From: Dehalococcoidia bacterium
GTDB lineage: Bacteria > Chloroflexota > Dehalococcoidia > Lucifugimonadales > CAUZJF01
Assembly: GCA_965248605.1 (NCBI GenBank)
Contig: CBDFJV010000006.1
Coordinates: 9,513-73,512, forward strand
Reading direction: 5' to 3'
DNA: 64,000 nucleotides
Under the pieces are notes generated by a model. That model had not been told where the DNA came from. It saw only the letters and a list, made by a program, of their open reading frames with translations, and made no database searches. Shown one piece after another: positions 1 to 64,000 of this stretch. The translations under genes were made by a program, and so were the position numbers. The stretch's first letter is position 1. The number at the start of each line of letters is the position of its first letter.

Positions 1-210
1 AAGAGAGTCTACCGCTGGGGTGTCTCGTAAACCTTCATCCGATGGTAAGGCTCGTTGATGTTCCAGTAAACACCTTTGTGGGCTCACCGCTTGGAACACC
101 TGACCCGGTGACCGATAGCCCAGGGCTTGATGGGGCCGCTCTTGGTTGTAGAAGGCCAGATAAGCCCCAATCCCCTTTCTGGCCTCAGTCCCATTTTGGT
201 ATGCCTTCAG
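1..210 (-). pseudogene. IS3-family transposase (OrfB, integrase-core type) C-terminal remnant
   Basis: Minus-strand translation reads LKAYQNGTEARKGIGAYLAFYNQERPHQALGYRSPGQVF, the conserved tail of IS3-type transposases. The frame collapses into stops upstream of about nt 212 and no catalytic core is present. It runs off the window edge. Confidence 0.6.
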
Positions 211-1052
211 GTTACCCCTAGTCTTACCGAAGACAGAACCTTTGAGTGGGTCGTGGCGCTATGAACCTGGGAGGTCGCTCGTTAGCCGAACTGTATTTCC
301 TACAGAAGGGGCGAGCTACAGGCTACCATAGCGCCTTCGAGCCTGGAACCACTCTGGATTTGCTAGGTAACCTTCCGCTCTCTAGGGGTGGCCCCATCGA
401 ACCCCAGGCCGACAAGAGCTAGTATTTGACAATGGAGCTCTTCGACACTGACTCCCTATGAGGATCATCCGGGAAGGAGAATCCCCCCATTTATGCCTCT
501 GGTGGTCTATCAGCGATCCCATCAATATACGAACATTATCCTGCAAAGTTACAGTAGTGACAATAGGAAACTAGCTGCAATGCCATGTAGGTGTCGATCT
601 TGGATGAGTATCCAGGTCTCCTCCCCGAAGTCCTCGTACAGTTGCATCTGGACGCAGCGGAAACGCCAGCCGGAGCTCTATGGCGATTCGGGTCTCTCGT
701 GTATGCCCTCTGGCAGCGGGTACAGATGTCGAACCGGCTCCAGTCGTCGTGGCGCCTACTCGCTTTCTTCTTTTTCGCCAACCTGCCGACTACGGGCGCG
801 GTAGTAGTCACTGGCGACCTTTTGGCGGATGGCTTCCGGGTCACCGTCAAGAATGAATCGGGCCATTTCCCTCCAGTCGAAGGACGCGGACTCATTGGCC
901 ATTAGGCGAAAGACCGGCTCCAATTGCTGGCTGTGAAGGGCGGAGAGATAATGTACCACCTGGGCGGTCGAGCGCTGAGATGTGGCGCTTGAAAACTGTA
1001 CCGCCTGTCGCCTTCAATCAGGAACGACCGAACCTGATTGAAGGTGGATTGG

Positions 1053-2552
1053 ATGTACAAGGTGGAGATGTACCTGCGAGTTCGCAGGGCTTGTTTCGTC
1101 GAAGGGATGAGCGTCCGAGAGGCGGCCCGAGTGTTCGGGCTACACCGGGACACGGTGCGCAAGATGCTCGAGTACTCCGTGCCCCCAGGGTATCGACGGC
1201 AACGACCGGCTCGCAGACCGAAGCTCGATCCATATAAGGGTGTGATGGACCAGATCCTGGAGCAGGATCTGAGCTCACCGAAGAAGCAGCGTCACACCGC
1301 CAAGCGTATCTACGAACGGCTCAGAGACGAACACGGCTTCCCCGGCAAGTACACGATAGTCAAAGACTACGTTCGAGAACGCCGTCGTCATACCCGCGAG
1401 ATGTTCGTACCACTGTCCCATTCCCCGGGACATGCCCAGTGCGACTACGGCGAAGCTCGAGTGATCATCGGCGGAGTGGAACGCAAAGCCCACTACTTCG
1501 CCCTGGACCTCCCTCACAGCGACGGGTGCTATGTGAAGGCGTATCCCGCCGAGACGACGGAGTCATTCTGCGACGGACACGTCTCCGCCTTCGCGTTCCT
1601 GGGCGGAGTGCCTCAGAGCATCCTCTACGACAACACCACGCTCGCGGTAGCCAGAATCCTGGGAGATGGTCGCCGGCAGCGGACCAGGGTGTTCTCCGAG
1701 CTTCAGTCCCACTACCTGTTCGAGGACCGGTTCGGCCGTCCAGGCAAAGGGAACGATAAGGGCAAAGTAGAAGGTCTGGTCGGCTATGTCCGCCGGAACT
1801 TCCTGGTGCCCATTCCATCGTTCGAGAGCTTCGATGCCCTCAATGCTCATCTGGAGCAACACTGCCTCAGACGGTTCGAAGATCGACTCCGCGGCCACAA
1901 CGAGACGATAGGAGAACGGCTGGAGCGGGACCTGGAGAAGTTGCTGCCTCTGCCGGCCGTACCGTACGACGCCAGCGACAAGCACGCGACGAGGGTCAGT
2001 TCTCTGTCCCTGGTCAGATACCGGACCAATGACTATTCGGTCCCGGTGGCCTACGGTCATCGGGACGTTGTGGTCCGCGGATATGTACATGAGGTTGTGA
2101 TCAGCTGTGGCGCTGAAGTCATCGCCCGCCATCGGCGGTCCTACGATCGAGACGACTTCGTCTTCGACCCTCTCCATTACCTGCCGCTCCTTGAGAAGAA
2201 GACGAGGGCATTGGATCAGGCGGCGCCGCTGGTTGGATGGGAGTTGCCCGAGGAGTTCGGAGTGTTGCGGCGGCTGCTGGAGTCTCGGATGGGCAAGCGA
2301 GGAAAGAGGGAGTTCGTGCAGGTGCTCAGACTGATGGAGAACTTCCAGCCGGAAGAAATCCACGACGCCGTACGAGACGCCATTCGACTCGGGGCTGTGA
2401 GCTTCGATGCTGTCAAGCACCTGGTGCTGTGCAGGATCGAGGGTCGACCGCCTAGACTCGACATGGAGTTGTACCCGTATCTGCCCAGGACCAACGTTGC
2501 AACAACCTCGACCAGGGACTACATGGCTCTCCTGGCGGGGAGCCGGTCATGA
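1053..2552 (+). CDS. istA: IS21-family transposase IstA
   Basis: There is an N-terminal HTH (GMSVREAARVFGLHRDTVRKMLE) followed by a DDE integrase core, and the length is typical. The ATG at 1053 is preceded by AAGGTGGA; the longest ORF starts at 1038 (TTG). The stop overlaps the istB start. Confidence 0.9.
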   Translation: MYKVEMYLRVRRACFVEGMSVREAARVFGLHRDTVRKMLEYSVPPGYRRQRPARRPKLDPYKGVMDQILEQDLSSPKKQRHTAKRIYERLRDEHGFPGKYTIVKDYVRERRRHTREMFVPLSHSPGHAQCDYGEARVIIGGVERKAHYFALDLPHSDGCYVKAYPAETTESFCDGHVSAFAFLGGVPQSILYDNTTLAVARILGDGRRQRTRVFSELQSHYLFEDRFGRPGKGNDKGKVEGLVGYVRRNFLVPIPSFESFDALNAHLEQHCLRRFEDRLRGHNETIGERLERDLEKLLPLPAVPYDASDKHATRVSSLSLVRYRTNDYSVPVAYGHRDVVVRGYVHEVVISCGAEVIARHRRSYDRDDFVFDPLHYLPLLEKKTRALDQAAPLVGWELPEEFGVLRRLLESRMGKRGKREFVQVLRLMENFQPEEIHDAVRDAIRLGAVSFDAVKHLVLCRIEGRPPRLDMELYPYLPRTNVATTSTRDYMALLAGSRS

Positions 2553-3316
2553 CCAACAAGTCCACGATGTTGCTCGAACACAACCTCAAGCAACTCAAGC
2601 TCCCCACGTTCCTGAGGGAGTACGACAAGCTGGCATCCCAGTGTGCCAGTGAGGGAGCTGACCATCCGGACTACCTGCTGCGACTATCGGAGTTGGAGCT
2701 GATCGACCGTCACCATCGCATGGTGGAACGTCGGATCAAAGCAGCCCGCTTCCCGACGACCAAGAGCCTCGACACCTTCGACTTCCTGTCTATGCCGTCC
2801 CTGAACAAGGCTCTGGTTCTGGAGCTGGCACGATGCGAGTACATCGAGCGCCCCCACAACGTCATCGCTCTCGGCAACAGTGGCACCGGCAAGACCCATA
2901 TCGCCCTCGGTCTCGGTCTGGCTGCGTGTCAGAGGGGACTGTCCGTGGGCTTCACCACCGCCGCTGCTCTGGTTCACGAGCTGATCGAGGCCAGGGACGA
3001 ACGGCGTCTACTCAACCTGCAGAGAAGGCTCGCACGACTCAAGCTTCTGATCATCGACGAACTGGGCTTCGTGCCCTTGTCCAAGACTGGCGCCGAGCTC
3101 CTCTTCGAGGTGTTCAGCCAGCGTTACGAGCGTGGATCGGTCCTGGTGACCTCCAACCTGCCCTTCGTCGAGTGGACCGAGGTGTTCGGCTCTGAACGGC
3201 TGACCGGAGCTCTCCTCGACCGCCTCACCCACCATGTCGACATCCTGGAGATGAACGGGGACAGCTACCGACTCAAGCACAGCAAGAAGACTTCTGGCCG
3301 CCAGCTATCTGACTGA
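2549..3316 (+). CDS. istB: IS21-family helper ATPase IstB
   Basis: Walker A GNSGTGKTH and Walker B LLIIDELG are present, giving a DnaC/IstB-like layout. The ATGA overlap with istA indicates translational coupling. Confidence 0.9.
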   Translation: MTNKSTMLLEHNLKQLKLPTFLREYDKLASQCASEGADHPDYLLRLSELELIDRHHRMVERRIKAARFPTTKSLDTFDFLSMPSLNKALVLELARCEYIERPHNVIALGNSGTGKTHIALGLGLAACQRGLSVGFTTAAALVHELIEARDERRLLNLQRRLARLKLLIIDELGFVPLSKTGAELLFEVFSQRYERGSVLVTSNLPFVEWTEVFGSERLTGALLDRLTHHVDILEMNGDSYRLKHSKKTSGRQLSD

Positions 3317-3536
3317 GCCTGATCTCCAACGCCCCACGAACCTTGATGCCCATTCTACGGCGTTCAGTGGTACAGTTTTGCTCCGCCCCGCTGGTACGTT
3401 TTCACACCGCCCTTGACAGCATCCTCTAGACCTGAATCCGGGGGACAAGGCACGGGCCCAAACTCTGTGATCTCGGACTCGACTCCTCCTGTGCATTGAG
3501 TTGGTCGGACATCGTAGGTCGACGGAAGCACTGCCC

Positions 3537-3566
3537 TTGACAGGGAACTGGGGCGACACGCTATAT
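3537..3566 (+). promoter_or_regulatory. Candidate sigma70-type promoter
   Basis: TTGACA at 3537..3542 is followed by an 18-nt spacer and CTATAT at 3561..3566, just upstream of the sugar-isomerase-like ORF. Confidence 0.3.
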
Positions 3567-3571
3567 CGTTC

Positions 3572-4431
3572 TTGCAGAGACGTTCGGATATGGCCGGGAG
3601 GAGCACTATGATCAAGCTAGGATGGTCGACTCGGGCCCCGGAGCCGTCGGGATATGCGAGCCAGGTCGAGTTCGCCAAGGAGCTGGGGCTCGACATCATA
3701 GACTTCCACCTTCAGGGGATACCAAATGACCCGGTCTTCCTAGGTCAGCTAAAGAAGCAGTGTCTCGATGCCGGACTGCCCATCGGCTATCTTGGGTCAG
3801 GGACCTTGGCGGGGCCGGTAGAGGCTAAGGACGAGAGGCTCGCCAAGGCGAAGGTTGACGTCGACATCGCTGCGTTCCTTGGGGCCCAGTCGCTCCGCAT
3901 ATTCGCGAGAGGCAAGTGGCCGGAAGAGCGACAAGAGCAAGAGGCGATGTGGGGACCGATGATCGAGTCTTTCCAGGAGCTTTGCGACTACGCGGCGAAA
4001 AAGGGGTCATAATCGGGCTTCAGAACCACAACCACGGCGGCTTTGCCATGAACGCCGACCAGGTACTTCGTATCCTGTCGGACACAGACCGCGAAAACCT
4101 CACGTTCATCATGGACACGGGTCAGTGGCAGGGCTCGCCAGGCGGGTCTCCTCGAGGCTGGATGGACGTCGAGGTCGACATCTACCGCGACCACATGGAA
4201 CGGACGGCCTCATACGCCTCATGCGTAAGGGCGAAGATATACAAGATCGATCGCGGCCGAGAGGAGTGGCTCGACTACCCACGGATTATGCGAATGCTTC
4301 GGGAAGTAGGGTTCAATGGCAACGTCTCAATCTGTCTAGAAGCCGGCGACCGGAACGAGTGCAGCCAAGAGGAGTGCATCAGGCTGGCATCTCGCCACCT
4401 CCGGGAGGTGATCGCAGAGGTGTACAGCTAG
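3572..4431 (+). pseudogene. Sugar phosphate isomerase/epimerase (xylose isomerase-like TIM barrel), frameshifted
   Basis: ORFs 3572..4012 and 3916..4431 are the N- and C-terminal halves of one TIM-barrel protein (..DYAAKKG / VIIGLQNHNHGG..DTGQW..). They join if one base is added in the AAAAAGGGG run at 3998..4006. Confidence 0.7.
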
Positions 4432-4437
4432 TCCACT

Positions 4438-4541
4438 GTCATTCCGAACGCAGTGAGGAATCAAAGAGACGTGTAACTGACACAGCTTCGCCTATAGCTA
4501 CGACCTTGGATTCTTCTTTCGCTTCACTCAATCAGAATGAC
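4438..4541. repeat. Solo pair of inverted GTCATTCCGA..GAGGAATC-type hairpin repeats with no ORF between them
   Basis: GTCATTCCGAACGCAGTGAGGAATC lies at 4438..4462, and a degenerate inverted copy (GATTCTTC..CAGAATGAC) lies at 4509..4541. It is the same hairpin type that brackets the GIY-YIG genes at 13.4 kb and 29.5 kb. Confidence 0.6.
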
Positions 4542-4607
4542 ACACAAGCTTGCGCTCGGTGTCGCCGGCGTAGAACCTGGCACCATGGATCGCTGGTGCC
4601 AGAACAG

Positions 4608-5081
4608 CTAGTCCTCGACGATCCAGTCGTCGATGTCCCTCTCGTAGTCGATGATCTCGTCTGGCGTGAAGAACAGGTCGATCTCGGACTTCGCCGACTC
4701 TGCTGAGTCGGAGCCGTGGACCAGGTTGAACCCGATGGAGATCGCCAGGTCGCCCCTGATGGTCCCGGGAGTCGCGTCCACAGGGTTGGTCGCGCCCATG
4801 GTATTGCGCACGGCCTCGACCGCGTCAGTGCCCTGCACAACCATTGCGACGACGGGGCCGCTCGTAATGAAGTCGATCAAGCTCACAAAGAAGAGCTTTC
4901 CTTCGTGGGCCGCGTAATGTCTACGCGCCAGCGCGTCGTCGATGCGGATTAGCTTCGTCCCCACCAACTTCAGGCCGCGGCCCTCGATACGGGATATGAG
5001 CTCTCCGATCAGCCCACGTTGGACGGCATCCGGCTTGAGTAGAACCAGGGTCCTTTCCACTTTCTTATCGTCCTCCTTCAC
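4608..5081 (-). CDS. ndk: Nucleoside diphosphate kinase
   Basis: [33 protein letters not shown] matches Ndk along its full length. There is a 4-nt overlap with tsaB. Confidence 0.95.
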
Positions 5082-5809
5082 TTTTGCGTCTTTTGCCGTG
5101 CGGCATCGAACTGGGAACCGCGCATGTAGCTCGGCTGCAACGTCGCGGGGTCGTCGGTGTCAGACGCGAGTAGACGCGCGAAACCCAGCCTCGCTAGCAC
5201 GCCTGGTCTTCGCGTAGGCGGCGCCACATCGGGGGTTACCACTAGCTCACCCAATCTCTCTCGTAGAAGGTCAGCCACCGATCCAACGGCCTCCCCACAG
5301 AATACCGTCCGCGTCGAGATCGACCCAATCGCTTCGTCGTGGGTCTCGACTTCGACGGCTGCTTCAGCCGGCGTCCCATCTGGGCCATATCGTGCGACGT
5401 ACAGCTTGTCCTTGCCTGCCTCGATCGCGGCAACTACCGGAAGCCCTAGGCCGACGTAAGGTCGTGCCTCGACCTCCAACGTCCCTATCGCCACCAGAGG
5501 AATCCGCCTCGCCTCAGCAAAAGTCTTTACGATGCTAACCCCAACTCGAAGGGCGCTGAATCCACCTGGCCCTTTGGCCACGAATACCGCATCGATCTCG
5601 GACGGCTCGACGCTCTGCCGTTCCATCAATGCCAACAAGGCCGGCATGACCTCGATGGAGTGGTTCTGCTCGGACCGCCACGAGGTCTCCGCCACTATCT
5701 CGCCGTTGCGAGACAGAGCCACGGAGGCGTAGCGGGTGGAGGTGTCTATCGAGAGCTCCACCGGTCGGCCGCCCTCAGTAATGTGCGCTGAATCCCGGCC
5801 CATCCCCAA
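5078..5809 (-). CDS. tsaB: tRNA t6A37 biosynthesis protein TsaB
   Basis: [14 protein letters not shown]...[13 protein letters not shown] is the TsaB/YeaZ signature. The true start may be the GTG at 5761 (VELSIDTS). Confidence 0.85.
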
Positions 5810-5815
5810 GAAGAT

Positions 5816-6340
5816 CTATTCCTTCCTCGCCGTTCGGAGCGCGCTGACGGCCTCGATTAATTCAGAGTAGTTTCTATTCGGGGCTACGAACCGGATACGT
5901 CGTTCTTCCTCGGCGACGGTCGAGATCCATATCTGAAGAGACTCCGTTGAAAGCAGGTCAGGCACCCTGTCGGCCCACTCGACGATGCAAAGGCCATCAC
6001 CGCCCAGGTATTCGTCCAGACCGATCTCGATACCCTCCAGCGGATCGTCCAACCGGTAAAGATCGATGTGGTAGACGCGCAGTCGGAGGTCGTGCTCAGC
6101 CACCATCACGAACGTTGGGCTTCGGGCGAACTCCTCGCCGCCGAGGCCCCACAAAACACCCTGGGTCAGGCAGGTCTTGCCTGCTCCGAGGTCGCCGAGG
6201 AGGAGGAAGACGTGGCCCGGCTGAGCGTATTGGCCCAGCACTCTGCCGATCTCTCTCGTTTCGTCCGGGCTTCGGCTAGTGACCTCCAGCAAGGAATCTT
6301 TCAAATGGCTGCTCTGAACTACCGGCAGGAGAACCGACAT
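5816..6340 (-). CDS. tsaE: tRNA t6A37 biosynthesis ATPase TsaE
   Basis: It has the P-loop GDLGAGKT and the SPTF and HIDLYRL motifs typical of TsaE/YjeE. Confidence 0.85.
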   Translation of the reverse strand: MSVLLPVVQSSHLKDSLLEVTSRSPDETREIGRVLGQYAQPGHVFLLLGDLGAGKTCLTQGVLWGLGGEEFARSPTFVMVAEHDLRLRVYHIDLYRLDDPLEGIEIGLDEYLGGDGLCIVEWADRVPDLLSTESLQIWISTVAEEERRIRFVAPNRNYSELIEAVSALRTARKE

Positions 6341-6405
6341 CGCATGGACAGTCTAGAAGGCTCATGTATTATAATCGTGACCATTGTCGTACTCAAGGAG
6401 CTGAG

Positions 6406-7137
6406 TTGCGTTCCATAATCGTATCTGACATACACAGCAACCTCGAGGCCCTGCAGAGCGTCCTGAAGGACGCAGAACAGCGAGGCGGATTCGACGAAAT
6501 CTGGTCGTTAGGAGACCTAGTTGGCTACGGGCCGGACCCTGTAGAGTGTATCAATCTGATACGCCAATATGAGACACGAAGCGTTGCAGGAAACCACGAC
6601 CTTGCGGCTATAGGCAGGCTCAGTGTCGAGGCGTTCAACGTCTACGCAGCGGCAGCGGCGACGTGGACCACGACCCAGCTCTCAAGCGAGCACACAGACT
6701 ACCTGGGAGGGCTTCCGTTGAAGATAGAGACGGAAGGCTTTACGGCGGTCCACGGTAGCCCGCGTGACCCCGTCTGGGAGTATGTGGTCTCGCCGGCCTC
6801 GGCGACCGGCAGCTTCCACCATTTCGATACGCCCCGATGTCTTGTCGGACACTCCCACATTCCCTTTATCTGCCGGCCCAAGGACAGCTCCGCCGTGTTC
6901 CTCGAGTTTCCGAATAACAAGCCCGTGTCACTAGGCTCGGACCGCCTGATCGTCAATCCCGGAGGGGTCGGCCAGCCGAGAGACGGCGATCCGAGAAGCA
7001 GCTACGCCATATACCAGTCTAACGACGGCGTCGTAACTCATCACAGGGTCGAGTACGACATCACGACCACTCAGGAGAAGATGCAGGCTCGGGGCCTCCC
7101 CAAGTACCTCACGGACCGACTGGCAACCGGCCGCTAA
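6406..7137 (+). CDS. Metallophosphoesterase family protein
   Basis: The SDIHSN, GDLVGYGP, GNHD and GHSH motifs are present. A TTG start at 6406 follows AAGGAG; the longest ORF starts at 6364. Confidence 0.8.
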   Translation: MRSIIVSDIHSNLEALQSVLKDAEQRGGFDEIWSLGDLVGYGPDPVECINLIRQYETRSVAGNHDLAAIGRLSVEAFNVYAAAAATWTTTQLSSEHTDYLGGLPLKIETEGFTAVHGSPRDPVWEYVVSPASATGSFHHFDTPRCLVGHSHIPFICRPKDSSAVFLEFPNNKPVSLGSDRLIVNPGGVGQPRDGDPRSSYAIYQSNDGVVTHHRVEYDITTTQEKMQARGLPKYLTDRLATGR

Positions 7138-7222
7138 ACATCGGCACCCACTCAGTCGCTCCGCATTCCTCGTTCTGCTGGCCGCTCGGCACACCTCCAG
7201 TCTCTCGGAAACCCATGCCATC

Positions 7223-7918
7223 GTGAAGGCCGCGCAGTACCGAGGACGATCTCTCGACTACATAATGTTGGAGCCAGACGACTATCGGCCGGAGCACTCC
7301 TATCCGCTGGTGGTCCTGCTTCATGGTTTCGGGTCTCATATGGGCGATCTGGCCGGCTTGTGTCCGGTGATCGATTCCAGTGATTATCGTTATGTTTTGC
7401 CGAACGCGCCGATTCCGATGCAGGTCAGCTACGGCAACACAGGTTTCGCCTGGTTCAACTTGGACGAGGATGGAGACAACGCAGCAAGCGCCGAGGAAGC
7501 GAAGGCCGCCGAACAGCAGATCGCGGACCTGGTCGACGAAGTGACGGACCAACACGAAGTCGAGCCACGGCGCACCGTACTGGGAGGCTTTTCCCAGGGC
7601 GGTATGCTGACGCTGCAGTCAGGCCTGACGAGACCAGAGGTCTTCCGTGGGCTGGCCGTACTCAGCGGCAGATTCCCGGAACCCGATGAACTGATACCTC
7701 GCCTACCGGAGCGACGCGACCAGTCGATCTTCGTCGCTCACGGTACAGCCGACCACATGATTGCGGTAGAAGAAGGCCGCGAGGCGGTCGACCTCCTTAA
7801 GCAGGAGGGGTACAGGCCCGAGTACCATGAGTATGAGATGGGCCACCAGATAACGGCAGAAGTCGTCGCTGACCTCTCGACTTGGCTCAGCGTGGTTTTA
7901 CCTCCCACGCGGTCCTAG
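7223..7918 (+). CDS. Alpha/beta hydrolase, phospholipase/carboxylesterase family
   Basis: LLHGFG, the nucleophile elbow GFSQGG and a C-terminal HG..D/H give the Abhydrolase_2-like layout. Confidence 0.75.
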   Translation: MKAAQYRGRSLDYIMLEPDDYRPEHSYPLVVLLHGFGSHMGDLAGLCPVIDSSDYRYVLPNAPIPMQVSYGNTGFAWFNLDEDGDNAASAEEAKAAEQQIADLVDEVTDQHEVEPRRTVLGGFSQGGMLTLQSGLTRPEVFRGLAVLSGRFPEPDELIPRLPERRDQSIFVAHGTADHMIAVEEGREAVDLLKQEGYRPEYHEYEMGHQITAEVVADLSTWLSVVLPPTRS

Positions 7919-8078
7919 GATCGACGATACGCGTGCGATTCGTCGACCAGGCTCTTCAGTCGTCGAGCCGCCTCGTCATCCGGGGCGTGCTAACCGCGAC
8001 GGCACGAACACGTTGCATCTGTTATAGGCTGGCAGGCGTATAACAGTCAGCGCTACGCGACGTCCGTTGGGGATATCC

Positions 8079-8107
8079 TTGACACCCTTTCCGGAGCTAC
8101 GCATAAT
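8079..8107 (+). promoter_or_regulatory. Candidate sigma70-type promoter for the TPR gene
   Basis: TTGACA at 8079..8084, a 17-nt spacer, then CATAAT at 8102..8107. Confidence 0.35.
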
Positions 8108-8173
8108 CGTTCTAATGGTTTTCGTCCCCTTCGGCGTTATCGGTGGCGCTGCCGCTCGGCAGGTCCTCCTAGT

Positions 8174-9676
8174 ATGAGAATCGTCCGTAGCTTTACCCCT
8201 GTTGTGTTGCTGCTAGCGGCTTTGGCCTGTTCTTCCTCCTCGGCCGCGCTGGACACCGAGTACGAAGCCGCCCTTGCACTCAAGGACCAGGAGCGATGGG
8301 CGGAGGCCCTGATCTCCTTGGACGCAGTGCTGGACCGCGACCCGGAGAACGCCGACGTCTGGCTCAACCGGGGCGTAGTACACGAGGCGTTAGACCAGAC
8401 CCAGCTCGCCATCGACGACTTCTCAGAAGCCATCCGGCTCGCCCCTGAGCTGATGGACGCTTACGTTAAACGAGGCGAGATCTACGTCGAGAGAGAGCAG
8501 TTCGAGGAAGCCGCGGCAGATTTCACCGCGGTCCTCGACCGCGTACCCTCTGACATCGATTCCTTCTTCGGCCGTAGCGCAGCATATCGTAGGCTCGAAC
8601 GCCACGACGACGCCATATCTGACCTCGGGAAGATATTGGAGCTCGATTCTGAGTCCGATACTGCCTACGCCGAAAGAGCGGCCGCCCATGGCGAGGCCGA
8701 ACAGTGGAAAGAGGCGATCGCGGACCTCGACGAGGCTTTGAGACTGACCGAGGACAACGTCGAGTACCTGAACGCTCGGGCGACAGCACACGGCCAGATC
8801 GAACAGTACCAGGAAGCGGTCGACGACTTCACCGTGGTGATCCGCGAAAACCGAGACGATCCTGCCGCCTATTTCAGACGCGCCAATGCTTACAGCGACC
8901 TGGGCGACGAAGAGCAGGCCATTCGGGATTACGACGAAGCGATCCGTCTAGACTCCGAATTCACGGACGCCTATCTGCTCCGGGGAGCGAGCTACAGCGT
9001 TTTGGGTCGGCCAGAGAAAGCAATCGAGAACTACGACGTCGCGCTTCGGCTCGACCCGGACCTGATAGACGCATACCTGTTCCGTGGAACGTCATACAGC
9101 GAGCTCGGGGGACACGTGCAGGCAGTCCAGGACTACAACGAGGTCCTTCGACTCGACCCGGAGAATGCCGCGGCCTATACGAACCGCGGTAACTCCTTTG
9201 CATCCGTCGGCCAGTTTGAGCCTGCTCTCGAAGACTTCGAGGAGAGCGCCAAACTCGATCCCACTATCCCCCAGACGTTCAACACAAAAGGGGCTATCTA
9301 CTACGAGTTGGGCGAATACCGGCTGGCGGCCGATGACTTCACCGAAGCCATAAGGTTGGCGCCGCGATACCTGAGCGCCTACTTGAACAGAGCGTCGACC
9401 TGGCTATACCTTGGGTACTTCGACAGAGCGGTGGGCGACCTGGATTTTGCGCTGGACATGGAGCCTGAGATCCCGATGGCGTACATAAACAGGGCGGTGG
9501 CGTACACCATGCTGGGCCAGGACGAGAAGGCCGCCTTGGACGTAGAGCAGGCGGCCGGTTTCGGCATCAGCCTGGTCGCGGCGTCCCAGTTTCTCGACTC
9601 GATAAGACAGCAACGGGACGAACGTCCGGCGCCTCAGCCCTCTCGCGATCCGACCGGCGGCGGGGTACGCCCCTAG
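8174..9676 (+). CDS. TPR-repeat lipoprotein
   Basis: The signal peptide carries a lipobox (LLLAALAC). It is followed by many 34-residue repeats with the A..Y..RG......A..D...AL.LDP pattern. Confidence 0.85.
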   Translation: MRIVRSFTPVVLLLAALACSSSSAALDTEYEAALALKDQERWAEALISLDAVLDRDPENADVWLNRGVVHEALDQTQLAIDDFSEAIRLAPELMDAYVKRGEIYVEREQFEEAAADFTAVLDRVPSDIDSFFGRSAAYRRLERHDDAISDLGKILELDSESDTAYAERAAAHGEAEQWKEAIADLDEALRLTEDNVEYLNARATAHGQIEQYQEAVDDFTVVIRENRDDPAAYFRRANAYSDLGDEEQAIRDYDEAIRLDSEFTDAYLLRGASYSVLGRPEKAIENYDVALRLDPDLIDAYLFRGTSYSELGGHVQAVQDYNEVLRLDPENAAAYTNRGNSFASVGQFEPALEDFEESAKLDPTIPQTFNTKGAIYYELGEYRLAADDFTEAIRLAPRYLSAYLNRASTWLYLGYFDRAVGDLDFALDMEPEIPMAYINRAVAYTMLGQDEKAALDVEQAAGFGISLVAASQFLDSIRQQRDERPAPQPSRDPTGGGVRP

Positions 9677-9697
9677 CGAGCGACGCGGCTACCGCGC

Positions 9698-10426
9698 TTA
9701 CTCGCCCTGTTTCGACTCGTTCTCTGCCTCTTCCGGCTCGTCCGTATTTGCTTCGGCGCCTGTTTCGCCGTCAGCAGCTTGCGAGACCTGGACCTCCTCC
9801 TGCATCCGCTGCGCCGCCACCCGCATCTGGTCGTCCATCCACCTCTTGAAAGCGTCCTGGGCCGGCGGAGAGACGTAGAAGACCTTTACGTCGTCGGGGA
9901 ACTGGACCCTATGGTCGGGCCGTATGAAGAGGACCCCCGCTTCGCCGCTCTGCAGACTGTCCGCGATGCGCTTGCCAATATGAGCGTAGCGGCTATCGGT
10001 AGCCTCACGAAAGCGCTGGACGGCCGTGTCCATTACTTTCGTGCTCATGAGGCCGATAGAGATGCAACGCTGCCAGTCGGTGCTCTCTTCCAGGAGCTCC
10101 TGGTTGTCCGTAGCCTCCAGTCGCGCGTCCGAGTGACACATCGCGCGGATGAACGAAACGGACTTGGGGTTCAAGCTCTCGATCATACCCATTCCAGCAT
10201 CGCCATCGACGAATACCGCCTCGTGGTAGACGTGGGATACCTTTCCCAGAGTCCGCTCGAGGTTTTCGATATGATCGCGGACCTCGGACCAGTAACGGTC
10301 CAGTAGCGTCTGTCCATCGTCTGGCGCGTCGGGAGACAGCATGTACGTGGGTACGAGGAATAGCTTGCGGGTGTCCTTGTACTGTTCAGCCCCCGGCTTG
10401 GGCATCTTCGTGATCGGCGTAGCCAT
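9698..10426 (-). CDS. Hypothetical protein, co-directional and 44 nt downstream of fdsA
   Basis: A 242-aa ORF with coding-like composition and an acidic C-terminal tail. I recognise no family. Confidence 0.55.
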   Translation of the reverse strand: MATPITKMPKPGAEQYKDTRKLFLVPTYMLSPDAPDDGQTLLDRYWSEVRDHIENLERTLGKVSHVYHEAVFVDGDAGMGMIESLNPKSVSFIRAMCHSDARLEATDNQELLEESTDWQRCISIGLMSTKVMDTAVQRFREATDSRYAHIGKRIADSLQSGEAGVLFIRPDHRVQFPDDVKVFYVSPPAQDAFKRWMDDQMRVAAQRMQEEVQVSQAADGETGAEANTDEPEEAENESKQGE

Positions 10427-10470
10427 CGGTCAGTCACCTGCTTGGAGAATCAGTCGCTGAGAGATTCGAG

Positions 10471-13218
10471 CTAAACGGTCGCGGCCTCCGTGGCGCGGTC
10501 CGGGCGGTCCGGCCTTGTGGCCTCCATTTTCTCGATACGGACCGCGCATACCTTGTACTCAGGGATCTTCGAGTCCGGGTCGTGCGCCGAGTTCGTGAGA
10601 AAGTTGGCGGCGTGCTTCTGAAGCTTGACGAAGGGCACGAAGACCTCGCCGGCTCGCATCTTCTCAGTGTAGGTCGCGCGCGCTTCCAATTCTCCGCGCT
10701 TCGACCGCAACCGTATCCATTCGCCATCCGCGACGCCATATTTTTCGCCGTCCTCGGCACTCATAGCCACCTGCAGCTCGGGAGACCGTGCCAGCAGGCC
10801 GGCCGAGCGACGTGTAATCGTGCCCCCGTGCCAGTGGTAAAGTATCCGTCCGGTGTTCAGGATCAGCGGGAATCGCTTCGAAGGCATTTCCTCCGCCTGA
10901 GGGCCCTGGTCGAAGGGCACGAACTTCGCCCGAGGGCCGCGTGGGAAGTCCTTTTCGTAAAGGAACCGGGTGCCCGGATGGTCCGGCGTCGGGCAAGGCC
11001 ACTGGATCCCGCCCTCGTTGTCGAGTCGCTCGTAGGAGATACCGGCCATACTCGGCGTAAGGGCTGCCATTTCCGCCCATATCTCAGAGGGGTGGCCGAA
11101 ACCGAACTCCGACTCCACGCCTAGCCCCAACCGGCGGCTCAGGCGCCGTCCCAGATCGCCGATGATGTCCCAGTCGGGGCGGCTCTCGCCGATCGGCTCG
11201 ATAGCCTTCCGGACCCGTTGCACCCTCCGCTCGCTATTGGTGAAGGTGCCGTCTTTCTCCGCGAACGTGGTGGCTGGAAGCACGACGTCGGCGATCTCGG
11301 CCGTTTCGTGGAGGAATATGTCTTGGACAACCAGGAACTCGAGGTTCTTGAATGCCTTCTCGGCCTCCGTGAGGTCCGGCTCGCTCAGCAGAGGGTTTTC
11401 GCCGGTAATGTACATCGCCTTGAGGCGGCCTTCTCTGGCCGCCTCGACCATGTCGGTCACCACCATTCCCTTCTCGGCCGGGAGCCCGGCGCCCCACGCG
11501 TCCTGGAACTTGTCGACTGTGACCTCGCTGATCACCTGATACCCAGGGAAGGCGTTCGGCAGACATCCCGCGTCGCCGCATCCCTGCACGTTGTTCTGGC
11601 CGCGCAGCGGAGAAATCCCGTTGCCGGGCTTGCCCATCTGGCCGGCCACCATCGCGAGGTTGAGGAGGCCGTGGGCGTTTGGGGTACCGTTGGTATGCTG
11701 TGTTATGCCCATGCCCCAGATGAGGCACGAACCGCTAAAGGGCGGGCTCGCGTATATGCCAGCCGCCTTCGCAATATCCTGAGCCGGCACGCCGGTGATC
11801 TTCTCGGCGTAGTCCAGGTCGTATTTGTCGATAACGGCCCGCCACTCTTCGAACCCCTCCGTCCGATCTCGGATGAAGGCTTCATCGGCCAGCCCGTCGT
11901 CGAGGATCACCTTGGCCATGGCGTTCAATAAGGCGACGTCCGTCCCAGGTCGGGGCCTCAGCCAGAGCTCGGCGAAATCGCACATCTCGATGCGCCTCGG
12001 GTTGATCACTATAAGCTTGGCCCCACGCTCGACGACGGCGCGCCGCATCCGGGAAGCCGCCACGGGGTGGTTGGAGTTGGCGTCGGACCCGATAATGACC
12101 AGACACCCGGCCTCCTCGTAGTCGATGTAAGAGTTGCTGGTCGCGCCGCTGCCCAATGAGGTCAACATGGCCTCGACGGACGGCGAATGGCATAGCCGGG
12201 TGCAGTGGTCGATGTGATTGGACTGCATAACCAGCCTGGCGAACTTCTGTTGGACGTATCCGTCCTCGTTGGTCGCCTTCGCCGAGCAGAGCGTTGCGAA
12301 AGAGTCGCCACGGTACTCAGCGAGGCGCTCGACCACGTAGTCGAGGGCTTCATCCCATGAGGTCGGGGTCAGCTTGCCGTTTCGTCGCACCAGGGGCCGC
12401 GTCAGCCGGTCCTGGTGGTGTACGAAGGTGTACCCGAACCGTCCCTTGACGCAGAGCATCCCGACGCTTGATTCGTTGTCCGGGTCGTCGAGCATCTCGA
12501 TGATGCGGTCGGTCTCATCGACCTGAGCTTTGATCCCGCAGCCAACACCACAGTACGGACAGGTGGTGGTCACGCTTCGGACAACGTTGTCTACCGGTTC
12601 CTTCACCTGAATTGCGCCGGTCGGGCAAACGGACAGGCACTGGCCGCAGGTCGTGCATACCGACTCAACGAGCGGTCCGTCCATGAACGTCCCTATGCGG
12701 GCATCGGTAGCCGCGCCAAGAATATCGATGGCGCCGATGAACTGGTGGCCGTCCTGACACGCCTGCGCGCATCGGCCACACATGATGCAGTCGTCCATCG
12801 CGATGTTGAAAACGGGGTTGCTGTCGTCGACGGGCTGTCGCGACCGTCCGTCCCAGCGAGTGCCTTCGAGGTCGTGGTGCTTGGCCGCGACGGAGAGCTC
12901 TTTGTAGTCTTTGGCGCCGTTCCCGTTCTTCGGGAACATCGCCAGCGTCAGCTCGACGACTCCGCTTCGCACGGCACGGAGCTCAGGGGTGTCCGTCCAC
13001 ACCTCCATTCCATCGACGGATGGAACGGAGCACGACGCCGGAAATCCGCGCTGGCCGTCGATCTGGACAAGGCAGGTGCGGCAGGCCCCGATGGGCTTCA
13101 TGTCGGGGTCTTTGCATAGCTGGGGCACGTAGGCGCCGGAGGAATTCACGGCGTCGAGCACGGACGAGCCGTTCTGGACCTCGACGGGGCTTCCGTTAAT
13201 CGCGAGTGTGATGCTCAT
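10471..13218 (-). CDS. fdsA: NAD-dependent formate dehydrogenase alpha subunit (Mo/W-bis-PGD), cysteine type
   Basis: The N-terminus carries 2Fe-2S and 4Fe-4S cysteine clusters (NuoG-like), followed by molybdopterin oxidoreductase domains. RLCHSPSV has Cys where selenocysteine FDHs carry Sec. The ORF is uninterrupted. Confidence 0.9.
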   Translation of the reverse strand: MSITLAINGSPVEVQNGSSVLDAVNSSGAYVPQLCKDPDMKPIGACRTCLVQIDGQRGFPASCSVPSVDGMEVWTDTPELRAVRSGVVELTLAMFPKNGNGAKDYKELSVAAKHHDLEGTRWDGRSRQPVDDSNPVFNIAMDDCIMCGRCAQACQDGHQFIGAIDILGAATDARIGTFMDGPLVESVCTTCGQCLSVCPTGAIQVKEPVDNVVRSVTTTCPYCGVGCGIKAQVDETDRIIEMLDDPDNESSVGMLCVKGRFGYTFVHHQDRLTRPLVRRNGKLTPTSWDEALDYVVERLAEYRGDSFATLCSAKATNEDGYVQQKFARLVMQSNHIDHCTRLCHSPSVEAMLTSLGSGATSNSYIDYEEAGCLVIIGSDANSNHPVAASRMRRAVVERGAKLIVINPRRIEMCDFAELWLRPRPGTDVALLNAMAKVILDDGLADEAFIRDRTEGFEEWRAVIDKYDLDYAEKITGVPAQDIAKAAGIYASPPFSGSCLIWGMGITQHTNGTPNAHGLLNLAMVAGQMGKPGNGISPLRGQNNVQGCGDAGCLPNAFPGYQVISEVTVDKFQDAWGAGLPAEKGMVVTDMVEAAREGRLKAMYITGENPLLSEPDLTEAEKAFKNLEFLVVQDIFLHETAEIADVVLPATTFAEKDGTFTNSERRVQRVRKAIEPIGESRPDWDIIGDLGRRLSRRLGLGVESEFGFGHPSEIWAEMAALTPSMAGISYERLDNEGGIQWPCPTPDHPGTRFLYEKDFPRGPRAKFVPFDQGPQAEEMPSKRFPLILNTGRILYHWHGGTITRRSAGLLARSPELQVAMSAEDGEKYGVADGEWIRLRSKRGELEARATYTEKMRAGEVFVPFVKLQKHAANFLTNSAHDPDSKIPEYKVCAVRIEKMEATRPDRPDRATEAATV

Positions 13219-13304
13219 GGTGTGCCTTTCGCCCTATGGGCCGATAGCAGGCAGCGAGAACAGATATTTTGTCCTGTACGTTCTCGACTCCAGGCTAGTT
13301 CTTG

Positions 13305-13329
13305 GATTCCTCGCTACGCTCGGAATGAC
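13305..13329. repeat. GTCATTCCGAG..CGAGGAATC hairpin repeat (extra copy beyond the GIY-YIG unit)
   Basis: GATTCCTCGCTACGCTCGGAATGAC is the reverse complement of the hairpin found upstream of both GIY-YIG genes. Confidence 0.6.
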
Positions 13330-13408
13330 GGTGCGCATCGAATTACCTCCTGGCCCTCGACACCTCTGCGACTGTCACCTAGCACCTCGTTGGCGTTTCC
13401 CCCACACT

Positions 13409-13789
13409 GTCACCCTGAGGCCGCTTCGGGCGAAGGGTCTAAGGACTCGCTCTGCGGACCGTACCAATCCATCGCCAGATCCTTCCATCGAGGGTTCAGC
13501 GACTCGATGAGCGCTTCTTTTTTCGAGCGGCGCCAGCCTTTGAGCTGCTTTTCTCGCGCGATCGCAGAGGTGATATCGCTGGTGGCCTCATAGTACGCTA
13601 ACCATGTGATGTTGTACCGCTTTGTGAACCCGTCTACGAGCTTCTGTTTGTGCTCGTAGACCCGGCGCATGAGATCGCTGGTTACACCGGTGTAGAGGGT
13701 CCTCTTGCCATTGGTGAGGATGTAGACATAGTACTGACCCATCGGCCTTCCGGCTGGTCCTTAGATTCCTCGTCGGACTCGGAATGACA
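13409..13789 (-). mobile_element. Hairpin-bounded GIY-YIG unit (intact copy)
   Basis: On the coding strand the order is GTCATTCCGAG-N-CGAGGAATCTAAGGAC (13789..13758), then the GIY-YIG ORF, then GTCCTTAGACCCTTCG-N-CTCAGGGTGAC (13446..13409). The same architecture occurs at 29481..29857. Confidence 0.6.
13410..13742 (-). CDS. GIY-YIG nuclease family protein (small URI-domain type)
   Basis: YYVYILTNGKRTLYTGVTSDLMRRVYEHK...REKQLKGW gives the GIY-YIG motifs. The last codons and the stop lie inside the 3' hairpin repeat. Confidence 0.85.
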   Translation of the reverse strand: MGQYYVYILTNGKRTLYTGVTSDLMRRVYEHKQKLVDGFTKRYNITWLAYYEATSDITSAIAREKQLKGWRRSKKEALIESLNPRWKDLAMDWYGPQSESLDPSPEAASG

Positions 13790-14006
13790 ATCCGGGCGAT
13801 TCCAGGGCTTCTTGAAGTGTTAGCTTGAGAGTCTCCAATAGATCCTCATGAGTCGATTCCTGGCAGTTCACGCCAGGCAACTCTTCTACCCAGCCTATCC
13901 ACCAGTTGCCGTCCTGTTTTATGACCGCCGTATATCCGCTCTTCAGAGTTCACCTCAGGCGCGATGAACGCCAAGCTTACTTGTCCTGTCTGCGGCGATC
14001 AACTGC

Positions 14007-14165
14007 TTATCCCGAAACACCTGCCAGCGTCGCCGCCTCGTCGCCGAAGAAGTGGAGAGCGCTGTTGATCGGCGCTCCCGCCGCCTGGCCTAGCCCGCAT
14101 AGCGACGCGAGAGACACCACTTCTGAAAGATAACGTAGCTCGTCCAGATCGCCGGGCCGAACCGC
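14007..14165 (-). pseudogene. Duplicated 3' end of fdsB (displaced fragment)
   Basis: It encodes ..GDLDELRYLSEVVSLASLCGLGQAAGAPINSALHFFGDEAATLAGVSG*. The 119-bp core 14037..14155 differs at 3 positions from 14705..14823 in the intact gene, while the last ~30 nt before the stop are diverged. Confidence 0.85.
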
Positions 14166-14200
14166 CATACGACCTGGAGCGCTCCGGGGGGCATCGACCT

Positions 14201-14461
14201 TCACGTATACACCTCACTCCGGTGCCCGACTGCGTAGACCGTTACGCTCTTATTCGAATCGTCGATTTGGTAGAGTACGCGATACGCTCCCACTCTGACC
14301 CGATAAGAATTCGTGCTTCCAACGAGCTTGCGGCACTGGCTCGGCCTTGGCTCTGAGGCAAGGGACTGAATCAACCTGAGTACCCTTGTTCCGAGTCGCG
14401 GAGATAGCTTCTCCAGCTCTCGTGTCGCTGTTCGCCTTATTTCGACTCGGTAGTCTGCCAC
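14201..14461 (-). CDS. Type II toxin, RelE/ParE family
   Basis: An 86-aa protein with ..YRVRVGAYRVLYQIDDSNKSVTVYAVGHRSEVY, the typical RelE/ParE C-terminal pattern. It overlaps the upstream antitoxin ORF. Confidence 0.8.
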   Translation of the reverse strand: MADYRVEIRRTATRELEKLSPRLGTRVLRLIQSLASEPRPSQCRKLVGSTNSYRVRVGAYRVLYQIDDSNKSVTVYAVGHRSEVYT

Positions 14462-14640
14462 CTATCTTCCAGCCTCTTCCTTACGATTTCAAACGGCTCG
14501 GCTGGCTCATCTTTCCGCTCCGCCATCACGGCAAGGTCCTCCAGATCTTCCAGGAGCTCCCGATATTCTCCCAAAGGGATTACTACCGAAGTCTTCCTCC
14601 CATTCTCATCGACCAGAAAATGCTTCTTCGCTCTAGCCAT
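14437..14640 (-). CDS. Type II antitoxin (Phd/YefM- or RelB-like)
   Basis: A small acidic protein (MARAKKHFLVDENGRKTSVVIPLGEYRELLEDLEDL..). The ATG at 14640 is preceded by GAGGAG. It overlaps the toxin start. Confidence 0.7.
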   Translation of the reverse strand: MARAKKHFLVDENGRKTSVVIPLGEYRELLEDLEDLAVMAERKDEPAEPFEIVRKRLEDRWQTTESK

Positions 14641-14677
14641 ACGATTCTCCTCAGATTTGAACATCCAGGCTCATGTA

Positions 14678-16291
14678 TTATGACACGCCTGCCCGCGCCG
14701 CCATCTCGTCGCCGTAGAAGTGGAGAGCGCTGTTGATCGGCGCTCCCGCCGCCTGGCCTAGTCCGCATAGCGACGCGAGAGACACCACTTCTGAAAGATA
14801 ACGTAGCTCGTCCAGGTCGCCGGCCGAGCCGTTTCCTGAAATCAGCCGGTCGAGGGTGTCGACGATGCGAGGCGTACCTTCGCGGCAGGGTGTGCACTTG
14901 CCGCACGACTCCGCCGCGTTGTAGGCGGCCAGCCGCCGGACTACGTCGAGCGCGTTCGTCCTTTCGTCGAGCGCGATCACGCCGCCGGCTCCGAGCATAA
15001 CGCCGGACTCGTGGAGCTGGCCGGGAGCGATCGGCGTGTCGAGCATGGACACCGGGAACACGCCGCTGGACGGTCCGCCGACAGCGACTCCGGTGAGAGT
15101 GTGTCCTGTCCGCGGCCCTCCTCCGATGGCGGTGATGATCTCGCGGAGCGTCGTGCCCATCGGCACCTCGACGACGCCGGGCCTCGGCACCGACCCGCTG
15201 AGGCTGACGATCTTGGTCCCCGAGGCGTCCTCCGCCCCGATCTCGGCGAAGGCGGCCGCACCGTTGGTCATTATGAACGGCACGCTTGCTAGAGTCTCGG
15301 CGTTGTTGATCACCGTCGGTTTCGCCCACAGGCCGGCCTCGGTCGGAAAGGGAGGCCGAAGCCGCGGTTCCCGACGGTACCCTTCCATCGTATTGAGCAT
15401 CGTCGTCTCTTCGCCGCAGACGTAGCCACCGGCTCCTCGGAGAATCTCGACGCTCAAGTTGTACCCCGAGCCCAGAATATCGTCGCCCAGCAGGCCAAGC
15501 TCCGCTGCCTGCTCGACGGCCTTCCGCACCCGCTCGGCCGAGAGGTTCGCCTCGGCGTTGATGTAGACGTAGGCCTGTTCGACGCCCGACGCGTAGGCCG
15601 CAACGATCGCCCCTTCCACGACCCGATGGGGCACGCCCTCCATCAAGTGGCGGTCCTTGAAGACTCCGGGTTCGCCCTCCTCGGAGTTGACTACGAGATA
15701 ACGGGGTTCGACTTCAACCTTCCGAGCCCCCTCCCACTTCAGGGCGGCGGGGAAGTACGCGCCCCCTCGGCCTCGGAGTCCGGAGGCCTTGACCTCCTCG
15801 ATGACCTCTCCAGGCGACATCGACAACGCCCTTGCGAGACCCGCGTATCCGCCACTGAGGATGTAGTCATCGGCCTCGGTAGCCTCCAGCTCGCCACACC
15901 GGTCGAGAGCGACACGATGTTGCTTCTCGAGAAACGCCTCCGACTGACTATCCGCTTTCCTTGCCCCGCCGGCCGCTCCGGAGACGTGTGCTGCAATTGT
16001 GTGAATTGCTTCGGGTGTGACGTTCGCAATCCTCGTATGGGCGCCGTTTTTCCGCGGAATCAGCACCTGCGGAGCCGCGAAGCACGCTCCCTCGCAGCCT
16101 GCTATTACCATATAGGCGTTGTCCGGTATCGAACTCGATAGGGAGTCAGCCACGTCCTGTGCGCCGACGGCCTGCGAACAGTGTCCGACCTGGACTACGA
16201 CGCGGGCCTTACCAGCGCGTTCAGAATCGTAACGCCTCTGCGCCGCCTCCTTCAATTCGTTTAGTGCGTTGACGGGACTGGTAGCCATCAC
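14678..16291 (-). CDS. fdsB: Formate dehydrogenase beta subunit (NuoF-like NAD/FMN/4Fe-4S)
   Basis: RGRGGAYFP (FMN site), the GEPG.FKDR motif and the C-terminal cluster ESCGKCTPCREG are present. It overlaps fdsG by 4 nt. Confidence 0.9.
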   Translation of the reverse strand: MMATSPVNALNELKEAAQRRYDSERAGKARVVVQVGHCSQAVGAQDVADSLSSSIPDNAYMVIAGCEGACFAAPQVLIPRKNGAHTRIANVTPEAIHTIAAHVSGAAGGARKADSQSEAFLEKQHRVALDRCGELEATEADDYILSGGYAGLARALSMSPGEVIEEVKASGLRGRGGAYFPAALKWEGARKVEVEPRYLVVNSEEGEPGVFKDRHLMEGVPHRVVEGAIVAAYASGVEQAYVYINAEANLSAERVRKAVEQAAELGLLGDDILGSGYNLSVEILRGAGGYVCGEETTMLNTMEGYRREPRLRPPFPTEAGLWAKPTVINNAETLASVPFIMTNGAAAFAEIGAEDASGTKIVSLSGSVPRPGVVEVPMGTTLREIITAIGGGPRTGHTLTGVAVGGPSSGVFPVSMLDTPIAPGQLHESGVMLGAGGVIALDERTNALDVVRRLAAYNAAESCGKCTPCREGTPRIVDTLDRLISGNGSAGDLDELRYLSEVVSLASLCGLGQAAGAPINSALHFYGDEMAARAGVS

Positions 16292-16746
16292 CTACTCACG
16301 CCTTCACGGAGCAGGGCACGGACCGAATCGGCCGTCACCCTGCCCTGCCACTTCCCGTCCCACTCGACGGCCGGCGCCATTGCACACAGGAATCCGCAAG
16401 GCGTCTCTTCGAAGGTCACGCGCCCATCAGGCGACTCCCCGCCGTTAAGCTCAGCCTTCGCGGCGTCGACTATCCCGTCGCTGCCGTTAGTCCAGCAGCT
16501 GAGACCGGTACAGACGCGAAGGACGTGCTCACCTGGCCGTTCAATGCGGAGCTCGGTATAGCTGGTCGCGGCCCCGTAGACCTCGCTCGCCGGTATGCCC
16601 AGATGCCAACCGACCACCTCCATGGCCCAGTCCGGCAGGTACCCGAACTCGTGCTGCAGGAAGTGAAGGGCGGGAAGAAGCTGGCCGTGGTCTCTAGCGA
16701 ACTTCTGGCGCAAGGTCGCGCGGAGTTCGTTTCGTTCCGAGGTCAC
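16288..16746 (-). CDS. fdsG: Formate dehydrogenase gamma subunit (NuoE-like 2Fe-2S)
   Basis: LLPALHFLQHEFGYLP and the C..C...C spacing (VCTGLSC..PCGFLC) fit a thioredoxin-like 2Fe-2S ferredoxin. Confidence 0.85.
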   Translation of the reverse strand: MTSERNELRATLRQKFARDHGQLLPALHFLQHEFGYLPDWAMEVVGWHLGIPASEVYGAATSYTELRIERPGEHVLRVCTGLSCWTNGSDGIVDAAKAELNGGESPDGRVTFEETPCGFLCAMAPAVEWDGKWQGRVTADSVRALLREGVSR

Positions 16747-16768
16747 GATTCAAGCATCCGAGCGGGCA

Positions 16769-16899
16769 CTAGTGGTCCAACATCCTAGTATTGAAGGGTT
16801 CTGAGGTTACGGCTTGGTAGGGGCGGGTTTGAAACCCGCCCTGTCGTCGTAGCACGCCAATCTCGGCTACCCCTCATTTCAAAGATTTCGGTCTACTAG
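16769..16899 (-). repeat. 131-bp CTAG-bounded MITE-like repeat, copy 1
   Basis: It is essentially identical to the six other copies. The termini CTAGTAGACC / GGACCACTAG form an 8/10 inverted repeat, and the core hairpin is GGGCGGGTTT-C-AAACCCGCCC. Confidence 0.9.
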
Positions 16900-16908
16900 G
16901 TCCATGTG

Positions 16909-18774
16909 TCAGACCGGAGCCTCCTGGCGTGCCTTCTGGGATTGCGTTTGCGCTGGAACTACATCGAGCAACTCCAACTCCCGCAGCTTTTCGTCCGGTA
17001 TCATGCCGTCTTCAGTCCAGCCGCGGGCGCCGTAGTACGACCGGATCATCATGTCCAGATCCTCGCGAGTCAGACCGATCCCCTCCACCATCCCGGTCGT
17101 CAGCTCCTGCTCTAGAACACGCGGAGGCAGATCGTCGTCCTCCCGTGTCCAGCCCTCGCGGATGTTGAAGAGCTTCTTGAGGTTGTTGATGCGCTCCCCC
17201 GCACGCCGCAGATCGTCGGCCGTCATCGGCCAACCCGTGATGTGCTCGTAGACCTGTGCGGACTCCTCGTAGAAGTCGTCGAAGGCCTTCCGCAGGAACT
17301 TGCACCAGATGAGTGAGTCGAGCACCGCCGAGAAGTCCTCGCCCTCCATCGTGATGCGACCGCGCTTCTCGTCGGCTTTGAGGCGATCTACCCTGGACGA
17401 GAAATCGGCCTCGTAGGCTGACGAGCGGTTATGGCAGGCTCCACGGGTGCTGACGGCCAGCCCGAGGGCCATCGTCTTGAGACTTCGCGGCTCGTAGCCG
17501 GGCATCTCGAGGCCCTTGACGTGCATCGCCCAATCGGCGGAGCCCTGTCCCACCACCTGTGCAGCCGCTCGGCTGCCATCCGCAAGCAGGTCTCCGATTC
17601 CCTCTCGTTCGGCGATGAGCCGAAGCGTCGCCGACAGTGCGTCGGCGTTCCCGAACCGCAGATCGATGCCGTTGGTGTCCTCGGGGGTCAGAATGCCTCG
17701 CTCGAAGCACTCCATCGCCCAGGCGATGGTCGCGCCGGAGCTGATCGTGTCCATGCCAAGCTCGTCGCACAAGTGCGAGGCCCGTATGACGGCGTTGGCG
17801 TCGCCGACGCCAACCAGAGGCCCAAGAGCGAAGGTGCTCTCGTATTCCATCCGGCCTTTGGAGGGTGTGCCGCCGTCCGTGGTGGCCATGATGTGCTCGC
17901 AACCGATCGTGCAGTTGGCGCAGTGGGCGTTCTTGACGTGGTGGTCCTTGACGAACTGCTCGCCGCTGACCTCCTCGGCGAGGTCGAAGGTCGATTGCTG
18001 AAAGTTCCGGGTGGGGAGCGTGCCCAAGCGATTGAAAACCGCCACGTTCGCCATCGTGCCCAGGGTCCGGTACTTCTCGGTCGCCGGGCCCAGGCTGCGG
18101 CGCGTCAGGTCCTTACCGATCGCCTTCAGGCTCTCAGGCTCATACACCGGCACTGGGGTGCGGCCCCGCACTGCGATGGCCTTGAGGTTCTTTGAGCCCA
18201 TCACGGCGCCGGGGCCGGTCCGGCCGGCTTGCCGTCCGCCGTCGTTGGCTATGCTCGCGTACCGGACCAGTTGCTCGCCGGCTGGCCCGATGCACGCGAC
18301 CCGTGTCATCCGACCCAGCCGCGTTTTGACCGCTTCTTCGGTCTCCGAGGTGCTGAGCCCCAGGAGGTCTGTCGCGTCGAGAAACTCGACGTTGCCGTCT
18401 TCTATCGACAGCAGCGTCGGAGACGCGCTTTTTCCCGTAATCACCAGCGCGTCGCAACCCGCTTTCTTCAGCTCGGTCGCCAGGAAGCTGGAGGAGAGCG
18501 AATCGCCGATGAAACCGGTGAGCGGCGACTTGGCCAGCACGGCGAACTTGCTGGACGTCGTCAGCCTGCTGCCGACCAGAGGGCTCGTGACGAAGATGAG
18601 GGGGTTCTCCGGGCCCAGGGGGCTGGCCCCGGGTGGGCAGAACCGATACAACAGGTAAGTGCCCAGGCCGGTGCCACCAATGAACCGTCTCAGAACATCT
18701 TCTGTGAGGGGGAACCAGTCGACCCCCCGCGTCGTCAGGTCAACCAGCATCGCCTTCCCATGATAGCCGTACAT
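16909..18774 (-). CDS. aor: Aldehyde:ferredoxin oxidoreductase (tungstopterin AOR family)
   Basis: A 621-aa protein whose N-terminus MYGYHGKAMLVDLTTR..GGTGLGTYLL and overall layout are typical of the AOR family. Confidence 0.9.
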   Translation of the reverse strand: MYGYHGKAMLVDLTTRGVDWFPLTEDVLRRFIGGTGLGTYLLYRFCPPGASPLGPENPLIFVTSPLVGSRLTTSSKFAVLAKSPLTGFIGDSLSSSFLATELKKAGCDALVITGKSASPTLLSIEDGNVEFLDATDLLGLSTSETEEAVKTRLGRMTRVACIGPAGEQLVRYASIANDGGRQAGRTGPGAVMGSKNLKAIAVRGRTPVPVYEPESLKAIGKDLTRRSLGPATEKYRTLGTMANVAVFNRLGTLPTRNFQQSTFDLAEEVSGEQFVKDHHVKNAHCANCTIGCEHIMATTDGGTPSKGRMEYESTFALGPLVGVGDANAVIRASHLCDELGMDTISSGATIAWAMECFERGILTPEDTNGIDLRFGNADALSATLRLIAEREGIGDLLADGSRAAAQVVGQGSADWAMHVKGLEMPGYEPRSLKTMALGLAVSTRGACHNRSSAYEADFSSRVDRLKADEKRGRITMEGEDFSAVLDSLIWCKFLRKAFDDFYEESAQVYEHITGWPMTADDLRRAGERINNLKKLFNIREGWTREDDDLPPRVLEQELTTGMVEGIGLTREDLDMMIRSYYGARGWTEDGMIPDEKLRELELLDVVPAQTQSQKARQEAPV

Positions 18775-18779
18775 GTGGG

Positions 18780-19091
18780 TCAGCCCCCCGCCTGGCTCGA
18801 GAACAGCAGCAGAGAATCGCCGTGCTTCAGGCGAAGCGGCCCTTTGTCAACAAACTCGCTTCCGTTCAGGTTCAGCATGAAGCTTTCGAGCAGCCCGGAG
18901 CGGTCCTCCCGGATTGCCTTGCCTACAAGCTCAGGGTGAGCATTCGCAAGCGTCCCTGCGATCTCAGGCACCGAGACTGTCGGGGGGACACGTAGTGACA
19001 CATGGCGCCGTCCGACCGTAAGTCTCGCCGAGCCGAAGAGCTCGACTCGTATCGTGACCAGTTCAATCGCGGTGTCCTTCACTTCAACCAA
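18780..19091 (-). CDS. moaD: MoaD/ThiS-family sulfur carrier
   Basis: A ~100-aa beta-grasp-sized protein ending in GG (..LLFSSQAGG*). Confidence 0.7.
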   Translation of the reverse strand: MVEVKDTAIELVTIRVELFGSARLTVGRRHVSLRVPPTVSVPEIAGTLANAHPELVGKAIREDRSGLLESFMLNLNGSEFVDKGPLRLKHGDSLLLFSSQAGG

Positions 19092-19740
19092 TCTTGGAAG
19101 CCTTCTGGGGTTCGCCAGGTCGGGATTCCCTTTCGGCGACCAAGGCCATCGCCCGGTCGAGGTCCCGCTGCGTGTTCACGTTGAAGAAGCTCAGGAGCTC
19201 AGGGTCGAGTCTTTCGACTTCAGGCTGTAGAACGTAGTTCACACGCACGTCGTCGAAAAACCGGGCGATCTTGAGGTCGCCGGCCTTCAGATACGGTTCG
19301 ATGTAGGTGAGACAGGCCTTGGAGTACACGGCGTGGGTCGGCTCCGGGCGGCCGTCAAGCTCAGGAACCGCTACGTCGAAGCCGTCACGCGAGGCCAGCA
19401 AATGCCTGAAAAGCTCAACGTTGAGGAAAGGCATGTCGCACGCAACCACGACCCCCCAATCGGCCTCCATCGCAGTCAGGCCCGTGAAGATGCCCCCCAG
19501 GGAGCCGCTGTCCGGATAGATGTCTACGGCAACTCTGGCATCTCCGCCGAGGGCCAGCTCGTCGGCCCTGGCCACGTTGTTGACGACCACCACGGTCCCG
19601 GCTGTAACCTCGGACAAGCGACGGATAACCCCATGGAGGAGCGGCTCGCCCCCCAGCGGCTCCATGGCCTTATCACGGCCCAGCCGCCTGCTCAGCCCTC
19701 CGGCCAAGACTATGCCCCAAGCGTCGGTTGGCGTATCCAT
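19084..19740 (-). CDS. mobA: Molybdenum cofactor guanylyltransferase
   Basis: GIVLAGGLSRRLGRDKA is the N-terminal nucleotide-binding motif of MobA. Confidence 0.8.
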   Translation of the reverse strand: MDTPTDAWGIVLAGGLSRRLGRDKAMEPLGGEPLLHGVIRRLSEVTAGTVVVVNNVARADELALGGDARVAVDIYPDSGSLGGIFTGLTAMEADWGVVVACDMPFLNVELFRHLLASRDGFDVAVPELDGRPEPTHAVYSKACLTYIEPYLKAGDLKIARFFDDVRVNYVLQPEVERLDPELLSFFNVNTQRDLDRAMALVAERESRPGEPQKASKIG

Positions 19741-19774
19741 AGCGTCTGGTAGGAGAGCGTAGCATAGTTCAATA

Positions 19775-21721
19775 CTAGCTGCTACCTATCTCAGCTACGA
19801 CCTCTCCCGTGCGAGTAGTGTCGTAGCCGCCCAAACCGTCCATCTGCTGTTTGAACGCCTCGCTCCTCACGAGTTCGAGCAGCGGCGCCAGCTGACTACT
19901 CTCGTAGAACTCGACGGGGATGACCAGGTCGTATTGCTCGTCCGCGAGGGGCACGAAGTCCAGCCCCAGTGCCCTGGCCGCGGACAGTACGCCGAGCCCG
20001 GCAGCTGCCCGACCGCCCGCCACTGCAGCGGCCACGGCGAGATGGGTATATTCCTCCCGCTCGTAGCCGTCTATCTGCTTCGCGCCGATACCGGCGCCTT
20101 TGAGCATGTAGTCGAGCAGCAGACGAGTCCCCGACCCTCGTTGCCGATTGACGAAAGTGACCCCCTTGCGGACAAGGTCTTCGAGAGAGGCAATCGACTC
20201 CGGATTGTCTTTCTGGACGATGAGTCCCTGAGTCCGTCCGGCCAGGCGCACGAGAATGACGTCGCGACCCTTGAGGTACCGCTTCACGTATGTCACGTTG
20301 TACTCGCCGGTTTCCTCATCCATCAGGTGACATCCCGCCAGATGGGCCTCTCCGCGCTTCAGGGCCGTGAGACCACCCAAGCTGCCGACGTTCGAGGAAA
20401 CCAGGCTCGCACCAGGATGGCGGCGGTGGATCTCGCTGGCGAGCAGGTCCAGCGATACGTCGTGGCTTCCGATAGCGACGATGGCGTGCTCGATTGCCTC
20501 GAGCGGTCTTAGAAGCTCAACCTCGACCTCTTCACCAGCGGCGATGCCTTCGGAGAAACGAGGGATCAGGGCGATGCCGTCCGCGCGCACTAGCGACATG
20601 ATAACTCCGGCGCCCCGCTGGACCGGCGTGGCTACCATTCTCTCAGCCACGACTCCCAGCCTCACCCGCAAGAACTCGTCCTCGCCCATCGGCGAGGAGA
20701 CCTTTCTGGTAACGGTCGCGGTGACCTTGTCTCGCCTTTCTACTGCGATCCCGAGCCGCGCTTCGATCAGCGGTCGGACGAAGAGCTCGCATGTCAGGGC
20801 CGCTGACACCGGGTAGCCAGGTATTCCTATGAATGGTTTGTCGTCGATGACCCCCAACACCACGGGGTGTCCCGGCCTGACGGCAACGCCGTGGACTACC
20901 AACTGACCCAGACCTTCGACGACCTTCGCCGTGTAGTCTTCCGAGCCTGCCGAAGACCCGGCGTTGACGACCACGATGTCGTACTTGCGGACGGCTTCGC
21001 GGACCGCTGCGGAGATCTGCTCGTAGTCGTCGGGCACCGGGTCCCATCGCGTGGCATGCGCGCCCCAGTCGTCGATCATCGCGGATAGCATCAGCGAGTT
21101 GGACTCGACGATTTCGCCCGGCCGCGCTTGAGACCCCGGCGTCACTAGCTCCGTACCAGTGGGGATCACGGCCAGTGTCGGTGTCCGCCGGACATCGACA
21201 CTCGAAAGGCCGGCAGCCGCGCATGCCGCCAGGTCCTGGGGTCGGAGGCGGTGATCGACCGGTAGGACCAGCTCGGTCGCCACTATGTCTTCGCCGAGCG
21301 GCCGAACGTGTTGGTATGGGGCAATAGGAGATTGGAGCTCGATAGTCGCCTCGTCGACCTGGTGGACGACCTCGACCATCGCGACAGCGTCGTAGCCATC
21401 GGGCATCGGGTCGCCGGTGTCGAGCCATATGGCCTGCTCGCCGACCTTGAGCCGGACCGGCGCCGTCTCGGTGGCCCCGACGGTTTCTCGCGACCTTACG
21501 GCGACGCCGTCCATAGCGGACGCATCGTAGTGTGGCGAGGAGGCTTTCGCCCACACCGGCTCCGCGGTAACCCGCCCGCTAGCCTGGTCTAATGGCACAC
21601 TCTCGCCTGGCGATCGCTCGAGCCAGCCTGCGTCCCGCAACGCCGCGTGAAACCGGGTAATGGCCTCGTCGAGGGGAATATCTTCGAGGTAGTAGCGGCG
21701 TTTCCGCGGAGGTTCAGGCAT
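19775..21721 (-). CDS. moeA: MoeA-type molybdopterin molybdo/tungsto-transferase fused to a C-terminal periplasmic-binding-protein-like domain
   Basis: MoeA domains occupy the first ~400 aa (..SPHYDASAMDGVAV.., GSSAGSEDY). They are followed by a ~230-aa PBP-like domain (..NRQRGSGTRLLLD..). Confidence 0.8.
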   Translation of the reverse strand: MPEPPRKRRYYLEDIPLDEAITRFHAALRDAGWLERSPGESVPLDQASGRVTAEPVWAKASSPHYDASAMDGVAVRSRETVGATETAPVRLKVGEQAIWLDTGDPMPDGYDAVAMVEVVHQVDEATIELQSPIAPYQHVRPLGEDIVATELVLPVDHRLRPQDLAACAAAGLSSVDVRRTPTLAVIPTGTELVTPGSQARPGEIVESNSLMLSAMIDDWGAHATRWDPVPDDYEQISAAVREAVRKYDIVVVNAGSSAGSEDYTAKVVEGLGQLVVHGVAVRPGHPVVLGVIDDKPFIGIPGYPVSAALTCELFVRPLIEARLGIAVERRDKVTATVTRKVSSPMGEDEFLRVRLGVVAERMVATPVQRGAGVIMSLVRADGIALIPRFSEGIAAGEEVEVELLRPLEAIEHAIVAIGSHDVSLDLLASEIHRRHPGASLVSSNVGSLGGLTALKRGEAHLAGCHLMDEETGEYNVTYVKRYLKGRDVILVRLAGRTQGLIVQKDNPESIASLEDLVRKGVTFVNRQRGSGTRLLLDYMLKGAGIGAKQIDGYEREEYTHLAVAAAVAGGRAAAGLGVLSAARALGLDFVPLADEQYDLVIPVEFYESSQLAPLLELVRSEAFKQQMDGLGGYDTTRTGEVVAEIGSS

Positions 21722-21773
21722 GCCGTCCAGGGTACGCCTGAATCACTTGGGGGCCGCGTCGCGAGACATCCTC

Positions 21774-22121
21774 TCAGGAGTCCAGTTGGCCCGCGACTTC
21801 GACCAACGGAGCATTCACGTGGGTTGTCGGACCTAGATCAACTGATACTGCGAACGAGCCGATACTTGCTCCGAACCATCTAACGGAATTCACCTGAGCG
21901 TGGGCGGAGGCCTTCTCTATAGCCGCCTGACGGATGTAAGCAGAGGTTTTCTGGCCTAGCCGTTCCGCGTAGTCGCCGATCAGTTCCAGGTCCTCTCTGC
22001 TGAATGCGACGGAAACCACCGCCCGCGCCTTCTTCTGGGGCGAGATGCGCTCAGCGCGTTCGTAGTCCCACTCCTCCGGCGATTCCAGATTTTCCGCTTC
22101 TTCCGCTTTCAAGCGTCCCAT
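21774..22121 (-). CDS. Ribbon-helix-helix antitoxin, BrnA-like
   Basis: AVVSVAFSREDLELIGDYAERLGQKTSAYIRQAAIE is a CopG/RHH pattern. It lies immediately downstream of the BrnT-like ORF, which matches the BrnTA gene order. Confidence 0.55.
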   Translation of the reverse strand: MGRLKAEEAENLESPEEWDYERAERISPQKKARAVVSVAFSREDLELIGDYAERLGQKTSAYIRQAAIEKASAHAQVNSVRWFGASIGSFAVSVDLGPTTHVNAPLVEVAGQLDS

Positions 22122-22123
22122 AT

Positions 22124-22405
22124 CTATCTCCTTCCTAAGTGGATGAGCTCACTCTCCTTGCAAGGCCAAGCTGTGATCGGCCTCCACACCGTCGGTTCGT
22201 GAGTGGGGACCGGCACCGCAATGCACTGGCCCCCGTGGTCCCTTCCTACCAGCAGATACAATCCTCTGCGGCGCCTCCGGTTTCGAACTAAAAAGTATTC
22301 GCTGTCGAGGATCTGCAACACTCGTCTGTACGATAGACGGTGCACGGAGAATTTCTCTTCGTTCACCTCGTCGAAGAGGAAACCCTCCACGACAGGGCTT
22401 GACAT
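22124..22405 (-). CDS. BrnT-like (DUF497) ribonuclease toxin
   Basis: A 93-aa protein. FLFDEVNEEKF...LYLLVGRD...VWRPITAWPCKESE parallels the F.WDE.K ... RIISAR.A...E pattern of BrnT. Confidence 0.55.
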   Translation of the reverse strand: MSSPVVEGFLFDEVNEEKFSVHRLSYRRVLQILDSEYFLVRNRRRRRGLYLLVGRDHGGQCIAVPVPTHEPTVWRPITAWPCKESELIHLGRR

Positions 22406-22469
22406 GCAGAATCTCCTACATCTAAACTACAGTATACTACATCTGTAGTGTTTCTTCGATAGGATACCT

Positions 22470-22877
22470 ATGAATATCGAATGGCTCATCCTCGCCGACG
22501 CCGCCGAAGTCAACGGAGGCAAGCTTTATTTGCTAGGAGGCGGCTGGAACCAGCTAACGGCCAACAAGTTCCCGTTCCCCCATAGCATGGCGATCGCAGT
22601 CTCATTCAAGGTCCCATGGACTCAGACCAATGAAAAGCACAGCTTTGAAATCGAAATCGCCGACTCAGATGGTCACTCTGTTGCCAAGGTTCCCGGCCAG
22701 TTCGAGGTGGGTCGTCCTGTCGGAGTTCCCGCCGGCCAGGACCAGCGGGCGCAAATCGTCGTGAACCTCAATTGGACTATCAACCAGGCCAGCGGGTACG
22801 CCGTAGCCGTCCGCCTAAATGGTGAGGAAGGCGGCCTCTTTCCGTTCAGCGTGGTCTCTGGTCCCAAGCAGGCCTAG
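22470..22877 (+). CDS. Hypothetical protein (135 aa)
   Basis: A clean ORF with a plausible ATG and coding-like composition. I cannot assign a family with confidence. Confidence 0.55.
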   Translation: MNIEWLILADAAEVNGGKLYLLGGGWNQLTANKFPFPHSMAIAVSFKVPWTQTNEKHSFEIEIADSDGHSVAKVPGQFEVGRPVGVPAGQDQRAQIVVNLNWTINQASGYAVAVRLNGEEGGLFPFSVVSGPKQA

Positions 22878-23149
22878 CGTCCGGGTTCGGGCGGTTACCT
22901 CGACCGGATGGCCTCGTCGAAGGCAATGAATACGCGGTGATCACCCGGGTTTATCTCGCTCCTCGTTTTTCCCCTCGAGGATAGTGTTCACGACCGGCGT
23001 AACGGACCCTATGGAATGGCGCACCATGTCCGCGACTGAATCTGCGAATTCCGAATCCAGGCTGTCACCGGTGCGCGTGTCGTCAAGAATAAGCCACCGA
23101 TCGTCTTCATGCACGTTGCCGAGCGGCTGTAATTTTTGCTTTAAAGCCA

Positions 23150-23280
23150 CTAGTAGACCGAAATCTTTGAAATGAGGGGTAGCCGAGATTGGCGTGCTAC
23201 GACGACAGGGCGGGTTTCAAACCCGCCCCTACCAAGCCGTAACCTCAGAACCCTTCAATACTAGGATGTTGGACCACTAG
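23150..23280 (+). repeat. 131-bp MITE-like repeat, copy 2 (first of a tandem pair)
   Basis: Full-length copy. Its right-hand CTAG (23277..23280) is shared with copy 3. Confidence 0.9.
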
Positions 23281-23407
23281 TAGACCGAAATTTTTGAAAT
23301 GAGGGGTAGCCGAGATTGGCGTGCTACGACGACAGGGCGGGTTTCAAACCCGCCCCTACCAAGCCGTAACCTCAGAACCCTTCAATACTAGGATGTTGGA
23401 CCACTAG
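23277..23407 (+). repeat. 131-bp MITE-like repeat, copy 3 (second of a tandem pair)
   Basis: Full-length copy with one visible substitution (GAAATTTTTG versus GAAATCTTTG). It overlaps the 3' end of the ORF at 23372..24373. Confidence 0.9.
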
Positions 23408-24373
23408 ATCCTCCGGGGAAAACCACCCTACCCTGTCGCTTTCATCGCGGTTCTTGACCTGGTCCCTCTTATCACACCGGAACCTTACCTTTACCTCGAA
23501 GGGCGCGGATTGAGTGGCTTTGGGAAGAAGTAACTGATACCTCATAGAGCTGTTACCCCATGGCGGCCATGAGTACCATAGTTGATAGTAGCGATTGACT
23601 GGGCCAACGCCCGCCCATCGACTCTTCCTGTCCGGTTTCAAGTCATCGGGGAGTTCCGCAAGGGCTTCAAAGGCCGCTGTTCTGAAGAAGCGCGTGACCT
23701 CATCAAACCGACCGCGTCCTGCCCGGTTCCTGGCCCGCCCGAGCGTGACATCGTCTACTCCTGGAATAGGCAGAATCGTGGTGGTCTGTATATAGAAACT
23801 GTCGCTGGCCTGGTCGCGGTAGGGGGTGAGCTGAACGCATGTAATCAAGGCTTCGCTCAGAGCTTTATCGTTCAACCACTGCACAGCCGACGTAACTTCT
23901 GGCGCGAACCTATGACTCGCCAAGACTATTCGCTGCTCGTTGTTTAGCCCTTCCAGGTCATCGGCGTCGATGTGTTCCTTTAGCTGAACAATCGCCTCTT
24001 CCTCGGAGACCTTGGCATGGGCGACGAGCATATCCACGATGTCATTCGGTTTCGCGTGCTGGAAGTAACTCGCGTATTTGATTGCCTGCCAGTGGACTTC
24101 TGATCCGCTATCGTCCCTTTTCAGTTCGATGACGACGACCCGGCCGTCGGTGTCCACGGCCACGATGTCCGGACGCTCCCGTGTCCTGTCGAATCCGCTA
24201 AACTCCTTTGCGATTACGAGGAGGTCTTCGCCGAGAATTGTGGGATGAACAACGATCCATTCCTGAATGTCGCTCCGTTCGCGGAATCCCGCTGCGGCGA
24301 ATTCGATCTCCGTCACCGCCTCCGCACTCTTCGCGGCCGGGTCGATCTTGAACAGATTGGGTCCAGTGCTCAT
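23372..24373 (-). CDS. PD-(D/E)XK nuclease-like protein (NucS/DUF91-like N-terminal domain plus an uncharacterised C-terminal domain)
   Basis: PDIVAVDTDGRVVVIELKRD is a D..E.K nuclease-core pattern like NucS. The last 11 codons (LVVQHPSIEGF*) are encoded by MITE copy 3. Confidence 0.55.
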   Translation of the reverse strand: MSTGPNLFKIDPAAKSAEAVTEIEFAAAGFRERSDIQEWIVVHPTILGEDLLVIAKEFSGFDRTRERPDIVAVDTDGRVVVIELKRDDSGSEVHWQAIKYASYFQHAKPNDIVDMLVAHAKVSEEEAIVQLKEHIDADDLEGLNNEQRIVLASHRFAPEVTSAVQWLNDKALSEALITCVQLTPYRDQASDSFYIQTTTILPIPGVDDVTLGRARNRAGRGRFDEVTRFFRTAAFEALAELPDDLKPDRKSRWAGVGPVNRYYQLWYSWPPWGNSSMRYQLLLPKATQSAPFEVKVRFRCDKRDQVKNRDESDRVGWFSPEDLVVQHPSIEGF

Positions 24374-24411
24374 AACCCCACTTCCATAGAAACAAAAGAT
24401 TGGCTGATGGC

Positions 24412-25644
24412 TCAGTACACCCGCACCTCGACCTCTTCCCCCGCGTAAAGCCCGCCTTTGTCCAGCGGAACGGTGACCGACCCCTCGGCACGGACTAAAG
24501 TGTAAATCAGGTTGGACTTCCCGAACAATGGCTCTGCACTCAAGACGCCGTTCTCGGTAAGCAGCCTCACCTGGACGTGGTCCTGGCGGCCGGTAACCGA
24601 AGGGATGTCGCGTTGGAGCCGCACCCTCACGGTGAGAGGCTCGGGCGGCGACGTGCAGCCAGCTAGCGCGTAGATCGTCAGCCGGACCACCATGTCGAAG
24701 ACCACCATGGCCGAGACGGGGTTCCCGGGCAGGCCGAAAGCCGGCTTGCCATTCAGCATTGCGATGAGCGTCGGCTTGCCAGGCTTGTGAGCGATGCCGT
24801 GCGCCAGCACTCCGGGCTCGCCCAGGTCGGCGAATACCTTGGCCGTCATGTCCCGGCTGCTTACAGAGCTACCCGCGGAAAACACAAGGACGTCCCCTTG
24901 CTCCAGGCCCTCGGAAGCAGCCGCACGCTGGGCCTCGAGGTCGTCGGGGACCACCGCGATGGGGACCGGTATTCCACCGGCCTGCGCCACCAGCGCGGAG
25001 ATCGTGTACGTATTGATGTCCCTGACCTGTCCGGGCCCGGGCGAGGAATCCGGGGCCACGAGCTCGTCGCCGGTCGAGACGATGGCCACTCGTGGCCGCC
25101 TCGCCACGTCGACGTCGGTGATGCCGAGCGCCAGCAACCCCCCAATGTCCTGGGGCCGGATGACCCTGCCCTGCCGGATGACGGTATCGCCCGCTCGCAC
25201 GTCCTCGCCCACCTGGACGACGTTCTCGCCGGGCGCCACCGGCCGCAGCACCTCGATGGTCGACTCGTCGACGGCCTGTGTGTGCTCGACCATCACCACG
25301 GCGTCGGCGCCATTCGCCAGCATCCCGCCCGTGTAAGCCCCCGCCGCCTGACCCGCGGAAAGCTCCACGTCCGGCGCCCTCCCCATGGCCACCTCGCCGG
25401 CAATCTCGAGATAGGCCGGCATACCTTCGGAGGCGCCAAAGGTGTCCGCCGACCGCACGGAGAAGCCGTCCATTGTCGATCGGGAGAACGCCGGGAGGTC
25501 CTCCGGGGAAACGACGTCGCGTGAGGTGACGCGGCCAAGGGCCTCGCTAGTGGGGACCTTCTCAGGCTCTACTGTCGCGTCCAATCGCTGGAGCACGATG
25601 TCCAGGGCCTCGGACGGCGGAAGAACGTTGAAAAACTCAGTCAT
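24412..25644 (-). CDS. moeA: Molybdopterin molybdenumtransferase MoeA
   Basis: FSRSTMDGFSV, GDELV and SAGSSVSSRD are MoeA motifs. The start is placed at the ATG at 25644 (MTEFFNVL); the longest ORF extends to 25779 through a hairpin repeat. Confidence 0.85.
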   Translation of the reverse strand: MTEFFNVLPPSEALDIVLQRLDATVEPEKVPTSEALGRVTSRDVVSPEDLPAFSRSTMDGFSVRSADTFGASEGMPAYLEIAGEVAMGRAPDVELSAGQAAGAYTGGMLANGADAVVMVEHTQAVDESTIEVLRPVAPGENVVQVGEDVRAGDTVIRQGRVIRPQDIGGLLALGITDVDVARRPRVAIVSTGDELVAPDSSPGPGQVRDINTYTISALVAQAGGIPVPIAVVPDDLEAQRAAASEGLEQGDVLVFSAGSSVSSRDMTAKVFADLGEPGVLAHGIAHKPGKPTLIAMLNGKPAFGLPGNPVSAMVVFDMVVRLTIYALAGCTSPPEPLTVRVRLQRDIPSVTGRQDHVQVRLLTENGVLSAEPLFGKSNLIYTLVRAEGSVTVPLDKGGLYAGEEVEVRVY

Positions 25645-25911
25645 AGTCGGTACGTCGGAAGGGCCCATTATAGCAAGCACCCAGGAGCAGCAACGGCTCA
25701 CCAGGGTTGCGACTAGACGTGCTGTCCGTCCTCTCGTAGGGGCGCATTGCGTGCGCCCGCTTTGGAGATCTGGGCACACAACGTATCCTGCACCTCCCTT
25801 ACCCGCATGAGGTACGCGCTTGCTGGTCGTGTCCTTTTGTTGTAGCCTGCGCCCGACCTACGGGAGCACTCGGCACATAGGACCGAACACCGCAAACAGA
25901 GGGGGATAGCC

Positions 25912-27063
25912 ATGAAAGCAGTCGTCTACAAGAAGCCGTTCGAGGTCGCGGTCGAGACCGTTGCGGACCCGAAGATCGATCACCCCAACGACGCGATCGT
26001 CAAGATCACGTCGTCCTGTATTTGCGGCTCCGACCTCCACATGTACGAAGGCCGGACCGCCGCCCAGCCCGGGATCGTGTTCGGGCACGAGAACATGGGG
26101 GTAGTAGAGGAGGTCGGGTCAGCGGTCAAGGAGCGCAAGGTCGGCGACCGCGTGGTCATGCCCTTCAACGTCGCCTGCGGGTTTTGCAAAAACTGCCAGC
26201 GCGGCTTCACGGGCTTCTGCACGACCGTGAACCCAGGGTTCGCGGGCGGGGCCTACGGGTACGTCGCGATGGGACCGTGGGTCGGTGGACAGGCGGAGTA
26301 CCTTCTAGTGCCATTCGCCGATTTCAACTGCCTCGTGTTGCCTGGAGGCGACCAGAACGAGGCCGACTATGCACTACTCGCTGACATCTTTCCGACCGGG
26401 TACCACGGCGCGGAGCTGGCCGACGTAAGTCCCGGAGAGAGCGTGGCGGTGTACGGCGCGGGACCCGTCGGCCTGATGGCGGCCTATAGCTGCGTGCTCA
26501 GGGGCGCGGCTGAAGTGTACTCGGTCGACCACGTCAAGGAGCGTCTAAACAAAGCGGCCGAAATCGGCGCGATCCCGATCAACTACGACGAGGGCAATCC
26601 CGTCCAGCAGATTCAGGAGCGACGCGACGGCGAAGGCACCGACAAGGGCATCGACGCCGTGGGATATCAGGCCACCTCGGCGGGCTCGTCGGCCGCGGGC
26701 GGCGAGCAGGACGAGGTGCCTAACATCGTCTTGAACCAGATTATCGATACCGTTGCCCCAACAGGCGCGCTGGGGATACCTGGGCTGTACGTCCCGTCGG
26801 ACCCGGGTGGGGTCGACGAGGGCGCGAAACGCGGTGCGCTGTCCATCAACTTCGGCAAGCTATTCGAGAAGGGCCTGCGGCTCGGCACCGGCCAATGCAA
26901 CGTCAAACGATACAACGCGTATCTGCGAGACCTGATCACGGTCGGCAAGGCCAAGCCGAGCTTTGTGGTGTCACACGAAGTGTCGCTGGAGGACGCTCCC
27001 GGGGCGTACCGCAAGTTCGACCGCCGGGAGGACGGCTACACTAAGGTGATCTTGCAGCCATAG
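25912..27063 (+). CDS. Zinc-dependent alcohol dehydrogenase, glutathione-independent formaldehyde dehydrogenase-like
   Basis: CICGSDLHMYEG, GHENMG and the structural-zinc cysteines CGFCKNC are present, as is the Rossmann motif GAGPVG. Confidence 0.85.
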   Translation: MKAVVYKKPFEVAVETVADPKIDHPNDAIVKITSSCICGSDLHMYEGRTAAQPGIVFGHENMGVVEEVGSAVKERKVGDRVVMPFNVACGFCKNCQRGFTGFCTTVNPGFAGGAYGYVAMGPWVGGQAEYLLVPFADFNCLVLPGGDQNEADYALLADIFPTGYHGAELADVSPGESVAVYGAGPVGLMAAYSCVLRGAAEVYSVDHVKERLNKAAEIGAIPINYDEGNPVQQIQERRDGEGTDKGIDAVGYQATSAGSSAAGGEQDEVPNIVLNQIIDTVAPTGALGIPGLYVPSDPGGVDEGAKRGALSINFGKLFEKGLRLGTGQCNVKRYNAYLRDLITVGKAKPSFVVSHEVSLEDAPGAYRKFDRREDGYTKVILQP

Positions 27064-27098
27064 TATCCCCGTCCTCTCATTCGGCTGATCGACGCCGC

Positions 27099-27770
27099 AT
27101 CGCGGTAGTCCTGGACTTCGACGGTACGCTTGTTCTCCAGGACGTCGGTGAGACACTGCTGGACGAGTTCGCCTCCCCCGAATGGCGAACGGAGGACGCC
27201 CACTTTCGTTCCGGTGCGATCTCGTTCAAGGATCTTATCCAGCGCGAGTTCGGCTACCTTCCATCTTCAAAACGGGATGAGATCGTCGGGTTCGCACTTG
27301 CCGAAGCATCCATTCGCCCCGGCGCACTGGACCTGGTCGACTTCTGCAGGGCCAAAAACGTTCCCCTGGAGCTGGTGTCAGGGGGCCTCGACCTGTACAT
27401 CACGCCTCTGCTGCACGAGTTTGGAATGGATGATATCCCCGTCCGGAGTTGGGTAGCCGACTTCGATCGAGGCGATTTCGTCGTCCCGACATATCCACCC
27501 GACGTCGAGGTCTGCGAGAGAGTCGGCGTCTGCAAGTGCTCCCGAGTCTGGCACTACCAGAAGAAAGGCTACACGGTCCTGTTTGCCGGCGACGGGTCTT
27601 CCGACCAGTGCGTTGTGGGCGAGGCAGATCGGGCCTACGCCCGCTCGTCGCTGGCGGCCTACTGCGACCGGACCGGCATCGAGTACACGCCATTTGAGAC
27701 ATTCGACAGAATTCTGGACGACCTCAGACTCGCGATCGCGGCACCGGTCGACGATGAAGGCGGGTTGTAG
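27099..27770 (+). CDS. HAD-superfamily phosphatase (MtnX-like); start codon unresolved
   Basis: The frame reads IAVVLDFDGTL (HAD motif I) ... GGLD ... FAGDGSSD (motif IV). This frame is open from 27045 but contains no ATG/GTG/TTG before 27375. Confidence 0.6.
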   Translation: MAVVLDFDGTLVLQDVGETLLDEFASPEWRTEDAHFRSGAISFKDLIQREFGYLPSSKRDEIVGFALAEASIRPGALDLVDFCRAKNVPLELVSGGLDLYITPLLHEFGMDDIPVRSWVADFDRGDFVVPTYPPDVEVCERVGVCKCSRVWHYQKKGYTVLFAGDGSSDQCVVGEADRAYARSSLAAYCDRTGIEYTPFETFDRILDDLRLAIAAPVDDEGGL

Positions 27771-29454
27771 TGCCGACGTCCAAGAGCTCCTATTCAGTCG
27801 TCGTCGATTACAACGTCCCCGCTACGATGCGCGACGGGACAGTCCTGCGCGCCGACGTCTACCGACCGAAGGCCCAGGGCAAGTACCCGGTCCTCGTCGA
27901 GAGGACCCCGTACAGCAAGGAGCGGGACCCAGACAAGGGCACCCGACTCTCAGAACGGGGTTTCGTATATGTTGCGCAGGACGTCCGCGGCCGATATGCG
28001 TCCGACGGCGAGTTTGGCGCCGGCTTCTTCCGCGCTGAGCACACCGACCCGGAAGACGGCTACGACACCGTCGAATGGGCCGCCGCCCTGCCCTATTCCA
28101 ACGGCAACGTCGGCACGGTCGGCACGTCATACGCCGGCTGGACTCAGATGGAGCTGGCCCACGCTCGACCTCCGAACCTGAAGGCGATAATGCCGCAGGC
28201 CATCGCGGCCAACCTCCTCGACCGCGAGATGAGCGGGGTGCTGCGGCTCGGTAGGGTCCTGTGGTGGAAATCAACACCCTCGCCCCAGACCAGCGCAGAC
28301 GCGCCAACGCGCCATCCGGCACCAGGGACACCGACGAAGCCGAAAGGCTCTGGGCCGAGCGGGACCGCAGCAAGTGGCTCTGGTTCCTGCCCCTCAAGGA
28401 CATCCCCGACGACGCGATGTTTGGGTTGGGGCCTCACTGGCGACACTGGCTCGACAACCACGCCGTCGACAACTTTAGGTTCGAGGCCAAGCACCGGGAA
28501 ATCGAGGTCCCAGCTCTCGTCACGACGGGCTGGTACGACCAGCAGATCGGCTCGATCAAGAACTTCACCGGAATGGTCGAGAATGCGGGAACGAAGCACG
28601 CCCGGACTAGTTCGCGGCTCATCGTCGGACCCTGGACCCACGTCGGGCCAGACTTCGGACGGACCATCGGCCGGCTGGACTTCGGCGCAGATGCGGCCCG
28701 GGACTACTACGATATCGTCGACCGGTGGTTCGGCCACTGGCTCAACGGCGATGGCACGAACCTCGACGACTGGCCCCGCGTCCAGCTTTTCGTCATGGGA
28801 GCGAACCGCTGGCGCTACGAGGACGAGTGGCCGGTCAAGGGCACCCGGTACACTGAATTCTTCATCCACGGCGGCGGCGGCCTCTCGAAGGAGCCACCGG
28901 GAGATGAACCGCCGGACGAGTACGTCTACGACCCAAGAGACCCGGTGATGACTCTTTACTCACCCGCCGGCCAGAGCGAGCCCCACGATCAGCGGCTTCT
29001 CGACGAGCGGACAGACGTCCTCAGGTACGCAACTCCGCCCCTGGAACAGCCGGTCGAGGTCACGGGACCCATTACGATGAAGCTATGGGCCGCGTCATCT
29101 GTACTGGACACGGACTTCGTCGTCAAGCTGATGGACGTCTGGCCCGACGGCTTCACCCAGGAGCTCTGTTACGGCATCGTGAGGGCGCGGTACCGCGAGT
29201 CGTTCGAGCAGCCGTCGCTACTCGAGCCGGGCCGTCCCTATGAATTCACGATCGCCGTAAACCCAACCAGCAACCTGTTCAAGACCGGCCATCGGATACG
29301 GGTCGACGTGTCGAGCAGCGATTTCCCGAATTTCGATCGCAACCACAACACGGCCGGAGACGACTACGCGGAATCGACGCTCGTCACGGCCAGACAGACC
29401 GTATTCCATGATCGGGAGCATCCATCCCGGATCATACTACCGGTAATGCCGTAA
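27770..29454 (+). pseudogene. CocE/NonD-family hydrolase (X-Pro dipeptidyl-peptidase S15-like), frameshifted
   Basis: ORFs 27770..28948 and 28261..29454 carry the N-terminal (..VAQDVRGRYASDGEF..GTSYAGW) and C-terminal (..GPWTH..) parts. The frames join with a 1-nt change near GGAAATC at 28266..28271. Confidence 0.75.
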
Positions 29455-29526
29455 CCGACGGAGGCAATGTTCTTTGGACTGTCATTCCGAGCCCCGCGAG
29501 GAATCTAAGGACCAACCCGAAGTCCA

Positions 29527-29856
29527 TTGAACCAGTACTACGTCTACATCCTCACCAATGCCAAGAGGACTCTCTACACGGGTGTGACGAACGACCTCGT
29601 ACGCCGAGTGTGTACGAGCACAGACAGAAACTCGTTGGTGGGTTCACGAAGCGATACAACATCACATGGCTAGCGTACTACGAGGTTACCCAGCGAAGTC
29701 GGTTCTGCGATCGCCAGAGAGAAACAGATCAAGGGCTGGCGCCGTTCGAGGAAAGAGACCCTGATCGAGTCAGTCAACCCTCAATGGAAGGATCTGGCTG
29801 TGGATTGGTACGATCCGCCAATCGAGTCCTTAGACCCTTCGCTTCGCTCAGGGTGA
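29527..29856 (+). pseudogene. GIY-YIG nuclease pseudogene inside a hairpin-bounded unit (29481..29857)
   Basis: (TTG)NQYYVYILTNAKRTLYTGVTNDLVRRV / YEHRQKLVGGFTKRYNITWLAYYEVT / SAIAREKQIKGWRRSRKETLIESVNPQWKDLAVDWY is readable only across two frameshifts. It is flanked by the same 5' and 3' hairpins as the intact copy. Confidence 0.75.
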
Positions 29857-29921
29857 CAAAGCGGAGCTGGCGGGCTGTCGCATCGATCTGACCGACCCTG
29901 CGGGGTCGTTAGAGGGCGGTG

Positions 29922-29999
29922 TGGGGTGAGCGAAGGGATTCGAACCCTCGATCTCCAGGGCCACAACCTGGCGCCTTAACCAACTTGGCCACGCTCACC
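29922..29999 (-). tRNA. tRNA-His (GTG), with encoded G-1 and CCA
   Basis: A manual cloverleaf gives acceptor GTGAGCG/CGCTCAC, anticodon stem CCAGG/CCTGG with loop TTGTGGC, and T-arm GAGGG-TTCGAAT-CCCTT. An extra 5' G pairs with C73, and a 3' CCA is encoded. Confidence 0.9.
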
Positions 30000-30100
30000 A
30001 CGAGGACAGGCAAAGTCTAGCACCAGCGTTCGTAGCCGGTCAACGTGGCGAGGACGGCGTTCGCGGTTGTCCGAGCCGATTCGGACTATCTAGGGGTGCG

Positions 30101-30421
30101 CTACCCTGCGCCGGCGGCGCGCTTATCGGCGGACTTTGAGGTAAGGGCGTCGAGGAGGTCGGAAACGAGGATGTCCTGCTTGGTGTGGTGACGGAGAGGG
30201 AGATCCGGGTCGACGCGATATACGTTCTTGCGCCCAACGCGACGTCGTTCGATGTACCCCACACTTTCGAGGTCCGAGATGATCTTATGCGTCGTCCGTT
30301 CGGTGACCCCTATGTGGTTCGAGATCTCCCTGGCCGTGTGACTCGGGTTGTGCGCCAGATAGCTGAGCACGAGTCCGTGGTTGGTGACTAGAGTCCAGGA
30401 CCGGGTTGTCATAGCCGGCAA
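30101..30421 (-). CDS. Winged helix-turn-helix transcriptional regulator (ArsR/MarR-like)
   Basis: LVLSYLAHNPSHTAREISNHIGVTERTTHKIISDLESVGYIERRRVGRKNVY has the wHTH pattern. Confidence 0.7.
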   Translation of the reverse strand: MPAMTTRSWTLVTNHGLVLSYLAHNPSHTAREISNHIGVTERTTHKIISDLESVGYIERRRVGRKNVYRVDPDLPLRHHTKQDILVSDLLDALTSKSADKRAAGAG

Positions 30422-30570
30422 CCTCGCTGATGAACTGCGTTCTTTCCGCCGAAAGCATTAATCGACCTGATCAATGGCCAAAAGATCAAAAACGAACTGT
30501 ACGAACCAATGAGACCGCGAGGGGTCGGGTACCCGTATATCATGAAAGGTCAGGTCTTGGCAAGATTCCG

Positions 30571-31993
30571 TATTCACTCATCTAAAATGTTACCGAGGCG
30601 GTTACAGTTCACTCAAGTAATAATGTTACTGGGGGAACGATGCCAGCCGAAGAGGAGATGACGATAGATGAGCGACGAAAGTATCTGAAGCGTATGAGAG
30701 AACGGTACTGGGGTGCTGATCGAAGGAGACGGAGTGAGCTGCTGAACGAGATGGAGGCGGTGACGGGTTTGCACCGCAAGAGCCTGATCCGGTTGGTGCG
30801 GGCCCGGACGTTGAATCGTAAGCGCCGGCGCCGAGTGAGAGGCCGAACGTACGGTCCGGAGGTTGAGGATGCTATCAGAGTGGTGTGGGAGAGCTTGGAC
30901 TATATATGCGCCGAGCGTGTGACCCCGGCCTTAGTGCCGACAGCGCGACACCTTGAGCACTTCGGGGAGTTGGTCCTAACGGCGGATCTGGTGGCACAGT
31001 TGGCTCGGATCAGTCGGGCGACGGTACAACGGCTCATGGGCAAGCTGAGCCAGGACACGCCTCGCCTGCCTCGACGAGGACCGGAGCGTGCCAATCGCCT
31101 AACAAAGGCGGTCCCCATGGGAAGGCTACCCTGGGAGACGAGTGAGCCAGGACACTTCGAGGTGGATCTGGTACACCATTGCGGCCCTGCAGCAGCAGGG
31201 GAGTACGTTCATACCTTGCAGTTGGTGGATGTGGCCACGGGCTGGAGCGAGCGAGTGGCCGTGCTGGGGCGCAACCAGCAGGCCATGGAAGATGGCTTTC
31301 GGAGGGTCATGAAGCGCTTGCCCTTCCCAATTCTCCAGTTGCATCCCGATAACGGCAGCGAGTTCTTCAATGACCATATGATCCGCTTCTGGGGTGAGCA
31401 GATCGTTGGTCTGAAGCTGAGCCGGAGTCGGCCCTACCGCAAGAACGATAACCGCATCGTCGAGCAAAAGAACGACACCCTGGTGCGTGCCTACCTGGGC
31501 TACGACCGAATAGACACTGCGGTCCAGTGTGAGGCTCTCAACGCCCTCTACGACCAGATGTGGGTCTACTACAACCTCTTCCAGCCGGTGATGCACTTGG
31601 CGGGCAAAGTCATTGTCGATGGTCGGCTCAAGCGCCGCTGGGATCAGGCGTGCACACCCTATGACCGGCTGTCGGACAGTGGGGTGCTCGGGCCGCGCCA
31701 ACAGGCCCACCTGGCCTCCATGTACTCCCAGACGAACCCACGCCGACTTCGCCAGAAGATATATCAAGAGCTAGAACGGATATTGGAGCATCCAAAGCCG
31801 CAACGAAACCAGCGCCAACTCGTCAGTGCCCTTGCCTCTTAAGCCAACCACCGTAGGCACGGCCTAATGTGACCCGGTCCTTAAGCAAACCGCCGTTGGA
31901 GAAAGGAGTGAGGCCGGCCTCCCGGTAACATTTTCATTTGAGTGAACTGTCGAAAAATCTGCCCCTTCGGTAACATTCTTATTTGAGTTGACA
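30571..31993 (+). mobile_element. Insertion sequence with a single rve-type transposase and doubled subterminal repeats
   Basis: Each end carries two copies of a ~26-29-bp motif containing AATGTTACCG. On the left they are at 30573..30598 and 30604..30632; on the right, inverted, at 31922..31950 and 31964..31993. No clear target duplication was identified. Confidence 0.75.
30640..31842 (+). CDS. DDE transposase with integrase (rve) catalytic core; family not assigned
   Basis: An N-terminal HTH region is followed by a core with ..VDLVHH.., LHPDNGSEF and ..KNDNRIVEQKN.. in a D-D-E arrangement. Confidence 0.8.
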   Translation: MPAEEEMTIDERRKYLKRMRERYWGADRRRRSELLNEMEAVTGLHRKSLIRLVRARTLNRKRRRRVRGRTYGPEVEDAIRVVWESLDYICAERVTPALVPTARHLEHFGELVLTADLVAQLARISRATVQRLMGKLSQDTPRLPRRGPERANRLTKAVPMGRLPWETSEPGHFEVDLVHHCGPAAAGEYVHTLQLVDVATGWSERVAVLGRNQQAMEDGFRRVMKRLPFPILQLHPDNGSEFFNDHMIRFWGEQIVGLKLSRSRPYRKNDNRIVEQKNDTLVRAYLGYDRIDTAVQCEALNALYDQMWVYYNLFQPVMHLAGKVIVDGRLKRRWDQACTPYDRLSDSGVLGPRQQAHLASMYSQTNPRRLRQKIYQELERILEHPKPQRNQRQLVSALAS

Positions 31994-33487
31994 CGGATTC
32001 ATGACCAGTCCGACCAGCGTACGGACTGGCACGCCGGTGGCACCTTTCGTCTTGTAGCCCTTGACGCCATCGGACCGCGCGGTGCCCGCGATGTCGAGAT
32101 GCGCCCAGGAGGCCTCGCCGGCGAACTCGCCGATGATCTGTGCGCCGGTGACCGATCCGGCGGCCCGTCCCCCGGTGTTCTTGATGTCGGCAACATCGCT
32201 CTTGTACTGCTCCTTGTAGTCGTCGAGCACGGGCATCTGCCAGGTTCTCTCACCCACTTCGCCGCCCGCCTCGATTACCTGGTCGACCAGGTTCTGATCG
32301 TTCCCGAAGACGCCGGTGTACACCTTACCTAGAGCCGTCACCATCGCGCCGGTCAGGGTGGCGACGTCGACGAGCCTCGGCAACCCCAACGAGCTGGCAT
32401 ACGCCACGGCGTCGGCCAGCACGAGCCGCCCCTCGGCGTCGGTGTTGTCGATCTCGATGGTCTTGCCGTTCATGGCCTTGACGACATCGCCCGGCCGTTG
32501 CGCACCACCACCCGGCATGTTTTCGGTGGCAGGGACGATGGCCGTCACGTTGATCCTGGGCTTGAACTTGCTGATGGCCTGCATGGCCGAAATCACAGCG
32601 GCACCACCGGCCATGTCGGTCTTCATTTCGCCCATGTTCGCCGCGGGTTTGATCGAGATCCCACCGGTGTCAAAGGTGATCCCCTTGCCCAGAAGGCCGA
32701 TGCTGTTCGACTCGTCCGACGGATCACCCTTGTATCGGAGCACGATCAGCTTTGGGGGCTCACGACTGCCCTGAGCGACCCCGAGAAAGGCGCCCATGCC
32801 CATCTTGGCAATGCCGTCTCGCTCGAACACCTCTATCTCCAGTCTACCCGACCTGGCCACCTCTAACGCGACCTCGGCCATCTGTGTCGGCGTCATATGA
32901 TTGGCCGGCTCGTTGACCATGTCGCGGCACATGACCGTCGCTTCGGCCAGGACCGACCCTTCTTGCACTCCCCGCTCGAGCTCCTCCACCTTGCTCGCGT
33001 CGTGCTCGACGACGGTTAGCTCGTCGAGCCGGCGCGATTCGCCGTTGGAGGACTTGTACTTGTCGAACCGGTAAAGGCCAAGGATAGAGCCCTCGGCGAT
33101 AGACCGGCCTGAGGACTTCGTGTCCATACCACCGATTCCGGCCCCGTGGGCTATCGTAGCCGCCGAACTGCCGGGTAGTTCTCTAAGCCGTCGGCACGTG
33201 TCGGCCGAGACGGCCCGAACCGTCTCCTCATCGAAGTCTTCTTGCTTGCCGAGACCAGCAACAAGCACCCGGTCCGCAGGCATCCTGCCGAAGGCGTGAA
33301 TCAGGGTCAGCTCGCCCCGCTTGCCTTTAATCTCGCCCTGTTCGATAAGCGTCGAGATGGCGCCTTCGAGCATCGTGTCTACGGCCCCCGTCGCACCGCC
33401 GGGGCTCGTGACTCCCTCGAAAAGGTTGACAACGACAGCGCCTACCTTCTGTTTGGTGATGTCGCCCGAAACGACTTTTATTTCCAT
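31979..33487 (-). CDS. pepA: Leucyl aminopeptidase (M17)
   Basis: NTDAEGRLVLADA and GKGITFDTGG are M17 signatures. The start is placed at the ATG at 33487 (MEIKVVSGD). The last four codons and the stop lie inside the IS right end. Confidence 0.9.
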   Translation of the reverse strand: MEIKVVSGDITKQKVGAVVVNLFEGVTSPGGATGAVDTMLEGAISTLIEQGEIKGKRGELTLIHAFGRMPADRVLVAGLGKQEDFDEETVRAVSADTCRRLRELPGSSAATIAHGAGIGGMDTKSSGRSIAEGSILGLYRFDKYKSSNGESRRLDELTVVEHDASKVEELERGVQEGSVLAEATVMCRDMVNEPANHMTPTQMAEVALEVARSGRLEIEVFERDGIAKMGMGAFLGVAQGSREPPKLIVLRYKGDPSDESNSIGLLGKGITFDTGGISIKPAANMGEMKTDMAGGAAVISAMQAISKFKPRINVTAIVPATENMPGGGAQRPGDVVKAMNGKTIEIDNTDAEGRLVLADAVAYASSLGLPRLVDVATLTGAMVTALGKVYTGVFGNDQNLVDQVIEAGGEVGERTWQMPVLDDYKEQYKSDVADIKNTGGRAAGSVTGAQIIGEFAGEASWAHLDIAGTARSDGVKGYKTKGATGVPVRTLVGLVMNPCQLK

Positions 33488-33623
33488 TGTTCTCGTTAGA
33501 CCAGTCTGTAGGGATGGCGGGCGCATTATACGGTACAGCGCCCTGCCTAACCATACGACGGTCCTCTGCTATAATTCGACCCGTCTCCAAGCTTCCAATT
33601 TCGGCCCCATCCAGGAGAATTCG

Positions 33624-34916
33624 GTGCCAGACATCAAGATCGATTCCGCGCAGCAGACGGTCCTCGATAAAGCACAAAGGCTGCTACCGGGCGGTAGCAA
33701 CGGCAATACGATCACGATGGACGTCGTGATTCGCGACGGCCGTGGAGCGCGGGTCTGGGATCTGAGTGGGAACGAGTATGTCGACTATGCTCTGGGCTCC
33801 GGACCGATGTTGGTCGGGCATGCCCACCCTGAGGTCGTCGAAGCTGTAATAGAGCAGATCGAGCACGGGAGCACGTTCTTCGGCTTGAACGACCAGGCCA
33901 TCCGCCTCGCCGAGGAGATCGTCGACGCAGTGCCGTGTGCGGAGCAGGTCCGGTTTACGAGTACGGGGTCCGAGGCAACCTTCTTCTGCATGCGAGTGGC
34001 CCGGGCCTACCGACAGCGCGACAAGATACTCAAGTTCGAGGGCGGCTATCACGGGATGAACGACTACGCGCTCATGAGTATGGCTCCGCACGACGCGCCC
34101 GACTTCCCGGACGCCAAGCCCGATTCCGCGGGCATACCCGAGACGCTCCTGTCGGAGACTCTTATCGCTCCGTTCAACGACTTGGAAACCGCGACGGCGC
34201 TCATCGAGCGTTACCACGACGAGCTCGCGGGAGTGATATTGGAGCCCGTCCAGCGGGTCCTGCCGCCGCGGCCCGGATTCCTCGAAGGGCTGCGAGAGGT
34301 AACGCGCCAGTTCGAGATCCCGTTAATCTATGACGAGATCGTGACCGGATTCCGGCTAGCCTACGGTGGCGCCCAGGAGTACTACGGCGTCGAGCCTGAT
34401 CTGTGCGCGCTCGGCAAGGTGATCGGCGGCGGATACCCCCTTGCCGCCGTGGCCGGCCGCAAGGAGATCATGGACCACTTCGACGCAGACAAAGTCGACA
34501 AGAGCAGCTGGGTGATGCAGGAAGGAACACTCAACGGCAATCCGGTCGCCGCCGCCGCAGGGCTGGCAACTTTGCGAATCCTGAAGCGTGAAGGTGTCTA
34601 CGAGCGGCTGTTCCATACCAGCGAAACGATCAGATCGGAGCTGCAGCGCCTCCTGTACGAAGCCGAGATTCCAGCGCAGGTGTCGGGCGTGGGCCCTATG
34701 TTCGACGCTCTGTTCCAGGAAGGCGAAGCCATCGACTACCGCTCAGTGATGGACCGCGATTCTCAGAAAACGATGCGACTTAACCGGCTGCTGCTCGAGC
34801 GCGGCGTTTACAAGAACGACACCAAGGTCTACGTCTCGACGGCCCACGGCGACGAGGAGGTCGAGCTGACTGTAGACGCGTTCAAGTCGGCCATCCAGCA
34901 GCTCGCGACCGAATAG
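33624..34916 (+). CDS. Class III aminotransferase (glutamate-1-semialdehyde aminomutase-like)
   Basis: LLPGG, GSEATFFCMRVARAY, FEGGYHG, YDEIVTGFR and GKVIGGGYPL are present. The GTG at 33624 is preceded by AGGAGA; the longest ORF (from 33321) overlaps pepA antisense. Confidence 0.85.
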   Translation: MPDIKIDSAQQTVLDKAQRLLPGGSNGNTITMDVVIRDGRGARVWDLSGNEYVDYALGSGPMLVGHAHPEVVEAVIEQIEHGSTFFGLNDQAIRLAEEIVDAVPCAEQVRFTSTGSEATFFCMRVARAYRQRDKILKFEGGYHGMNDYALMSMAPHDAPDFPDAKPDSAGIPETLLSETLIAPFNDLETATALIERYHDELAGVILEPVQRVLPPRPGFLEGLREVTRQFEIPLIYDEIVTGFRLAYGGAQEYYGVEPDLCALGKVIGGGYPLAAVAGRKEIMDHFDADKVDKSSWVMQEGTLNGNPVAAAAGLATLRILKREGVYERLFHTSETIRSELQRLLYEAEIPAQVSGVGPMFDALFQEGEAIDYRSVMDRDSQKTMRLNRLLLERGVYKNDTKVYVSTAHGDEEVELTVDAFKSAIQQLATE

Positions 34917-35061
34917 GGCGGCCAAGTCGACACTGCCCTTCTCCTTTCCGCCGGCCGTAGGAGTTCCGTCTTCGTCGGCGAAAGCTTCACCAGAACATGA
35001 CGTGATTTTCCGGAGTTCATCATCTTGATACGGTTTGGGCGAAAAAGTGCTACAAAAGTCC

Positions 35062-35090
35062 TTGACAAGCTACACGGTTCCCAATATGGT
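35062..35090 (+). promoter_or_regulatory. Candidate sigma70-type promoter in a 660-bp ORF-free spacer
   Basis: TTGACA at 35062..35067, a 17-nt spacer, then TATGGT at 35085..35090. Confidence 0.35.
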
Positions 35091-35332
35091 TCTGGTATCG
35101 GGGGCTCGGAAAAAGACGTAGTTGGATTTCTGGTAGTTCTGGGCCCGGCAGCCGTGCAGCCTCTGCGTTTGGAGCTCCTTACCGGCACGCAGTAGGGTTG
35201 CTCGGAAGCCCGCTAGCCGCGAGACCGAGTCTAGCTAAGTCTACACTCCACGAGCGGCAGGGCAGCCGGCGCTACGATCAACCTCGTCCGTACGTGACTG
35301 TCTCCGTGTAGGACCCACTTTGTCGGGGTACG

Positions 35333-35463
35333 CTAGTGGTCCAACATCCTAGTATTGAAGGGTTCTGAGGTTACGGCTTGGTAGGGGCGGGTTTGAAACC
35401 CGCCCTGTCGTCGTAGCACGCCAATCTCGGCTACCCCTCATTTCAAAGATTTCGGTCTACTAG
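35333..35463 (-). repeat. 131-bp MITE-like repeat, copy 4
   Basis: Full-length copy in the same orientation as copy 1. Confidence 0.9.
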
Positions 35464-35580
35464 CTTGGAACCGCCTTCTGACAGGGTGCCCTGGAATCGA
35501 AGTCTTCCGGTCCTACACTTTTTTCGAAACGCCGGCCGCGCTTCTCGAGGCGCGCACCAGTCGGCCACAAGAGGTGACAC

Positions 35581-36435
35581 ATGCCGCTCGGAGCTTCTTC
35601 AGTCAACGGAGCTACTTCAGTTAACGTGGTGAGCGACGGGACCTTCCTGCTCGACGGAGGGGCCATGTTCGGTCCGGTGCCCAAGGCGGCTTGGGAAGTT
35701 AACATGAAGCCCGACAGGAAAAACCGAATACGCTTGGGTCTGAATTGCCTGCTGATCCAGACCGCGGCCAAGACCATCCTGGTGGACACAGGAGCCGGGT
35801 CCAAGCGGACCGACAAGTTCCGTGACCTTTATGGCCTTAATGGCAACAAGCTACTCCGGGACCTTCGCAAACTAAACCTTACCGCCCGAGACATAGATAT
35901 CGTCGTTCTCTCTCATCTGCACTACGACCACAGCGGCGGCTGCACAAAGCTAGACCGAGCAGGGAACGCCGTTCCTACGTTCCCGAAGGCGGAGTATCTC
36001 GTACAGCGAACGTGCTGGGAAGAAGCAAACGAGCCCAACGAACGCGACAAGGGGACCTACTACGAGGACGACTTCCTCCCTCTCGAGGAAGCGGGCGTCT
36101 TGAAGTTGCTCGACGGCGACGCCGAGATTGCTCCCGGAGTCAACGTCAAGACGACGAACGGTCATTCGGCCGGGCACCAGATCGTATTCGTCGAAGCCGG
36201 CAGCGAAAGGATCGCCTACGTCGCGGACCTCATGCCGACCCCGTTCCACGTGCCTCTCACTTGTATCGGCGCCTTCGACCAGTCTCCAAACGACACGTTA
36301 GCCGAAAAGCGCGAGATGATACAGACCGCGATAGAGGGCGGATGGCTGCTCGTCTTCGGGCACGCCTTCTCGCAACGTGCCGGTTACATCGAGCAGCGCA
36401 ATGGAAAGCACCAGCTCCTGCCTGTGGAAGTGTAA
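35581..36435 (+). CDS. MBL-fold metallo-hydrolase
   Basis: It has the LSHLHYDHSGG motif and later His/Asp ligands. Confidence 0.85.
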   Translation: MPLGASSVNGATSVNVVSDGTFLLDGGAMFGPVPKAAWEVNMKPDRKNRIRLGLNCLLIQTAAKTILVDTGAGSKRTDKFRDLYGLNGNKLLRDLRKLNLTARDIDIVVLSHLHYDHSGGCTKLDRAGNAVPTFPKAEYLVQRTCWEEANEPNERDKGTYYEDDFLPLEEAGVLKLLDGDAEIAPGVNVKTTNGHSAGHQIVFVEAGSERIAYVADLMPTPFHVPLTCIGAFDQSPNDTLAEKREMIQTAIEGGWLLVFGHAFSQRAGYIEQRNGKHQLLPVEV

Positions 36436-36441
36436 GCCGCG

Positions 36442-37761
36442 TTAGACGGAGACCGACCCGTTCGACGAGCCGCCTATCTCGGCGACGACCAGCTCGCCGC
36501 TCTGACCTACCAGCCGAGCCGGTGTAATCGTGTTTCGCAGCGGTCGGTCGCTCTCGGCAACGACCCTGATGTAGTTATCGGTCAGACCCACCCACCGATC
36601 GGCGCCGTCGTGAATTCGGTGTTCCTCCCACAGGACCGGCCGGGTGATTCCCAACGACCGGCTTCTGAACTCGTGGGCGTGCTTCGAGGAAAGACCTATC
36701 AGCTCACCCACCCGCTGAGACTTCGTAACGGCATCTACGTGTCCGTCGAAGTGGGCCGCACTGGTACCCGGCCTCGTGGAATATGGGAACACGTGCATCG
36801 ATGAGAAACCCACACGGTCGCATAGCTCGTACGTCTTCCGGAAATCGTCGTCAGTCTCGCCTGGAAACCCCACAATCACGTCCGTCGTCAGCGACGCCCC
36901 GCGTACGGAGTCTCGTACCATTTCGACTGTCTCAAGGTACTCACGGGCGGTATATCGCCGCCGCATTCGGGCCAGTACAGCGTCGCTGCCGCTCTGAAGG
37001 GCCAGGTGGAAGTGAGGGCAAAGACGTGGGTCCTCCCACAACCCGAGCAGGTCTTCGCTGATCTCCTGCGGCTGCACCGACGAGACTCTCAGCCGAGGTA
37101 CGTCCGTTTCCGTCAGGATGCGCCGTAGCAGGCCGGTCAGGTCGATGTCGGGGAGATCGAAGCCGTAGGACCCCAGCTGGGTGCCTGTGAGAACGATCTC
37201 CTTGTACCCAGCGGCGAGGTATTGCTCGATCGTCCCGACGATGTCCCCCGCCGGAATACTACGTTCTCGTCCACGGACTTTTGGCACGATGCAGTAGGCG
37301 CAGACCTGGTCGCACCCCTCCTGTATCTTGACCATCGCCCTGTTACGGCCACTACGCTCGACCTGGTCTGAACCGTCGGCGCATGGAGTGACCGACTCTT
37401 TGCGCCACTCTATGACCTGGCGCACGAGCCCTGGTTTTTCGAAGTTGCCCGCGACGAGGTCGACCTCTTCAAGGCCTCGCAGTGCCTCTGGGGCGCGCTC
37501 CGCGTAGCAGCCCGTCGCGACCACGGTGGCGTTGGGATTGCGGCGGCGGGCAGCTCTGAGCGCCTGTCTAGCTTTGCGGTCCGCGACGTGGGTTACGGTG
37601 CAGGTGTTGACCAGGTACACGTCCGCCGGCTCGTGGCTCTCGACCAAGCGGAATCCGGCGGCTACGAATTCAGCGGCCAGCACCGACGAGTCGGCCTGGT
37701 TGAGCTTGCAGCCGTGAGTTTCAACGGCAACCGTTGGTTTCTGTTCGTTGTTACGATCCAC
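36442..37761 (-). CDS. mtaB: Radical-SAM tRNA methylthiotransferase (MtaB-like, MiaB/RimO family)
   Basis: The N-terminal UPF0004 domain has its cysteines (THGCKLNQ.., NTCTVT), and the radical SAM motif is CDQVCAYC. Confidence 0.8.
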   Translation of the reverse strand: MDRNNEQKPTVAVETHGCKLNQADSSVLAAEFVAAGFRLVESHEPADVYLVNTCTVTHVADRKARQALRAARRRNPNATVVATGCYAERAPEALRGLEEVDLVAGNFEKPGLVRQVIEWRKESVTPCADGSDQVERSGRNRAMVKIQEGCDQVCAYCIVPKVRGRERSIPAGDIVGTIEQYLAAGYKEIVLTGTQLGSYGFDLPDIDLTGLLRRILTETDVPRLRVSSVQPQEISEDLLGLWEDPRLCPHFHLALQSGSDAVLARMRRRYTAREYLETVEMVRDSVRGASLTTDVIVGFPGETDDDFRKTYELCDRVGFSSMHVFPYSTRPGTSAAHFDGHVDAVTKSQRVGELIGLSSKHAHEFRSRSLGITRPVLWEEHRIHDGADRWVGLTDNYIRVVAESDRPLRNTITPARLVGQSGELVVAEIGGSSNGSVSV

Positions 37762-38374
37762 GGGCGTCCGGCACTCCGTCAGCGGGCCTCGCTTAGGATT
37801 TCCATATTATAGCCGCTGGAGGGCGTTTGCTTTGAAGCTCAGGCAACGGCGGGCGCCCTTACTCGGCGCCATTCTGCCCGTCGCGCTGGCGGGATTAGTG
37901 GGCTAATCACTTGATCGTCCCGTTGAAGCTATGGTTGCGGCTGCCTGTTTTACGTCGTGGTCCGCAGCGCAGTTCCGGTGCTCATGTGCGGGAATTCCCG
38001 CTATCGTCGCTAGCTCCTCCAGCTCGGACGTGAACGAGGTCAGAGCGTCTTTGAGCTGGCCATAGGCGGCCTGGGTGCTTTCGAGCCGTGGTGGATGCGA
38101 CAGTGAAGTCGAAACTAATAACCGTAGGGGCGCATTGCATGCGCGCGCGGAGGCCGTTCGACGGTGCCACCAACCCACAGGTTTCGTTCCCACTAAAAAA
38201 TTAGATGCCTGCATCTTGTTGTCGGTTGCGTCGTATCTGAATCGACTCATCTCGACACCCCTCCAACCGCATCGCCACGAACACGGACGCATCTAACCCG
38301 CACATGACCGGAGCTAATCGACGGTCCCGCCCAACACAGCTAATAGGGCCCCGGCGCTACTAAAGGAGTCTGCC

Positions 38375-39583
38375 GTGGAAGAAGCCAAGATATCGGTGTA
38401 CGGCGCGCCGTGGTGCCCAGACTGCAAACAGGCCAAGCAGTTCCTCAATGAGCAGCACGTCGCGTTCAACTGGATTGACGTCGACGAGGACCCGAAAGGA
38501 CTCGAATACGTCAAACAGACCAACGACGGTAAGCAAATCATCCCGACCATCGTGTTCGAGGACGGCTCGATTCTCGTCGAGCCAACCAACGCGGAGTTAG
38601 CGCGAAAACTAGGTATTAGCGCCCGGGCGAAGCGTCACTTCTACGACCTCGTCGTGGTGGGAGCCGGCCCGACCGGCCTGACGGCGGCAATATATGCGGC
38701 GAGAGAAGGGCTCGAAACCCTGATCGTCGAACGCAGCGGGATCGGAGGCCAGGCGGGTGTCACCGAGCGGATAGACAACTACCCAGGCTTTCCGGAAGGT
38801 GTCGGGGGCGCCGAGCTTGCGAAACTCATACAGCGTCAGGCCGACCGGTTCGGTGTAGAGATTCTACCGGCACAGTCGGTGACCAGGATCAAGACCGAAA
38901 TGCCCCAACCCTCGATCGAGACGGAGACCGGTGACGAGTACTGCACACGGGCGGTGTTGCTAGCCACGGGGAGCCGCTATCGTAAGCTCAATGTCCCTGG
39001 GGAGGACGACCTCATCGGCGCCGGGATACATTTCTGTGCGACCTGCGACGGGCCCTTTTACAAAGGCCAGGAGCTCGTGGTCGTCGGAGGCGGCAACAGC
39101 GGCATCGAAGAGGGGCTCTTCCTGACCAAGTTCGCTTCCAAGGTTACGGTGCTCGAATACGGAGACCGGCTCAAGGCAAGCAAGATCCTCCAGGAGAAGG
39201 CCGCTGGCCATCCAAAGATGGAGATACGGCTCCGACACACGGTCGAAGAGTTCAGAGGGAACGGCCGCTTGACCTCGATCGTCGTCAAAGACCTCGAATC
39301 AGGCGACGTCGAAGAGCTAAGACCGGGCGCAGCTTTCATATTCATAGGACAGCAGCCGAACACCGATTTCGTCCGCGGTGCTGTTGACCTCGATAAGTGG
39401 GGGTTCATCTCGACCGAGACAAACCTGGAGACCAGCCTTCCGGGGGTCTTCGCCGCCGGGGACGTCCGAGCAGGGAGCACCAAACAGGTCTGCAGCGCGG
39501 TCGGCGAAGGCGCCACGGTGGCGTTGATGATCAGGCAATTCCTCGAAAAGACCGAAGGCAGCCGTGGATACAGAGGGGACTAG
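38375..39583 (+). CDS. trxB: Glutaredoxin-like (NrdH/mycoredoxin-type) domain fused to thioredoxin-disulfide reductase
   Basis: The N-terminus reads VYGAPWCPDCKQAK. It is followed by VVVGAGPTGLTAA (FAD), the redox-active CATCDG and GGGNSG (NADPH). Confidence 0.85.
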   Translation: MEEAKISVYGAPWCPDCKQAKQFLNEQHVAFNWIDVDEDPKGLEYVKQTNDGKQIIPTIVFEDGSILVEPTNAELARKLGISARAKRHFYDLVVVGAGPTGLTAAIYAAREGLETLIVERSGIGGQAGVTERIDNYPGFPEGVGGAELAKLIQRQADRFGVEILPAQSVTRIKTEMPQPSIETETGDEYCTRAVLLATGSRYRKLNVPGEDDLIGAGIHFCATCDGPFYKGQELVVVGGGNSGIEEGLFLTKFASKVTVLEYGDRLKASKILQEKAAGHPKMEIRLRHTVEEFRGNGRLTSIVVKDLESGDVEELRPGAAFIFIGQQPNTDFVRGAVDLDKWGFISTETNLETSLPGVFAAGDVRAGSTKQVCSAVGEGATVALMIRQFLEKTEGSRGYRGD

Positions 39584-39630
39584 CGGTATAATCAGACTGT
39601 AGCCGCCATCGAAGCGGCCGTGGAGGCAAA

Positions 39631-39882
39631 TTGACAGACGCCAAGATCACTATGTACGGCACGACGTGGTGCGGAGACTGCGTACGCGCCAAAGACTTCC
39701 TCGGACGCCACGACGTCCCCTATTCGTGGATCGACATCGACCGAAACCCGGACGCTTCAGATCACGTTCGCGGGCTCAACGCCGGCAAGCGCATCGTGCC
39801 CACCATCGTCTTTGAAGATGGGTCCATCTTGGTCGAGCCGACCAACGCGGAGTTCGCGACCAAACTGGAGATCCGGCCCTAG
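39631..39882 (+). CDS. Stand-alone glutaredoxin-like protein (paralogue of the N-terminal domain of the neighbouring fusion)
   Basis: MYGTTWCGDCVRAK...IVPTIVFEDGSILVEPTNAEF. The stop codon TAG (39880..39882) lies within the terminal CTAG of MITE copy 5. Confidence 0.8.
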   Translation: MTDAKITMYGTTWCGDCVRAKDFLGRHDVPYSWIDIDRNPDASDHVRGLNAGKRIVPTIVFEDGSILVEPTNAEFATKLEIRP

Positions 39883-40009
39883 TAGACCGAAATCTTTGAA
39901 ATGAGGGGTAGCCGAGATTGGCGTGCTACGACGACAGGGCGGGTTTCAAACCCGCCCCTACCAAGCCGTAACCTCAGAACCCTTCAATACTAGGATGTTG
40001 GACCACTAG
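39879..40009 (+). repeat. 131-bp MITE-like repeat, copy 5
   Basis: Full-length copy. Confidence 0.9.
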
Positions 40010-40207
40010 GCCCTGAGAGAATTTTCGTAGCCCGCCGAGTGATCATCGGTCCGTAGGGGCAGGTCTCAGATCTGCCGAACCCATGCGCACGAGACTCATT
40101 GCCGAGGTGTTCCATTGTCGCTGATGCTCTGGTATCTTTTAGCCCGTTCCATGGTCGCCCTACCCGCCTGATTGCGTGAGCCACCTCACCGCGGAGACTG
40201 TCGTCGT

Positions 40208-41449
40208 ATGACTCCAAGGGTCGTCATCACTGGCATTGGCATCGTGAGTCCCGTAGGTCTTACGAGGAACTCTACGTGGGAGGGCCTGCTGGCCGGCAAG
40301 TCCGGCATAGACCACATCAGCGCTTTTGACCCCGAGGGCCTCGAGACGAGGATCGCGGGTGAGGTGAAGGGGTTCGAGCCCACGGACTACGTCGGGAGGA
40401 AAGAGGCCCGGCACATGGACCGCTTCGTGCAGCTCGCCGCGGGCGCTGCTCTCGAAGCGGTCGACCATGCGGACCTGAAGATCAACGGCACCAACGCGGA
40501 GCGCGTTGGAGTCGTCATATCCAGCGGCATCGGCGGCATCATCACGCTCGAAGAGCAGATCGGAGTGCTCGGTACTCGCGGCGCCCGGAGGGTTAACCCC
40601 TTTCTGGTGCCCATGATGCTTCCGGACATGGCTTCAGGCCAGGTGTCGATGCTGCTAGGCGCCAAGGGGCCCAACTTCGCCACAGTGTCAGCCTGCTCGA
40701 GCAGCGGCGACGGGATCGGTCAAGCCTTCGACCTCCTGCGCAACGGGTCGGCCGACATCGTGTTAGCCGGCGGCGCGGAGGCCGCCATCTCACCGATTGG
40801 CGTCGCCGGATTCAACGCCTGCAAGGCGCTGTCCAAGCGCAACGACGAGCCGCAGAAGGCGTCGCGGCCCTTCGATGCCGGACGCGACGGATTCGTGCTC
40901 GGTGAGGGCTCCGCGGTGCTCGTCATGGAAAGCCTCGAGAGCGCCGGGAGCCGGGGCGCCCAACCCATCGCCGAGATGAAGGGCTACGGCGCGACCGCTG
41001 ACGCACATCATGTCACGCAACCGGCGCCTGGCGGCGTTGGAGGCGCCAGGGCAATGAAGATAGCGCTGGAAGGCGCCGGGCTCGGGCCCTCTGACATCGA
41101 CTACATCAACGCTCATGGCACGTCCACGCCACTGAACGACAGGGCCGAGACCGCCGCGATGAAGTCGGTCTTTGGCGACGAGGCGTACAAGATCCCAATC
41201 AGCTCTACCAAATCGATGACGGGACACCTCCTCGGCGCGTGCGGCGCCCTGGAGGCGGCGGCGTCCATAATGTCGATCAGCAACGGCGTTCTGCCACCGA
41301 CGATAAACCTCGACGAGCCCGACCCCGACTGCGACCTCGATTACACCCCTTATCTGCCGAAACGGGGCAGGATCAAGTCCGCGATGAGCAATACCTTCGG
41401 GTTTGGCGGCCACAACAACAGCCTTGTCTTCAGTCAATACGAGGCGTAG
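40208..41449 (+). CDS. fabF: Beta-ketoacyl-ACP synthase II
   Basis: RVVITGIGIVSPVG, the active-site ACSSS, and the HGTST and GFGGHN motifs are present. The ATG is at 40208. Confidence 0.9.
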   Translation: MTPRVVITGIGIVSPVGLTRNSTWEGLLAGKSGIDHISAFDPEGLETRIAGEVKGFEPTDYVGRKEARHMDRFVQLAAGAALEAVDHADLKINGTNAERVGVVISSGIGGIITLEEQIGVLGTRGARRVNPFLVPMMLPDMASGQVSMLLGAKGPNFATVSACSSSGDGIGQAFDLLRNGSADIVLAGGAEAAISPIGVAGFNACKALSKRNDEPQKASRPFDAGRDGFVLGEGSAVLVMESLESAGSRGAQPIAEMKGYGATADAHHVTQPAPGGVGGARAMKIALEGAGLGPSDIDYINAHGTSTPLNDRAETAAMKSVFGDEAYKIPISSTKSMTGHLLGACGALEAAASIMSISNGVLPPTINLDEPDPDCDLDYTPYLPKRGRIKSAMSNTFGFGGHNNSLVFSQYEA

Positions 41450-41642
41450 CAGCGTACCCCTACCGGGGTAAGGGCAGGTCCCAGACCTGCCCGCATCTCG
41501 AGGCAACGTAGTGGAAAGAGCGAGGGTCAACAACAGCCTTGTTTTCAGTGAATACGAGGCGTAGCAGCGTAGGCCTACCGGGTAGGGGCAGGTCTCAGAC
41601 CTGCCCGCTTCTCAAGGCAACACGGTGGAAAGAGCGAGCGTC
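41413..41642 (+). repeat. Tandem duplication (2 x ~115 bp) of the last 12 codons of fabF plus a downstream hairpin element
   Basis: Unit 1 (41413..41527) and unit 2 (41528..~41642) are about nine-tenths identical by eye. Each encodes NNSLVFS(Q/E)YEA* followed by GTA(A/G)GGGCAGGTC-N3-GACCTGCCC. Confidence 0.85.
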
Positions 41643-41657
41643 GACGGAGGCCGCACC

Positions 41658-42020
41658 ATGGGCCGGACCGTGATTACGGCAACCCTCCGGGGCGAGGGCA
41701 GCAGCAAAGAGTACGAGTTCCTGGTAGATACCGGAGCGACTCACGTGGGTCTGCCTGCCGAGGAGATAGCCCAGCTGCGTTTGTCTACGATACCGAAAGG
41801 TCGGACGAGACTTCTAACTGCGACAGGCGTTGTTGAAAGACAGACCTATGCGGCCCAAGGCGAGGTCGCCGGTAGGGGGTTCGTGGCAACGGTCACCGAA
41901 GCTCCCATTCCGATCGTCGGATATGAGCTTCTCGAGAGTCTCAGACTGAAGGTGAACCCGGTCAACAAGACCTTGGAAGACGTACCCGACGAAGATCTGT
42001 CCCCGCCGTACCCGCTTTGA
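41658..42020 (+). CDS. Retropepsin-like aspartic protease family protein
   Basis: FLVDTGATHVGLP contains the D-T-G active-site motif, and the size is ~120 aa. The start is placed at the ATG at 41658; the longest ORF starts inside the tandem repeat. Confidence 0.6.
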   Translation: MGRTVITATLRGEGSSKEYEFLVDTGATHVGLPAEEIAQLRLSTIPKGRTRLLTATGVVERQTYAAQGEVAGRGFVATVTEAPIPIVGYELLESLRLKVNPVNKTLEDVPDEDLSPPYPL

Positions 42021-43762
42021 CTGTCGCTGACCCGTCCAGCGCGCCTTCTACGAGTCCGGCTCGCGCGGCCGTCGAAACACACCGCCCGCCCCCCAAGGAA
42101 TGGCGACGACTCCCTACACCCCCCGCTGGCTTCGCTCGGACGCTTGACCTGCCGCCGTTCCACGCGCACCTGCTGTTCAACCGCGGCGTAAGAAGCCGAC
42201 AAGACGCCTCTCTATACCTCGATGCCGGCGTCGGCCGGACGCACGACCCGTTCAAGCTGCCGGACATGCCGGCCGCGATCGCCCGGTTACGCCGGGCGAT
42301 CGAGACGAAGGAAGGCATCGGTGTGTTCGGGGACTTCGATACCGACGGTCTTTCCGGGACCGCCGTCATGGTGGCAGCCATACGCGAGCTCGGGGCCACC
42401 GCATTCCCCTACGTTCCTAATCGCGTTGACGAAGGGCACGGGCTTAATCGGGACGCCGTCGCGACCCTTGGGCGCGACGGGGTGTCCGTGCTGGTCACAG
42501 TCGATTGCGGATCGAGCTCGTCCGACGAGATCGAGTTCGCCTCCGGCATTGGCATTGACACCGTGGTGACAGACCACCACAGCCTGCCGCCTACCCTTCC
42601 GGCCGCGACCGCAGTCGTCAACCCCCACCGGAACGACTCTGAGTACGCGTACGACGGACTGACCGGAGCCGGTCTTGCGTTCAAACTGGCCGAGGCGCTA
42701 TTCGCCGAACTCCGCCGGCCCCTTCCCGACCAGTTGTATGAGCTCGCAACATTGGGGACCGTAGCCGACGTCGGCCCGCTTACAGACGAAAACCGGTACC
42801 TTGTCAGACAGGGCCTCTCTCTGCTGAACAACACCAGTCATCCTGGACTTAAGGCCCTCATCGCTCGCGCAGGGCTCGCGCTCGGGAGTCTTGACACCGA
42901 TTCGCTGTCCTATGGTCTGATTCCGCGTCTGAACGCGGCCGGTCGAATTGGCGACCCATCCAAGAGCCTCGACCTGCTGACGACGAATGACCCGGACAAG
43001 GCCGAGCGGATCGCCGAGGAACTGGAGCTCCAGAACGAAGAACGACGCCGGCTCACGGCCGATGGAGTCGCCCAGGCGCTTGAACAGGTCTCGGAGCAAG
43101 GCGGTCCGGCGGCCCTTATACTCGTTGAGCACCAGGAGTGGAAGCCCGGAATCCTTGGTCTAATCGCCGGCCGGCTGTCGGAGCTCTACCACCGCCCGGC
43201 GGTCGCCGTCTCGACTGGTGACGAAGTTTGCAGGGGGAGCGCCCGTAGCATCCCCGAGTTCGACATTGTCGAAGCGATCAGTCAGAGTCAGAGCCTATTG
43301 CTCCAGTTCGGCGGGCACCCACGAGCTGCAGGATTCACGATACCCGCCGAGGGACTGGCTCGCCTCAAGGCGGCGCTGATCGCGGAAGCGGAGAGGAAGC
43401 TCGCCGGAGCAGAGCTGGCGCCGTCGATCGATATCGACTGTGAAATCTCCCCGGCCCTTCTTGACGACCGTAACTTCGGCTTCATTCAGTCGATGCAGCC
43501 CTTCGGAGAGGCGAACCCGGTGCCCGTATTCCTGACACGCAACGCGCGGGTCCGTGATTCTCGCCAGGTCGGAGAGGATCGCAAGCACCTCAAGATGACG
43601 GTCGTCCACGGCGGCAGAGCATGGGACGCTATCGCCTTCAGACAGGGCGACCTGATACCGAACTACGACGACAGAATCGATCTGGTGTATAGCCCAAGCC
43701 TGGACAATTGGGGCGCGGAGCCGAGACTTCAGCTCGAAGTGCTGGACTTCAGGGTTCGATGA
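42017..43762 (+). CDS. recJ: Single-stranded-DNA-specific exonuclease RecJ
   Basis: The DHH motifs (GVFGDFDTDGLSG, TVDCG, VTDHH) and the DHHA1 region (GGHPRAAG) are present. Confidence 0.9.
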   Translation: MTVADPSSAPSTSPARAAVETHRPPPKEWRRLPTPPAGFARTLDLPPFHAHLLFNRGVRSRQDASLYLDAGVGRTHDPFKLPDMPAAIARLRRAIETKEGIGVFGDFDTDGLSGTAVMVAAIRELGATAFPYVPNRVDEGHGLNRDAVATLGRDGVSVLVTVDCGSSSSDEIEFASGIGIDTVVTDHHSLPPTLPAATAVVNPHRNDSEYAYDGLTGAGLAFKLAEALFAELRRPLPDQLYELATLGTVADVGPLTDENRYLVRQGLSLLNNTSHPGLKALIARAGLALGSLDTDSLSYGLIPRLNAAGRIGDPSKSLDLLTTNDPDKAERIAEELELQNEERRRLTADGVAQALEQVSEQGGPAALILVEHQEWKPGILGLIAGRLSELYHRPAVAVSTGDEVCRGSARSIPEFDIVEAISQSQSLLLQFGGHPRAAGFTIPAEGLARLKAALIAEAERKLAGAELAPSIDIDCEISPALLDDRNFGFIQSMQPFGEANPVPVFLTRNARVRDSRQVGEDRKHLKMTVVHGGRAWDAIAFRQGDLIPNYDDRIDLVYSPSLDNWGAEPRLQLEVLDFRVR

Positions 43763-44182
43763 GCGCTCACCGTTAGGCCTCTAACCAAGCCCTCTCTACG
43801 TCAAAGCCCCTTCTCGCAAAGGGCTTCCTACCTCCTCTCCCTGGGAGCCCGTCTCAAAAGAGAAGCGTCTGATCTCCTCTCCCTTGATGGGAGAGGATTA
43901 AGGTGAGGGTGTCTTGGTTGGCGCACGGAAACCGTCGCTGTTACCGCCAGCACGCCGACTTCCGACGGCAGGCTTTCCTAACTCTCTTCCCGACTGGGCA
44001 GAAACAGGACTTCTGAGACAGCCTCCTGGATGGGAGAGGAATGTCGAAGATCCCGAGGCTCTCGGGGAGGTGAGGGTGACGGCCCGACCCACGAAACAGC
44101 GCCACTGACGGCCATCGATTCAAAACGGCTTTCGGCCCTTTCTTCTTCCGGTGTGTACCGCCACGGAAAAAGAAGGTCCTCG

Positions 44183-45085
44183 TTACCGGCGACGGCGTCT
44201 TCGCTCGGCTCTAGTACCTCGCTCGCGGACTGGAGCGGCGTCTGGGTCTCCCCCGGCCCACGCCGGGGTAGCGAACCTCGCCTTCATTGCCAGTATCGGG
44301 ACGGTCACGACCAGCACCAGTAGGGCAATGTAGTGCGCTTCTTGCATCCCGAGCGCCCAGACCCTGTCCTCGCGAAGGAAACTGATCCCGAAGCGTCCAA
44401 CGGCATAGAGTGCGGCGTATAGCGCGAACAGCATCCCGTCGGGCTGCAGTCGCCCTCTCAGACGCCACAGGATGACCAGAGAGATCGTGTTCCACAGCAT
44501 TTCGTAGATGATAACCGGCTGAGCATGGTTCACGATGCCGTTAGAACAGAGTCGCGCCGGAGATGACTCGTCGACCCACTGCATCCCGAAGAACAGGTCG
44601 GTGGCTTTGGCGCAGTGCTCGCCGTTCACAATGTCCCCGAGCCGGCCGATCGACTGGGCGAATGGCAGCACCGGCGCGGTCAGGTCGGCTATGATTCCTA
44701 CCGGCAGCTTGGCGAACAGCGAGTAGGCGGCTCCGCCCGCGAATCCGCCAACTATCCCACCCCAGAGGCCGATGCCTCCGCTGTAAATCGCGAAGACCTG
44801 CGCCGGGTTTTGGCTGTAGACGTCGCCCCAATTGTCGATGACGTGTACTAGACGCGCGCCTATTACCCCACCGATTATCACCCAGATCGCTGTCGAGTAG
44901 ATATCGTCTGAGGTGACGAGGTCCTCTCCCTGGGGTGTTTTCCCGGCGAAAGGGGCCCAACGACCCAGCAGATAAATCGAGACCGCCACCGCGACAAAGC
45001 TGAAAAAGCCGTGCCAGCTGATAACCCATGTGTAGACTAGGTCTAGCGACAGGAGATTAGAGTCGATATCGACTTCGATCATCAA
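44183..45085 (-). CDS. lgt: Prolipoprotein diacylglyceryl transferase
   Basis: A multi-pass membrane protein with the GARLVHV, IGRLGDIVNGE and YPTPLYE-like (IIYEMLWN) motifs of Lgt. Confidence 0.85.
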   Translation of the reverse strand: MMIEVDIDSNLLSLDLVYTWVISWHGFFSFVAVAVSIYLLGRWAPFAGKTPQGEDLVTSDDIYSTAIWVIIGGVIGARLVHVIDNWGDVYSQNPAQVFAIYSGGIGLWGGIVGGFAGGAAYSLFAKLPVGIIADLTAPVLPFAQSIGRLGDIVNGEHCAKATDLFFGMQWVDESSPARLCSNGIVNHAQPVIIYEMLWNTISLVILWRLRGRLQPDGMLFALYAALYAVGRFGISFLREDRVWALGMQEAHYIALLVLVVTVPILAMKARFATPAWAGGDPDAAPVRERGTRAERRRRRR

Positions 45086-45259
45086 CGGTCCTCAGGGCAG
45101 CAGCCGCCGTCTACTCTACGTACGGCCCAGGATAGTGTCAAGGCAGACCCGTCGGCCATGTGAAGTCAAAAGTTGCCTATCGCCGTCATCCGAATGCTAC
45201 CGGCCGAAACAAGCCGTTGGCCGCCTGGTGACGGCGCTGAAAAACTGGTTGACTGACAT

Positions 45260-47353
45260 ATGGTGTACTGCTACACTCGCTCGTACGTACCGCGCGCTTC
45301 TGCAGACCGGGGACCCTGCTATCAAAAGCATGTCGGGCCGCCTCGCCGTTTGAGGAACTTCAAGGACAACCTTCTCGTCCAGTTCTCCGTGGTCACATTC
45401 GTGATCATGGTGATTCTCGCGATGATCGTAGCCTTCGTCCTCATCGCGGCCTTGAACCGGAACATCGAGCTGACTCGGGATTACCTATTAGCGCTCGAAT
45501 CCGGCGAAGCCATAGGCCCCGACGACCCGGTCTCTCTTGAGGCCCTCACCAACCAGGTAGACAACCTCAAATGGGTCACCCTAGCGGCGATCGGTGGGAG
45601 CTTCATCTACCTTTACGCTACCCTCGTGTACCTGGTGTGGGAGGGTTGGAAGACAATCGTCAGGCAGCGGGTAGAGCTCGAGACCGCCAACGCGGAGCTC
45701 GAAGACCGGGTCGCCGAACGCGTCGAGCAACTACGAGAAGCGATGGGAGAGGGCCAGAGGCGGCTAGACGCGTTTCGGACTGCCGCGGGCCGGCTTGGCC
45801 TCGAGGAGGTGCCGGAGAACGCCCTCCAGGACCTGGTCGACGTATCGCGCGAGCTAATAGGCGCCAGGTTCGGCGTCCTCTCTCTACTCGACTCCCGTGG
45901 GGCAACCGGAAAGTTCATCACCTCCGGTTTCGCGCCCGAAAAGCCCGGTCGTATTGTTGCACCTGCCAGAAGTCTTACGGAACTGGGGTTGACGAAGAAA
46001 GGGAAAGACAGGATCGTCGTTGCAGACCCCGAGCTGCTAAGGAAAGCCCACGGGCTTCAGGAAGGGGCCCTTACTGCCGATGGTCTGATCGGTGTTCCGG
46101 TGGTGCTGACCGGCGGAGCGTCGGGTGCGTTCTACCTGATGGAGAAAACGGGCGGAGCAAGCTTCTCGATCGATGACGAAGAGCTCCTGAACCTCTTCGC
46201 CGTCCTTGCCGGCGTCCATCTTGAAAACCTCAACCTGTACGAGGAGGTCGCCCTCGAACGCAGGACTCTAGCTGCCATCCAGTCGAGTATGACGGAAGGG
46301 CTCGTGGTGGTCGACCCGGCAGGTCAGGTAATGTACTTGAATGGCACGGCGGAGCAGCTGTGGGACCTAAAGCCCGACGACGTGCAGGGTAAGCCGATCA
46401 GCGAAGTCCTCGACGCGAAAGCGTCGGACTTCGACAGCCCGGACGCCTTGGCCGAACTGTTGCAGAGCATTTCAAACGGGACCAGCGATGAGCCCTTGAC
46501 CATCGACGTAAAGATGGAGAAACCCCAAACACGCTACCTCGAGGTCACTTCCTTCCATATACCGGCGGGCTCGGACGAGTCTATGACCGGGCTTTTGGCT
46601 AGGGACGTCACTCAGGAGCGCGAGATGGCTGAGCAGCGCGACTCGTTCGTCTCGATCGCCTCACACGAGCTCCGTACCCCGATGACGACAATAATGGGGT
46701 TCTCAGAGCTTCTTCTGAACAATAGCGACCTGCCTGAGGACTCTCGGCGGGAATGGTTGCAGCGGATTCACCAGAATAGCCAGGTCCTCTCCGCCATAGT
46801 GGACGATATGCTCGACGTTTCCCGGATTCAGACCGGCAGGCTTGGGATCAACTGGGAGGACCTCCGCATTAAAGACATCGTCGACGAGGTGCTGGTCGGC
46901 ATCAAGGCCGAGACCGATGAGCATGAGTTCTCTGTGAACGTGGCGGCTGACCTGCCGACAGTCGCCGCGGACCGGGAAAAGCTTACTCAGATCGTCATCA
47001 ACCTCCTGACCAACGCCGTAAAGTACAGCCCGAAGGGCGGAACGATTACGGTGTCGGCCAACGGGGACGCTGACAATGGACGGGTCGTGGTCGAAGTCGC
47101 CGACCAGGGCATGGGCATAGTACCAGAGAACATAGACCAGCTATTCAACAGCTTCCACCGCATCAGCCGTCCCGAAACCGAAGGAATTCGCGGGACCGGA
47201 CTCGGATTGAGTATAGTAAAGGGCCTGGCGCAATTGATGCGTGGAGACGCCTGGGTCGAGAGCGAACTAAACGTAGGGTCGAGATTCTTCTTTTCGGTCA
47301 ACACACAACAGCCCAATGTTACTGAGGAAGAAGATGCCCTATCTGCGGTCTAG
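45260..47353 (+). CDS. Sensor histidine kinase with GAF-like and PAS domains
   Basis: The HisKA H-box is SHELRTP and the HATPase motifs are DQGMGI and GTGLGLSIV. An N-terminal TM segment is present. The true start may be the TTG at 45350. Confidence 0.85.
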   Translation: MVYCYTRSYVPRASADRGPCYQKHVGPPRRLRNFKDNLLVQFSVVTFVIMVILAMIVAFVLIAALNRNIELTRDYLLALESGEAIGPDDPVSLEALTNQVDNLKWVTLAAIGGSFIYLYATLVYLVWEGWKTIVRQRVELETANAELEDRVAERVEQLREAMGEGQRRLDAFRTAAGRLGLEEVPENALQDLVDVSRELIGARFGVLSLLDSRGATGKFITSGFAPEKPGRIVAPARSLTELGLTKKGKDRIVVADPELLRKAHGLQEGALTADGLIGVPVVLTGGASGAFYLMEKTGGASFSIDDEELLNLFAVLAGVHLENLNLYEEVALERRTLAAIQSSMTEGLVVVDPAGQVMYLNGTAEQLWDLKPDDVQGKPISEVLDAKASDFDSPDALAELLQSISNGTSDEPLTIDVKMEKPQTRYLEVTSFHIPAGSDESMTGLLARDVTQEREMAEQRDSFVSIASHELRTPMTTIMGFSELLLNNSDLPEDSRREWLQRIHQNSQVLSAIVDDMLDVSRIQTGRLGINWEDLRIKDIVDEVLVGIKAETDEHEFSVNVAADLPTVAADREKLTQIVINLLTNAVKYSPKGGTITVSANGDADNGRVVVEVADQGMGIVPENIDQLFNSFHRISRPETEGIRGTGLGLSIVKGLAQLMRGDAWVESELNVGSRFFFSVNTQQPNVTEEEDALSAV

Positions 47354-47362
47354 GAGGCAGAC

Positions 47363-47737
47363 GTGACGAAAAAAGTGCTGCTGGCTGACGACGAGGAAGA
47401 CATCCTGATGCTGGTGTCCGCGACGCTCGGAGGCGACGATAGGTATAGCCTCATCCTGGCCCGGGACGGTGAACAGGCGTTGCAAAAGGCCCGCGAGGAC
47501 CTGCCGGACTTGATTTTCCTTGACGTCATGATGCCGAAGATGGACGGGTTCGAGGTCTGCCGCCAGATCAAGTCCAACAGCGAGACCTCGGGCGTAAAGG
47601 TCGTCATGCTTACGGCAATGGCCCAGGAGTTGGACCGCCAGAAGGCGGAGGACGCCGGCGCCGATTTCTACTTCTCGAAGCCCTTCAGCCCTACCGCTCT
47701 TCTCGCAAAAGTAGACGAGCTTCTGGCGTCGGATTAG
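47363..47737 (+). CDS. Single-domain response regulator (CheY-like receiver)
   Basis: LLADDEEDIL, the phospho-acceptor LIFLDVMMP and the conserved K in SKPF are present. Confidence 0.85.
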   Translation: MTKKVLLADDEEDILMLVSATLGGDDRYSLILARDGEQALQKAREDLPDLIFLDVMMPKMDGFEVCRQIKSNSETSGVKVVMLTAMAQELDRQKAEDAGADFYFSKPFSPTALLAKVDELLASD

Positions 47738-47744
47738 TTCGGCC

Positions 47745-48101
47745 ATGCAGGCGGACGACACCACACGTCAGACGTTCGGGAAGCTCAGTAGAGATCAACT
47801 CGAGATCTACGCGAAAGAGCTTCGGGAGCACATCGAGACCGAACGCGGGCTGCGGCAGGAGCTGGAAGGCCGCAATCAGCTGCTCGAGCAACGGGTCCGC
47901 GAAATCACCGCGCTCAACCAGATGTTCCACAAGCACCTCGACGAGCGAACGGCCGTGGTCATGGCCTACCGGGAGATCCTTGACGGCCTGGGCCAGCTGG
48001 CAAACCAGTTCAGCGACCTCGCGGAACGCGCACGGGCTCAGCCTATCCCAGACCTCGACGAGCTTCCTACGCTGGCCGAGGAAGATACGTCCTCGACCTA
48101 G
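47745..48101 (+). CDS. Hypothetical coiled-coil protein
   Basis: A 118-aa ORF 8 nt after the receiver gene, rich in heptad-like E/R/L. No family recognised. Confidence 0.45.
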   Translation: MQADDTTRQTFGKLSRDQLEIYAKELREHIETERGLRQELEGRNQLLEQRVREITALNQMFHKHLDERTAVVMAYREILDGLGQLANQFSDLAERARAQPIPDLDELPTLAEEDTSST

Positions 48102-48156
48102 CCTCTCATCTCGGCTCCTAGGCCAAATCACTCGGCTCGCGATTAAGGGTGCTCAG

Positions 48157-48957
48157 ATGCCGGGACCGCCACAGATCGCGGTGCGTAGACTTTCCCACTC
48201 GTACGCGATAAAGGGAGCGCCGCTTGCCGTACTGTCCGACCTCAGCCTCGAGGTCCGCACGGGGGAGTTCGTTTCGCTTATAGGACCCAGCGGAGCGGGC
48301 AAGTCGACGCTACTTAAGGCCATCGGAGGGCTGCTCGAACCGACCGAAGGCACGGTGACTATCGACGGAGCGCCTCCTGAAGAGGCCCAACGCCGCAAGG
48401 ACATCGGGTTCGTTTTCCAGGACCCGTCTCTGCTGCCGTGGCGTACCGTTACTCAGAACATCGCTCTGCCTCTGCGTCTCAACGGGCATCGTGCCGGAGC
48501 CGCGGACGGCAGCCCCGAAAAGCTAACCGATATGGTCGGTCTCTCTGAGTTCCACGACTACTACCCCCACGAGCTATCCGGAGGAATGCTACAGCGCGTG
48601 GCCCTCGCCAGAGCGATGGTGTTGGACCCGGCCGTGCTGTTGATGGACGAACCGCTGGGTTCGCTCGACCAGATCACTCGCGACGCCATGCGCTACGAGG
48701 TTACGCGCCTGTGGGAACGGACCGAGAGCACGGTCGTCATGGTTACTCACAGCATTCCGGAGGCGGTCGCCATGTCCGACCGTGTGTTGGTTATGTCGGA
48801 GCGCCCGGGTAGTATCCAAGCCGAGGTAGAGGTCGATCTTCCTCGTCCGCGGGAGAAGTCCGCGGAGCGCTCACAGAGCTTTCTCGAGTACGTATTCCAG
48901 ATTGAGGAGATGCTTCAGATTGGAGTCCCAGGCCGAGATTCAGCCGTCCGAGTCTAA
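48157..48957 (+). CDS. ABC transporter ATP-binding protein (NitT/TauT family)
   Basis: Walker A GPSGAGKST, signature LSGGMLQR and Walker B LLMDEP are present. The ATG is at 48157. Confidence 0.9.
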   Translation: MPGPPQIAVRRLSHSYAIKGAPLAVLSDLSLEVRTGEFVSLIGPSGAGKSTLLKAIGGLLEPTEGTVTIDGAPPEEAQRRKDIGFVFQDPSLLPWRTVTQNIALPLRLNGHRAGAADGSPEKLTDMVGLSEFHDYYPHELSGGMLQRVALARAMVLDPAVLLMDEPLGSLDQITRDAMRYEVTRLWERTESTVVMVTHSIPEAVAMSDRVLVMSERPGSIQAEVEVDLPRPREKSAERSQSFLEYVFQIEEMLQIGVPGRDSAVRV

Positions 48958-49777
48958 GCTGTCCATCCAACACACCGGCGAGACGTCCACTTCGCGGGCT
49001 GTGTATACGTCTCTGCGAGGCAAATTCATCACTATGTGGCCGCCTGTAGTCGCGATCGCGGCGCTCGTGGTCGCGTGGGAGCTCTGGACGCGCGTGGCCG
49101 ACGTGCCGGAGTACATCGTACCCGCTCCCACGGTCGTGGCCGCGCAGCTGATCGACGAGTTCGGCTACTTTGCCAAACACGGACTGGTGACGCTGGTCGA
49201 AGCTCTTGTAGGGTTCGCGTTGGGGTCCACTGTGGCTATCAGCGCAGCCACGGCCATGGCCCACTCCCGGTTCCTGGACAGAACCCTCTACCCGCTCGCA
49301 GTACTCGTCAAGGTGACACCCATCGTCGCAATCGCCCCCCTGTTCGTCATATGGTTCGGTTTCGGCTCGATGCCGAAGGTGTTCATCGCCGCTCTCATCA
49401 CCTTCTTTCCAGTGATGGTGAACGCCTTGACGGGTTTCCGATCGGTCAATCCCGGCACCTTGGACTTCTTCCGGTCCGTCCACGCCTCCAGAGTCGACAT
49501 CTTCTTGAGGCTGCGAGCACCCAGCTCCTTGCCCTACCTGTTCGCAGCCTTCCGAGTCGCCATACCGTTGTCGGTTATCGGTGCCGTCGTCGGGGAGTGG
49601 TTCACGGGAGACAGGGGCCTCGGGAGTGTCATCATCGTTGCCCACAACAACCTCGACATGCCGACGCTCTTCTCGGCGGTCCTGGTGTTGGCCTTCATCG
49701 GCGTCGCTCTGACGCTGTTGACCGCGTACGTCGAAAGACGGGCCCTCTTCTGGCACGAATCGGTCATTGCCTCATAG
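48902..49777 (+). CDS. ABC transporter permease (NitT/TauT family)
   Basis: Multiple TM segments and a BPD-type EAA-like region. The start is uncertain; the ATG at 49034 is an alternative. Confidence 0.8.
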   Translation: MRRCFRLESQAEIQPSESKLSIQHTGETSTSRAVYTSLRGKFITMWPPVVAIAALVVAWELWTRVADVPEYIVPAPTVVAAQLIDEFGYFAKHGLVTLVEALVGFALGSTVAISAATAMAHSRFLDRTLYPLAVLVKVTPIVAIAPLFVIWFGFGSMPKVFIAALITFFPVMVNALTGFRSVNPGTLDFFRSVHASRVDIFLRLRAPSSLPYLFAAFRVAIPLSVIGAVVGEWFTGDRGLGSVIIVAHNNLDMPTLFSAVLVLAFIGVALTLLTAYVERRALFWHESVIAS

Positions 49778-49949
49778 CATGCCGGTTGGCAGGGCCGGAC
49801 GGGCTCTGTTTACCGTTCGTCTTGAGCCCAGTCAAACGGCTCAGTATGACCCTAGGTCCGTACCATCCGTTCGTCCTGAGCCTGTCGAAGGACAAAGTGG
49901 GCCACGAGACGCTTCTCCCGCAAGGCTGCGTGGACCGTCGCGGCTCTCG

Positions 49950-51002
49950 GTGGTAGCCGCCTCCACGCTGCTCCTGGTGGCGAGCGCTCTGTTCGTGCTC
50001 GCGGCTGTCGGCTGTGAGGTCTCATCCAAGGTCGAAGGACCACCGGCTGACATGCGCACTCCCAAGCCCCTCGACAAGGTCGTATTCATGGCGGGGTTCA
50101 AGCCCCAGGCTAATCTCCCGTTCGTCGCGGCGTACGTCGCTCAGGAGAAGGGGTTCTTCCGGCAACAAGGTCTCAAAGTCGACATCCGGCACGCGTCCAG
50201 CGGCGAGCACCTGAAGTTGCTCGTGGCCGGTGACGTTCACTTCACCACGGCGGCCGCCACGTCGGTGCTGAAACGGCGGGCCGATCCGGAGTTGCCTATC
50301 GTCGCCATCGCGCTCTTCGGCCAACGCGGACAGCAAGGGTATGTGGCGCTAAAGGACTCCGGCATCGAGACCCTGGCCGACTGGGAGGGCAGGACCTTCG
50401 GCTACAAGGTCTCCGTCCCTCCGGACTATCTCGCCATGTTGAACGCGGCGGGAGTCGACCGCGACAAGATCACCGAAGTGCGTGTTGGGTTCGATCCTCG
50501 GGTTTTCACCGACGGGGACGTGGACATACTGGCCGTATTCAAGTCCAACGAGCCCGACACCATTCGGAACCTGGGCTTCGACGTCAACCTCTGGGACCCC
50601 GACGACTTCGGCGTACCTAACCTCGGGCTGACATACATTGCTCTCGAGTCGCTGGTCGACGAGAACCCGGCCATCGTCGAGGGATTCCTGAAAGCGACGC
50701 TAAGGGGGCTCAAGTACACTGTCGACAATCAGGAAGAGGCCGTCGACATCGTCCTGAAATTCGCGCCGGGCGAAAAACGCGAGCACCAGCGCTTCATGCT
50801 GAACGATGAGCTCCGAGACGCCACCAGCGCACTAACAGACGAACACGGCCTCGGGTGGATGACCGACGAACAATGGAGGGCCTTGTACGAGCACCTGATC
50901 GAGTTCGACGCGCTCCCGGTTGAGTTCGACTACCGGACCGCGTTCACCGACCGCTTCCTACGCGCCGCCTACGACAAATCTGGCACGTTGCGCTGGCCTT
51001 AG
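49950..51002 (+). CDS. ABC transporter substrate-binding lipoprotein (NMT1/THI5-like)
   Basis: The lipobox is LAAVGC, followed by an NMT1-like fold (GFKPQANLPFVAAYVAQEKGFF). The start is uncertain: GTG at 49950, whereas the longest ORF from 49767 reads through hairpin repeats. Confidence 0.75.
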   Translation: MVAASTLLLVASALFVLAAVGCEVSSKVEGPPADMRTPKPLDKVVFMAGFKPQANLPFVAAYVAQEKGFFRQQGLKVDIRHASSGEHLKLLVAGDVHFTTAAATSVLKRRADPELPIVAIALFGQRGQQGYVALKDSGIETLADWEGRTFGYKVSVPPDYLAMLNAAGVDRDKITEVRVGFDPRVFTDGDVDILAVFKSNEPDTIRNLGFDVNLWDPDDFGVPNLGLTYIALESLVDENPAIVEGFLKATLRGLKYTVDNQEEAVDIVLKFAPGEKREHQRFMLNDELRDATSALTDEHGLGWMTDEQWRALYEHLIEFDALPVEFDYRTAFTDRFLRAAYDKSGTLRWP

Positions 51003-51020
51003 AATCCGCTCAGTGAGGCG

Positions 51021-51070
51021 CTAATACGTCGCGCGGCCGCCGCTCATGTCGAAGGCCGCGCCGGTGCCGA
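51021..51070 (-). pseudogene. Duplicated 3' end of the SDR gene (displaced fragment)
   Basis: It reads GTGAAFDMSGGRATY*, against STGAVFDISGGRATY* at the end of the intact gene. Comparing 50 bp with 51627..51676 gives 6 mismatches. Confidence 0.7.
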
Positions 51071-51106
51071 TCTCGCGCACGGGGATGCTCCGTTCAAGTT
51101 GTGGAC

Positions 51107-51361
51107 CTAGAGGTACACATCGCGGCGATGGCCGACATGGATGACGGTCACCGTTCTAGCAGTGTCATCAATCTGGTAGATAGTTCGGTATTCTCCCGAA
51201 CGGATACGCCACCCTTCGCGGCCCCTGAGTTTCCTACTTCCCCGGGGTCTCGGGTCTTCTCCTAACCGAATGATGGCTGACTTGAGACGACGATAGCTGC
51301 TCGCCTCCAGGCGAGCCAGTTCCCTCTGGGCACGCCGAAGTATGAAGACATCGTAGTTCAT
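51107..51361 (-). CDS. Type II toxin, RelE/ParE family
   Basis: RIRSGEYRTIYQIDDTARTVTVIHVGHRRDVY. It is clearly related to the toxin at 14201..14461. Confidence 0.8.
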   Translation of the reverse strand: MNYDVFILRRAQRELARLEASSYRRLKSAIIRLGEDPRPRGSRKLRGREGWRIRSGEYRTIYQIDDTARTVTVIHVGHRRDVYL

Positions 51362-51564
51362 CCACGCTCTTGCTCAATCTCACGTACGGCCTGATCAAAA
51401 GGGATCACTTCGTCGCTAGAGGACGTCGCGGCGTCGTAAGCCCGGATGGATTCCAGCTCCTCAAGTTGTTCCATCAGCTTCTCGTACTCATCGATCTCTA
51501 GAATGACCCCAACCCGAGTACCTTTTTCGTCGACGACGTATTGTTGATGGACTGCTGTCGCCAT
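51358..51564 (-). CDS. Type II antitoxin (Phd/YefM- or RelB-like)
   Basis: MATAVHQQYVVDEKGTRVGVILEIDEYEKLMEQLEELE. The ATG at 51564 follows AGGAGG. It overlaps the toxin start by 4 nt. Confidence 0.7.
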   Translation of the reverse strand: MATAVHQQYVVDEKGTRVGVILEIDEYEKLMEQLEELESIRAYDAATSSSDEVIPFDQAVREIEQERG

Positions 51565-51626
51565 GGTTCCTCCTGCTTCTGGCTCCAAGCTACGTTGTCA
51601 TTTTAGCCCGATTGTGGCCCCTCGCG

Positions 51627-52388
51627 CTAATACGTCGCTCGGCCGCCACTGATGTCGAATACCGCGCCGGTGCTGAATGAGCACTCGGCGGACGCCAGCC
51701 ACGCGACCAGCGCGGCTATCTCTTCGATCTCGCCGGTCCGGCCGACAGGAATCCGCTCGACCATGTACTGCACCTGCTCGGGCGTCAGTTGGTCGAGGAT
51801 TCGGGTCTGGACCACAGCAGGGGTAACGCAGTTGACCCTAACGCCGGTCTTGGCCAACTCCTTTCCGACCGACTTGGTCAACCCGATCACCGCCGCCTTC
51901 GTCGCCGAATAGGGCACCATCCTCGGGTTGCCCTCTTTCCCTGCGATCGACGCGATGTTTACTATCCGGCCGTAGTCCCGCTCGACCATGTGCGGGATAA
52001 CGTGGTGACAGAACGAGTAAACACCGCGCAGGTTCGTACGGTACACCCGGTCCATCTCCTCAACGGGCAACTCCCAGATGTTGGCCGTATCTCCGGCGAT
52101 GCCGGCGTTATTAACGAGGATGTCGATCCGTCCCCAGGTCTCGATCGCCTGCGCTACCGCTCTTTTCGCCGTCTCATCATCGCCGACGTCCCCGACCTCG
52201 AGGCGCGCGTCGACGCCTTGGGACGCGAGCTCGGCGGCGGCTTGCTCGCCGAGGTCACCGTCGTAGTCAGCGACTACGACCCGGGCACCCTCACGCCCCA
52301 GTCTCGTGGCGACGCCAAGCCCGATGCCGGTGCCAGCTCCGGTTACGATAGCTACTTGGTCCTCGAATCGGCTCACACGACTCTCCAT
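51627..52388 (-). CDS. SDR-family oxidoreductase (FabG-like)
   Basis: TGAGTGIG (cofactor), NNAG and the catalytic YSATK are present. Confidence 0.9.
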   Translation of the reverse strand: MESRVSRFEDQVAIVTGAGTGIGLGVATRLGREGARVVVADYDGDLGEQAAAELASQGVDARLEVGDVGDDETAKRAVAQAIETWGRIDILVNNAGIAGDTANIWELPVEEMDRVYRTNLRGVYSFCHHVIPHMVERDYGRIVNIASIAGKEGNPRMVPYSATKAAVIGLTKSVGKELAKTGVRVNCVTPAVVQTRILDQLTPEQVQYMVERIPVGRTGEIEEIAALVAWLASAECSFSTGAVFDISGGRATY

Positions 52389-52423
52389 CTTCGGCGTAGT
52401 ACACCGGCCCTAAGAGCGCGCAG

Positions 52424-53620
52424 CTAGTCCTCAGAAAGCGCCCTGCTCGCGGCGGCAACACCCGCTCCCACGCCCACCTCGAAGCTTTGGCTAGGCAGTA
52501 TCTCCTCCAGTGCGGAGAGCAGTGCCAGCACGTCTTCGGATTTGCTCGAGTCGCCCATAAGACCGATGCGCCACACTCGCCCGGCGAACTCGCCGAGGCC
52601 TCGCCCGATCTCGATGTGGTGCTCTCGCAAAAGTTTCTGTCGCACAGAGGCGTCGTCGACCCCGTCCGGGATCCACACGGGGGTGATCTGCGCGAGACGA
52701 TAGTCTTCCGGCGCGACCAGGTCGAGCCCCAGCGCCTCCAGGCCGGCGCGAAGGGCAGCCGCGTTCCTCTCGTGCCGCTCGTATCTTGCCTCCAACCCTT
52801 CTTCGAGGATCATTCTGAGCCCTTCTCGAAGGCCCAGCAGCGCGCTGACCGGCGCTGTGTGGTGGTATACGTGGTCGAAGCCCCAGTAGTTGGAGATGAG
52901 TCCAAGGTCGAGGTACCACGAAGAGGGCTTGTGCTCTCTCGTCTTCACAATGTCGTGGCCCCTGGGGCTGAGAGCTGCGGGAGATAGGCCTGGAGGGCAC
53001 CCCAGACACTTCTGAGTGGCCGAGTAGCAGTAGTCGATACCCAACCGGTCTACGGTTACCTCGGAGCCACCCAGAGACGTGACCGCGTCCACCATGAACA
53101 ACGCTCCATGCTCTTCCGCAAGCGTGGACAGCCCCTCCAGCGGCTGCAGAATCCCGGTCGACGTTTCGGCGTGGACGGCTGCCACCAATTTGACCTTGGC
53201 GTGTTTCTTCAGCTCAGCTTCGAGCATCTCGGCCGGAAACGGCTGGCCCCAGTCGCTTCGCAGAGCGATGACGTCTGCTCCGACTCGACCGGCCATGTCG
53301 ACCATGCGCTCGCCGAAGAAGCCGCATACACAGATCACCACGGTGTCGTCGGGTTCGAGCAAGCTGCTCAACCCCGCCTCCATGCCCGCGGAACCCGTCC
53401 CGGACAGCGCCATCGTGAGGCTCTCTTCGGTCTGAAAGGGCGCCTTGAGGAGTTGCGAAATCTCGTCCATGATCAACAGGAATTCCGGGTCGAGGTAGCC
53501 GATCATCGGCGCCATCATGGCCTGGAGCACACGAGGGTTGGCGCTGCTAGGCCCAGGGCCCAGCAGAATCCGAGGCGGGACTACTGGCATCAGAGATTCC
53601 GGCGCGGTGACCTGGGTCAT
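52424..53620 (-). CDS. Class V aminotransferase (alanine-glyoxylate / serine-pyruvate type)
   Basis: LLGPGPS is near the N-terminus, the PLP lysine context is SATQKCL, and the length is ~400 aa. Confidence 0.8.
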   Translation of the reverse strand: MTQVTAPESLMPVVPPRILLGPGPSSANPRVLQAMMAPMIGYLDPEFLLIMDEISQLLKAPFQTEESLTMALSGTGSAGMEAGLSSLLEPDDTVVICVCGFFGERMVDMAGRVGADVIALRSDWGQPFPAEMLEAELKKHAKVKLVAAVHAETSTGILQPLEGLSTLAEEHGALFMVDAVTSLGGSEVTVDRLGIDYCYSATQKCLGCPPGLSPAALSPRGHDIVKTREHKPSSWYLDLGLISNYWGFDHVYHHTAPVSALLGLREGLRMILEEGLEARYERHERNAAALRAGLEALGLDLVAPEDYRLAQITPVWIPDGVDDASVRQKLLREHHIEIGRGLGEFAGRVWRIGLMGDSSKSEDVLALLSALEEILPSQSFEVGVGAGVAAASRALSED

Positions 53621-53783
53621 TGCTTTCCTGATTTGGGCGAAGCGGAATAGCGAGTATTATATATGAGGGCCCAGACACCAGTTTGGTCGTCCGCAACCAA
53701 TCCGCTGTCCATACGTTATCGTATGTATGGCGAGACGTATTTGACCTATTGTGTTTAGGCCAACTCGGAATAGGAAGAGGTGC

Positions 53784-53996
53784 ATGAATAAACTCCTGGT
53801 TCTGGTCGCGGGCGTCGGTCTGCTTGCGGCCGTGACGGCCTGCGGCGGCGCATCGACCGGCGAAACCGATAGTAAGGGACCTGACGCCGCGTCCCCGGCG
53901 GCTGCGGCTTCGACCGCGGACGCTCCCACCACTCAGACATCGCTGCCAGCGGCACAGGCCAGCCGAGACACCGCTTCCAGCGACGCGACCGCTAAG
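53784..53996 (+). pseudogene. 5' part of the IS-disrupted lipoprotein redoxin gene (signal peptide plus low-complexity linker)
   Basis: MNKLLVLVAGVGLLAAVTACGG is a lipoprotein signal, followed by an A/S/T/P/D-rich linker. The frame is cut by the IS1380 end at 53997. Confidence 0.75.
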
Positions 53997-55713
53997 CCCG
54001 AATCCACCGACGGACAGGGATGGACGACGTGAGGACAGCGGAAGGGGGTGAGGGAGTTACAGGCGTGATGATCCGGGCTCGAATTTGGGTAGACGGGAGG
54101 TTGGCGGGCGGTCTGCAGGCGCTTTTGGGGGCACCGATGGCGGCCTACAGTGGCTGTGGCGAGCCAGATGGCGGGATAGGACACGGCAAGAGGCGCTCGC
54201 GGACTGGGCTGGCGCGAGTTTGCGGGGACGTTGGGTTGGCTGGTGGGTCAGTGGCGGACGGGCTCCGTCAGGCTGGGAGTGGAATGGCTCGCAGTCGGGC
54301 CAGGGCGCGGCTGAACTGCTCCTCCCAGGGCCAGCGCCGGGGAAGCTGCAGGGTCAATCGGCGTGCCGAGCGGGTGATCCGTCCGGCCAAGGCAAAGACC
54401 CGTCGTCTGAGGGTCTTGGTGGTCACGATCTGCTGACCCAGGCCGATGCGGGCTGTCCAGCGGGCCAGGTTGTGCGCCATCACCTGTACCGCCAGCCAGG
54501 CGCCGTTGGCGGCGAAACGGCCCGAGGGGAGATGGTTCAGCCCCACGCCGTACTTGAGGTCGCGTATCGCATTCTCGATCTCGGCGTGACGGCGATGATC
54601 GGCCTCCAGTTCCAGCGTCTCCCCGTCCCGGTCGGTGATGAAGCCGTGATAGCTGTAGGTGGCGAAGAGAGCCAGTTGAGAACAGGGCGCCGGCTTCACC
54701 CGCCGGACGATGAGCCGTACCGGCGCGGCGTCCGCCTCGGCCTGGAACGGGGTGTAGGTGGTCTCGGCCACATCGGCGGCGCCGTCCATCCAGTAAGGAA
54801 TCGGCGTCCAGGCATCTTCGGGTATCGCCTCGATGAGATTCCGCAGGCGGGCGCGCTGGCGGATGGCGATGGAGAAGCGGACATCCATCCGGCGGCAGAC
54901 GCGACCACGGCGTGGGTATAGAAGCCGCTGTCGGCCCGCACCGTGAGTTGGCCCCTGGCTCCGCAGTAGCGCACCCGCCCCACCGTTTCACGCAGGAAGT
55001 GGGCAGCGCCGCGGGCGGTGTTAGCCCGGCCCTCGCGCAGGCGGGCCATCAGCACGTCGCCGGTGCCGGCGGCGACGGCCAGCAGCGGGTGATAGCCCCG
55101 CGCACCGGTGTAGCCGTGGTGGCGGGCGCCCTCCTTGGCCAGTCCGTAGGTCTCGCAGATCGTCGAATCAAGGTCGATGGTGAATGGTGCGTCGCCGGGT
55201 CCGGCACCGGCCTTCCAGACCCGGGCCAGCAACTCGCGGCTCACCCGGTCCAGTTGGCGGACATGGCCCCACCTGAAGCTGCGCAGGAAGGTGCCCAGGG
55301 TGGAGGGAGCCTTAGCCGTGAAACCGAGCACGCGGGCGGTCCCGCCGGCGCGCAGCACATCGGCGTCGTCGATGCAATCTCCGCCGGCTAGGGCGGAGGC
55401 CACCAGGGTCATCATCTTGTCGCCGGTGTTCGCCCGGCCCGGCGCGCCGCCGAGGTCGAGGTGCTTCCGGAGGAGTTGGGGCAGGCCAAGGCGCAGGGCG
55501 AGGGTGGCGGGAAGGATCAGCCCGGCATTGGCCACCAGGCGGTGGTCGTCGAAGGCGATTTGGATGCGGTCGGGGTGGTTACGTGGTAGCATCTATCGGG
55601 TGCTCCTTTTCTGGGACCGGTTTTCTGTTTCAAAACCATTATCCCAGATTCAGAGGCGCACCCTTTTGTTTCTTCAGCAGGCCTCCTACACGCCGTCCTT
55701 CGGTGGATTAGGG
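53997..55713 (-). mobile_element. IS1380-family insertion sequence with a 5-bp target-site duplication
   Basis: The terminal inverted repeats are CCCGAATCCACCGACGGACAG (left) and CCCTAATCCACCGAAGGACGG (right, reverse complement), about 18/21 matching. CTAAG is duplicated at 53992..53996 and 55714..55718. Confidence 0.85.
54268..55592 (-). pseudogene. IS1380-family transposase, single frameshift
   Basis: ORFs 54696..55592 and 54268..54888 together give an IS1380-type protein (..HRRHAEIENAIRDLKYGVGLNHLPSG..). The frames meet at ..THAVVA / VCRRMDVRF.., about nt 54900. Confidence 0.8.
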
Positions 55714-56369
55714 CTAAGACGGACGCCGAGATCACTGCCTCCGTCGAGGCAGCCGCCGCTGCTGAGATGCCGTCAGCCACCACCGAGGCTGCCGAGACGG
55801 CTGAGTCCTTCACCGGCACCGAATCCGGTGAGTCTGTCTCGGTGACGGCCGATGCATCGCCCCCGCCTGCAGCCGCGGTCGCGGAATCCACCGAGATCTC
55901 ATGGGAGGACCCGCGGCCGGCGGAGCGTGGCCACAACGTCGGCGACTTCGCCCCCGAGTTCACCATGAAGCTGGCCGACGGAAGTAAAGTAGCCCTGGTA
56001 GACCTGGTCAGCGAGTCCCAACCGGCCTTCCTGTTCTTCTTCGCCAAGTGGTGAGGGACCTGTCGCGCCGAGTTGCGGCGCATGAAGGCGACCTTCCCCG
56101 AGTACCCGGACAACGTGGCGTTGTACGCGGTCGGCGTAGACCCATTCGAGTCCCTATCTGAGCTTGAGGAATACCGGAGCGAACAGGGATTTCCGTTTCC
56201 TGTCGCCGTCCCGGAAGGCCGGATGCTCGTCGATCTGAGGGTCGTGCAACAATCGACTAAGGTCGCAATCGACGCCAGCGGGCGCATCATCTACCGCGAC
56301 GGGTACGGCCGGGACGGAGGAGACGGCTTCCGGGAAGTCTTCCTGGAACTCTCCGAGAGCGCTGGCTAG
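55714..56369 (+). pseudogene. 3' part of the lipoprotein redoxin gene: TlpA/ResA-like thioredoxin-fold domain with in-frame TGA at the CXXC position
   Basis: ORFs 55767..56054 and 56073..56369 share one frame. Read-through gives GDFAPEFTMKL..AFLFFFAKW-TGA-GTCRAEL..YAVGVD... The frame continues upstream to the IS junction. Confidence 0.7.
56061..56084 (+). promoter_or_regulatory. SECIS-like hairpin downstream of the in-frame TGA
   Basis: The stem is GCGCCG (56065..56070) paired with CGGCGC (56076..56081), and the loop is AGUUG. It can be extended by U-A, G-U and U-G pairs with a bulged C. The perfect stem begins 10 nt after the TGA. Confidence 0.45.
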
Positions 56370-56468
56370 TCCCCAAGACTCGGGCCGCTTGATGGCCCAC
56401 CACTATTAGGCTATCCTCCGAAATCGGCTGGAGCGCACCTCGCTTCACTGCCGAGCAGGAGGAACCCC

Positions 56469-57536
56469 ATGACTGAACCACGCCCTAGAGCGGCCGACCT
56501 CGGCGTTGAAGTCGGCATTCTCCCTCGCGGCGCTCACAACTCCATCACGGACGTACCCGAGGTCTCTGTCGGCCACGTGACACTGGTGGATGGCGACGGC
56601 CCGCTGAGAATCGGCGAGGGGCCGGTCCGGACCGGCGTCACGGCCATCCTTCCCCATCAATACAACGTCTTCGAGCGGAAGGTCACGGCTTCGGTCCACG
56701 TAGTCAACGGGTTCGGCAAGGCGGTCGGGTTCCTTCAAGTCGGCGAGCTTGGCGTGATCGAGAGCCCCATCGTGCTGACCAGCACCCTCAGCATCTGGCG
56801 CGCCGCCGACGCCCTGATCGATTACCTGGCGGAGCGCAACCCCGGCGTGTACTCCTTCAACCCCGTCGTCGGCGAGTGCAACGACGGGTTCCTTAACGAC
56901 ATCATCGGTCGGCACATCCGCCCCGAACATATTCTCGACGCGATATCCGGCGCCGAGTCGCCCAACACCGACGAAGGGAACGTCGGAGCCGGCACGGGGA
57001 TGACCGGGTTCGGCTGGAAGGGCGGCATCGGAACTGCGTCGCGGCTGTGCGAGGTAGCCGGCGCTCAGTACGCCGTCGGAGCGATGACCCTCACGAACAC
57101 CGGCGACCCGCGGGAGTTCCGCATCGACGGCGTTCGCATCGGCCGTCATCTGCTGCCCCCGGACGATAAGTACGACCCCACCGGCCGGGGTGGGTCGATC
57201 ATCATGGTAGTCGCCACCGACGCGCCGGTCAGCTCGCGCCAGGTCGGCCGAATCGGCAGAAGGGCCGCCCTAGGTCTGGCCCGCGCGGGCGGAATCGCGG
57301 ACCACAACAGCGGAGACTTCATCATCGCGTTCTCGAACGCCCAGGGACGTCCCGGCCTCGACGACGCCGATATCACACCTCTCATGCGAGGCGCCCTGGA
57401 GGCAACTGAGGAGGCGGTCATCAACTCGGTGCTCCGCGCCGAGACCATGACGGGCCGGGACGGCAACACCCGCCACGCGATCCCCATCGATCAGGTGCAG
57501 GAGATCCTAGCGGCGCACGGGCCGCCGAAGGGCTGA
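56469..57536 (+). CDS. P1/S58-family peptidase (DmpA-like aminopeptidase)
   Basis: GVTAILP, and GAGTGMTGFGWKGGIGTAS containing the self-processing/nucleophile region typical of DmpA/BapA. Confidence 0.8.
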   Translation: MTEPRPRAADLGVEVGILPRGAHNSITDVPEVSVGHVTLVDGDGPLRIGEGPVRTGVTAILPHQYNVFERKVTASVHVVNGFGKAVGFLQVGELGVIESPIVLTSTLSIWRAADALIDYLAERNPGVYSFNPVVGECNDGFLNDIIGRHIRPEHILDAISGAESPNTDEGNVGAGTGMTGFGWKGGIGTASRLCEVAGAQYAVGAMTLTNTGDPREFRIDGVRIGRHLLPPDDKYDPTGRGGSIIMVVATDAPVSSRQVGRIGRRAALGLARAGGIADHNSGDFIIAFSNAQGRPGLDDADITPLMRGALEATEEAVINSVLRAETMTGRDGNTRHAIPIDQVQEILAAHGPPKG

Positions 57537-57595
57537 GGCTCTGCTCTGGTCCCCTCTCCCGCTGCTGGGAGAGGGCTAGGGTGAGGGTTCCTTGC

Positions 57596-58849
57596 TTACC
57601 CAGCCGTCGCCGGATGGGCCTTCGGTAATGTGAAGCTAAACGTACTGCCCTGGCCCTCGGCGCTCTCGACCCAGATGCGGCCGCCGTGGGCCTCCACGAT
57701 CCCCTTGGCGATGCTGAGCCCCAACCCAGCCCCGCCGGACAGCCTCGACCTCGACAGGTCGGGACGATAGGAGCGCTCGAACAGGCGGGGGATCTCGGTT
57801 TCTGGGATGCCTTCGCCGGTGTCGGCCACCTGAACCTGGACCACCTCGCCGGCGTCCTGGGCACGGATGTGAATCGTGCCGTCGGTGGGGGTGTGGCGGA
57901 TCGAGTTTTGCACGAGGTTGTACATCACCCGCTGCACTCGCCGTGTATCCATGACCACGGGCTTGAGCTCGTCGTTCACCGTACCCAGCAGGCTGAGCTT
58001 TCGGGCCTCGGCCTGGGCCGACATGCTCTCCAGTGTGTCTGAGACGAGGTCCTGAAGCGACGCTTCCTCCAGGTGCAACTCGAGCTCGCCGGCGTCCATC
58101 CGAGAGAGCTCGAAAAGATCGTCGACGAGCTGGCTGAGGTTCTCGACCTCGGCCAGGCTGGTGCGCATGTAGCGGCTGACCGTTTCAGGATCGCTGACGA
58201 CGCCGTCGGCCATGCTCTCGACCATCGCGCGAATAGAGGCGAGGGGTGTCCTGAGGTCGTGGGAGACCGCAGAGATCAGCTCCTTCCGGGCCTGCTCGAG
58301 CTCCCGTTCCCTGGCGAAGCTCGACTGCAACCGCTCAGCCATCGCGTTGAAGGCCCCGGACAGTTGGCCTACCTCGTCCGAGGACCCGACCTCGACGCGC
58401 GTGTCCAGGCGACCGGCGCTCATGCTCTTTGCGGCGTCGGCCAGCCGGCGAATCGACCGGGCCGTCGGCTCCGCGAAGGCGAAGGCGACGAAGACCGACA
58501 CGCCAACCGAGAACCCCAATAGACCCGCGAGCAAGGCGAGATCATGGGTGTTCAGGAACATCAAATACGCGGTGATGCCTACGTTGACCAGCGCGAGGAG
58601 CGCCGTCACCACCGAGACGAGCACCATCCTGCCACGGACGGTGCGGGTCCAATGGGGCAAAGCCAGTCGCGGGGCGGCGACTCCGATAAGCACCGTGACT
58701 CCCCCGGAGATCGACAGGAAGATGGCCAGCGTGCGCAGGTCGCCCGCCGGTGGATCGAGCAGCAGCGTAGTCAGGACGAGCACGAATACCGTCATCCCGA
58801 CGAGAACGACGGCTCCTGCGGCGAGGCTGCGGGCTACGCTCTGCACCAC
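57596..58849 (-). CDS. Sensor histidine kinase (TM-HAMP-HisKA-HATPase)
   Basis: Two TM segments, a HAMP domain, the H-box SHDLRTP, and the N/G boxes (NSIRHT, DTGEGI, GLGLSIAK). Confidence 0.9.
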   Translation of the reverse strand: MVQSVARSLAAGAVVLVGMTVFVLVLTTLLLDPPAGDLRTLAIFLSISGGVTVLIGVAAPRLALPHWTRTVRGRMVLVSVVTALLALVNVGITAYLMFLNTHDLALLAGLLGFSVGVSVFVAFAFAEPTARSIRRLADAAKSMSAGRLDTRVEVGSSDEVGQLSGAFNAMAERLQSSFARERELEQARKELISAVSHDLRTPLASIRAMVESMADGVVSDPETVSRYMRTSLAEVENLSQLVDDLFELSRMDAGELELHLEEASLQDLVSDTLESMSAQAEARKLSLLGTVNDELKPVVMDTRRVQRVMYNLVQNSIRHTPTDGTIHIRAQDAGEVVQVQVADTGEGIPETEIPRLFERSYRPDLSRSRLSGGAGLGLSIAKGIVEAHGGRIWVESAEGQGSTFSFTLPKAHPATAG

Positions 58850-58850
58850 C

Positions 58851-59537
58851 CTACCCTTCGAACTTGTAGCCCACGCCCCAGACCGTCTTGATGTAGCGTG
58901 GCTTCATGGTGTCGGCCTCGATCTTCTCGCGGAGGCGCCGGATATGCACGGTTACAGTGCTGGGGTCGCCGGCGTAGGTGAAGTCCCAGGCGCTGTCCAT
59001 AAGCTGCTCGCGGGTGAAGACCTGCCCCACATTGGACGCCAGGAACATCAGCAGGTCGAACTCCTTGCCGGTGAGGTGGGCCTCCTCACCGTTGACCGTG
59101 ACGGCCCTGGACTGGGGGCTGATGATCAGGCCGTCGAACCGCAGCGTGCCGCCGACGGCCGTTGACGGGCCGGATGACGTTCGCCGCAGGACGGACTTTA
59201 CCCTCGCGACCAGCTCCCGGGGGCTGAAGGGCTTGGCGACGTAGTCGTCGGCGCCTAGCTCCAGACCGACAATGCGGTCGGTCTCGTCGCCGCGGGCCGT
59301 CAGCATGATAATAGGCACGTCGCTGTCCTTGCGGACCTGGCGGCACACCTCCAATCCGTCGACCTCGGGTAACATCAGGTCGAGGACGATGAGGTCGGGC
59401 GCCCACTCCTGCGCCACCCGCAACGCCTCGTTGCCGTTCGACGCCAGCGACACCTCGAACCCTTCGAGGCGCAGGTATCGCTCGACTACCTCGGTCACGA
59501 CCTTCTCGTCGTCGACCACCAGAACGCGTGACGCCAC
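58851..59537 (-). CDS. OmpR-family response regulator
   Basis: The receiver is VLVVDDE..LIVLDLMLP, with a winged-helix C-terminus (..IRRLREKIE..IKTVWGVGYKF). The start is placed at the GTG at 59537; the GTG at 59582 is an alternative. The longest ORF to 59954 is implausible. Confidence 0.85.
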   Translation of the reverse strand: MASRVLVVDDEKVVTEVVERYLRLEGFEVSLASNGNEALRVAQEWAPDLIVLDLMLPEVDGLEVCRQVRKDSDVPIIMLTARGDETDRIVGLELGADDYVAKPFSPRELVARVKSVLRRTSSGPSTAVGGTLRFDGLIISPQSRAVTVNGEEAHLTGKEFDLLMFLASNVGQVFTREQLMDSAWDFTYAGDPSTVTVHIRRLREKIEADTMKPRYIKTVWGVGYKFEG

Positions 59538-59862
59538 GGACTCCCTCGGCTCGGCTACCAGGGTCTGCAAGTCAGTGTACACGATGGCTCGGCTCCTATC
59601 GGATGTCGAGAGACTTGCTGCAATACTAGGAGCCGTGGCTTGCCGTGCCGTGAAGAATCTTACGGAATGATTAAGGGAACTGGGGTGCGGGGTGCGGGGT
59701 ATTAGCCGTGCGGCAGGAACGACGGACCAGCCCTCGACAAGCGACGAAAAAATACCCTGTTGCAAACCGTCGCGTTCTGTCGCACCCACATAGGGGACCG
59801 ATCGGTCGATGCGACAGGTGGCCGTGATGTCAAGGTCTGTCTGGTTGTCATACAAGCCGCCG

Positions 59863-61227
59863 ATGTCTAGCGGTCCGATAAGGCGGTCGCAACTCATAGC
59901 TCCATTTGGCACAGGGGCTCTGACTGTTGTCCCTAACGGGACATCCTTGATCATTTGTGGCCTCGACTACTGGTATCAGAGCGAAGATGCCGACGGCGAC
60001 ACCACACTTGTCGACGTAGATGAGTTCAAGCTTGAAGAATGGCGTCTCCAAGGAGAACTAAACGTCACGCATTTTCGGCTGCCTCCCGATTGGAGGCTTC
60101 CTCGGCGCAGTGAATCTGGCGTGCCTAACATGAGGCTGGCCGTTCCGTCATTAAGATTCCCCACTTGGAACTTTTGCCCCAGTCCAAGATGCCGACGCCT
60201 CCAGGATTCCTCACTGTCTTTTAGGGGGCGAGACACGTGTACCTATTGTGACAACAACTCTTCTCGCCCCAGGCAGATTTCGCAAGTGCCATTTGTCGCA
60301 ATTTGTGACTATGGCCATATGCAAGACTTCCCGTGGAGGGAGTGGGCACATAGATCAGTGAACCCTGAGTGCGGAAAGCCGATGAAACTGTACTCCACAG
60401 GGGGTTCGTCCCTTGACGCGCAGCAGGTCGAATTCGATTGCGGCGCCAAGCGCAATCTGGCCGACGCTACAGAATACTCACCAAACAGAGACTCGACGCG
60501 GCTGAGTGACTCTCTTGATGACTCGGGCAAGTCTACCTATGCCGCGGCCTGATGCCGTGGAATGGCGACCTTGAGGGGGCCGGCTGCGATAGAAACCTCA
60601 GTGGGAGCCTGCGTGCAGCGTCGAATCTTTACTACGCCGCGGTCAAGAGCTCAATTTTACTTACCTCGGGAAACCGAAAGCGTGCCAGAATCTCTTATTC
60701 AGATCCTGGTCAATCAACCAGTTTCGGTGATGATCAATACCCTGCTAGACGCAGGAGTTCCGCCCGAGGATATTCCCGCGAACAGCCTGCGTAGCTCATT
60801 CCCGGACATCTTGGCTAGTTACGGTGATACGCAGATCTCTGACGCACTACAGTTGCTGCAATCCACTGACGATAGCGAGAATCCGGTTCAACCGGGCGAC
60901 ATTTCGGCCCTGGTGCCCGCTGATGAAACCGAGTTCAAAAGGGCAGAGTACTAAGTCCTGACCAAGGAGATGTCCACGCCGTATCTTCAGATCAAGAGTG
61001 GCAAGCGAGGTGATTATGAACCAATTGTTGCCACAATTTTCGAGGAGCTCATGCTTATCGAGAAGCTCCGAGAGACGCGAGCTTTTTACGGGTTCAACAG
61101 AGTATTTCCGACCGGACAATCGTCCCTACCAGACAGGATGTCGCTGAACTTTAGGCTTCTTGGCAGTCGGCGGTGCTGTCCTGGCCGACCTGAGCCTCGC
61201 CGTACTCTCACCAAGACGCTCTTGACC
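59863..61227 (+). pseudogene. Decayed gene resembling the N-terminal two-thirds of DrmB-like (DUF1998-associated, DISARM-type) proteins
   Basis: MSSGPIRRSQLIAPFGTGAL.., Zn-ribbon-like CPSPRC..CTYC, CDYGHMQDFPWREWAH, ..LRAASNLYYAAVKSS.. and ..KLRETRAFYGFNRV.. are readable only across two frameshifts (~60550 and ~60670) and an in-frame TAA at 60952. The sequence is visibly less GC-rich than its neighbours. The 3' end is cut by MITE copy 6. The family call rests on recollection of motifs. Confidence 0.4.
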
Positions 61228-61358
61228 CTAGTAGACCGAAATCTTTGAAATGAGGGGTAGCCGAGATTGGCGTGCTACGACGACAGGGCGGGTTTCAAAC
61301 CCGCCCCTACCAAGCCGTAACCTCAGAACCCTTCAATACTAGGATGTTGGACCACTAG
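61228..61358 (+). repeat. 131-bp MITE-like repeat, copy 6
   Basis: Full-length copy. Confidence 0.9.
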
Positions 61359-61375
61359 TCTCTAGACCCTATCTT

Positions 61376-62549
61376 CTACGGGCCCTCTTCGTCGTAGTGC
61401 CTCAGAACGCGGATCGGCTGCTCGACGTAGGGCCTGTCGAGAAGAGCCTGCTCGTCGAGATTCAGACCAAGCCCTGGACCCTCAGGAAGATCGATGTAGC
61501 CGTTCTCGACCTGGAACGGGTTGACCGATATCTCGTTGCCCGTCTCCGCGAAGTTCACGAAGTATTCGGTGATCAGGAAGTTCGGCATGCACGCCGCCGC
61601 CTGGATCGTCGCTGCCAGCGCGATGGTCGTGCTGTTGTAATTGTGGGGCGCGACGGATACGTAGTAGGGCTCGGCCATGGCCGCGATTTCCTTCAACTCC
61701 AAAATTCCGCCGCAGTTGCAGACGTCGGGGTTTATGATGTCCGCCGCCCGTCGCTCGAAGACCTCGCGGAACGCTGCCTTCGTGTACAGCGTCTCTCCGG
61801 TTACCACAGGGATACGAGTTCGCTCCCGGACCTCGGCGAGCGCAGGTACGTTCTCGGCGGGCACCGGCTCCTCGTACCAGAACGGCTTGAACTCCTCCAG
61901 GTCTTTGGCAAAGCGTATGGCGTTCATTGGCGAAAGCCGCCGGTGGCCTTCTATCAGCAGATCGACGTCGGGTCCGACCGCGTCCCTAACGGCCCTCACG
62001 ACGTCGATGGCCGACTGCTCGACCTCTTTGCCCACGAACGAGCGCCACGGCCTCAGAAACGGGTCGAACTTCATCGCCGTGAACCCCTGCGCAACCGTCT
62101 CGGCCGCCTTGTCCGCAAACTCCTCCGGCTTGGACGAGCCCGCATACCAGCCGTTGGCGTATACGCGGATGCGGCCTCGGCACGGTCCGCCCAGCAGCTT
62201 GTAGACGGGGACCCCCAGCTTTTTGCCCACGATGTCCCACAACGCCTGTTCGATGCCGCTCAGTGCGCAATACAGGTCCATCGAGCCGCGGCGACTGCTG
62301 AAGTCGTCGTAGACGATCCAGCTGAAGTGCTTGATAGCGAACGGGTCACGCCCAACCAGGTATCGCTCCAGCTCACGAACGTGCTCCTCTATGGCCCGGT
62401 CACGGTCGAGCTGGGTGTACGCCTCGCCCCAGCCGTGGATTCCCTCATCGGTCTCCACCTTCAAGAACAGCCAGTTCTTGGCCCCGACGACGCCCGCACG
62501 TTTGGCCGACGGCGTCACCAGAAAGGGTCTTCACGCCCGTTACCTTCAT
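61376..62549 (-). pseudogene. Enolase-superfamily dehydratase (mandelate racemase/muconate lactonizing enzyme family, galactonate-dehydratase-like) with a frameshift after codon 8
   Basis: NWLFLKVETDEGIHGWGEA and later metal-ligand regions are present. The ATG at 62549 follows GGAGAA and encodes MKVTGVKT. It falls out of frame at the run at 62525..62527 and rejoins as FLVTPSAK.. if one base is removed. The intact-frame ORF alone is 61376..62518 (GTG). Confidence 0.75.
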
Positions 62550-62605
62550 CGTTTCTCCTTTTGGGAACGCGACATCCACGCCGGCTACCGATTCAAAGAG
62601 CGGGT

Positions 62606-62736
62606 CTAGTAGACCGAAATCTTTGAAATGAGGGGTAGCCGAGATTGGCGTGCTACGACGACAGGGCGGGTTTCAAACCCGCCCCTACCAAGCCGTAACC
62701 TCAGAACCCTTCAATACTAGGATGTTGGACCACTAG
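62606..62736 (+). repeat. 131-bp MITE-like repeat, copy 7
   Basis: Full-length copy in the same orientation as copy 6. Confidence 0.9.
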
Positions 62737-62762
62737 GTGCAGGGAGCAAATGTCGCGTTGGG

Positions 62763-63521
62763 CTACTCGACGAGCCCTTCGCGAAGGCTTTCTATCTGCT
62801 CATCGGTCAGGCCGATGGCCCTGGCGTAGCCCTCGACGCCGCCGTAGCGGTCGTCCAGATGTCGGAGCACGCCGAGCATCGTCTTCGGTGGACAGCTCGC
62901 TCTCTGATAGTCCTGCCAAGTGTAGTCCTCCGCGGATAAGTCCGGGCTGGCTTCGAGATGGCGGACGTGGAGGAAACGTGCCGTAAGCCCATAGTCCTTG
63001 GCGATTGTCTCCGCGGGCACGCCGGCGATGCCAAGTACCAGCGCGGCAATCAAGCCGGTCCTGTCCTTGCCGCCGGCGCAGTGGACAAGGGCCGGGAGTG
63101 CGTCGGGGGACGCCAGGATCGACAGGGTGTCGTGTACCTGGGACGGCCGCCGGTCGAGAACCACGCAATAGATACGACGTATCCGCTCGGCTGGCTCCAG
63201 CGTTCTGGGAATCTCTGCCCTCTCGGGCAGCGGCGCGTCTCCTACCATGTTCTGGTGGTAGTAGCCGACCTCGTCGGACCCGTAGAATACGTTGGGCCTA
63301 ATCTGAATCTCCTGGGAGCGCCTCAAATCGATGATGGTGCGAACACCGTACTCCAGCAGGGCTGCCTGTGACTTAATCGGCAGCTGGTGCAGGCTATCGG
63401 AGCGCAGAAATCCGCCCCATCGGATACGGCGACCGTCCTCCGTAGCGTACCCCCCAATGTCCCTGGTGTTGAAGGTGCCCTCCAGGTCGAGATGTCTTTT
63501 CTCGTTGAGATCGTCGGTCAT
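62763..63521 (-). CDS. Tyrosine-protein phosphatase (Y_phosphatase3-like)
   Basis: It has the CX5R active site VHCAGGKDRTG. Confidence 0.85.
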   Translation of the reverse strand: MTDDLNEKRHLDLEGTFNTRDIGGYATEDGRRIRWGGFLRSDSLHQLPIKSQAALLEYGVRTIIDLRRSQEIQIRPNVFYGSDEVGYYHQNMVGDAPLPERAEIPRTLEPAERIRRIYCVVLDRRPSQVHDTLSILASPDALPALVHCAGGKDRTGLIAALVLGIAGVPAETIAKDYGLTARFLHVRHLEASPDLSAEDYTWQDYQRASCPPKTMLGVLRHLDDRYGGVEGYARAIGLTDEQIESLREGLVE

Positions 63522-63554
63522 GTTTGGTCCACTCCAGATGAGTCTCGGGCAAGT

Positions 63555-63700
63555 TCACTCCACGAAGGTTCTACGTATGCTGTCGACCTGTCCGGGGGGC
63601 ACGCCGATCATGGTCACATACTTCTCGACTCCGCCGTAGGTCTGCCTCAACTGCTCCAGCGTTCGACTCAGACGGGGTCGCGTGCACGCCGTTGGGTTCG
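63555..63700 (-). pseudogene. C-terminal remnant of a second, paralogous tyrosine phosphatase
   Basis: The minus strand reads ..RTLEQLRQTYGGVEKYVTMIGVPPGQVDSIRRTFVE*, parallel to ..LGVLRHLDDRYGGVEGYARAIGLTDEQIESLREGLVE* of the neighbouring gene. No upstream catalytic part is present. Confidence 0.45.
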
Positions 63701-63774
63701 ATAGGACGCAGCGAATAGATCACGTGATTTCAGTGTGCACGGGATCTGCTGACAGCCGCAGACACGACTCTGCA

Positions 63775-64000
63775 TCAAGATTGTTCTTCTTCAACCCGCT
63801 CACGGTACACAGCGCCCTTAATGAACCAGGCGACGCCGAACGCCGATATCGCGGCGGTTTCGAACCAAAACACACGCATCACTCCGAAGCTTTCGGGACT
63901 AAAGATCATGAGCAGGCCGGAGACCGCCATCACTAACCCGGCGGACATATATGTGTAGTCGCGGACCCGCTTCCAGCCAGGTCGTGCATCGCGCTCTTCG
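63775..64000 (-). CDS. Hypothetical membrane protein, 3' part only (runs off the window)
   Basis: An open frame from the window edge to the TGA at 63775..63777 reads ..YMSAGLVMAVSGLLMIFSPESFGVMRVFWFETAAISAFGVAWFIKGAVY.., giving two hydrophobic segments. Confidence 0.45.
   Translation of the reverse strand, partial: EERDARPGWKRVRDYTYMSAGLVMAVSGLLMIFSPESFGVMRVFWFETAAISAFGVAWFIKGAVYRERVEEEQS

Follow-up and report, generated by a model that had tools for sequence, protein, structure and literature searches.

How does a toxin-antitoxin (TA) pair of about 0.5 kb come to lie directly behind the stop codon of an intact host gene, with a second copy of that gene's 3' end on its far side? The layout occurs in a 64,000-nt stretch of DNA from a Dehalococcoidia bacterium, here called the window. 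A sequence-only reading had proposed that a RelB/RelE cassette follows the fdsB stop codon and is itself followed by a second fdsB 3' end. We re-derived the layout from open reading frames (ORFs), repeats, and Pfam matches, and this order held. In coding order, with L168 denoting a sister genome and L169 a relative, the features are as follows.

14678..16291, minus strand: fdsB, intact, NAD-dependent formate dehydrogenase beta (Nuo51-like) subunit, stop codon at 14680-14678 (ORF; Pfam Complex1_51K, SLBB, NADH_4Fe-4S)
14678..14823, minus strand: repeat copy A, the last ~145-160 nt of the functional fdsB with its stop (repeat comparison)
14641..14677, minus strand: 37-nt spacer with ribosome-binding site (100% identical in L168)
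14437..14640, minus strand: predicted RelB-like antitoxin, 67 aa (Pfam PF18506, 32.2 bits; cut-off 27)
14201..14461, minus strand: toxin, predicted RelE-type mRNA interferase, 86 aa (Pfam PF05016 ParE_toxin, 46.5 bits; cut-off 23)
14166..14200, minus strand: 35-nt spacer from the toxin stop to copy B, the right-hand cassette end (100% identical in L168)
14007..14165, minus strand: repeat copy B, the displaced fdsB 3' end, an open frame with its own stop (repeat comparison)
13801..14006, minus strand: spacer and HicB antitoxin pseudogene, start changed from ATG to CTG, C terminus and hicA lost (comparison with L168 and L169)
13288..13788, minus strand: GIY-YIG nuclease gene (13410-13742) within 42-nt dispersed repeats (GTCATTCCGAG...GAGGAATC) (Pfam, repeats)
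10471..13218, minus strand: fdsA, formate dehydrogenase alpha subunit, the downstream operon partner (ORF; synteny in relatives)

Two cassettes in the window

The order AFOR-fdsG-fdsB-...-fdsA is also found in relatives. The direct repeat at fdsB (14014-14155 versus 14682-14823) is 142 nt long and 94% identical, with a spacing of 668. Within its 119-nt core (14037-14155 versus 14705-14823) the copies differ at exactly 3 positions, the number first counted, versus 6 mismatches and a 3-nt indel in the 23 nt beyond it toward the stop (Fisher P = 6e-4 for mismatch density), and the diverged tails that had been noted before the two stops are indeed there (..HFYGDEMAARAGVS versus ..HFFGDEAATLAGVSG). 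The antitoxin start (ATG at 14640) was set from an orthologue alignment; the toxin and antitoxin genes overlap by 25 nt. The best solved relatives of the toxin are Mycobacterium tuberculosis RelE2 (3g5o) and ribosome-bound Escherichia coli RelE (4v7j). Neither the 37-nt spacer nor the adjoining fdsB end has a recognisable sigma-70-like promoter. The cassette has a G+C content of 54-56%, versus 63-65% for host genes.

That the same architecture recurs elsewhere in the window is true of the end of a gene for an SDR-family oxidoreductase (site 2), and it is also found in other phyla.

51627..52388, minus strand: SDR-family oxidoreductase gene, intact (ORF, Pfam)
51624-51676, minus strand: repeat copy A, the last 50 nt of the SDR gene with its stop codon, and 3 nt more (repeat comparison)
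51358..51564, minus strand: predicted antitoxin, RelB-like/Phd-YefM-like (PF18506 RelB-like, 32.2 bits; cut-off 27)
51107..51361, minus strand: predicted toxin, RelE/ParE family, 84 aa (PF05016, 39.1 bits; cut-off 23)
51018..51070, minus strand: repeat copy B, the displaced SDR 3' end (repeat comparison with orthologues)

Here the repeat (51018-51070 versus 51624-51676) is 53 nt long and 89% identical, SDR stop codon and 3 nt included, and the toxin and antitoxin genes overlap by 4 nt. The intact SDR C terminus agrees with the consensus of 120 orthologues. Compared with these, the three changes in the intact copy are silent, and the three in the displaced copy replace residues that are otherwise invariant. 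The site is empty in the relatives L084-L087. By fold signature and gene order, both window pairs are predicted to be type II TA systems of the RelBE family. Since the toxins of the two sites are only 46% identical and the antitoxins 38% over the aligned part, neither pair is a recent copy of the other, and no conserved end sequences common to the two cassettes were found. The inserts between the repeats (526 and 553 nt at the two sites) contain the two TA genes only; the absence of an integrase, remarked on from the start, applies to both.

Chance similarity or an assembly artefact, such as collapsed or chimeric reads, is a negligible prospect. The repeats score 221 bits (site 1) and 68 bits (site 2), versus at most 29.5 bits for mismatched cross-locus pairs, in which upstream and downstream flanks came from different loci. 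The copies differ in sequence, their flanks are unique, and the independently assembled sister genome L168 shares the layout and the same 668-nt spacing, so that the artefact named at the outset as a possible refutation is excluded. L002, another independent assembly, has the same architecture, and we found no point in favour of chance or artefact. Two other repeats in the window were rejected as further cases. One, of 90 nt (38521-38610 and 39777-39866), is really two paralogous glutaredoxin-like domains. The other, of 31 nt, lies near the 5' end of a MoeA-like gene (21660 and 22908) around a BrnT/BrnA-like pair, and was dropped because its 27.6 bits fall inside the control range.

Recurrence across genomes and phyla

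We compared 129 independent loci of the TA family, drawn from many phyla, with 340 shifted controls, which are arbitrary positions within the same loci and not other kinds of horizontally acquired genes. A direct repeat scoring 35 bits or more flanked 14 of the loci and 3 of the controls. The excess was seen in GTDB genomes (8 of 69 loci versus 2 of 248 shifted pseudo-cassettes at the same loci; Fisher P = 1e-4) and in JGI metagenomes (6 of 60 loci versus 1 of 92 controls). The repeats flanking this RelE TA family are not chance. About half of the repeat-flanked loci duplicate the end of the neighbouring gene, and in all eight gene-3'-end cases examined the homology ends 0-7 nt beyond the stop. 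Such cases come from several phyla (L025, L051, L063, L062, L013, L020, L166, and L002). The target genes, those of the two window sites included, are unrelated: fdsB, SDR, FAD oxidoreductase, sugar kinase, CAP-domain protein, class II aminoacyl-tRNA synthetase, and cupin. Overall, about 5-10% of the loci of one RelE family carry the signature, in Chloroflexota, Planctomycetota, Spirochaetota, Actinomycetota, and others.

Several candidates were left out of the gene-end count. The top match of the genome scan (L060, 287 bits) consists of two paralogous antitoxin genes with no gene-end duplication; L147, L043, L143, and L130/L156/L158 involve dispersed non-coding repeat elements; and in L131 the repeat is a tRNA 3' end.

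The proposal that other copies of the family would have a duplicated flank is right for some of them and wrong for about 90%. At fdsB|fdsA itself, orthologous RelBE pairs in L001, L003, and L171 stand without a repeat, against the idea that it is a constant feature of a mobile TA element. As most family copies lack it, the repeat is better seen as a frequent by-product than as an obligate hallmark.

These observations bear on the possibility of a site-specific integrative element, moved in trans by a tyrosine or serine recombinase, whose att site overlaps the gene 3' end and which carries a replacement end. The layout does resemble attL-cargo-attR with a regenerated gene end, and the related locus L131 has its TA pair between two copies of a 23-nt tRNA 3' end. 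The analogy drawn by the sequence-only reading to elements of this kind thus stands in that the target gene is intact and a second end is displaced, and falls in that there is no constant att site and no obligate repeat. The 0.5-kb inserts hold two TA genes only, the window cassettes lack common conserved ends, and orthologous cassettes at one locus lack repeats. Target genes are unrelated, repeat length varies from 24 to 165 nt between loci, and repeats from separate loci have no sequence in common, all of which speaks against a site-specific att system. No constant attachment core was found, and the screen of small, low-GC3 ORFs of the window gave no match to a recombinase family. We regard such an element as very improbable.

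An allelic series at fdsB|fdsA

The empty fdsB-fdsA allele that the sequence-only reading had proposed to look for exists: L170 has a single fdsB tail and a 153-nt spacer. L171, L001, and L003 carry RelBE only, and in L169 (a HicBA-type allele) the homologous spacer and hicB come straight after fdsB. Two modules, RelBE and HicBA, are present in L168 and in the window, with the displaced fdsB tail between them. Where the window has its HicB pseudogene, L168 has an intact hicB-hicA, and 13801..14006 is the remnant of a second TA module (hicBA) once present behind the displaced tail. In place of the L168 hicB 3' end and hicA, the window has 13219-13800, with the GIY-YIG gene and adjacent sequence. 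The alleles of this locus form a natural series, from empty through RelBE or HicBA alone to the two together and the two with a GIY-YIG element.

The empty-site relatives, at fdsB|fdsA and at the SDR gene, are only 73-83% identical in protein sequence, so that junctions are not comparable base by base. Among relatives, the toxin and antitoxin at fdsB|fdsA are 61-73% identical and fdsB itself 68-71%. The RelBE pair is old in this clade, having diverged as much as fdsB, and the original insertion event can therefore not be reconstructed.

Divergence and gene conversion of the repeat copies

In L168, copies A and B are 78% identical, with 17 silent and 6 replacement changes between them, a bias with P = 6e-6 if both copies were neutral and P = 1.4e-3 if only the displaced copy were. 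Because the differences are mostly silent, the two fdsB ends look like allelic coding versions of the tail, as had been supposed, and not like a sequence and its decayed copy. Silent-to-replacement ratios elsewhere were 8:3 (L166), 5:1 (L051), and 3:2 (L025), and seven other cases pooled gave 25 to 18 (P = 0.018). As to phylogenetic affinities of the two tails, a comparison also proposed at first, the displaced tail showed no affinity to the HicBA-type L169: it is 82% identical to that allele and no closer to it than to the other alleles.

The 78% identity of the copies in L168 contrasts with 94% in the window, where the core has derived states of both L168 copies. The near-identical 119-nt core is the product of recent gene conversion within the window genome. 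This comparison removed the contrast between core and tail as the signature of a replacement end, and our own first reading of that contrast as the crossover point between donor and recipient was dropped once L168 pointed to later gene conversion. Between the two genomes, copy A is 84% identical against a background of 93% (P = 6e-4), while the cassette has 9 differences in 538 nt (98.3% versus the same 93%; P = 1e-8); the cassette behaves as a unit within a far more divergent flanking repeat. In this pair of sister genomes, a displaced gene end can be seen exchanging sequence with the functional gene.

The displaced end could also be kept as a useful small protein, the C-terminal ~47 residues of FdsB made downstream of relE under purifying selection, with the origin of the duplication then a separate matter. 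An ATG-initiated frame of 53 aa (MAVRPGDLDEL...) and its stop are kept in the window and in L168, ~7% apart in nucleotides, and the L168 orthologue is called as a gene with a PF10589 match. A GTG start overlapping the toxin stop (GTGA) is conserved too, and the 17:6 silent-site bias could reflect a displaced tail that is translated and selected in place. Against this, the tail of copy B varies freely between the window and L168 (~5 replacement versus 3 silent or stop-preserving changes in 30 nt), the displaced copies at site 2 and in L002 have replacement changes at invariant residues, and those found elsewhere belong to unrelated proteins, with lengths down to 24-50 nt. Three relatives (L001, L003, and L171) manage without a displaced copy. 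Selection for a useful product is in our judgement improbable.

A true long target-site duplication has more in its favour, although we still hold it to be unlikely. Insertion would involve breaks staggered by 50-160 nt, or a template switch during replication, with fill-in; both copies would start identical and recipient-derived, and the displaced one would then decay. This is the literal reading of the literature on restriction-modification (RM) systems (PMC2853133). The displaced copy in L002, with replacement changes only and a decayed 5' part, fits it, and the site 2 pattern equally fits duplication in situ followed by decay. The silent bias in L168, L166, L051, and L025 would be unexpected under neutral decay. 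Moreover, the displaced fdsB tail precedes the same spacer and hicB that follow the intact fdsB in L169, so that it looks like the end of another allele and not like fill-in. RelE cleaves RNA on the ribosome, not DNA, and the double-strand-break rationale for RM systems therefore does not carry over.

A proposed route of entry

The explanation that we prefer, and to which we give about an even chance, is insertion with long target duplication in which the cargo is a type II RelBE operon, brought in by a single Campbell-type crossover and kept by addiction. A small DNA molecule from a related genome would carry a fragment of a host gene end with the adjoining TA pair, and a single homologous crossover within the gene end would integrate it. 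The gene would stay intact, the TA pair would come to lie right after the stop, and a second version of the gene end would be left beyond the cassette. At fdsB|fdsA, a RelBE-type allele would in this way have been joined to a HicBA-type allele, which would place the displaced tail between two TA modules. Recombination between direct repeats would as a rule remove the insert again. Post-segregational killing of cells that lose the TA pair would select against such deletion, and addiction modules would thus be the cargo that survives in this configuration. The repeat copies later swap sequence through gene conversion, which runs both ways; in the window it has homogenised the central 119 nt and left the edges diverged. 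We infer the circular intermediate, the single crossover, and the retention by addiction; among the loci compared we saw neither a circular intermediate nor a donor genome nor an insertion of recent date.

Experiments in E. coli gave duplications of 109-950 bp when a circle with a truncated homologous fragment entered the chromosome by a single crossover (Amarir-Bouhram et al. 2011, PMC3240628), whereas one-ended, homology-facilitated illegitimate recombination (HFIR) generally yields deletions (PMC3240628). We had favoured HFIR at first; this difference in outcome made us prefer the Campbell-type route. The Campbell model gives no account of how a TA pair first arrived beside a given gene, nor does it by itself explain junctions 0-7 nt after stop codons.

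The results suggest that selfish cassettes of this kind reach the chromosome by recombination and not through a dedicated integrase. With a duplicated neighbour end and a junction at the stop codon, recurrent and statistically supported, the question of how TA modules integrate becomes testable. A wider reading, tentative and on balance doubtful, is that addiction modules in general, RM as well as type II TA, enter chromosomes integrase-free as circles of gene end and module by a single host-mediated crossover. Post-segregational killing would then block both the reverse reaction and simple allelic replacement, so that insertions would be additive, as in fdsB-RelBE-tail-HicBA, and the unit of repeat and module could excise and re-enter related genomes. 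If this were true, the displaced end would be a lasting gene-conversion partner that speeds the evolution of the host gene's end, for which the fdsB repeat region, at 84% identity between sister genomes versus 93% background, might be cited.

Comparison with known systems

Elements with an integrase that regenerate the end of their target gene include tRNA-gene islands and, in icd, the lambdoid phage 21 and the element e14. As in these, the target gene here is intact and a slightly different 3' end lies at the far end; unlike them, our cassettes have no integrase, no constant attachment site, and no common junction sequence, and their cargo is ~0.5 kb. Integron TA cassettes are likewise small, have no recognisable promoter, and keep a fixed orientation behind upstream transcription, but the flanks here are host coding sequence and not attC, and the 35-36 nt between the toxin stop and the repeat contain no inverted repeat. 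Nor did the cassette ends have terminal inverted repeats, as a DNA transposon or MITE would; a 131-nt MITE family in the window, unlike the TA cassettes, has clear ones.

In enterobacteria, the TA hot spots relA-mazG and folA-apaH are empty or differently occupied among relatives (Fraikin, Goormaghtigh & Van Melderen 2020, PMC7167474). They resemble fdsB|fdsA in being intercistronic sites in functional operons that hold different TA families or small elements. The same review describes the mode of TA integration as unelucidated and reports no flanking duplication of a neighbouring gene. The Campbell-type E. coli integration (PMC3240628) shares with our loci a flanking direct duplication, an intact target gene, and the lack of a site-specific recombinase; it concerns a laboratory plasmid and 109-950 bp, whereas here the circle is inferred and the repeats, shorter at 24-165 nt, flank a TA operon that occurs in nature.

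The closest precedent is insertion with long target duplication, described for RM systems (Nobusato et al. 2000, Gene 259:99; Furuta, Abe & Kobayashi 2010, PMC2853133), and a 2013 review of RM and TA systems assigns it to RM systems only (PMC3874152). Our search of the openly accessible literature turned up no account of such insertion for type II TA modules. Furuta et al. (2010) defined it by a whole module of less than 20 kb without a mobility gene (526 and 553 nt here), a direct repeat of more than 30 bp (142 and 53 nt), and a single target copy in an insert-free relative (L170 and L084-L087, the relatives being 73-83% identical). In both kinds of system the cargo is an addiction-type module without a mobility gene, the long direct repeats vary in length (30-400 bp for RM) and match a single copy where the site is empty, some of them extend over the 3' end of an adjacent gene, and many phyla are involved. 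The cassettes here differ from RM systems in that the cargo is a type II RelBE pair, whose toxin is predicted to cut mRNA and not DNA, and in that the repeat copies behave as allelic coding versions under gene conversion. That the junction signature is nonetheless the one described by the Kobayashi group for RM systems suggests addiction or host recombination as what the two have in common, rather than a cargo that cleaves DNA.

Duplicated gene ends around two toxin-antitoxin pairs

At the fdsB cassette (site 1), a RelB/RelE toxin-antitoxin (TA) pair separates the intact 3' end of fdsB (copy A) from a displaced second version of that end (copy B).

Features of the site 1 and site 2 loci
14678-16291, minus: fdsB, stop TAA at 14680-14678
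37 nt, minus: spacer from the fdsB stop to the antitoxin gene
14640-14437, minus: RelB-like antitoxin gene
14461-14201, minus: RelE/ParE-family toxin gene, overlapping the antitoxin gene
35 nt, minus: spacer from the toxin gene to the displaced tail
14165-14007, minus: displaced fdsB tail (repeats the last ~150 nt), carrying a stop codon of its own
Between displaced tail and fdsA, minus: HicB pseudogene, then GIY-YIG nuclease gene
10471-13218, minus: fdsA
51627-52388: SDR gene, upstream of the site 2 TA pair
51358-51564: site 2 antitoxin
51107-51361: site 2 toxin

A repeat finder returned a direct repeat of 142 nt with 94% identity (14014-14155 versus 14682-14823), and the same structure is present in the sister genome (L168), confirming the duplicated fdsB end that a sequence-only reading had described around the pair. 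Mismatches are unevenly spread, with 3 in the 119-nt core and 6 plus a codon-length indel in the 23 nt before the stop (Fisher P = 6e-4). The toxin is predicted to be a RelE-type mRNA interferase and not a DNA-cutting enzyme, because its closest solved structures are Mycobacterium tuberculosis RelE2 and ribosome-bound Escherichia coli RelE. The cassette has no recognisable promoter.

The recurrence of this architecture at a second site was also borne out. At the SDR-gene cassette (site 2), the SDR 3' end is repeated beyond the toxin over 53 nt (89% identical), with the stop codon and 3 further bases included. Identity between the two sites is 46% for the toxins and 38% for the antitoxins, and comparison of site 1 with site 2 found no end sequences common to both cassettes. 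G+C content is 54 to 56% in both cassettes versus 63 to 65% in the host genes.

Recurrence among related toxin loci

We collected 80 loci with related toxins from GTDB contigs (one genome per species) and 80 from JGI metagenomes, and searched for direct repeats between the 750 nt preceding the antitoxin region and the 600 nt following the toxin at a threshold of at least 35 bits, a scan that detects compact cassettes only. The controls were pseudo-cassettes shifted to arbitrary positions in the same loci, not other kinds of acquired genes. Repeats were found at the real position in 8 of 69 GTDB loci versus 2 of 248 shifted pseudo-cassettes (Fisher P = 1e-4), and in 6 of 60 metagenome loci versus 1 of 92; mismatched upstream and downstream sequences from different loci gave no pair at or above 35 bits (highest, 29.5 bits). 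The repeat-positive loci are mixed: classified by eye, about half carry a duplicated end of a neighbouring protein gene, and on inspection some have dispersed non-coding repeats. L060 was rejected as a gene-end case, its repeat consisting of two paralogous antitoxin genes.

Gene-end duplications at related toxin loci
L025, Chloroflexia: FAD oxidoreductase end, 84 nt, 94%
L051, Gemmataceae: sugar kinase end, 41 nt
L063, Chloroflexota: gene not identified, 24 nt plus diverged tail
L166, metagenome: CAP-domain protein end, 124 nt, 92%
L062, Geodermatophilaceae: convergent gene whose intact end abuts the toxin, 31 nt
L013, Spirochaetota: class II aminoacyl-tRNA synthetase, convergent, 103 nt
L020, Planctomycetia: cupin gene, 5' end duplicated, 153 nt
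L002, relative of the window organism: fdsB end, 49 nt

In all eight gene-3'-end cases the copy-to-copy homology ends 0 to 7 nt past the stop codon. The duplicated-end architecture is real and recurrent, yet it occurs in only about 5 to 10% of toxin-family members. Flanking gene-end duplications, looked for in other copies of the family, are present in L025, L051, L166 and the other gene-end cases and absent from most members, including three at fdsB-fdsA itself (L001, L003 and L171). The idea of the repeat as a signature of specialised integrative elements, to which the sequence-only reading had likened the layout, fails.

Some loci showed other arrangements. In L131, one of the repeat-positive loci, the TA pair, as sole cargo, is flanked by identical 23-nt tRNA 3' ends (GTTCAAATCTGCCCGCCCCGATT; 223-245 and 845-867, 622 nt apart) that resemble an attL/attR pair. 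The motif TCCATAAAAAAGTTGGC lies on both sides of a RelBE-type cassette in three unrelated metagenome contigs (L130, 373-396 and 1126-1150; L156, 1270-1286 and 2010-2026; L158, 385-406 and 1125-1146), which hints at a cassette-end sequence common to some lineage. An Anaerolineae metagenome-assembled genome (L064, 460-3210) has at least three TA modules, classed by eye as RelE/Phd, VapBC-like and HEPN/nucleotidyltransferase-like, the VapBC-like one lying between copies of a conserved repeat of ~45 nt (GTTAT.AGTTGCGTCTGATAGCATACCGTG.GGGTGAG.ACAAAC); the whole may be an unrecognised type of cassette array.

Other elements of the window

A MITE-like 131-nt element with terminal inverted repeats (CTAGTAGACC...GGACCACTAG) and a central GGGCGGGTTTCAAACCCGCCC hairpin has seven copies in the window, 92 to 100% identical (16769-16899, 23150-23280, 23277-23407, 35333-35463, 39874-40019, 61228-61358 and 62606-62736). 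Two are reversed in orientation, two are in tandem, and one separates two genes of one operon, fdsG and that for aldehyde:ferredoxin oxidoreductase. A gene-end duplication without cargo is found at fabF (41413-41645), where a unit comprising the last 34 nt with the stop and about 80 nt downstream, including a GGGCAGGTC.CAGACCTGCCC hairpin, occurs twice in tandem (period about 115 nt); next comes a gene for a retropepsin-like aspartyl protease (41625-42020). Another probable TA pair (21774-22405, minus strand) lies upstream of a MoeA-like gene and consists of a 93-aa ORF, BrnT-like by eye and with no Pfam match, then a 115-aa ORF that weakly matches ribbon-helix-helix families (NikA-like/DUF6290); the flanking repeat seen around it, at 27.6 bits, is not significant. 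At 38375-39583 a thioredoxin-reductase-like protein carries a fused glutaredoxin-like domain; a free-standing 83-aa paralogue of that domain comes next (39631-39882), the two copies being 77% identical over 90 nt.

The fdsB-fdsA locus in relatives

The locus provides an informative natural allelic series. An empty allele, which the sequence-only reading had proposed looking for, was found in L170: fdsB, 153 non-coding bases, fdsA. An orthologous RelBE pair occupies the same place in L001, L002 and L003 (fdsB 68 to 71% identical) and L171 (70%); a flanking repeat was found in L002 (49 nt) and not in L001, L003 or L171. Since the toxin and antitoxin of L001 to L003 are 61 to 73% identical to those of the window, a divergence like that of fdsB itself, the pair is old in this clade.

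L169 (fdsB 81% identical) lacks RelBE; behind its fdsB stop come a spacer of ~65 nt, homologous to the window's spacer behind the displaced tail, and then the hicB start. In L168 (fdsB 91% identical in protein, nucleotide background about 93%) the order is fdsB, 37 nt, relB, relE, displaced tail, hicB, hicA and fdsA, with the same 668-nt repeat spacing as in the window. Because the L169 spacer and hicB match the sequence behind the displaced tail and L168 carries both modules, the compound locus resembles the union of a RelBE-type and a HicBA-type allele, the latter having kept its own fdsB end.

The window's hicB has CTG in place of the ATG start, and a GIY-YIG element (13219-13800) stands in place of the hicB 3' end and hicA of L168. 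Its free-standing nuclease gene (13410-13742, minus strand) is flanked by a dispersed 42-nt repeat (GTCATTCCGAG...GAGGAATC; 13288-13329 and 13747-13788), with further copies at 4435-4466 and 29478-29509 and a similar repeat behind the L002 displaced tail. The L168 relE orthologue (7829-8089) has an open frame that was not gene-called, and its conserved core YRVLYQIDD reads YRVRYQSDD; these replacements may inactivate the toxin, in a cassette otherwise 98% identical to the window's.

Origin of the two copies

The L168 fdsB copies are 78% identical over 143 nt and differ, in the gap-free part, by 17 silent and 6 replacement changes (P = 6e-6 with both copies neutral; P = 1.4e-3 with purifying selection on the intact copy and neutrality of the displaced one). 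Under the latter model seven other gene-end cases, pooled, show 25 silent versus 18 replacement changes (P = 0.018), with the clearest bias in L166 (8:3) and L051 (5:1). Most copy-to-copy divergence therefore arose while both copies were coding. Such a bias would be expected if the copies are gene ends of two genomes united by recombination, and the proposed different origin of the two fdsB tails holds on the L168 counts. If one copy were instead a fill-in copy that later decays, neither silent-site excess would be expected. Site 2 does not discriminate between these two origins: against 120 orthologues, its intact copy has 3 silent changes and its displaced copy 3 replacements at invariant residues. 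That the displaced tail is a translated mini-protein under selection seems to us improbable, for all that a 53-aa ATG frame is kept in the window and L168 and is gene-called with a PF10589 match in L168.

The contrast between the near-identical core and the diverged tail had been read as marking a replacement end. Site-by-site comparison with L168 overturned this and rejected a donor-recipient crossover point: the window core matches the L168 displaced copy at some sites and the intact copy at others, both repeat edges are degenerate, and the window copies have many derived states in common that are absent from both L168 copies. The near-identity of the core has the pattern of recent within-genome gene conversion in both directions. 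In keeping with this, the repeat part of functional fdsB is 84% identical between the window and L168 against a 93% background (P = 6e-4); the repeats evolve faster than the sequence around them. The cassette, measured from the fdsB stop and including the first 26 nt of the displaced tail, shows 9 differences in 538 nt (98.3% identity; P = 1e-8 against the same background), and therefore acts as a unit, more recently shared than the flanks.

A proposed host-recombination route and known systems

The data are consistent with entry by host recombination. A small molecule with a gene-end fragment and a TA pair would integrate via one crossover within the gene end, regenerating the target gene and displacing the alternative gene end; regeneration of the target's end by the insert is one part of the sequence-only reading that stands. 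Recombination between the repeats would normally remove the insert, but cells that lost the TA pair would be killed, so that deletion would be selected against; this would account for addiction modules being the cargo in such an arrangement. The stop-codon position of the junction may come from a requirement that a cassette lacking a recognisable promoter be transcribed from the host gene, ahead of the terminator. The route leaves the first arrival of a TA pair beside a given gene unexplained, and no donor, circular molecule or recent insertion event was seen among the loci examined. In E. coli, a circle with a truncated homologous fragment yields duplications of 109 to 950 bp by a single crossover, the same outcome as proposed here, and one-ended illegitimate recombination generally yields deletions (PMC3240628).

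Checks for the features that define an integron cassette, a transposon or an integrase-type element found none of them. The closest described phenomenon is the insertion with long target duplication of restriction-modification (RM) systems, in which modules without mobility genes are flanked by direct repeats of 30 to 400 bp that align with one copy in genomes lacking the insert and in some cases extend over the 3' end of a gene (PMC2853133). All of its features that can be tested here are present. DNA breakage by RM enzymes was proposed as the common cause (PMC2853133); unlike these enzymes, the RelE toxin offers no DNA-breaking activity. A 2013 review that covers both RM and TA systems gives this mode for RM systems alone (PMC3874152), a 2020 review states that the integration mechanisms of TA systems remain unelucidated (PMC7167474), and our full-text literature searches found no report of it for type II TA modules. 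What is new here is a type II TA pair as the cargo of the already known long-target-duplication insertion.

Follow-up and report, generated by a model that had tools for sequence, protein, structure and literature searches.

A minimal RelB/RelE-type toxin-antitoxin operon inserted at the end of an SDR gene with a 53-nt direct target duplication in a Dehalococcoidia bacterium

The locus described here, cassette 2, is well supported as a minimal RelB/RelE-type toxin-antitoxin (TA) operon that has been inserted at the end of a housekeeping gene for a short-chain dehydrogenase/reductase (SDR), duplicating 53 nt of the target as a direct repeat. It lies in a 64,000-nt stretch of DNA from a Dehalococcoidia bacterium (the window), which also carries a related TA pair, cassette 1. 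The kind of event is known, since it matches the insertion with long target duplication described until now mainly for restriction-modification (RM) gene complexes (Nobusato et al. 2000, Gene 259:99; Furuta, Abe and Kobayashi 2010, NAR 38:2428, PMC2853133); in this respect the initial annotation needs correction. As cargo of such events, TA modules are barely documented. We give a probability of roughly 0.6 to the explanation that a selfish TA operon entered by insertion-type homologous recombination of the host, leaving a long target duplication, and that addiction guards it against loss by recombination between the repeats.

Layout of cassette 2 and its repeat pair

On the minus strand, the SDR gene is followed by the antitoxin gene, the toxin gene and a second copy of the SDR gene end (Table 1). 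This order, the coordinates, the repeat with its six mismatches and the two peptides claimed in the initial annotation all held on recheck. The SDR reading frame is intact on one side of the insert, with the C-terminus SFSTGAVFDISGGRATY, the most frequent form among homologues (68/120), and the displaced copy lies on the other side. A class-V aminotransferase gene precedes the SDR gene, an arrangement found also in relatives (the order is kept in loci L002/L003). The convergent NMT1/THI5-like gene, which has permease and ATPase genes upstream of it, marks the native downstream flank, and its stop codon is 18 nt from that of the remnant. With RecJ, Lgt, histidine kinases, ABC transporter genes, the aminotransferase and an S58 peptidase as neighbours, cassette 2 stands alone amid housekeeping genes.

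Table 1. Features of the two cassettes and their flanks (positions in the window)
Feature	Positions	Strand	Description
Class-V aminotransferase gene	52424..53620		upstream of the SDR gene
SDR gene (target of cassette 2)	51627..52388	-	intact, 253 aa; Pfam adh_short_C2, E=1e-61
Cassette 2 repeat copy 1 (in gene)	51624..51676	-	last 47 nt of the SDR ORF, stop TAG and 3 nt beyond
Left spacer of insert	51565..51623	-	59 nt; -10-like TAAAAT and antitoxin RBS AGGAGG
Antitoxin, RelB-like	51358..51564	-	68 aa; PF18506, E=7e-8, 32.6 bits (cut-off 27); ATG after AGGAGG
Toxin, RelE/ParE superfamily	51107..51361	-	84 aa; PF05016 ParE_toxin, E=1.1e-9, 39.1 bits (cut-off 23)
Right spacer of insert	51071..51106	-	36 nt
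Cassette 2 repeat copy 2 (remnant)	51018..51070	-	displaced SDR 3' end; reads GTGAAFDMSGGRATY followed by a stop
NMT1/THI5-like ABC substrate-binding protein gene	49767..51002	+	convergent; Pfam NMT1, E=1e-40
NuoF-like subunit gene (target of cassette 1)	14678..16291	-	537 aa; Pfam Complex1_51K, SLBB, NADH_4Fe-4S
Cassette 1 repeat copy 1	14682..14840	-	last ~160 nt of the NuoF-like gene
Cassette 1 TA pair	14201..14664	-	Pfam
Cassette 1 antitoxin, RelB-like	14437..14640 or ..14664	-	Pfam
Cassette 1 toxin, RelE/StbE	14201..14461	-	NCBIfam TIGR02385 RelE_StbE, 29.2 bits (cut-off 27.9)
Cassette 1 repeat copy 2 (remnant)	14007..14172	-	in frame, one extra codon, own stop
Cassette 1 remnant ORF	14007..14204		65 aa; GTG start overlaps the toxin stop

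The insert between the repeats is 553 nt long and holds the two TA genes only, beginning with their expression signals and ending shortly after the toxin stop; the non-TA DNA amounts to just 59 nt plus 36 nt. The gap between the SDR and antitoxin genes is 62 nt, the first 3 nt of which (GCG) are part of the repeat. Upstream of the antitoxin there is no match to the sigma-70 consensus; the TAAAAT box lies 33 nt before the start codon, and TATAAT-like boxes occur at the equivalent position in other cassettes of the family. A promoter and terminator scan found neither a consensus promoter nor a terminator flanking either cassette of the window, and the predicted RNA fold of the right spacer together with the remnant was nothing unusual (z=+1.07). 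The right spacer neither resembles the sequence upstream of repeat copy 1 nor shares a motif with other cassettes; as a diverged continuation of the duplicated gene end it was rejected (z <=2.3). There was no integrase or transposase in the insert or within ~8 kb of it and no pseudogene debris, and neither a tRNA nor any other Rfam family that might serve as an integration target was found close by. Exact-sequence look-ups of the SDR and the toxin matched no record.

The antitoxin has a weak PhdYeFM match besides that to PF18506, and its stop codon overlaps the toxin start by 4 nt (ATGA). When the toxin was compared with solved structures, the eight best of nine matches were RelE-type toxins, including 2KHE (the best, E=5.6e-10), E. 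coli RelE (4V7K/4FXE, E=1.3e-5), Rv2866 (3G5O) and aRelE (1WMI); no NCBIfam model scored above threshold. The toxin is thus predicted to be a RelE-type mRNA interferase and not a DNA-cutting enzyme, and the presence of a RelE/ParE toxin with a coupled upstream antitoxin identifies the pair, as far as homology goes, as a type II RelB/RelE module. The GC content of the TA genes is 0.51-0.56, and their GC3 (antitoxin 0.57, toxin 0.61) against 0.73-0.81 for the host points to a foreign origin. A scan of viral contigs found no relatives of the toxin family; plasmid-borne relatives exist, with identities of <=57%.

A repeat search gave the two copies as 53 nt long, 47/53 identical (89%) with six mismatches, and 606 nt apart from start to start. 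The match has a blastn E value of 1.5e-15 (local search space), and a degenerate 36-nt pattern allowing <=3 mismatches finds two sites in the 64 kb, namely the two copies, and none in 100 shuffles. The match is not due to chance. The in-gene copy departs from orthologue DNA at three third positions, where synonymous changes have produced rare codons ending in A or T (GTA, AGT, CGA); the remnant departs from the orthologue consensus by three nonsynonymous changes. With 16 codons and 7 differences, this repeat is too short for discriminating between models. The longest identical blocks within it are 12-15 nt, which is short for a RecA-dependent crossover and in that respect counts against our preferred explanation. 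The nearest empty-site relatives are the SDR orthologues in L001-L004, the proteins of which are 82-83% identical; they have a single gene end and no cassette, and the gene downstream of them is a different one.

Recurrence of the insertion pattern

Cassette 1 has the same layout as cassette 2 with a longer repeat, of 142 nt at 94% identity or, allowing a 1-nt indel, of ~160 nt (17 nt more). Its target, the NuoF-like gene, is a member of an operon of the nuoE-nuoF-fdhA type. As the initial annotation had stated, the two loci are homologous: the toxins are identical at 38/83 positions (46%, E=5e-21) and the antitoxins at 15/37 (41%, N-terminal part). Because the toxins are only 46% identical, the targets differ (SDR versus NuoF-like) and so do the repeat lengths (53 versus ~160 nt), cassette 2 is independent of cassette 1, which was also part of the earlier reading. 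The operon order is seen at the empty-site locus L116, where NuoF is directly followed by FdhA, and in L115 NuoF is directly followed by a sequence matching that beyond the remnant in the window (52/82 identical, versus 27/79 for the left spacer). With both flanks matching L115 and an uninterrupted operon in L116, the repeat of cassette 1 aligns with a single copy at the empty site.

A related genome, L020, carries the same cassette 1 remnant. Between it and the window, cassette 1 is far more alike than its flanks: background pS is 0.16-0.18, that of the TA core is 0.02-0.045, and that of the last 37 NuoF codons is 0.40. The low value for the TA core against the background makes cassette 1 younger than the split of the two genomes, and the high value for the NuoF codons indicates that the adjoining gene end was replaced by diverged alleles. 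The two repeat copies are near-equal in the window and far apart in L020. An independent simple Campbell insertion in each of the two lineages was rejected, since the parts predicted to derive from the donor are not the near-identical ones. The history of cassette 1 is messy and needs extra gene conversion or repeated replacement.

The initial annotation had argued from the two cassettes for a mechanism rather than chance, and this survived a control survey. Direct repeats flanked 12 of 93 related toxin loci but only 1 of 173 control positions (Fisher P=1.9e-5), the controls being pseudo-cassette positions in the same loci; once later loci were added, the count was 13/99. In the window, a sliding control returned, besides both cassettes, a paralogue pair, a dispersed 131-nt repeat and one 24-nt match. 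The insertion pattern recurs for this toxin family in unrelated bacteria. No repeat was detectable at 86% of the surveyed loci, so these either arose by other insertion routes or have had their remnants eroded. Several survey hits that seem to be cassettes between copies of generic hairpin repeats (L007, L037/L038, L113 and perhaps L049) were excluded from the clean target duplications.

Repeat lengths across the survey range from 23 to 209 nt, at unrelated targets. These include the ends of leuB (L048), of a ferredoxin-like gene (L061/62; 23 nt, perfect) and of the NuoF-like gene, and in L044 a gene end plus half a terminator hairpin. The duplicated target need not be a gene 3' end, a further correction to the initial annotation: in L121 it is the lexA promoter with the first 14 nt of the gene (92 nt, 100% identical), and in L013 a pseudogene on the opposite strand. 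The distance between the repeats is 495-656 nt at a further seven well-defined loci, which have different targets. The right end of the insert falls -2 to 152 nt past the toxin stop, and 321 nt past it in L049, which has an extra ORF. The repeat boundaries are sharp, and no homology, even degenerate, was found to continue past them.

A search of the cassette ends for conserved motifs or recombination sites, as the initial annotation had proposed, came out negative. The ends share nothing between loci, and no conserved end motif or att-like core is common to related cassettes on the left or the right (median z ~0). Terminal inverted repeats are absent from both window cassettes (z=1.4 for cassette 1 and -1.4 for cassette 2). 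As for a donor, among the 110 loci of two toxin scans no SDR-type gene end lies beside a related toxin except in L029, where an unrelated SDR end is near a toxin fragment, and the remnant sequence of cassette 2 is in none of 122 loci; nor do the assemblies show a circular form.

Divergence of the repeat copies and the origin of the insertion

The copies of the long repeat pairs (L020, L048) differ with a pS of 0.45-0.52 and a pN/pS of 0.20-0.25. Neutral decay of one copy is rejected for both (L020, P=0.004; L048, P=0.014; combined ~6e-4). Since the copies of the longer pairs differ mostly at synonymous sites, they look like two functional alleles and not like one gene end and its decayed copy. 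The L048 pair spans 60 codons at 20% divergence without frame-breaking indels, and in L044 the copies end in GAG TGA and GAA TAG, both of which encode E-stop.

Campbell-type (single crossover, ends-in) integration of non-replicating DNA and homology-facilitated illegitimate recombination in naturally transformable bacteria both predict repeats that consist of the incoming homology and show donor-recipient divergence, with no element-encoded enzymes. These are laboratory mechanisms, and for natural TA cassettes and the Chloroflexota/Dehalococcoidia-like lineage here we infer their action. Given that the cassettes have no recombinase of their own and no specific ends, the work would be done by host DNA metabolism. 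A fragment or circle bearing the TA operon and a homologous piece of gene end would recombine into the resident gene end, either by a single crossover of the Campbell type or by an ends-in event with gap repair. Such recombination would necessarily yield direct repeats of variable length, the copies of which differ by the divergence of donor and recipient. From a filled locus, the cassette could spread among related lineages by ordinary homologous recombination in or near the repeats. The repeat that first arises at a new target might be created by template switching or by a staggered break that is filled in. If the two repeats recombine with each other, the cassette would be excised, and cassette-free cells would presumably be poisoned by the longer-lived toxin (post-segregational killing). 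Because cells that lose the cassette are presumably poisoned, repeat-flanked inserts would persist preferentially when their cargo is addictive; on this reasoning, addiction probably shields the cassette from repeat-repeat loss.

Duplication in situ, by a staggered break or by a template switch that leaves the gene end and returns 53 nt upstream, would give copies that are identical at first, the in-gene copy then being held by selection while the remnant drifts. The perfect repeats of L121 (92 nt) and L061/62 (23 nt), which a true target-site duplication would lead one to expect equally and which to that extent weigh against host recombination, agree with this, as do the sharp boundaries; template switching also predicts variable repeat lengths, and the window itself contains a plain 115-nt tandem duplication of a fabF-like gene end with nothing inserted. 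The changes in cassette 2, synonymous in the gene and nonsynonymous in the remnant, likewise fit duplication in situ followed by drift, again at the expense of host recombination. Their rates, however, are the wrong way round, with 3 changes at ~12 synonymous sites in the gene copy versus 3/51 nt in the supposedly neutral remnant. The long pairs speak against it as well: they reject neutral decay of one copy, their pS is far above the 0.16 background between the two genomes sharing cassette 1, and the L048 pair has kept its frame. We regard an origin in situ as possible but rather unlikely. Alternatively, an integrase island could have entered the SDR 3' end through an attP that carried a replacement gene end, and deletions then removed all but the TA genes and left attL and attR. 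Integrases commonly target and rebuild gene 3' ends, TA modules stabilise islands, the repeat copies resemble two alleles of a functional gene end, and for Photorhabdus there is a proposed stepwise model of 'streamlining to TA-only islets' (PMC13617665). Such a relic is nevertheless improbable here, given the lack of a recombinase or pseudogene debris, the mere 59 + 36 nt of non-TA DNA between the repeats, the equal compaction at the seven other well-defined loci with different targets, the absence of an att-like core common to related cassettes, repeats that range from 23 to 209 nt, and targets among which are a promoter and an opposite-strand pseudogene.

It is more doubtful still that the downstream copy is no by-product of insertion and was retained for a function such as encoding a peptide, terminating transcription or regulating the TA operon. 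The remnant ORF of cassette 1, with its GTG overlapping the toxin stop, is conserved in two genomes (window and L020) with a pN/pS of 0.16, a value that translation of this ORF would also explain. Against such a role, the remnant of cassette 2 has 16 codons and lies within no ORF of >=40 aa, neither a terminator nor an unusual fold was found, and the duplicated targets differ in kind from locus to locus and show no sequence relationship. An accidental resemblance, or a paralogous SDR fragment unconnected to the cassette, is close to refuted and has almost no weight. SDR C-termini are conserved, SDR genes are numerous, and the downstream flank is non-syntenic with relatives; yet the 47/53 identity extends over the stop codon and 3 non-coding nt with the low blastn E value given above, the window has two copies only and the shuffles none, the control rate is 1/173, and the same geometry is seen at cassette 1 and other loci.

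An extension of the host-recombination explanation can be proposed only tentatively, and we consider it unlikely as it stands. RelE-type TA operons would be mobile elements without a recombinase, the duplicated piece of host gene serving as a homology arm and as their sole mobility function. A circle of the cassette and one arm, set free when the repeats recombine, would re-enter any genome that has the homologous gene by a single crossover, regenerating the repeats, and the toxin would punish the donor for the loss. If true, the 'virus-like life cycle' that Kobayashi proposed for repeat-flanked RM systems would apply also to toxins without DNA-cutting activity, and the extension would explain both the coding-like, deeply diverged repeat copies and the cassette-adjoining gene end as a hotspot of recombination between lineages.

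Relation to known systems and significance

The RM inserts with long target duplication and the cassettes here have in common an addiction-type gene pair, the lack of a mobility gene, and flanking direct repeats of variable length above 30 bp in the former (46-423 bp, versus 23-209 nt here) that are a single copy in the insert-free genome and in some cases overlap the 3' end of a neighbouring gene (PMC2853133). Set against the criteria of Furuta et al. 2010, cassette 2 has repeats >30 bp (53 nt) and an insert <20 kb without a mobility gene; its cargo is a TA pair and not a restriction enzyme with a methyltransferase. The cargo thus differs, being a DNA-cleaving RM system in the one case and a RelE-type mRNA-interferase TA pair in the other, and so do the repeats, which were mostly near-identical in the RM reports (PMC2853133), whereas the long pairs here are diverged coding-like alleles. 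Since the toxin is predicted to be an mRNA interferase, the property common with RM systems would be addiction and not DNA breakage; the RelE-type cargo accordingly speaks against double-strand breakage of DNA, the shared property suggested by the RM authors (PMC2853133). The pattern has been recognised for RM systems 'and other DNAs' (Lim et al. 2012).

Two TA loci come closest. In Microcystis aeruginosa PCC 7806, a ParE/RelE-like TA behind the orthocaspase gene MaOC1 is 'fenced' by two identical 152-bp direct repeats (Klemencic et al. 2021, PMC7935541). The toxin superfamily, the order gene-repeat-TA-repeat and the lack of a mobility gene are the same as here; unlike here, the repeat begins 14 bp past the upstream stop codon and is no copy of a gene end. 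The Microcystis report concerns one case and offers neither an insertion model nor a survey (PMC7935541). In Photorhabdus laumondii TT01, ParE/RelE 26 is flanked by a duplicated 24-bp res-like palindrome (Belot et al. 2026, Mol Biol Evol, PMC13617665). It is likewise a solitary TA operon with a flanking sequence that is single in a close TA-less relative, but its repeat is a short palindrome resembling the Tn3 resolution site and implying a site-specific resolvase (PMC13617665), whereas the repeats here are longer, form no palindrome, consist of ordinary target sequence and differ from locus to locus.

Among mobile elements, the integrase att sites of prophages, ICEs and genomic islands resemble the present loci in having repeats made of the target 3' end, in rebuilding the gene with the incoming copy, and in that the two copies may be alleles that have diverged. 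Integrase elements are set apart by their recombinase and conserved att core, and cassette 2 by an insert of only 553 nt, with repeat lengths and targets that vary among related cassettes. With no recombinase gene within ~8 kb and no conserved att core, cassette 2 does not have the features of a site-specific integrative element. Nor does it have those of a transposon, IS or MITE, in view of the absence of terminal inverted repeats and of duplications that are variable (23-209 nt) and not fixed. No inverted repeat or structured element indicative of an integron gene cassette was found at the cassette ends, and the cassette is solitary and not in an array.

The entry and movement of chromosomal TA modules are an acknowledged gap; the mechanisms of TA integration have been called 'poorly characterized', with Tn3-linked examples only (PMC13617665). 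The present analysis places a common TA family in an event class known from RM systems. It also provides a cheap signature that needs no annotation, a small operon with a copy of its neighbour's end on either side, by which TA insertions in metagenome-assembled genomes can be dated and traced. Should the homology arms indeed be imported, TA cassettes would locally drive recombination between diverged lineages where core genes such as leuB and nuoF end.

Anatomy and limits of cassette 2

Cassette 2, the TA operon behind the SDR gene, has the gene order, coordinates and spacers given in the initial annotation, as borne out by the sequence and by Pfam matches (see the table). The toxin gene start and the antitoxin stop overlap as ATGA. 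The reported duplicate of the SDR 3' end was also confirmed; the repeat holds the last 47 coding nucleotides of the SDR gene, its stop codon and 3 nt past the stop. Since the two copies matched with a blastn E of 1.5e-15, and a degenerate 36-nt pattern (up to three mismatches) hit only the two repeat sites in the window and nothing in 100 shuffles, the match is not due to chance. The stop codons of the remnant, the displaced second copy, and of the convergent gene are 18 nt apart, as is typical for native gene ends.

Features of the two window cassettes and flanking repeats at comparison loci
Locus	Feature	Position or length	Strand	Details
Cassette 2	SDR gene, intact	51627..52388	minus	adh_short_C2 E=1e-61
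Cassette 2	SDR-antitoxin spacer	62 nt	minus	3' of SDR gene
Cassette 2	RelB-like antitoxin gene, 68 aa	51358..51564	minus	PF18506, 32.6 bits, above cut-off
Cassette 2	RelE/ParE-superfamily toxin gene, 84 aa	51107..51361	minus	PF05016 E=1e-9
Cassette 2	Right spacer, toxin gene to remnant	36 nt	minus	
Cassette 2	Repeat copies 1 and 2	51624-51676 and 51018-51070	minus	53 nt, 47/53 identical
Cassette 2	ABC transporter binding-protein gene	49767..51002		converges on remnant
Cassette 1	NuoF-like gene	14678..16291		
Cassette 1	Toxin gene	14201..14461		antitoxin gene between toxin and NuoF-like gene
Cassette 1	Remnant	14007..14172		
L020	Orthologue of cassette 1			related Dehalococcoidia MAG
L048	Repeat	209 nt		last 209 nt of leuB, 80% identical
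L061/L062	Repeat	23 nt		end of ferredoxin-like gene, 100% identical
L044	Repeat	53 nt		gene end and half its terminator hairpin
L121	Repeat	92 nt		lexA promoter and first 14 nt of lexA, 100% identical
L013	Repeat	103 nt		aminoacyl-tRNA-synthetase-like pseudogene, opposite strand
L071	Repeat	31 nt		

Eight of the nine solved-structure matches of the cassette 2 toxin were RelE-type mRNA interferases (including 2KHE, ribosome-bound E. coli RelE, Rv2866 and archaeal RelE), and the toxin of cassette 1, the TA operon behind the NuoF-like gene, passed the NCBIfam RelE/StbE model. These matches indicate that the toxin most likely acts as a ribosome-dependent mRNA endonuclease rather than by poisoning gyrase or cutting DNA. 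The TA genes are foreign by composition, since their GC3 (0.57-0.61) is below that of ten host genes (0.73-0.81). The neighbours of cassette 2 are all housekeeping genes (RecJ, Lgt, sensor kinases, ABC transporter, class-V aminotransferase and S58 peptidase); no integrase or transposase was found within about 8 kb of it, and no tRNA or other Rfam family nearby. The host is a Chloroflexota (Dehalococcoidia-like) bacterium, to go by the names of the SDR and toxin homologues and by a related MAG.

A search for conserved end motifs had been proposed, and across loci it was negative: no common motif was found in the left ends (the 60 nt that follow repeat 1) or the right ends (toxin stop to repeat 2), with a median z of about 0, and neither window cassette has terminal inverted repeats. 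The repeat boundaries are abrupt, with no significant residual similarity in the 40 nt outside. The left end begins a few tens of nucleotides 5' of a -10-like box, and the right end falls between -2 and 152 nt past the toxin stop (321 nt in locus L049, with an extra ORF). The inserted unit thus appears to be little more than a functional operon, without a recombination site of its own.

Recurrence and empty sites

Cassette 1 shares this arrangement, its repeat being about 160 nt long. The toxins of the two cassettes are 46% identical and the antitoxins 41% over the N-terminal 37 residues; they are homologous but diverged, as the initial annotation held, and they stem from two events rather than one segmental copy. 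Its further contention, that a mechanism rather than chance is at work, was supported by a survey of 110 loci with relatives of both window toxins, fetched from species-representative genomes and metagenomes. When the 900 nt upstream of the toxin were compared with the 500 nt downstream (same-strand blastn, E<1e-4), 12 of 93 testable loci had a flanking repeat match, versus 1 of 173 pseudo-cassettes set at other positions of these loci (Fisher P=1.9e-5); once six later loci were added, the toxin loci stood at 13/99. Four further matches (L007, L037/38, L113 and perhaps L049) were not counted, as they look flanked by generic hairpin repeats; with the well-defined cases of the table, this leaves seven or more independent events, spread over several phyla. 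The repeats range from 23 to 209 nt, and the target is often, not always, a gene 3' end. In L061/L062, the toxin stop codon contains the start of the second repeat copy. The cassette of L121 may be under lexA promoter control, because an upstream copy of the lexA promoter region now precedes its TA operon (L121 2625-3499), while lexA retains its own copy.

The closest SDR orthologues (L001-L004; 82-83% protein identity) kept the upstream aminotransferase gene and had no TA behind SDR. Because their downstream genes differ from those of the window, they represent an empty site of cassette 2 in a loose sense only. For cassette 1, the empty-site evidence is clean. In L116, an FdhA-like gene follows the NuoF-like gene after 153 nt with no cassette between; in L115, the DNA directly after the NuoF stop matched the window sequence 3' of the remnant at 52/82 positions, and the left spacer of cassette 1 at only 27/79. 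Compared with the empty site, the cassette 1 locus has therefore gained a left and a right spacer, the TA genes between them and a single repeat unit.

Other arrangements were also seen. In Dehalococcoidia MAG GCA_030651175.1 (L119 2372-3258), a relative of the cassette 2 toxin lies within a 2-oxoacid dehydrogenase operon (E1alpha, E1beta, TA, E2) with no flanking repeat; the antitoxin starts 6 nt past the E1beta stop and, at 197 aa, includes an additional C-terminal domain of some 120 aa. L117 has an islet of small cassettes (DUF2442, RelB/ParE, HicB/HicA). Close homologues of the cassette 2 toxin (P0242-P0304) are mostly on contigs <2 kb; assemblies tend to break near these cassettes, as expected of multi-copy or strain-variable DNA. 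Apart from the two cassettes, a sliding control of the window hit a glutaredoxin-like domain with a paralogue, a dispersed repeat of 131 nt and a single 24-nt match. The first is a 90-nt direct repeat (38375-38610 and 39631-39882; 77% identical, copies 1.25 kb apart), ruled out as an insertion footprint: the domain is N-terminal in a thioredoxin-reductase fusion, with a free-standing paralogue downstream. A 127-131-nt repeat with an internal hairpin, GGGCGGGTTTCAAACCCGCCC, has four copies of 99-100% identity (23150-23407, 61228-61358, 62606-62736), one pair in tandem and the other pair on either side of an enolase-superfamily gene (61376..62518); it resembles a miniature repeat element that was active until recently.

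Origin of the repeats

Collectively, the promoter-to-stop RelBE operon, the long, variable direct target duplication, its recurrence, the empty sites, the lack of an element-encoded recombinase or specific ends, the foreign composition, the coding-like divergence of the long pairs and a cassette shared more recently than its flanks lead us to infer, with moderate confidence, that the cassettes insert and spread by homologous recombination of the host. A DNA molecule with the operon joined to a homologous gene-end piece would recombine with the resident gene end in an insertion-type configuration (single crossover or ends-in), which would necessarily give direct repeats; repeat length would reflect the arm carried, and repeat divergence the donor-recipient distance. 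Filled loci would later swap cassettes through ordinary recombination.

The main rival is duplication in place, via a staggered break or template switch. If one copy then decayed, about 60% of the differences should be nonsynonymous; the repeat copies differed by 19 synonymous and 10 nonsynonymous changes in L020 (pS 0.52, pN/pS 0.20) and by 21 and 15 in L048 (pS 0.45, pN/pS 0.25), giving P of about 6e-4 against decay for the two combined. The L044 copies read GAG TGA and GAA TAG, E-stop in both. From these differences, both copies look like functional-gene ends from diverged lineages. In favour of duplication in place are the perfect repeats of L121 and L061 and a plain 115-nt tandem duplication in the window (41413-41645) of the last 37 nt of a fabF-like KAS II gene (40172..41449) plus 78 nt containing the hairpin GGGCAGGTCCCAGACCTGCCC. 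No insert separates its copies, which end NNSLVFSQYEA and NNSLVFSEYEA before the stop, so gene-end duplication occurs without a cassette; the first repeat at a new target may well arise through duplication in place. (A retropepsin-like small ORF with a DTGA motif, 41659..42020, lies 3' of this duplication.) A decayed integrase-borne island is unlikely, as seven other well-defined loci are equally compact (495-656 nt between repeats) and free of debris.

A second signal came from comparing the window with L020: pS was 0.16-0.18 for the genome background (NuoF-like and NuoE-like genes), 0.02-0.045 in the TA genes, 0.40 in the last 37 NuoF-like codons and 0.38 in the remnants; cassette 1 postdates the divergence of the two genomes, and diverged alleles have replaced the adjoining NuoF-like gene end. 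When two outgroups were included, site patterns placed the four alleles about equally distant, except that the window's two copies are near-identical over the first 102 nt. This pattern of cassette 1 requires repeated recombination and gene conversion; neither a single ancestral insertion with vertical descent nor one independent Campbell event per lineage (window, L020) fits. The short cassette 2 repeat has only 7 differences. Set against the DNA of orthologues, the in-gene copy has three synonymous third-position G/C-to-A/T changes, giving the rare codons GTA, AGT and CGA, and the remnant three nonsynonymous ones; this fits an in-gene tail imported with the cassette from a lower-GC donor, and equally in-place duplication and drift.

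The cassette 1 remnant is a 65-aa ORF (window 14007-14204, L020 3252-3449) whose GTG start overlaps the toxin TGA; it is kept in both genomes with 14 of 20 nucleotide differences synonymous (pN/pS 0.16), which is unexpected of dead DNA. Nearby, a 110-aa GIY-YIG gene (13410..13742; PF01541 E=2e-13) is flanked by a pair of 42-nt direct repeats (13288-13788; 76% identical, GTCATTCCGAG...GAGGAATC). L020 has an intact hicB-hicA pair in its place, and the window retains just the first ~150 nt of hicB, its ATG now CTG. Small selfish genes have thus landed more than once between the NuoF-like and FdhA-like genes.

Relation to known insertions

Insertion with long target duplication was defined for the RM systems of H. 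pylori and has since been described from many bacteria, with variable repeats of >30 bp, on the order of 100 bp, some overlapping the neighbour's 3' end, and no mobility gene (PMC2853133). Cassette 2 agrees in repeat length and mobility-gene absence; the empty site is clean for cassette 1 and loose for cassette 2. Lim et al. 2012 state that such duplications are known from RM systems 'and other DNAs', and a 2013 review of RM and TA systems ascribes them to RM systems only. In the literature searched, just two single cases of repeat-flanked TA modules were found: a Microcystis ParE/RelE-like pair with identical 152-bp repeats starting 14 bp past the upstream stop (PMC7935541), and a ParE/RelE pair of Photorhabdus between two copies of a 24-bp res-like palindrome, in a 2026 study that calls TA integration mechanisms 'poorly characterised' (PMC13617665). 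The cassette pattern is insertion with long target duplication, carrying TA instead of RM cargo.

Furuta et al. proposed DNA double-strand breakage as the shared property behind such insertions (PMC2853133). A RelE-type cargo would argue for addiction instead as the property held in common with RM systems. Repeats of 50-200 nt flanking a 550-nt insert should favour its deletion; were the insert an addiction module, segregants that had lost it would be poisoned, and repeat-flanked inserts may be seen around TA modules because they survive.

Follow-up and report, generated by a model that had tools for sequence, protein, structure and literature searches.

The window analysed here, a stretch of 64,000 nucleotides from a Dehalococcoidia bacterium, contains two neighbouring open reading frames at 55767..56054 and 56073..56369. 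They lie in one frame and are separated only by the TGA at 56052-56054. Reading through this codon gives the peptide FLFFFAKW-[TGA]-GTCRAELRRMK. An earlier sequence-only reading of the window had described both ORFs, their shared frame, the TGA and the read-through peptide, and had proposed that the gene encodes a selenoprotein; the sequence, the ORF list and the translation reproduce all of these details.

The two ORFs belong to the 3' part of a longer gene, which is interrupted by an insertion sequence (IS) of the IS1380 family (Table 1). Position 55714 is the first base past the right end of the IS. The 3' fragment is 95% identical along its full stretch to the genes of two relatives (L002 and L001). 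A close homologue, P0004, is 89% identical; it starts with MNRLLVLVAGVGLLAAVTAC and stops at ...FFFAKW, and its N-terminus is also what the window encodes from 53784 onward. When the IS and one copy of the target-site duplication are removed, a gene of 287 codons is obtained with Sec183 and Cys186. The uninterrupted gene is found in L002, L004/L128, L129, L130 and L131, in which gene callers give ORFs of 182 and 95 amino acids. L004 is 96% identical to the window, which assigns the source organism to the Dehalococcoidia.

Table 1. Positions in the window of the interrupted gene, the insertion sequence and the hairpin, with the compensated stem pairs.
Feature	Position	Strand	Description
5' fragment of the putative selenoprotein gene	53784..53996	+	Codons 1-71; aligns with the N-terminus of intact P0004 and L002
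Signal peptide, lipobox and start of linker	inside 53784..53996	+	Signal peptide MNKLLVLVAGVGLLAAVTAC with lipobox VTAC; start of an Ala/Thr/Ser/Pro-rich linker
Target-site duplication, left copy	53992..53996		CTAAG, from the junction sequence
Insertion sequence, IS1380 family	53997..55713	-	1717 bp; 19-nt terminal inverted repeats
IS transposase	54268..55592	-	Pfam DDE_Tnp_1_4; split by a 1-nt deletion near 54900
Target-site duplication, right copy	55714..55718		CTAAG, from the junction sequence
3' fragment of the putative selenoprotein gene	55719..56369	+	Codons 72-287 and TAG stop; remaining linker and thioredoxin-fold domain with Sec183-Gly-Thr-Cys186
TGA, read as Sec	56052..56054	+	Residue 183 after removal of the IS; stands where CxxC has its nucleophilic first Cys
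TGT, resolving Cys186 of U-x-x-C	56061..56063	+	TG[TC] invariant in 57/57 distinct sequences
Putative bacterial SECIS hairpin	56065..56081	+	GCGCCG-AGUUG-CGGCGC, 17 nt; translated as (R)AELRR
Hairpin stem	56065-56070 / 56076-56081	+	6 bp
Apical loop	56071-56075	+	AGUUG, 5 nt
Stem pair 16:28 (A5 columns)			GC to UA in 17 sequences
Stem pair 18:26 (A5 columns)			CG to UA in 7 sequences
Stem pair 14:30 (A5 columns)			GC to CG or UA in 3 sequences
Stem pair 15:29 (A5 columns)			CG to UA in 1 sequence

The IS has the features of the IS1380 family, namely a DDE_Tnp_1_4 transposase, terminal inverted repeats, a short target-site duplication and copies at different sites. It resembles elements such as ISEcp1 in its transposase domain, its length of about 1.7 kb, its inverted repeats and its 5-bp duplication, the typing being at the level of Pfam; it differs in that its transposase is frameshifted. 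The deletion responsible is seen against three other copies of the IS. Copies that are 97% identical occur at other sites in L001 and L002, and the duplications flanking other copies are also 5 bp long (TTTAG, CTAAT and CTTAG). Alignment with relatives shows that the gene is interrupted by 53997-55713 after codon 71, and the empty site in L128 reads ACCGCTAAAACGGACG. An interruption by an IS had already been suspected, and the element's boundaries, its inverted repeats, the target-site duplication and the empty sites in relatives agree with that suspicion. In several relatives the same type of IS precedes the start codon by 30 nt (duplication TTTAG), and in others it lies inside the downstream S58 peptidase gene (duplication CTTAG). 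Since the IS is found at several positions around the gene, the locus is an IS hot spot.

The IS cuts the catalytic domain off from its signal peptide. The window copy would thus be a selenoprotein gene that was most likely inactivated recently, its UGA and SECIS being still intact, and a functional exported protein is probably not produced from it. An alternative is that the 3' fragment is still expressed from the ATG at 55767, from a transcript that begins within the IS end or close to it, which would give a cytoplasmic and unanchored Sec-redoxin. The fragment carries no further lesions, this ATG is in frame, and the IS end may supply a promoter, as its place just upstream of the intact gene in several relatives suggests. 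However, a promoter scan of 53600-56500 found no sigma-70-like promoter, there is no obvious ribosome-binding site and the family is otherwise always exported. We consider continued expression of the fragment improbable.

To examine the TGA among relatives, an alignment of the domain was scanned against GTDB species genomes and JGI metagenomes, which gave 120 loci. TGA is present at the homologous codon in at least 93 gene copies, including intact close relatives, and these copies have 57 distinct 36-nt segments downstream of it. Most of them are 41-57% identical to the window at the protein level, and they come from Dehalococcoidia/SAR202 genomes and marine metagenomes. All 11 Sec forms that come from named genomes belong to Chloroflexota/Dehalococcoidia/SAR202 MAGs. 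The codons beside the TGA vary: W-U-GT-C is found, as are forms with -PT-, -PV-, -AV-, -ST- and -RT- between Sec and Cys, and also T-U-SI-C and W-U-PD-C. As the flanking codons differ among copies that share the TGA, the TGA is selected and not just inherited.

Cysteine (TGC or TGT) occupies the position of the TGA in a few relatives within the clade (P0001-3 and L008) and also in more distant relatives with at most 38% identity (L015-L023). The codon thus behaves as a Sec/Cys pair in the sense of Zhang, Gladyshev and colleagues, kept as TGA among homologues and aligned with Cys in others. This column of the alignment was one that the sequence-only reading had singled out for inspection. The patterns used in the scan were not neutral, one metagenome pattern, CR[AST]ELRR[ML]K, being the SECIS-encoded peptide and one genome pattern holding WC, so the ratio of Sec to Cys among the loci is a biased estimate.

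Because of this bias, the C-terminal half of the protein (window 56055-56366) was separately compared with 1.84 billion cluster representatives. The search gave 193 matches at E <= 1e-3, and the best 150 of these were inspected. Among these best 150, 96 are short ORFs which open just past the motif, typically at the Met of RRMK, and 39 contain CxxC. Short ORFs opening at this place are the signature of split Sec genes. Members of the selenoprotein family are frequent in marine Dehalococcoidia, and annotation routinely splits them wrongly into two ORFs.

The sequence that follows the TGA is maintained as protein. In pairwise comparisons the median dN/dS is 0.32 over the 30 codons before the TGA and 0.31 over the 40 codons after it, and between the window and L002 it is 0.146 across 104 codons downstream. 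Judged from these substitution rates, purifying selection acts 3' of the TGA just as it does 5' of it. Coding constraint is seen on both sides, and one continuous thioredoxin fold spans the TGA.

Downstream of the TGA lies the hairpin listed in Table 1. It had been proposed as a SECIS element in the sequence-only reading, and it is present both in the sequence and in the structure predicted by RNAfold for 56065-56081. The spacing from the TGA is 10 nt to the stem and 16 nt to the apical loop. In bacterial SECIS elements the apical loop lies 16-37 nt from the UGA (PMC10778597), and this small loop contains a conserved G (PMC1088965). The hairpin agrees with this geometry, its distance to the loop being within that range and its small loop containing G. 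The predicted energy is unexceptional for a GC-rich sequence (z = -0.92), the case for a SECIS therefore rests on comparative evidence. The SECIS models of Rfam gave no match to the hairpin, and a search of 56030-56130 at relaxed thresholds returned only noise.

Across the 57 distinct sequences the 6-bp stem is paired in about 98% of cases, with compensatory changes at four of the six pairs. When alignment columns were shuffled, 0 of 500 shuffles reached the observed value on any of five pairing measures. As a control the 3' partner of the stem was slid by 1-3 columns, which caused the pairing to collapse. The hairpin is thus both conserved and covarying, the outcome for which the earlier reading had suggested looking. 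That reading had also extended the stem to 56061..56084. The extension can be formed in the window but lacks conservation: only 14 of the 57 sequences can form pair 12:31, and the other two pairs of the extension are invariant wobbles.

Compensation in the stem extends to changes that alter the protein. Several compensations are non-synonymous in both arms, as in the change from R-A-E-L-R-R (CGC GCC GAG UUG CGG CGC) to R-S-E-L-R-S (CGC UCC GAG UUA CGG AGC), so that Ala GCC and Arg CGC become Ser UCC and Ser AGC. In another GCU is paired with CAG, which encodes Gln, and in one sequence Arg is encoded by AGA, preserving a U-A pair. The G-U-U of the loop is invariant and the loop consensus is AGUUR. 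The Leu codon in the loop is UUR in 74/74 distinct sequences, compared with 23% of the other Leu codons in the same genes. These alignments indicate that the codons encoding the hairpin are constrained at the level of RNA. In the Cys forms within the clade the stems are mismatched or the loop is GCU, a decay that is expected once the SECIS constraint is lifted.

We also scanned about 580 kb on both strands, comprising the window and the loci, for a TGA followed inside an open reading frame by a stem of 6 bp or longer that is capped by an N-GUU-N loop. All 82 sites found are in the selenoprotein gene family, and there are none elsewhere, so the signal exceeds what chance would give.

Taking the conserved TGA, the Cys homologues, the selection downstream and the covarying hairpin together, the earlier proposal of a selenoprotein is well supported. 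We consider it highly probable that the locus is a selenoprotein gene encoding a membrane-anchored ResA/TlpA-like redoxin with a Sec nucleophile (U-G-T-C), the copy in the window being split by the IS.

Genes for the Sec machinery were sought with ARAGORN, Rfam and tblastn, the probes for tblastn being Escherichia coli SelA, SelB and SelD. The window and about 600 kb of loci yielded no tRNA-Sec, selA, selB or selD, and Pfam found no SelA, SelB or SelD domains among 39 ORFs of the window. We infer that the source organism decodes Sec. The Chloroflexi include Sec users (PMC1794560), and the ten bacteria richest in selenoproteins in BSepDB include two Dehalococcoidia MAGs, which have 49 and 46 selenoprotein genes (PMC13326102). 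One of these two MAGs follows the isolate-naming scheme of L004, L006, L009, L010, L013 and L014. Among 151 in-frame TGA sites with open frames on both sides and the unannotated gaps of the window, there is no credible candidate for a second selenoprotein. Two candidates were rejected: a Grx-TrxR fusion, in which the motif is CPDC, and a read-through at 59809-60552, which is an ATGA stop/start overlap.

The UGA could in principle be decoded as something other than Sec. It might be reassigned to Trp or Gly throughout the lineage, or be read as Trp or Cys by a near-cognate tRNA with the help of the hairpin. Stop-codon read-through stimulated by downstream structures is known from other systems, and decoding of this kind would agree with the result of the search for Sec machinery in the window and loci. 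However, TGA is the terminator of 8 of the 33 Pfam-supported genes in the window, so there is no global reassignment of TGA. The TGA also falls exactly on the position of a redox-active Cys that is present as Cys in homologues, and the hairpin matches bacterial SECIS elements in position, size and loop G-U. The very selenoprotein-rich genomes within the Dehalococcoidia (PMC13326102) are a further argument against it. We regard decoding without Sec as very unlikely.

Another explanation is that the TGA is a nonsense mutation in a gene killed by the IS and that the hairpin is a chance GC-rich stem. The interruption of the gene and the unremarkable energy of the hairpin would fit this, and close relatives would then be expected to have TGC or TGT with no conserved hairpin. 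Instead the TGA is kept and the hairpin covaries, with purifying selection continuing downstream. The TGA is shared by uninterrupted genes of close relatives (L002 and L128-L131) and by about 90 more distant ones. A nonsense mutation is excluded by the uninterrupted copies in L002, L004/L128, L129 and L130, and we give it a negligible probability. It is equally implausible that there are two genes, one for a lipoprotein stub whose last residue is Trp and one for a small protein, with a regulatory or terminator-like hairpin between them: gene callers do list two separate ORFs, but the split would fall in the middle of a thioredoxin fold and within its active-site motif, in many relatives no start codon stands at a conserved site past the TGA and selection is equal on both sides.

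The read-through protein matches the Pfam families AhpC-TSA (1.7e-14), Redoxin and Thioredoxin. In sequence alignments with proteins of known structure the TGA takes the position of the first Cys in WCxPC, the motif of ResA, and the matches to ResA reach 1e-11. W-U-G-T-C is thus aligned with WCxPC, with Sec replacing the first Cys, which is where the sequence-only reading had placed it in a TlpA/ResA-like fold. Structural comparison used the AlphaFold model of a Cys homologue, P0001, which is 50% identical to the window protein and has a pLDDT of about 88-91 across the domain. The best matches of the P0001 model in the PDB are ResA, CcmG, Etrx lipoproteins and SdbA, with TM scores of 0.8-0.86 and an rmsd of about 2 Å. 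With ResA, CcmG and Etrx as top matches, the model has the fold of cd02966. The model places the Sec/Cys position at the N-terminus of helix 1, the helix starting one residue later. The cis-Pro of this fold is absent: in the sequence alignment Ser (in QQSTK) is opposite the ResA Pro in 61/61 distinct Sec forms, so the chemistry may differ from that of ResA and TlpA.

Nearly all members of the family have either a signal with a lipobox or a basic stretch with a transmembrane anchor, followed by a low-complexity linker. The 5' fragment in the window has the lipobox VTAC, and lipoboxes or transmembrane anchors throughout the family point to an extracytoplasmic location. From the modelled fold and these anchors, the protein is predicted to be a thiol-disulfide oxidoreductase that has a U-x-x-C centre and is tethered to the membrane on its extracytoplasmic side. 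Lgt is also encoded in the window.

No NCBIfam model matches the protein at its cut-off, with scores of 43.4 bits for ResA (cut-off 170), 30.9 for DsbE (123) and 27.9 for StoA (210). Pfam analysis of 59 flanking ORFs found no conserved partner gene; TPR proteins are present in one subclade. Since the flanking genes are not conserved, substrate and electron donor can be suggested by analogy only.

In intact copies, the ribosome would meet the UGA while the 17-nt hairpin sits 10 nt downstream. SelB, the elongation factor specific for Sec, would presumably bind the G-U of the loop while loaded with Sec-tRNA(Sec), Sec would be inserted, and the hairpin would then be unwound and translated as R-A-E-L-R-R. 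The product would be lipid-anchored through Cys20 and would have about 110 residues of low-complexity linker. The thioredoxin-fold domain of the product may cycle between the selenol/thiol and selenenylsulfide forms, and its targets may be disulfides or oxidised residues in proteins located outside the cytoplasmic membrane, which it would reduce. A membrane electron carrier of the CcdA/DsbD type might recharge it, as is suggested by analogy with ResA, CcmG and Etrx. In the window copy, the 1717-bp IS1380-type element entered after codon 71 and parted the signal peptide from the catalytic domain.

Selenoproteins with UxxC in a thioredoxin fold were found in the Sargasso Sea in 2005, as a 'Prx-like protein' and a 'Thiol-disulfide isomerase-like protein' (PMC1088965). 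A 2026 review enters UxxC families as PF00578 and as cd02966, which is TlpA-like (PMC13188914). The two papers justify the earlier statement that these proteins are an established selenoprotein class, and the clade to which the window gene belongs fits this known kind. It shares with the TlpA-like and Prx-like UxxC selenoproteins the Sec in place of the first Cys of CxxC, matches to PF00578/PF08534, a source in uncultured marine organisms, a bacterial SECIS directly past the UGA and the existence of Cys homologues. The comparison with the catalogued families (MGB1650493.1 and WP_010940744.1) was made by their descriptions. The window clade differs from them in that it is restricted to Dehalococcoidia/SAR202, is anchored as a lipoprotein or by a transmembrane segment, contains an extended linker of low complexity and carries Ser at the cis-Pro position.

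The family can also be compared with ResA, CcmG (DsbE), TlpA and Etrx. On the evidence of its sequence and of the P0001 model, it appears to share with them the fold (TM 0.8-0.86 to ResA), the position of W-C-x-x-C and a membrane-tethered, extracytoplasmic location. In contrast to these proteins it has a Sec nucleophile, Ser for the cis-Pro and scores far below the cut-offs, and no gene for cytochrome c maturation, CcdA or Msr adjoins it.

The hairpin is similar to the SECIS of E. coli fdhF in that it lies in the coding region right after the UGA, has the essential G-U in its apical loop and places this loop 16 nt from the UGA, inside the bacterial range. Unlike the fdhF type, it has only a 6-bp stem and a 5-nt loop, without a conserved bulged U or lower stem.

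It is possible, but on balance doubtful, that the Dehalococcoidia/SAR202 clade is a distinct and uncatalogued subfamily of exported, anchored Sec-redoxins, with Ser for the cis-Pro and a minimal 17-nt SECIS. If so, the SECIS would be written into the peptide R-A/S-E-L-R/Q-R/S, with RNA pairing dictating the covariation of amino acids. The NCBIfam and Rfam models do not capture such a subfamily, its members would therefore be systematically annotated as two ORFs.

With the TGA read through, two ORFs now labelled 'hypothetical' become a single exported selenoprotein, and the same applies to about a hundred split ORFs of this kind in public data. The general picture of selenoprotein biology is unchanged, as UxxC selenoproteins with a thioredoxin fold and Sec-rich Dehalococcoidia are already documented. 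The alignment provides a compact SECIS model for marine Dehalococcoidia that is supported by covariation, and this could improve the annotation of the SAR202 selenoproteome. The hairpin is also a clean case of RNA structure constraining protein sequence.

The same IS1380-type element occupies three distinct places in the Sec redoxin locus among closely related strains, and the three insertions carry the 5-bp duplications CTAAG, TTTAG and CTTAG. The locus is therefore a hot spot for insertion sequences. Many more insertion sequences, of the IS1595, IS256 and IS630 types, lie in the 20-kb flanks of the relatives' loci.

Features of the window and of related loci (L-numbers)
Feature	Position	Strand	Description
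IS1380-type element, place 1	window 53997-55713		inside the Sec redoxin gene
IS1380-type element, place 2	L001, L002, L129, L130, L131		upstream of the Sec redoxin gene
IS1380-type element, place 3	L004, L128		within the S58 peptidase gene
Tandem Sec paralogues	L011 159-611 and 1021-1440		
Tandem Sec paralogues	L012 3001-3438 and 3845-4264		
IS21-like pair	window 1038-3316		ORF with Mu-transposase C-terminal domain, then IstB ATPase
Small ORFs resembling RelE/ParE-type toxin and antitoxin	window about 14093-14660	minus	judged by eye
Molybdo-/tungsto-enzyme gene cluster	window 10471-25779		

The transposase of the element in the window (54268-55592) is itself split by a 1-nt deletion near 54900. 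An S15 X-Pro dipeptidyl-peptidase (window 27770-29454) is likewise present as two overlapping ORFs, one with the N-terminal and one with the C-terminal domain. Both split genes are either true pseudogenes or the product of indel errors in a long-read assembly.

The same IS type also flanks the gene of P0001, a Cys-containing homologue of the Sec redoxin, which is found on a 5.45-Mb contig (L124/L125) and has one mismatch in its hairpin. P0001 and the Sec form share metagenome samples (ENA ERZ25766727, ERZ28763718), in these samples the two forms belong to different genomes. Where HMMER aligns the cis-Pro-Thr of ResA, a thiol-disulfide reductase of solved structure, all of the distinct Sec-form proteins (61/61) have Ser-Thr, in the window as part of QQSTK (about 56247-56261). 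Among the more distant homologues with Cys, roughly half retain the Pro. Two Dehalococcoidia MAGs contain tandem Sec-containing paralogues, two per locus, with the motif W-U-P-D-C-R-S-A-L-R; their hairpin has an additional C-G pair, which closes a GUU triloop.

TGA is the rarest stop codon among the 33 Pfam-supported genes of the window (TAG 15, TAA 10, TGA 8), despite the window's GC content of about 61%. Within 59809-60951, a Zn-finger-rich ORF that matches no Pfam family ends in TGA with an open frame beyond it. This TGA overlaps the ATG of the next ORF, in another frame (ATGA), it is therefore a stop/start overlap and was rejected as a second Sec codon. GC content falls to 0.56 in the 60-62 kb region around this ORF. 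Glutaredoxin-like domains of the glutaredoxin-thioredoxin-reductase fusion type are selenoproteins in some bacteria; the fusion encoded at 38375-39583 is a Cys form, with the motif CPDC.

The molybdo-/tungsto-enzyme cluster comprises an FdsA-like formate dehydrogenase, identified as a Cys form in the sequence-only reading, a NuoF-like subunit, an aldehyde:ferredoxin oxidoreductase, together with two MoeA genes, of which one is fused to a periplasmic-binding-protein-like domain. The toxin-antitoxin-like ORFs sit between the FdsA-like and NuoF-like genes.
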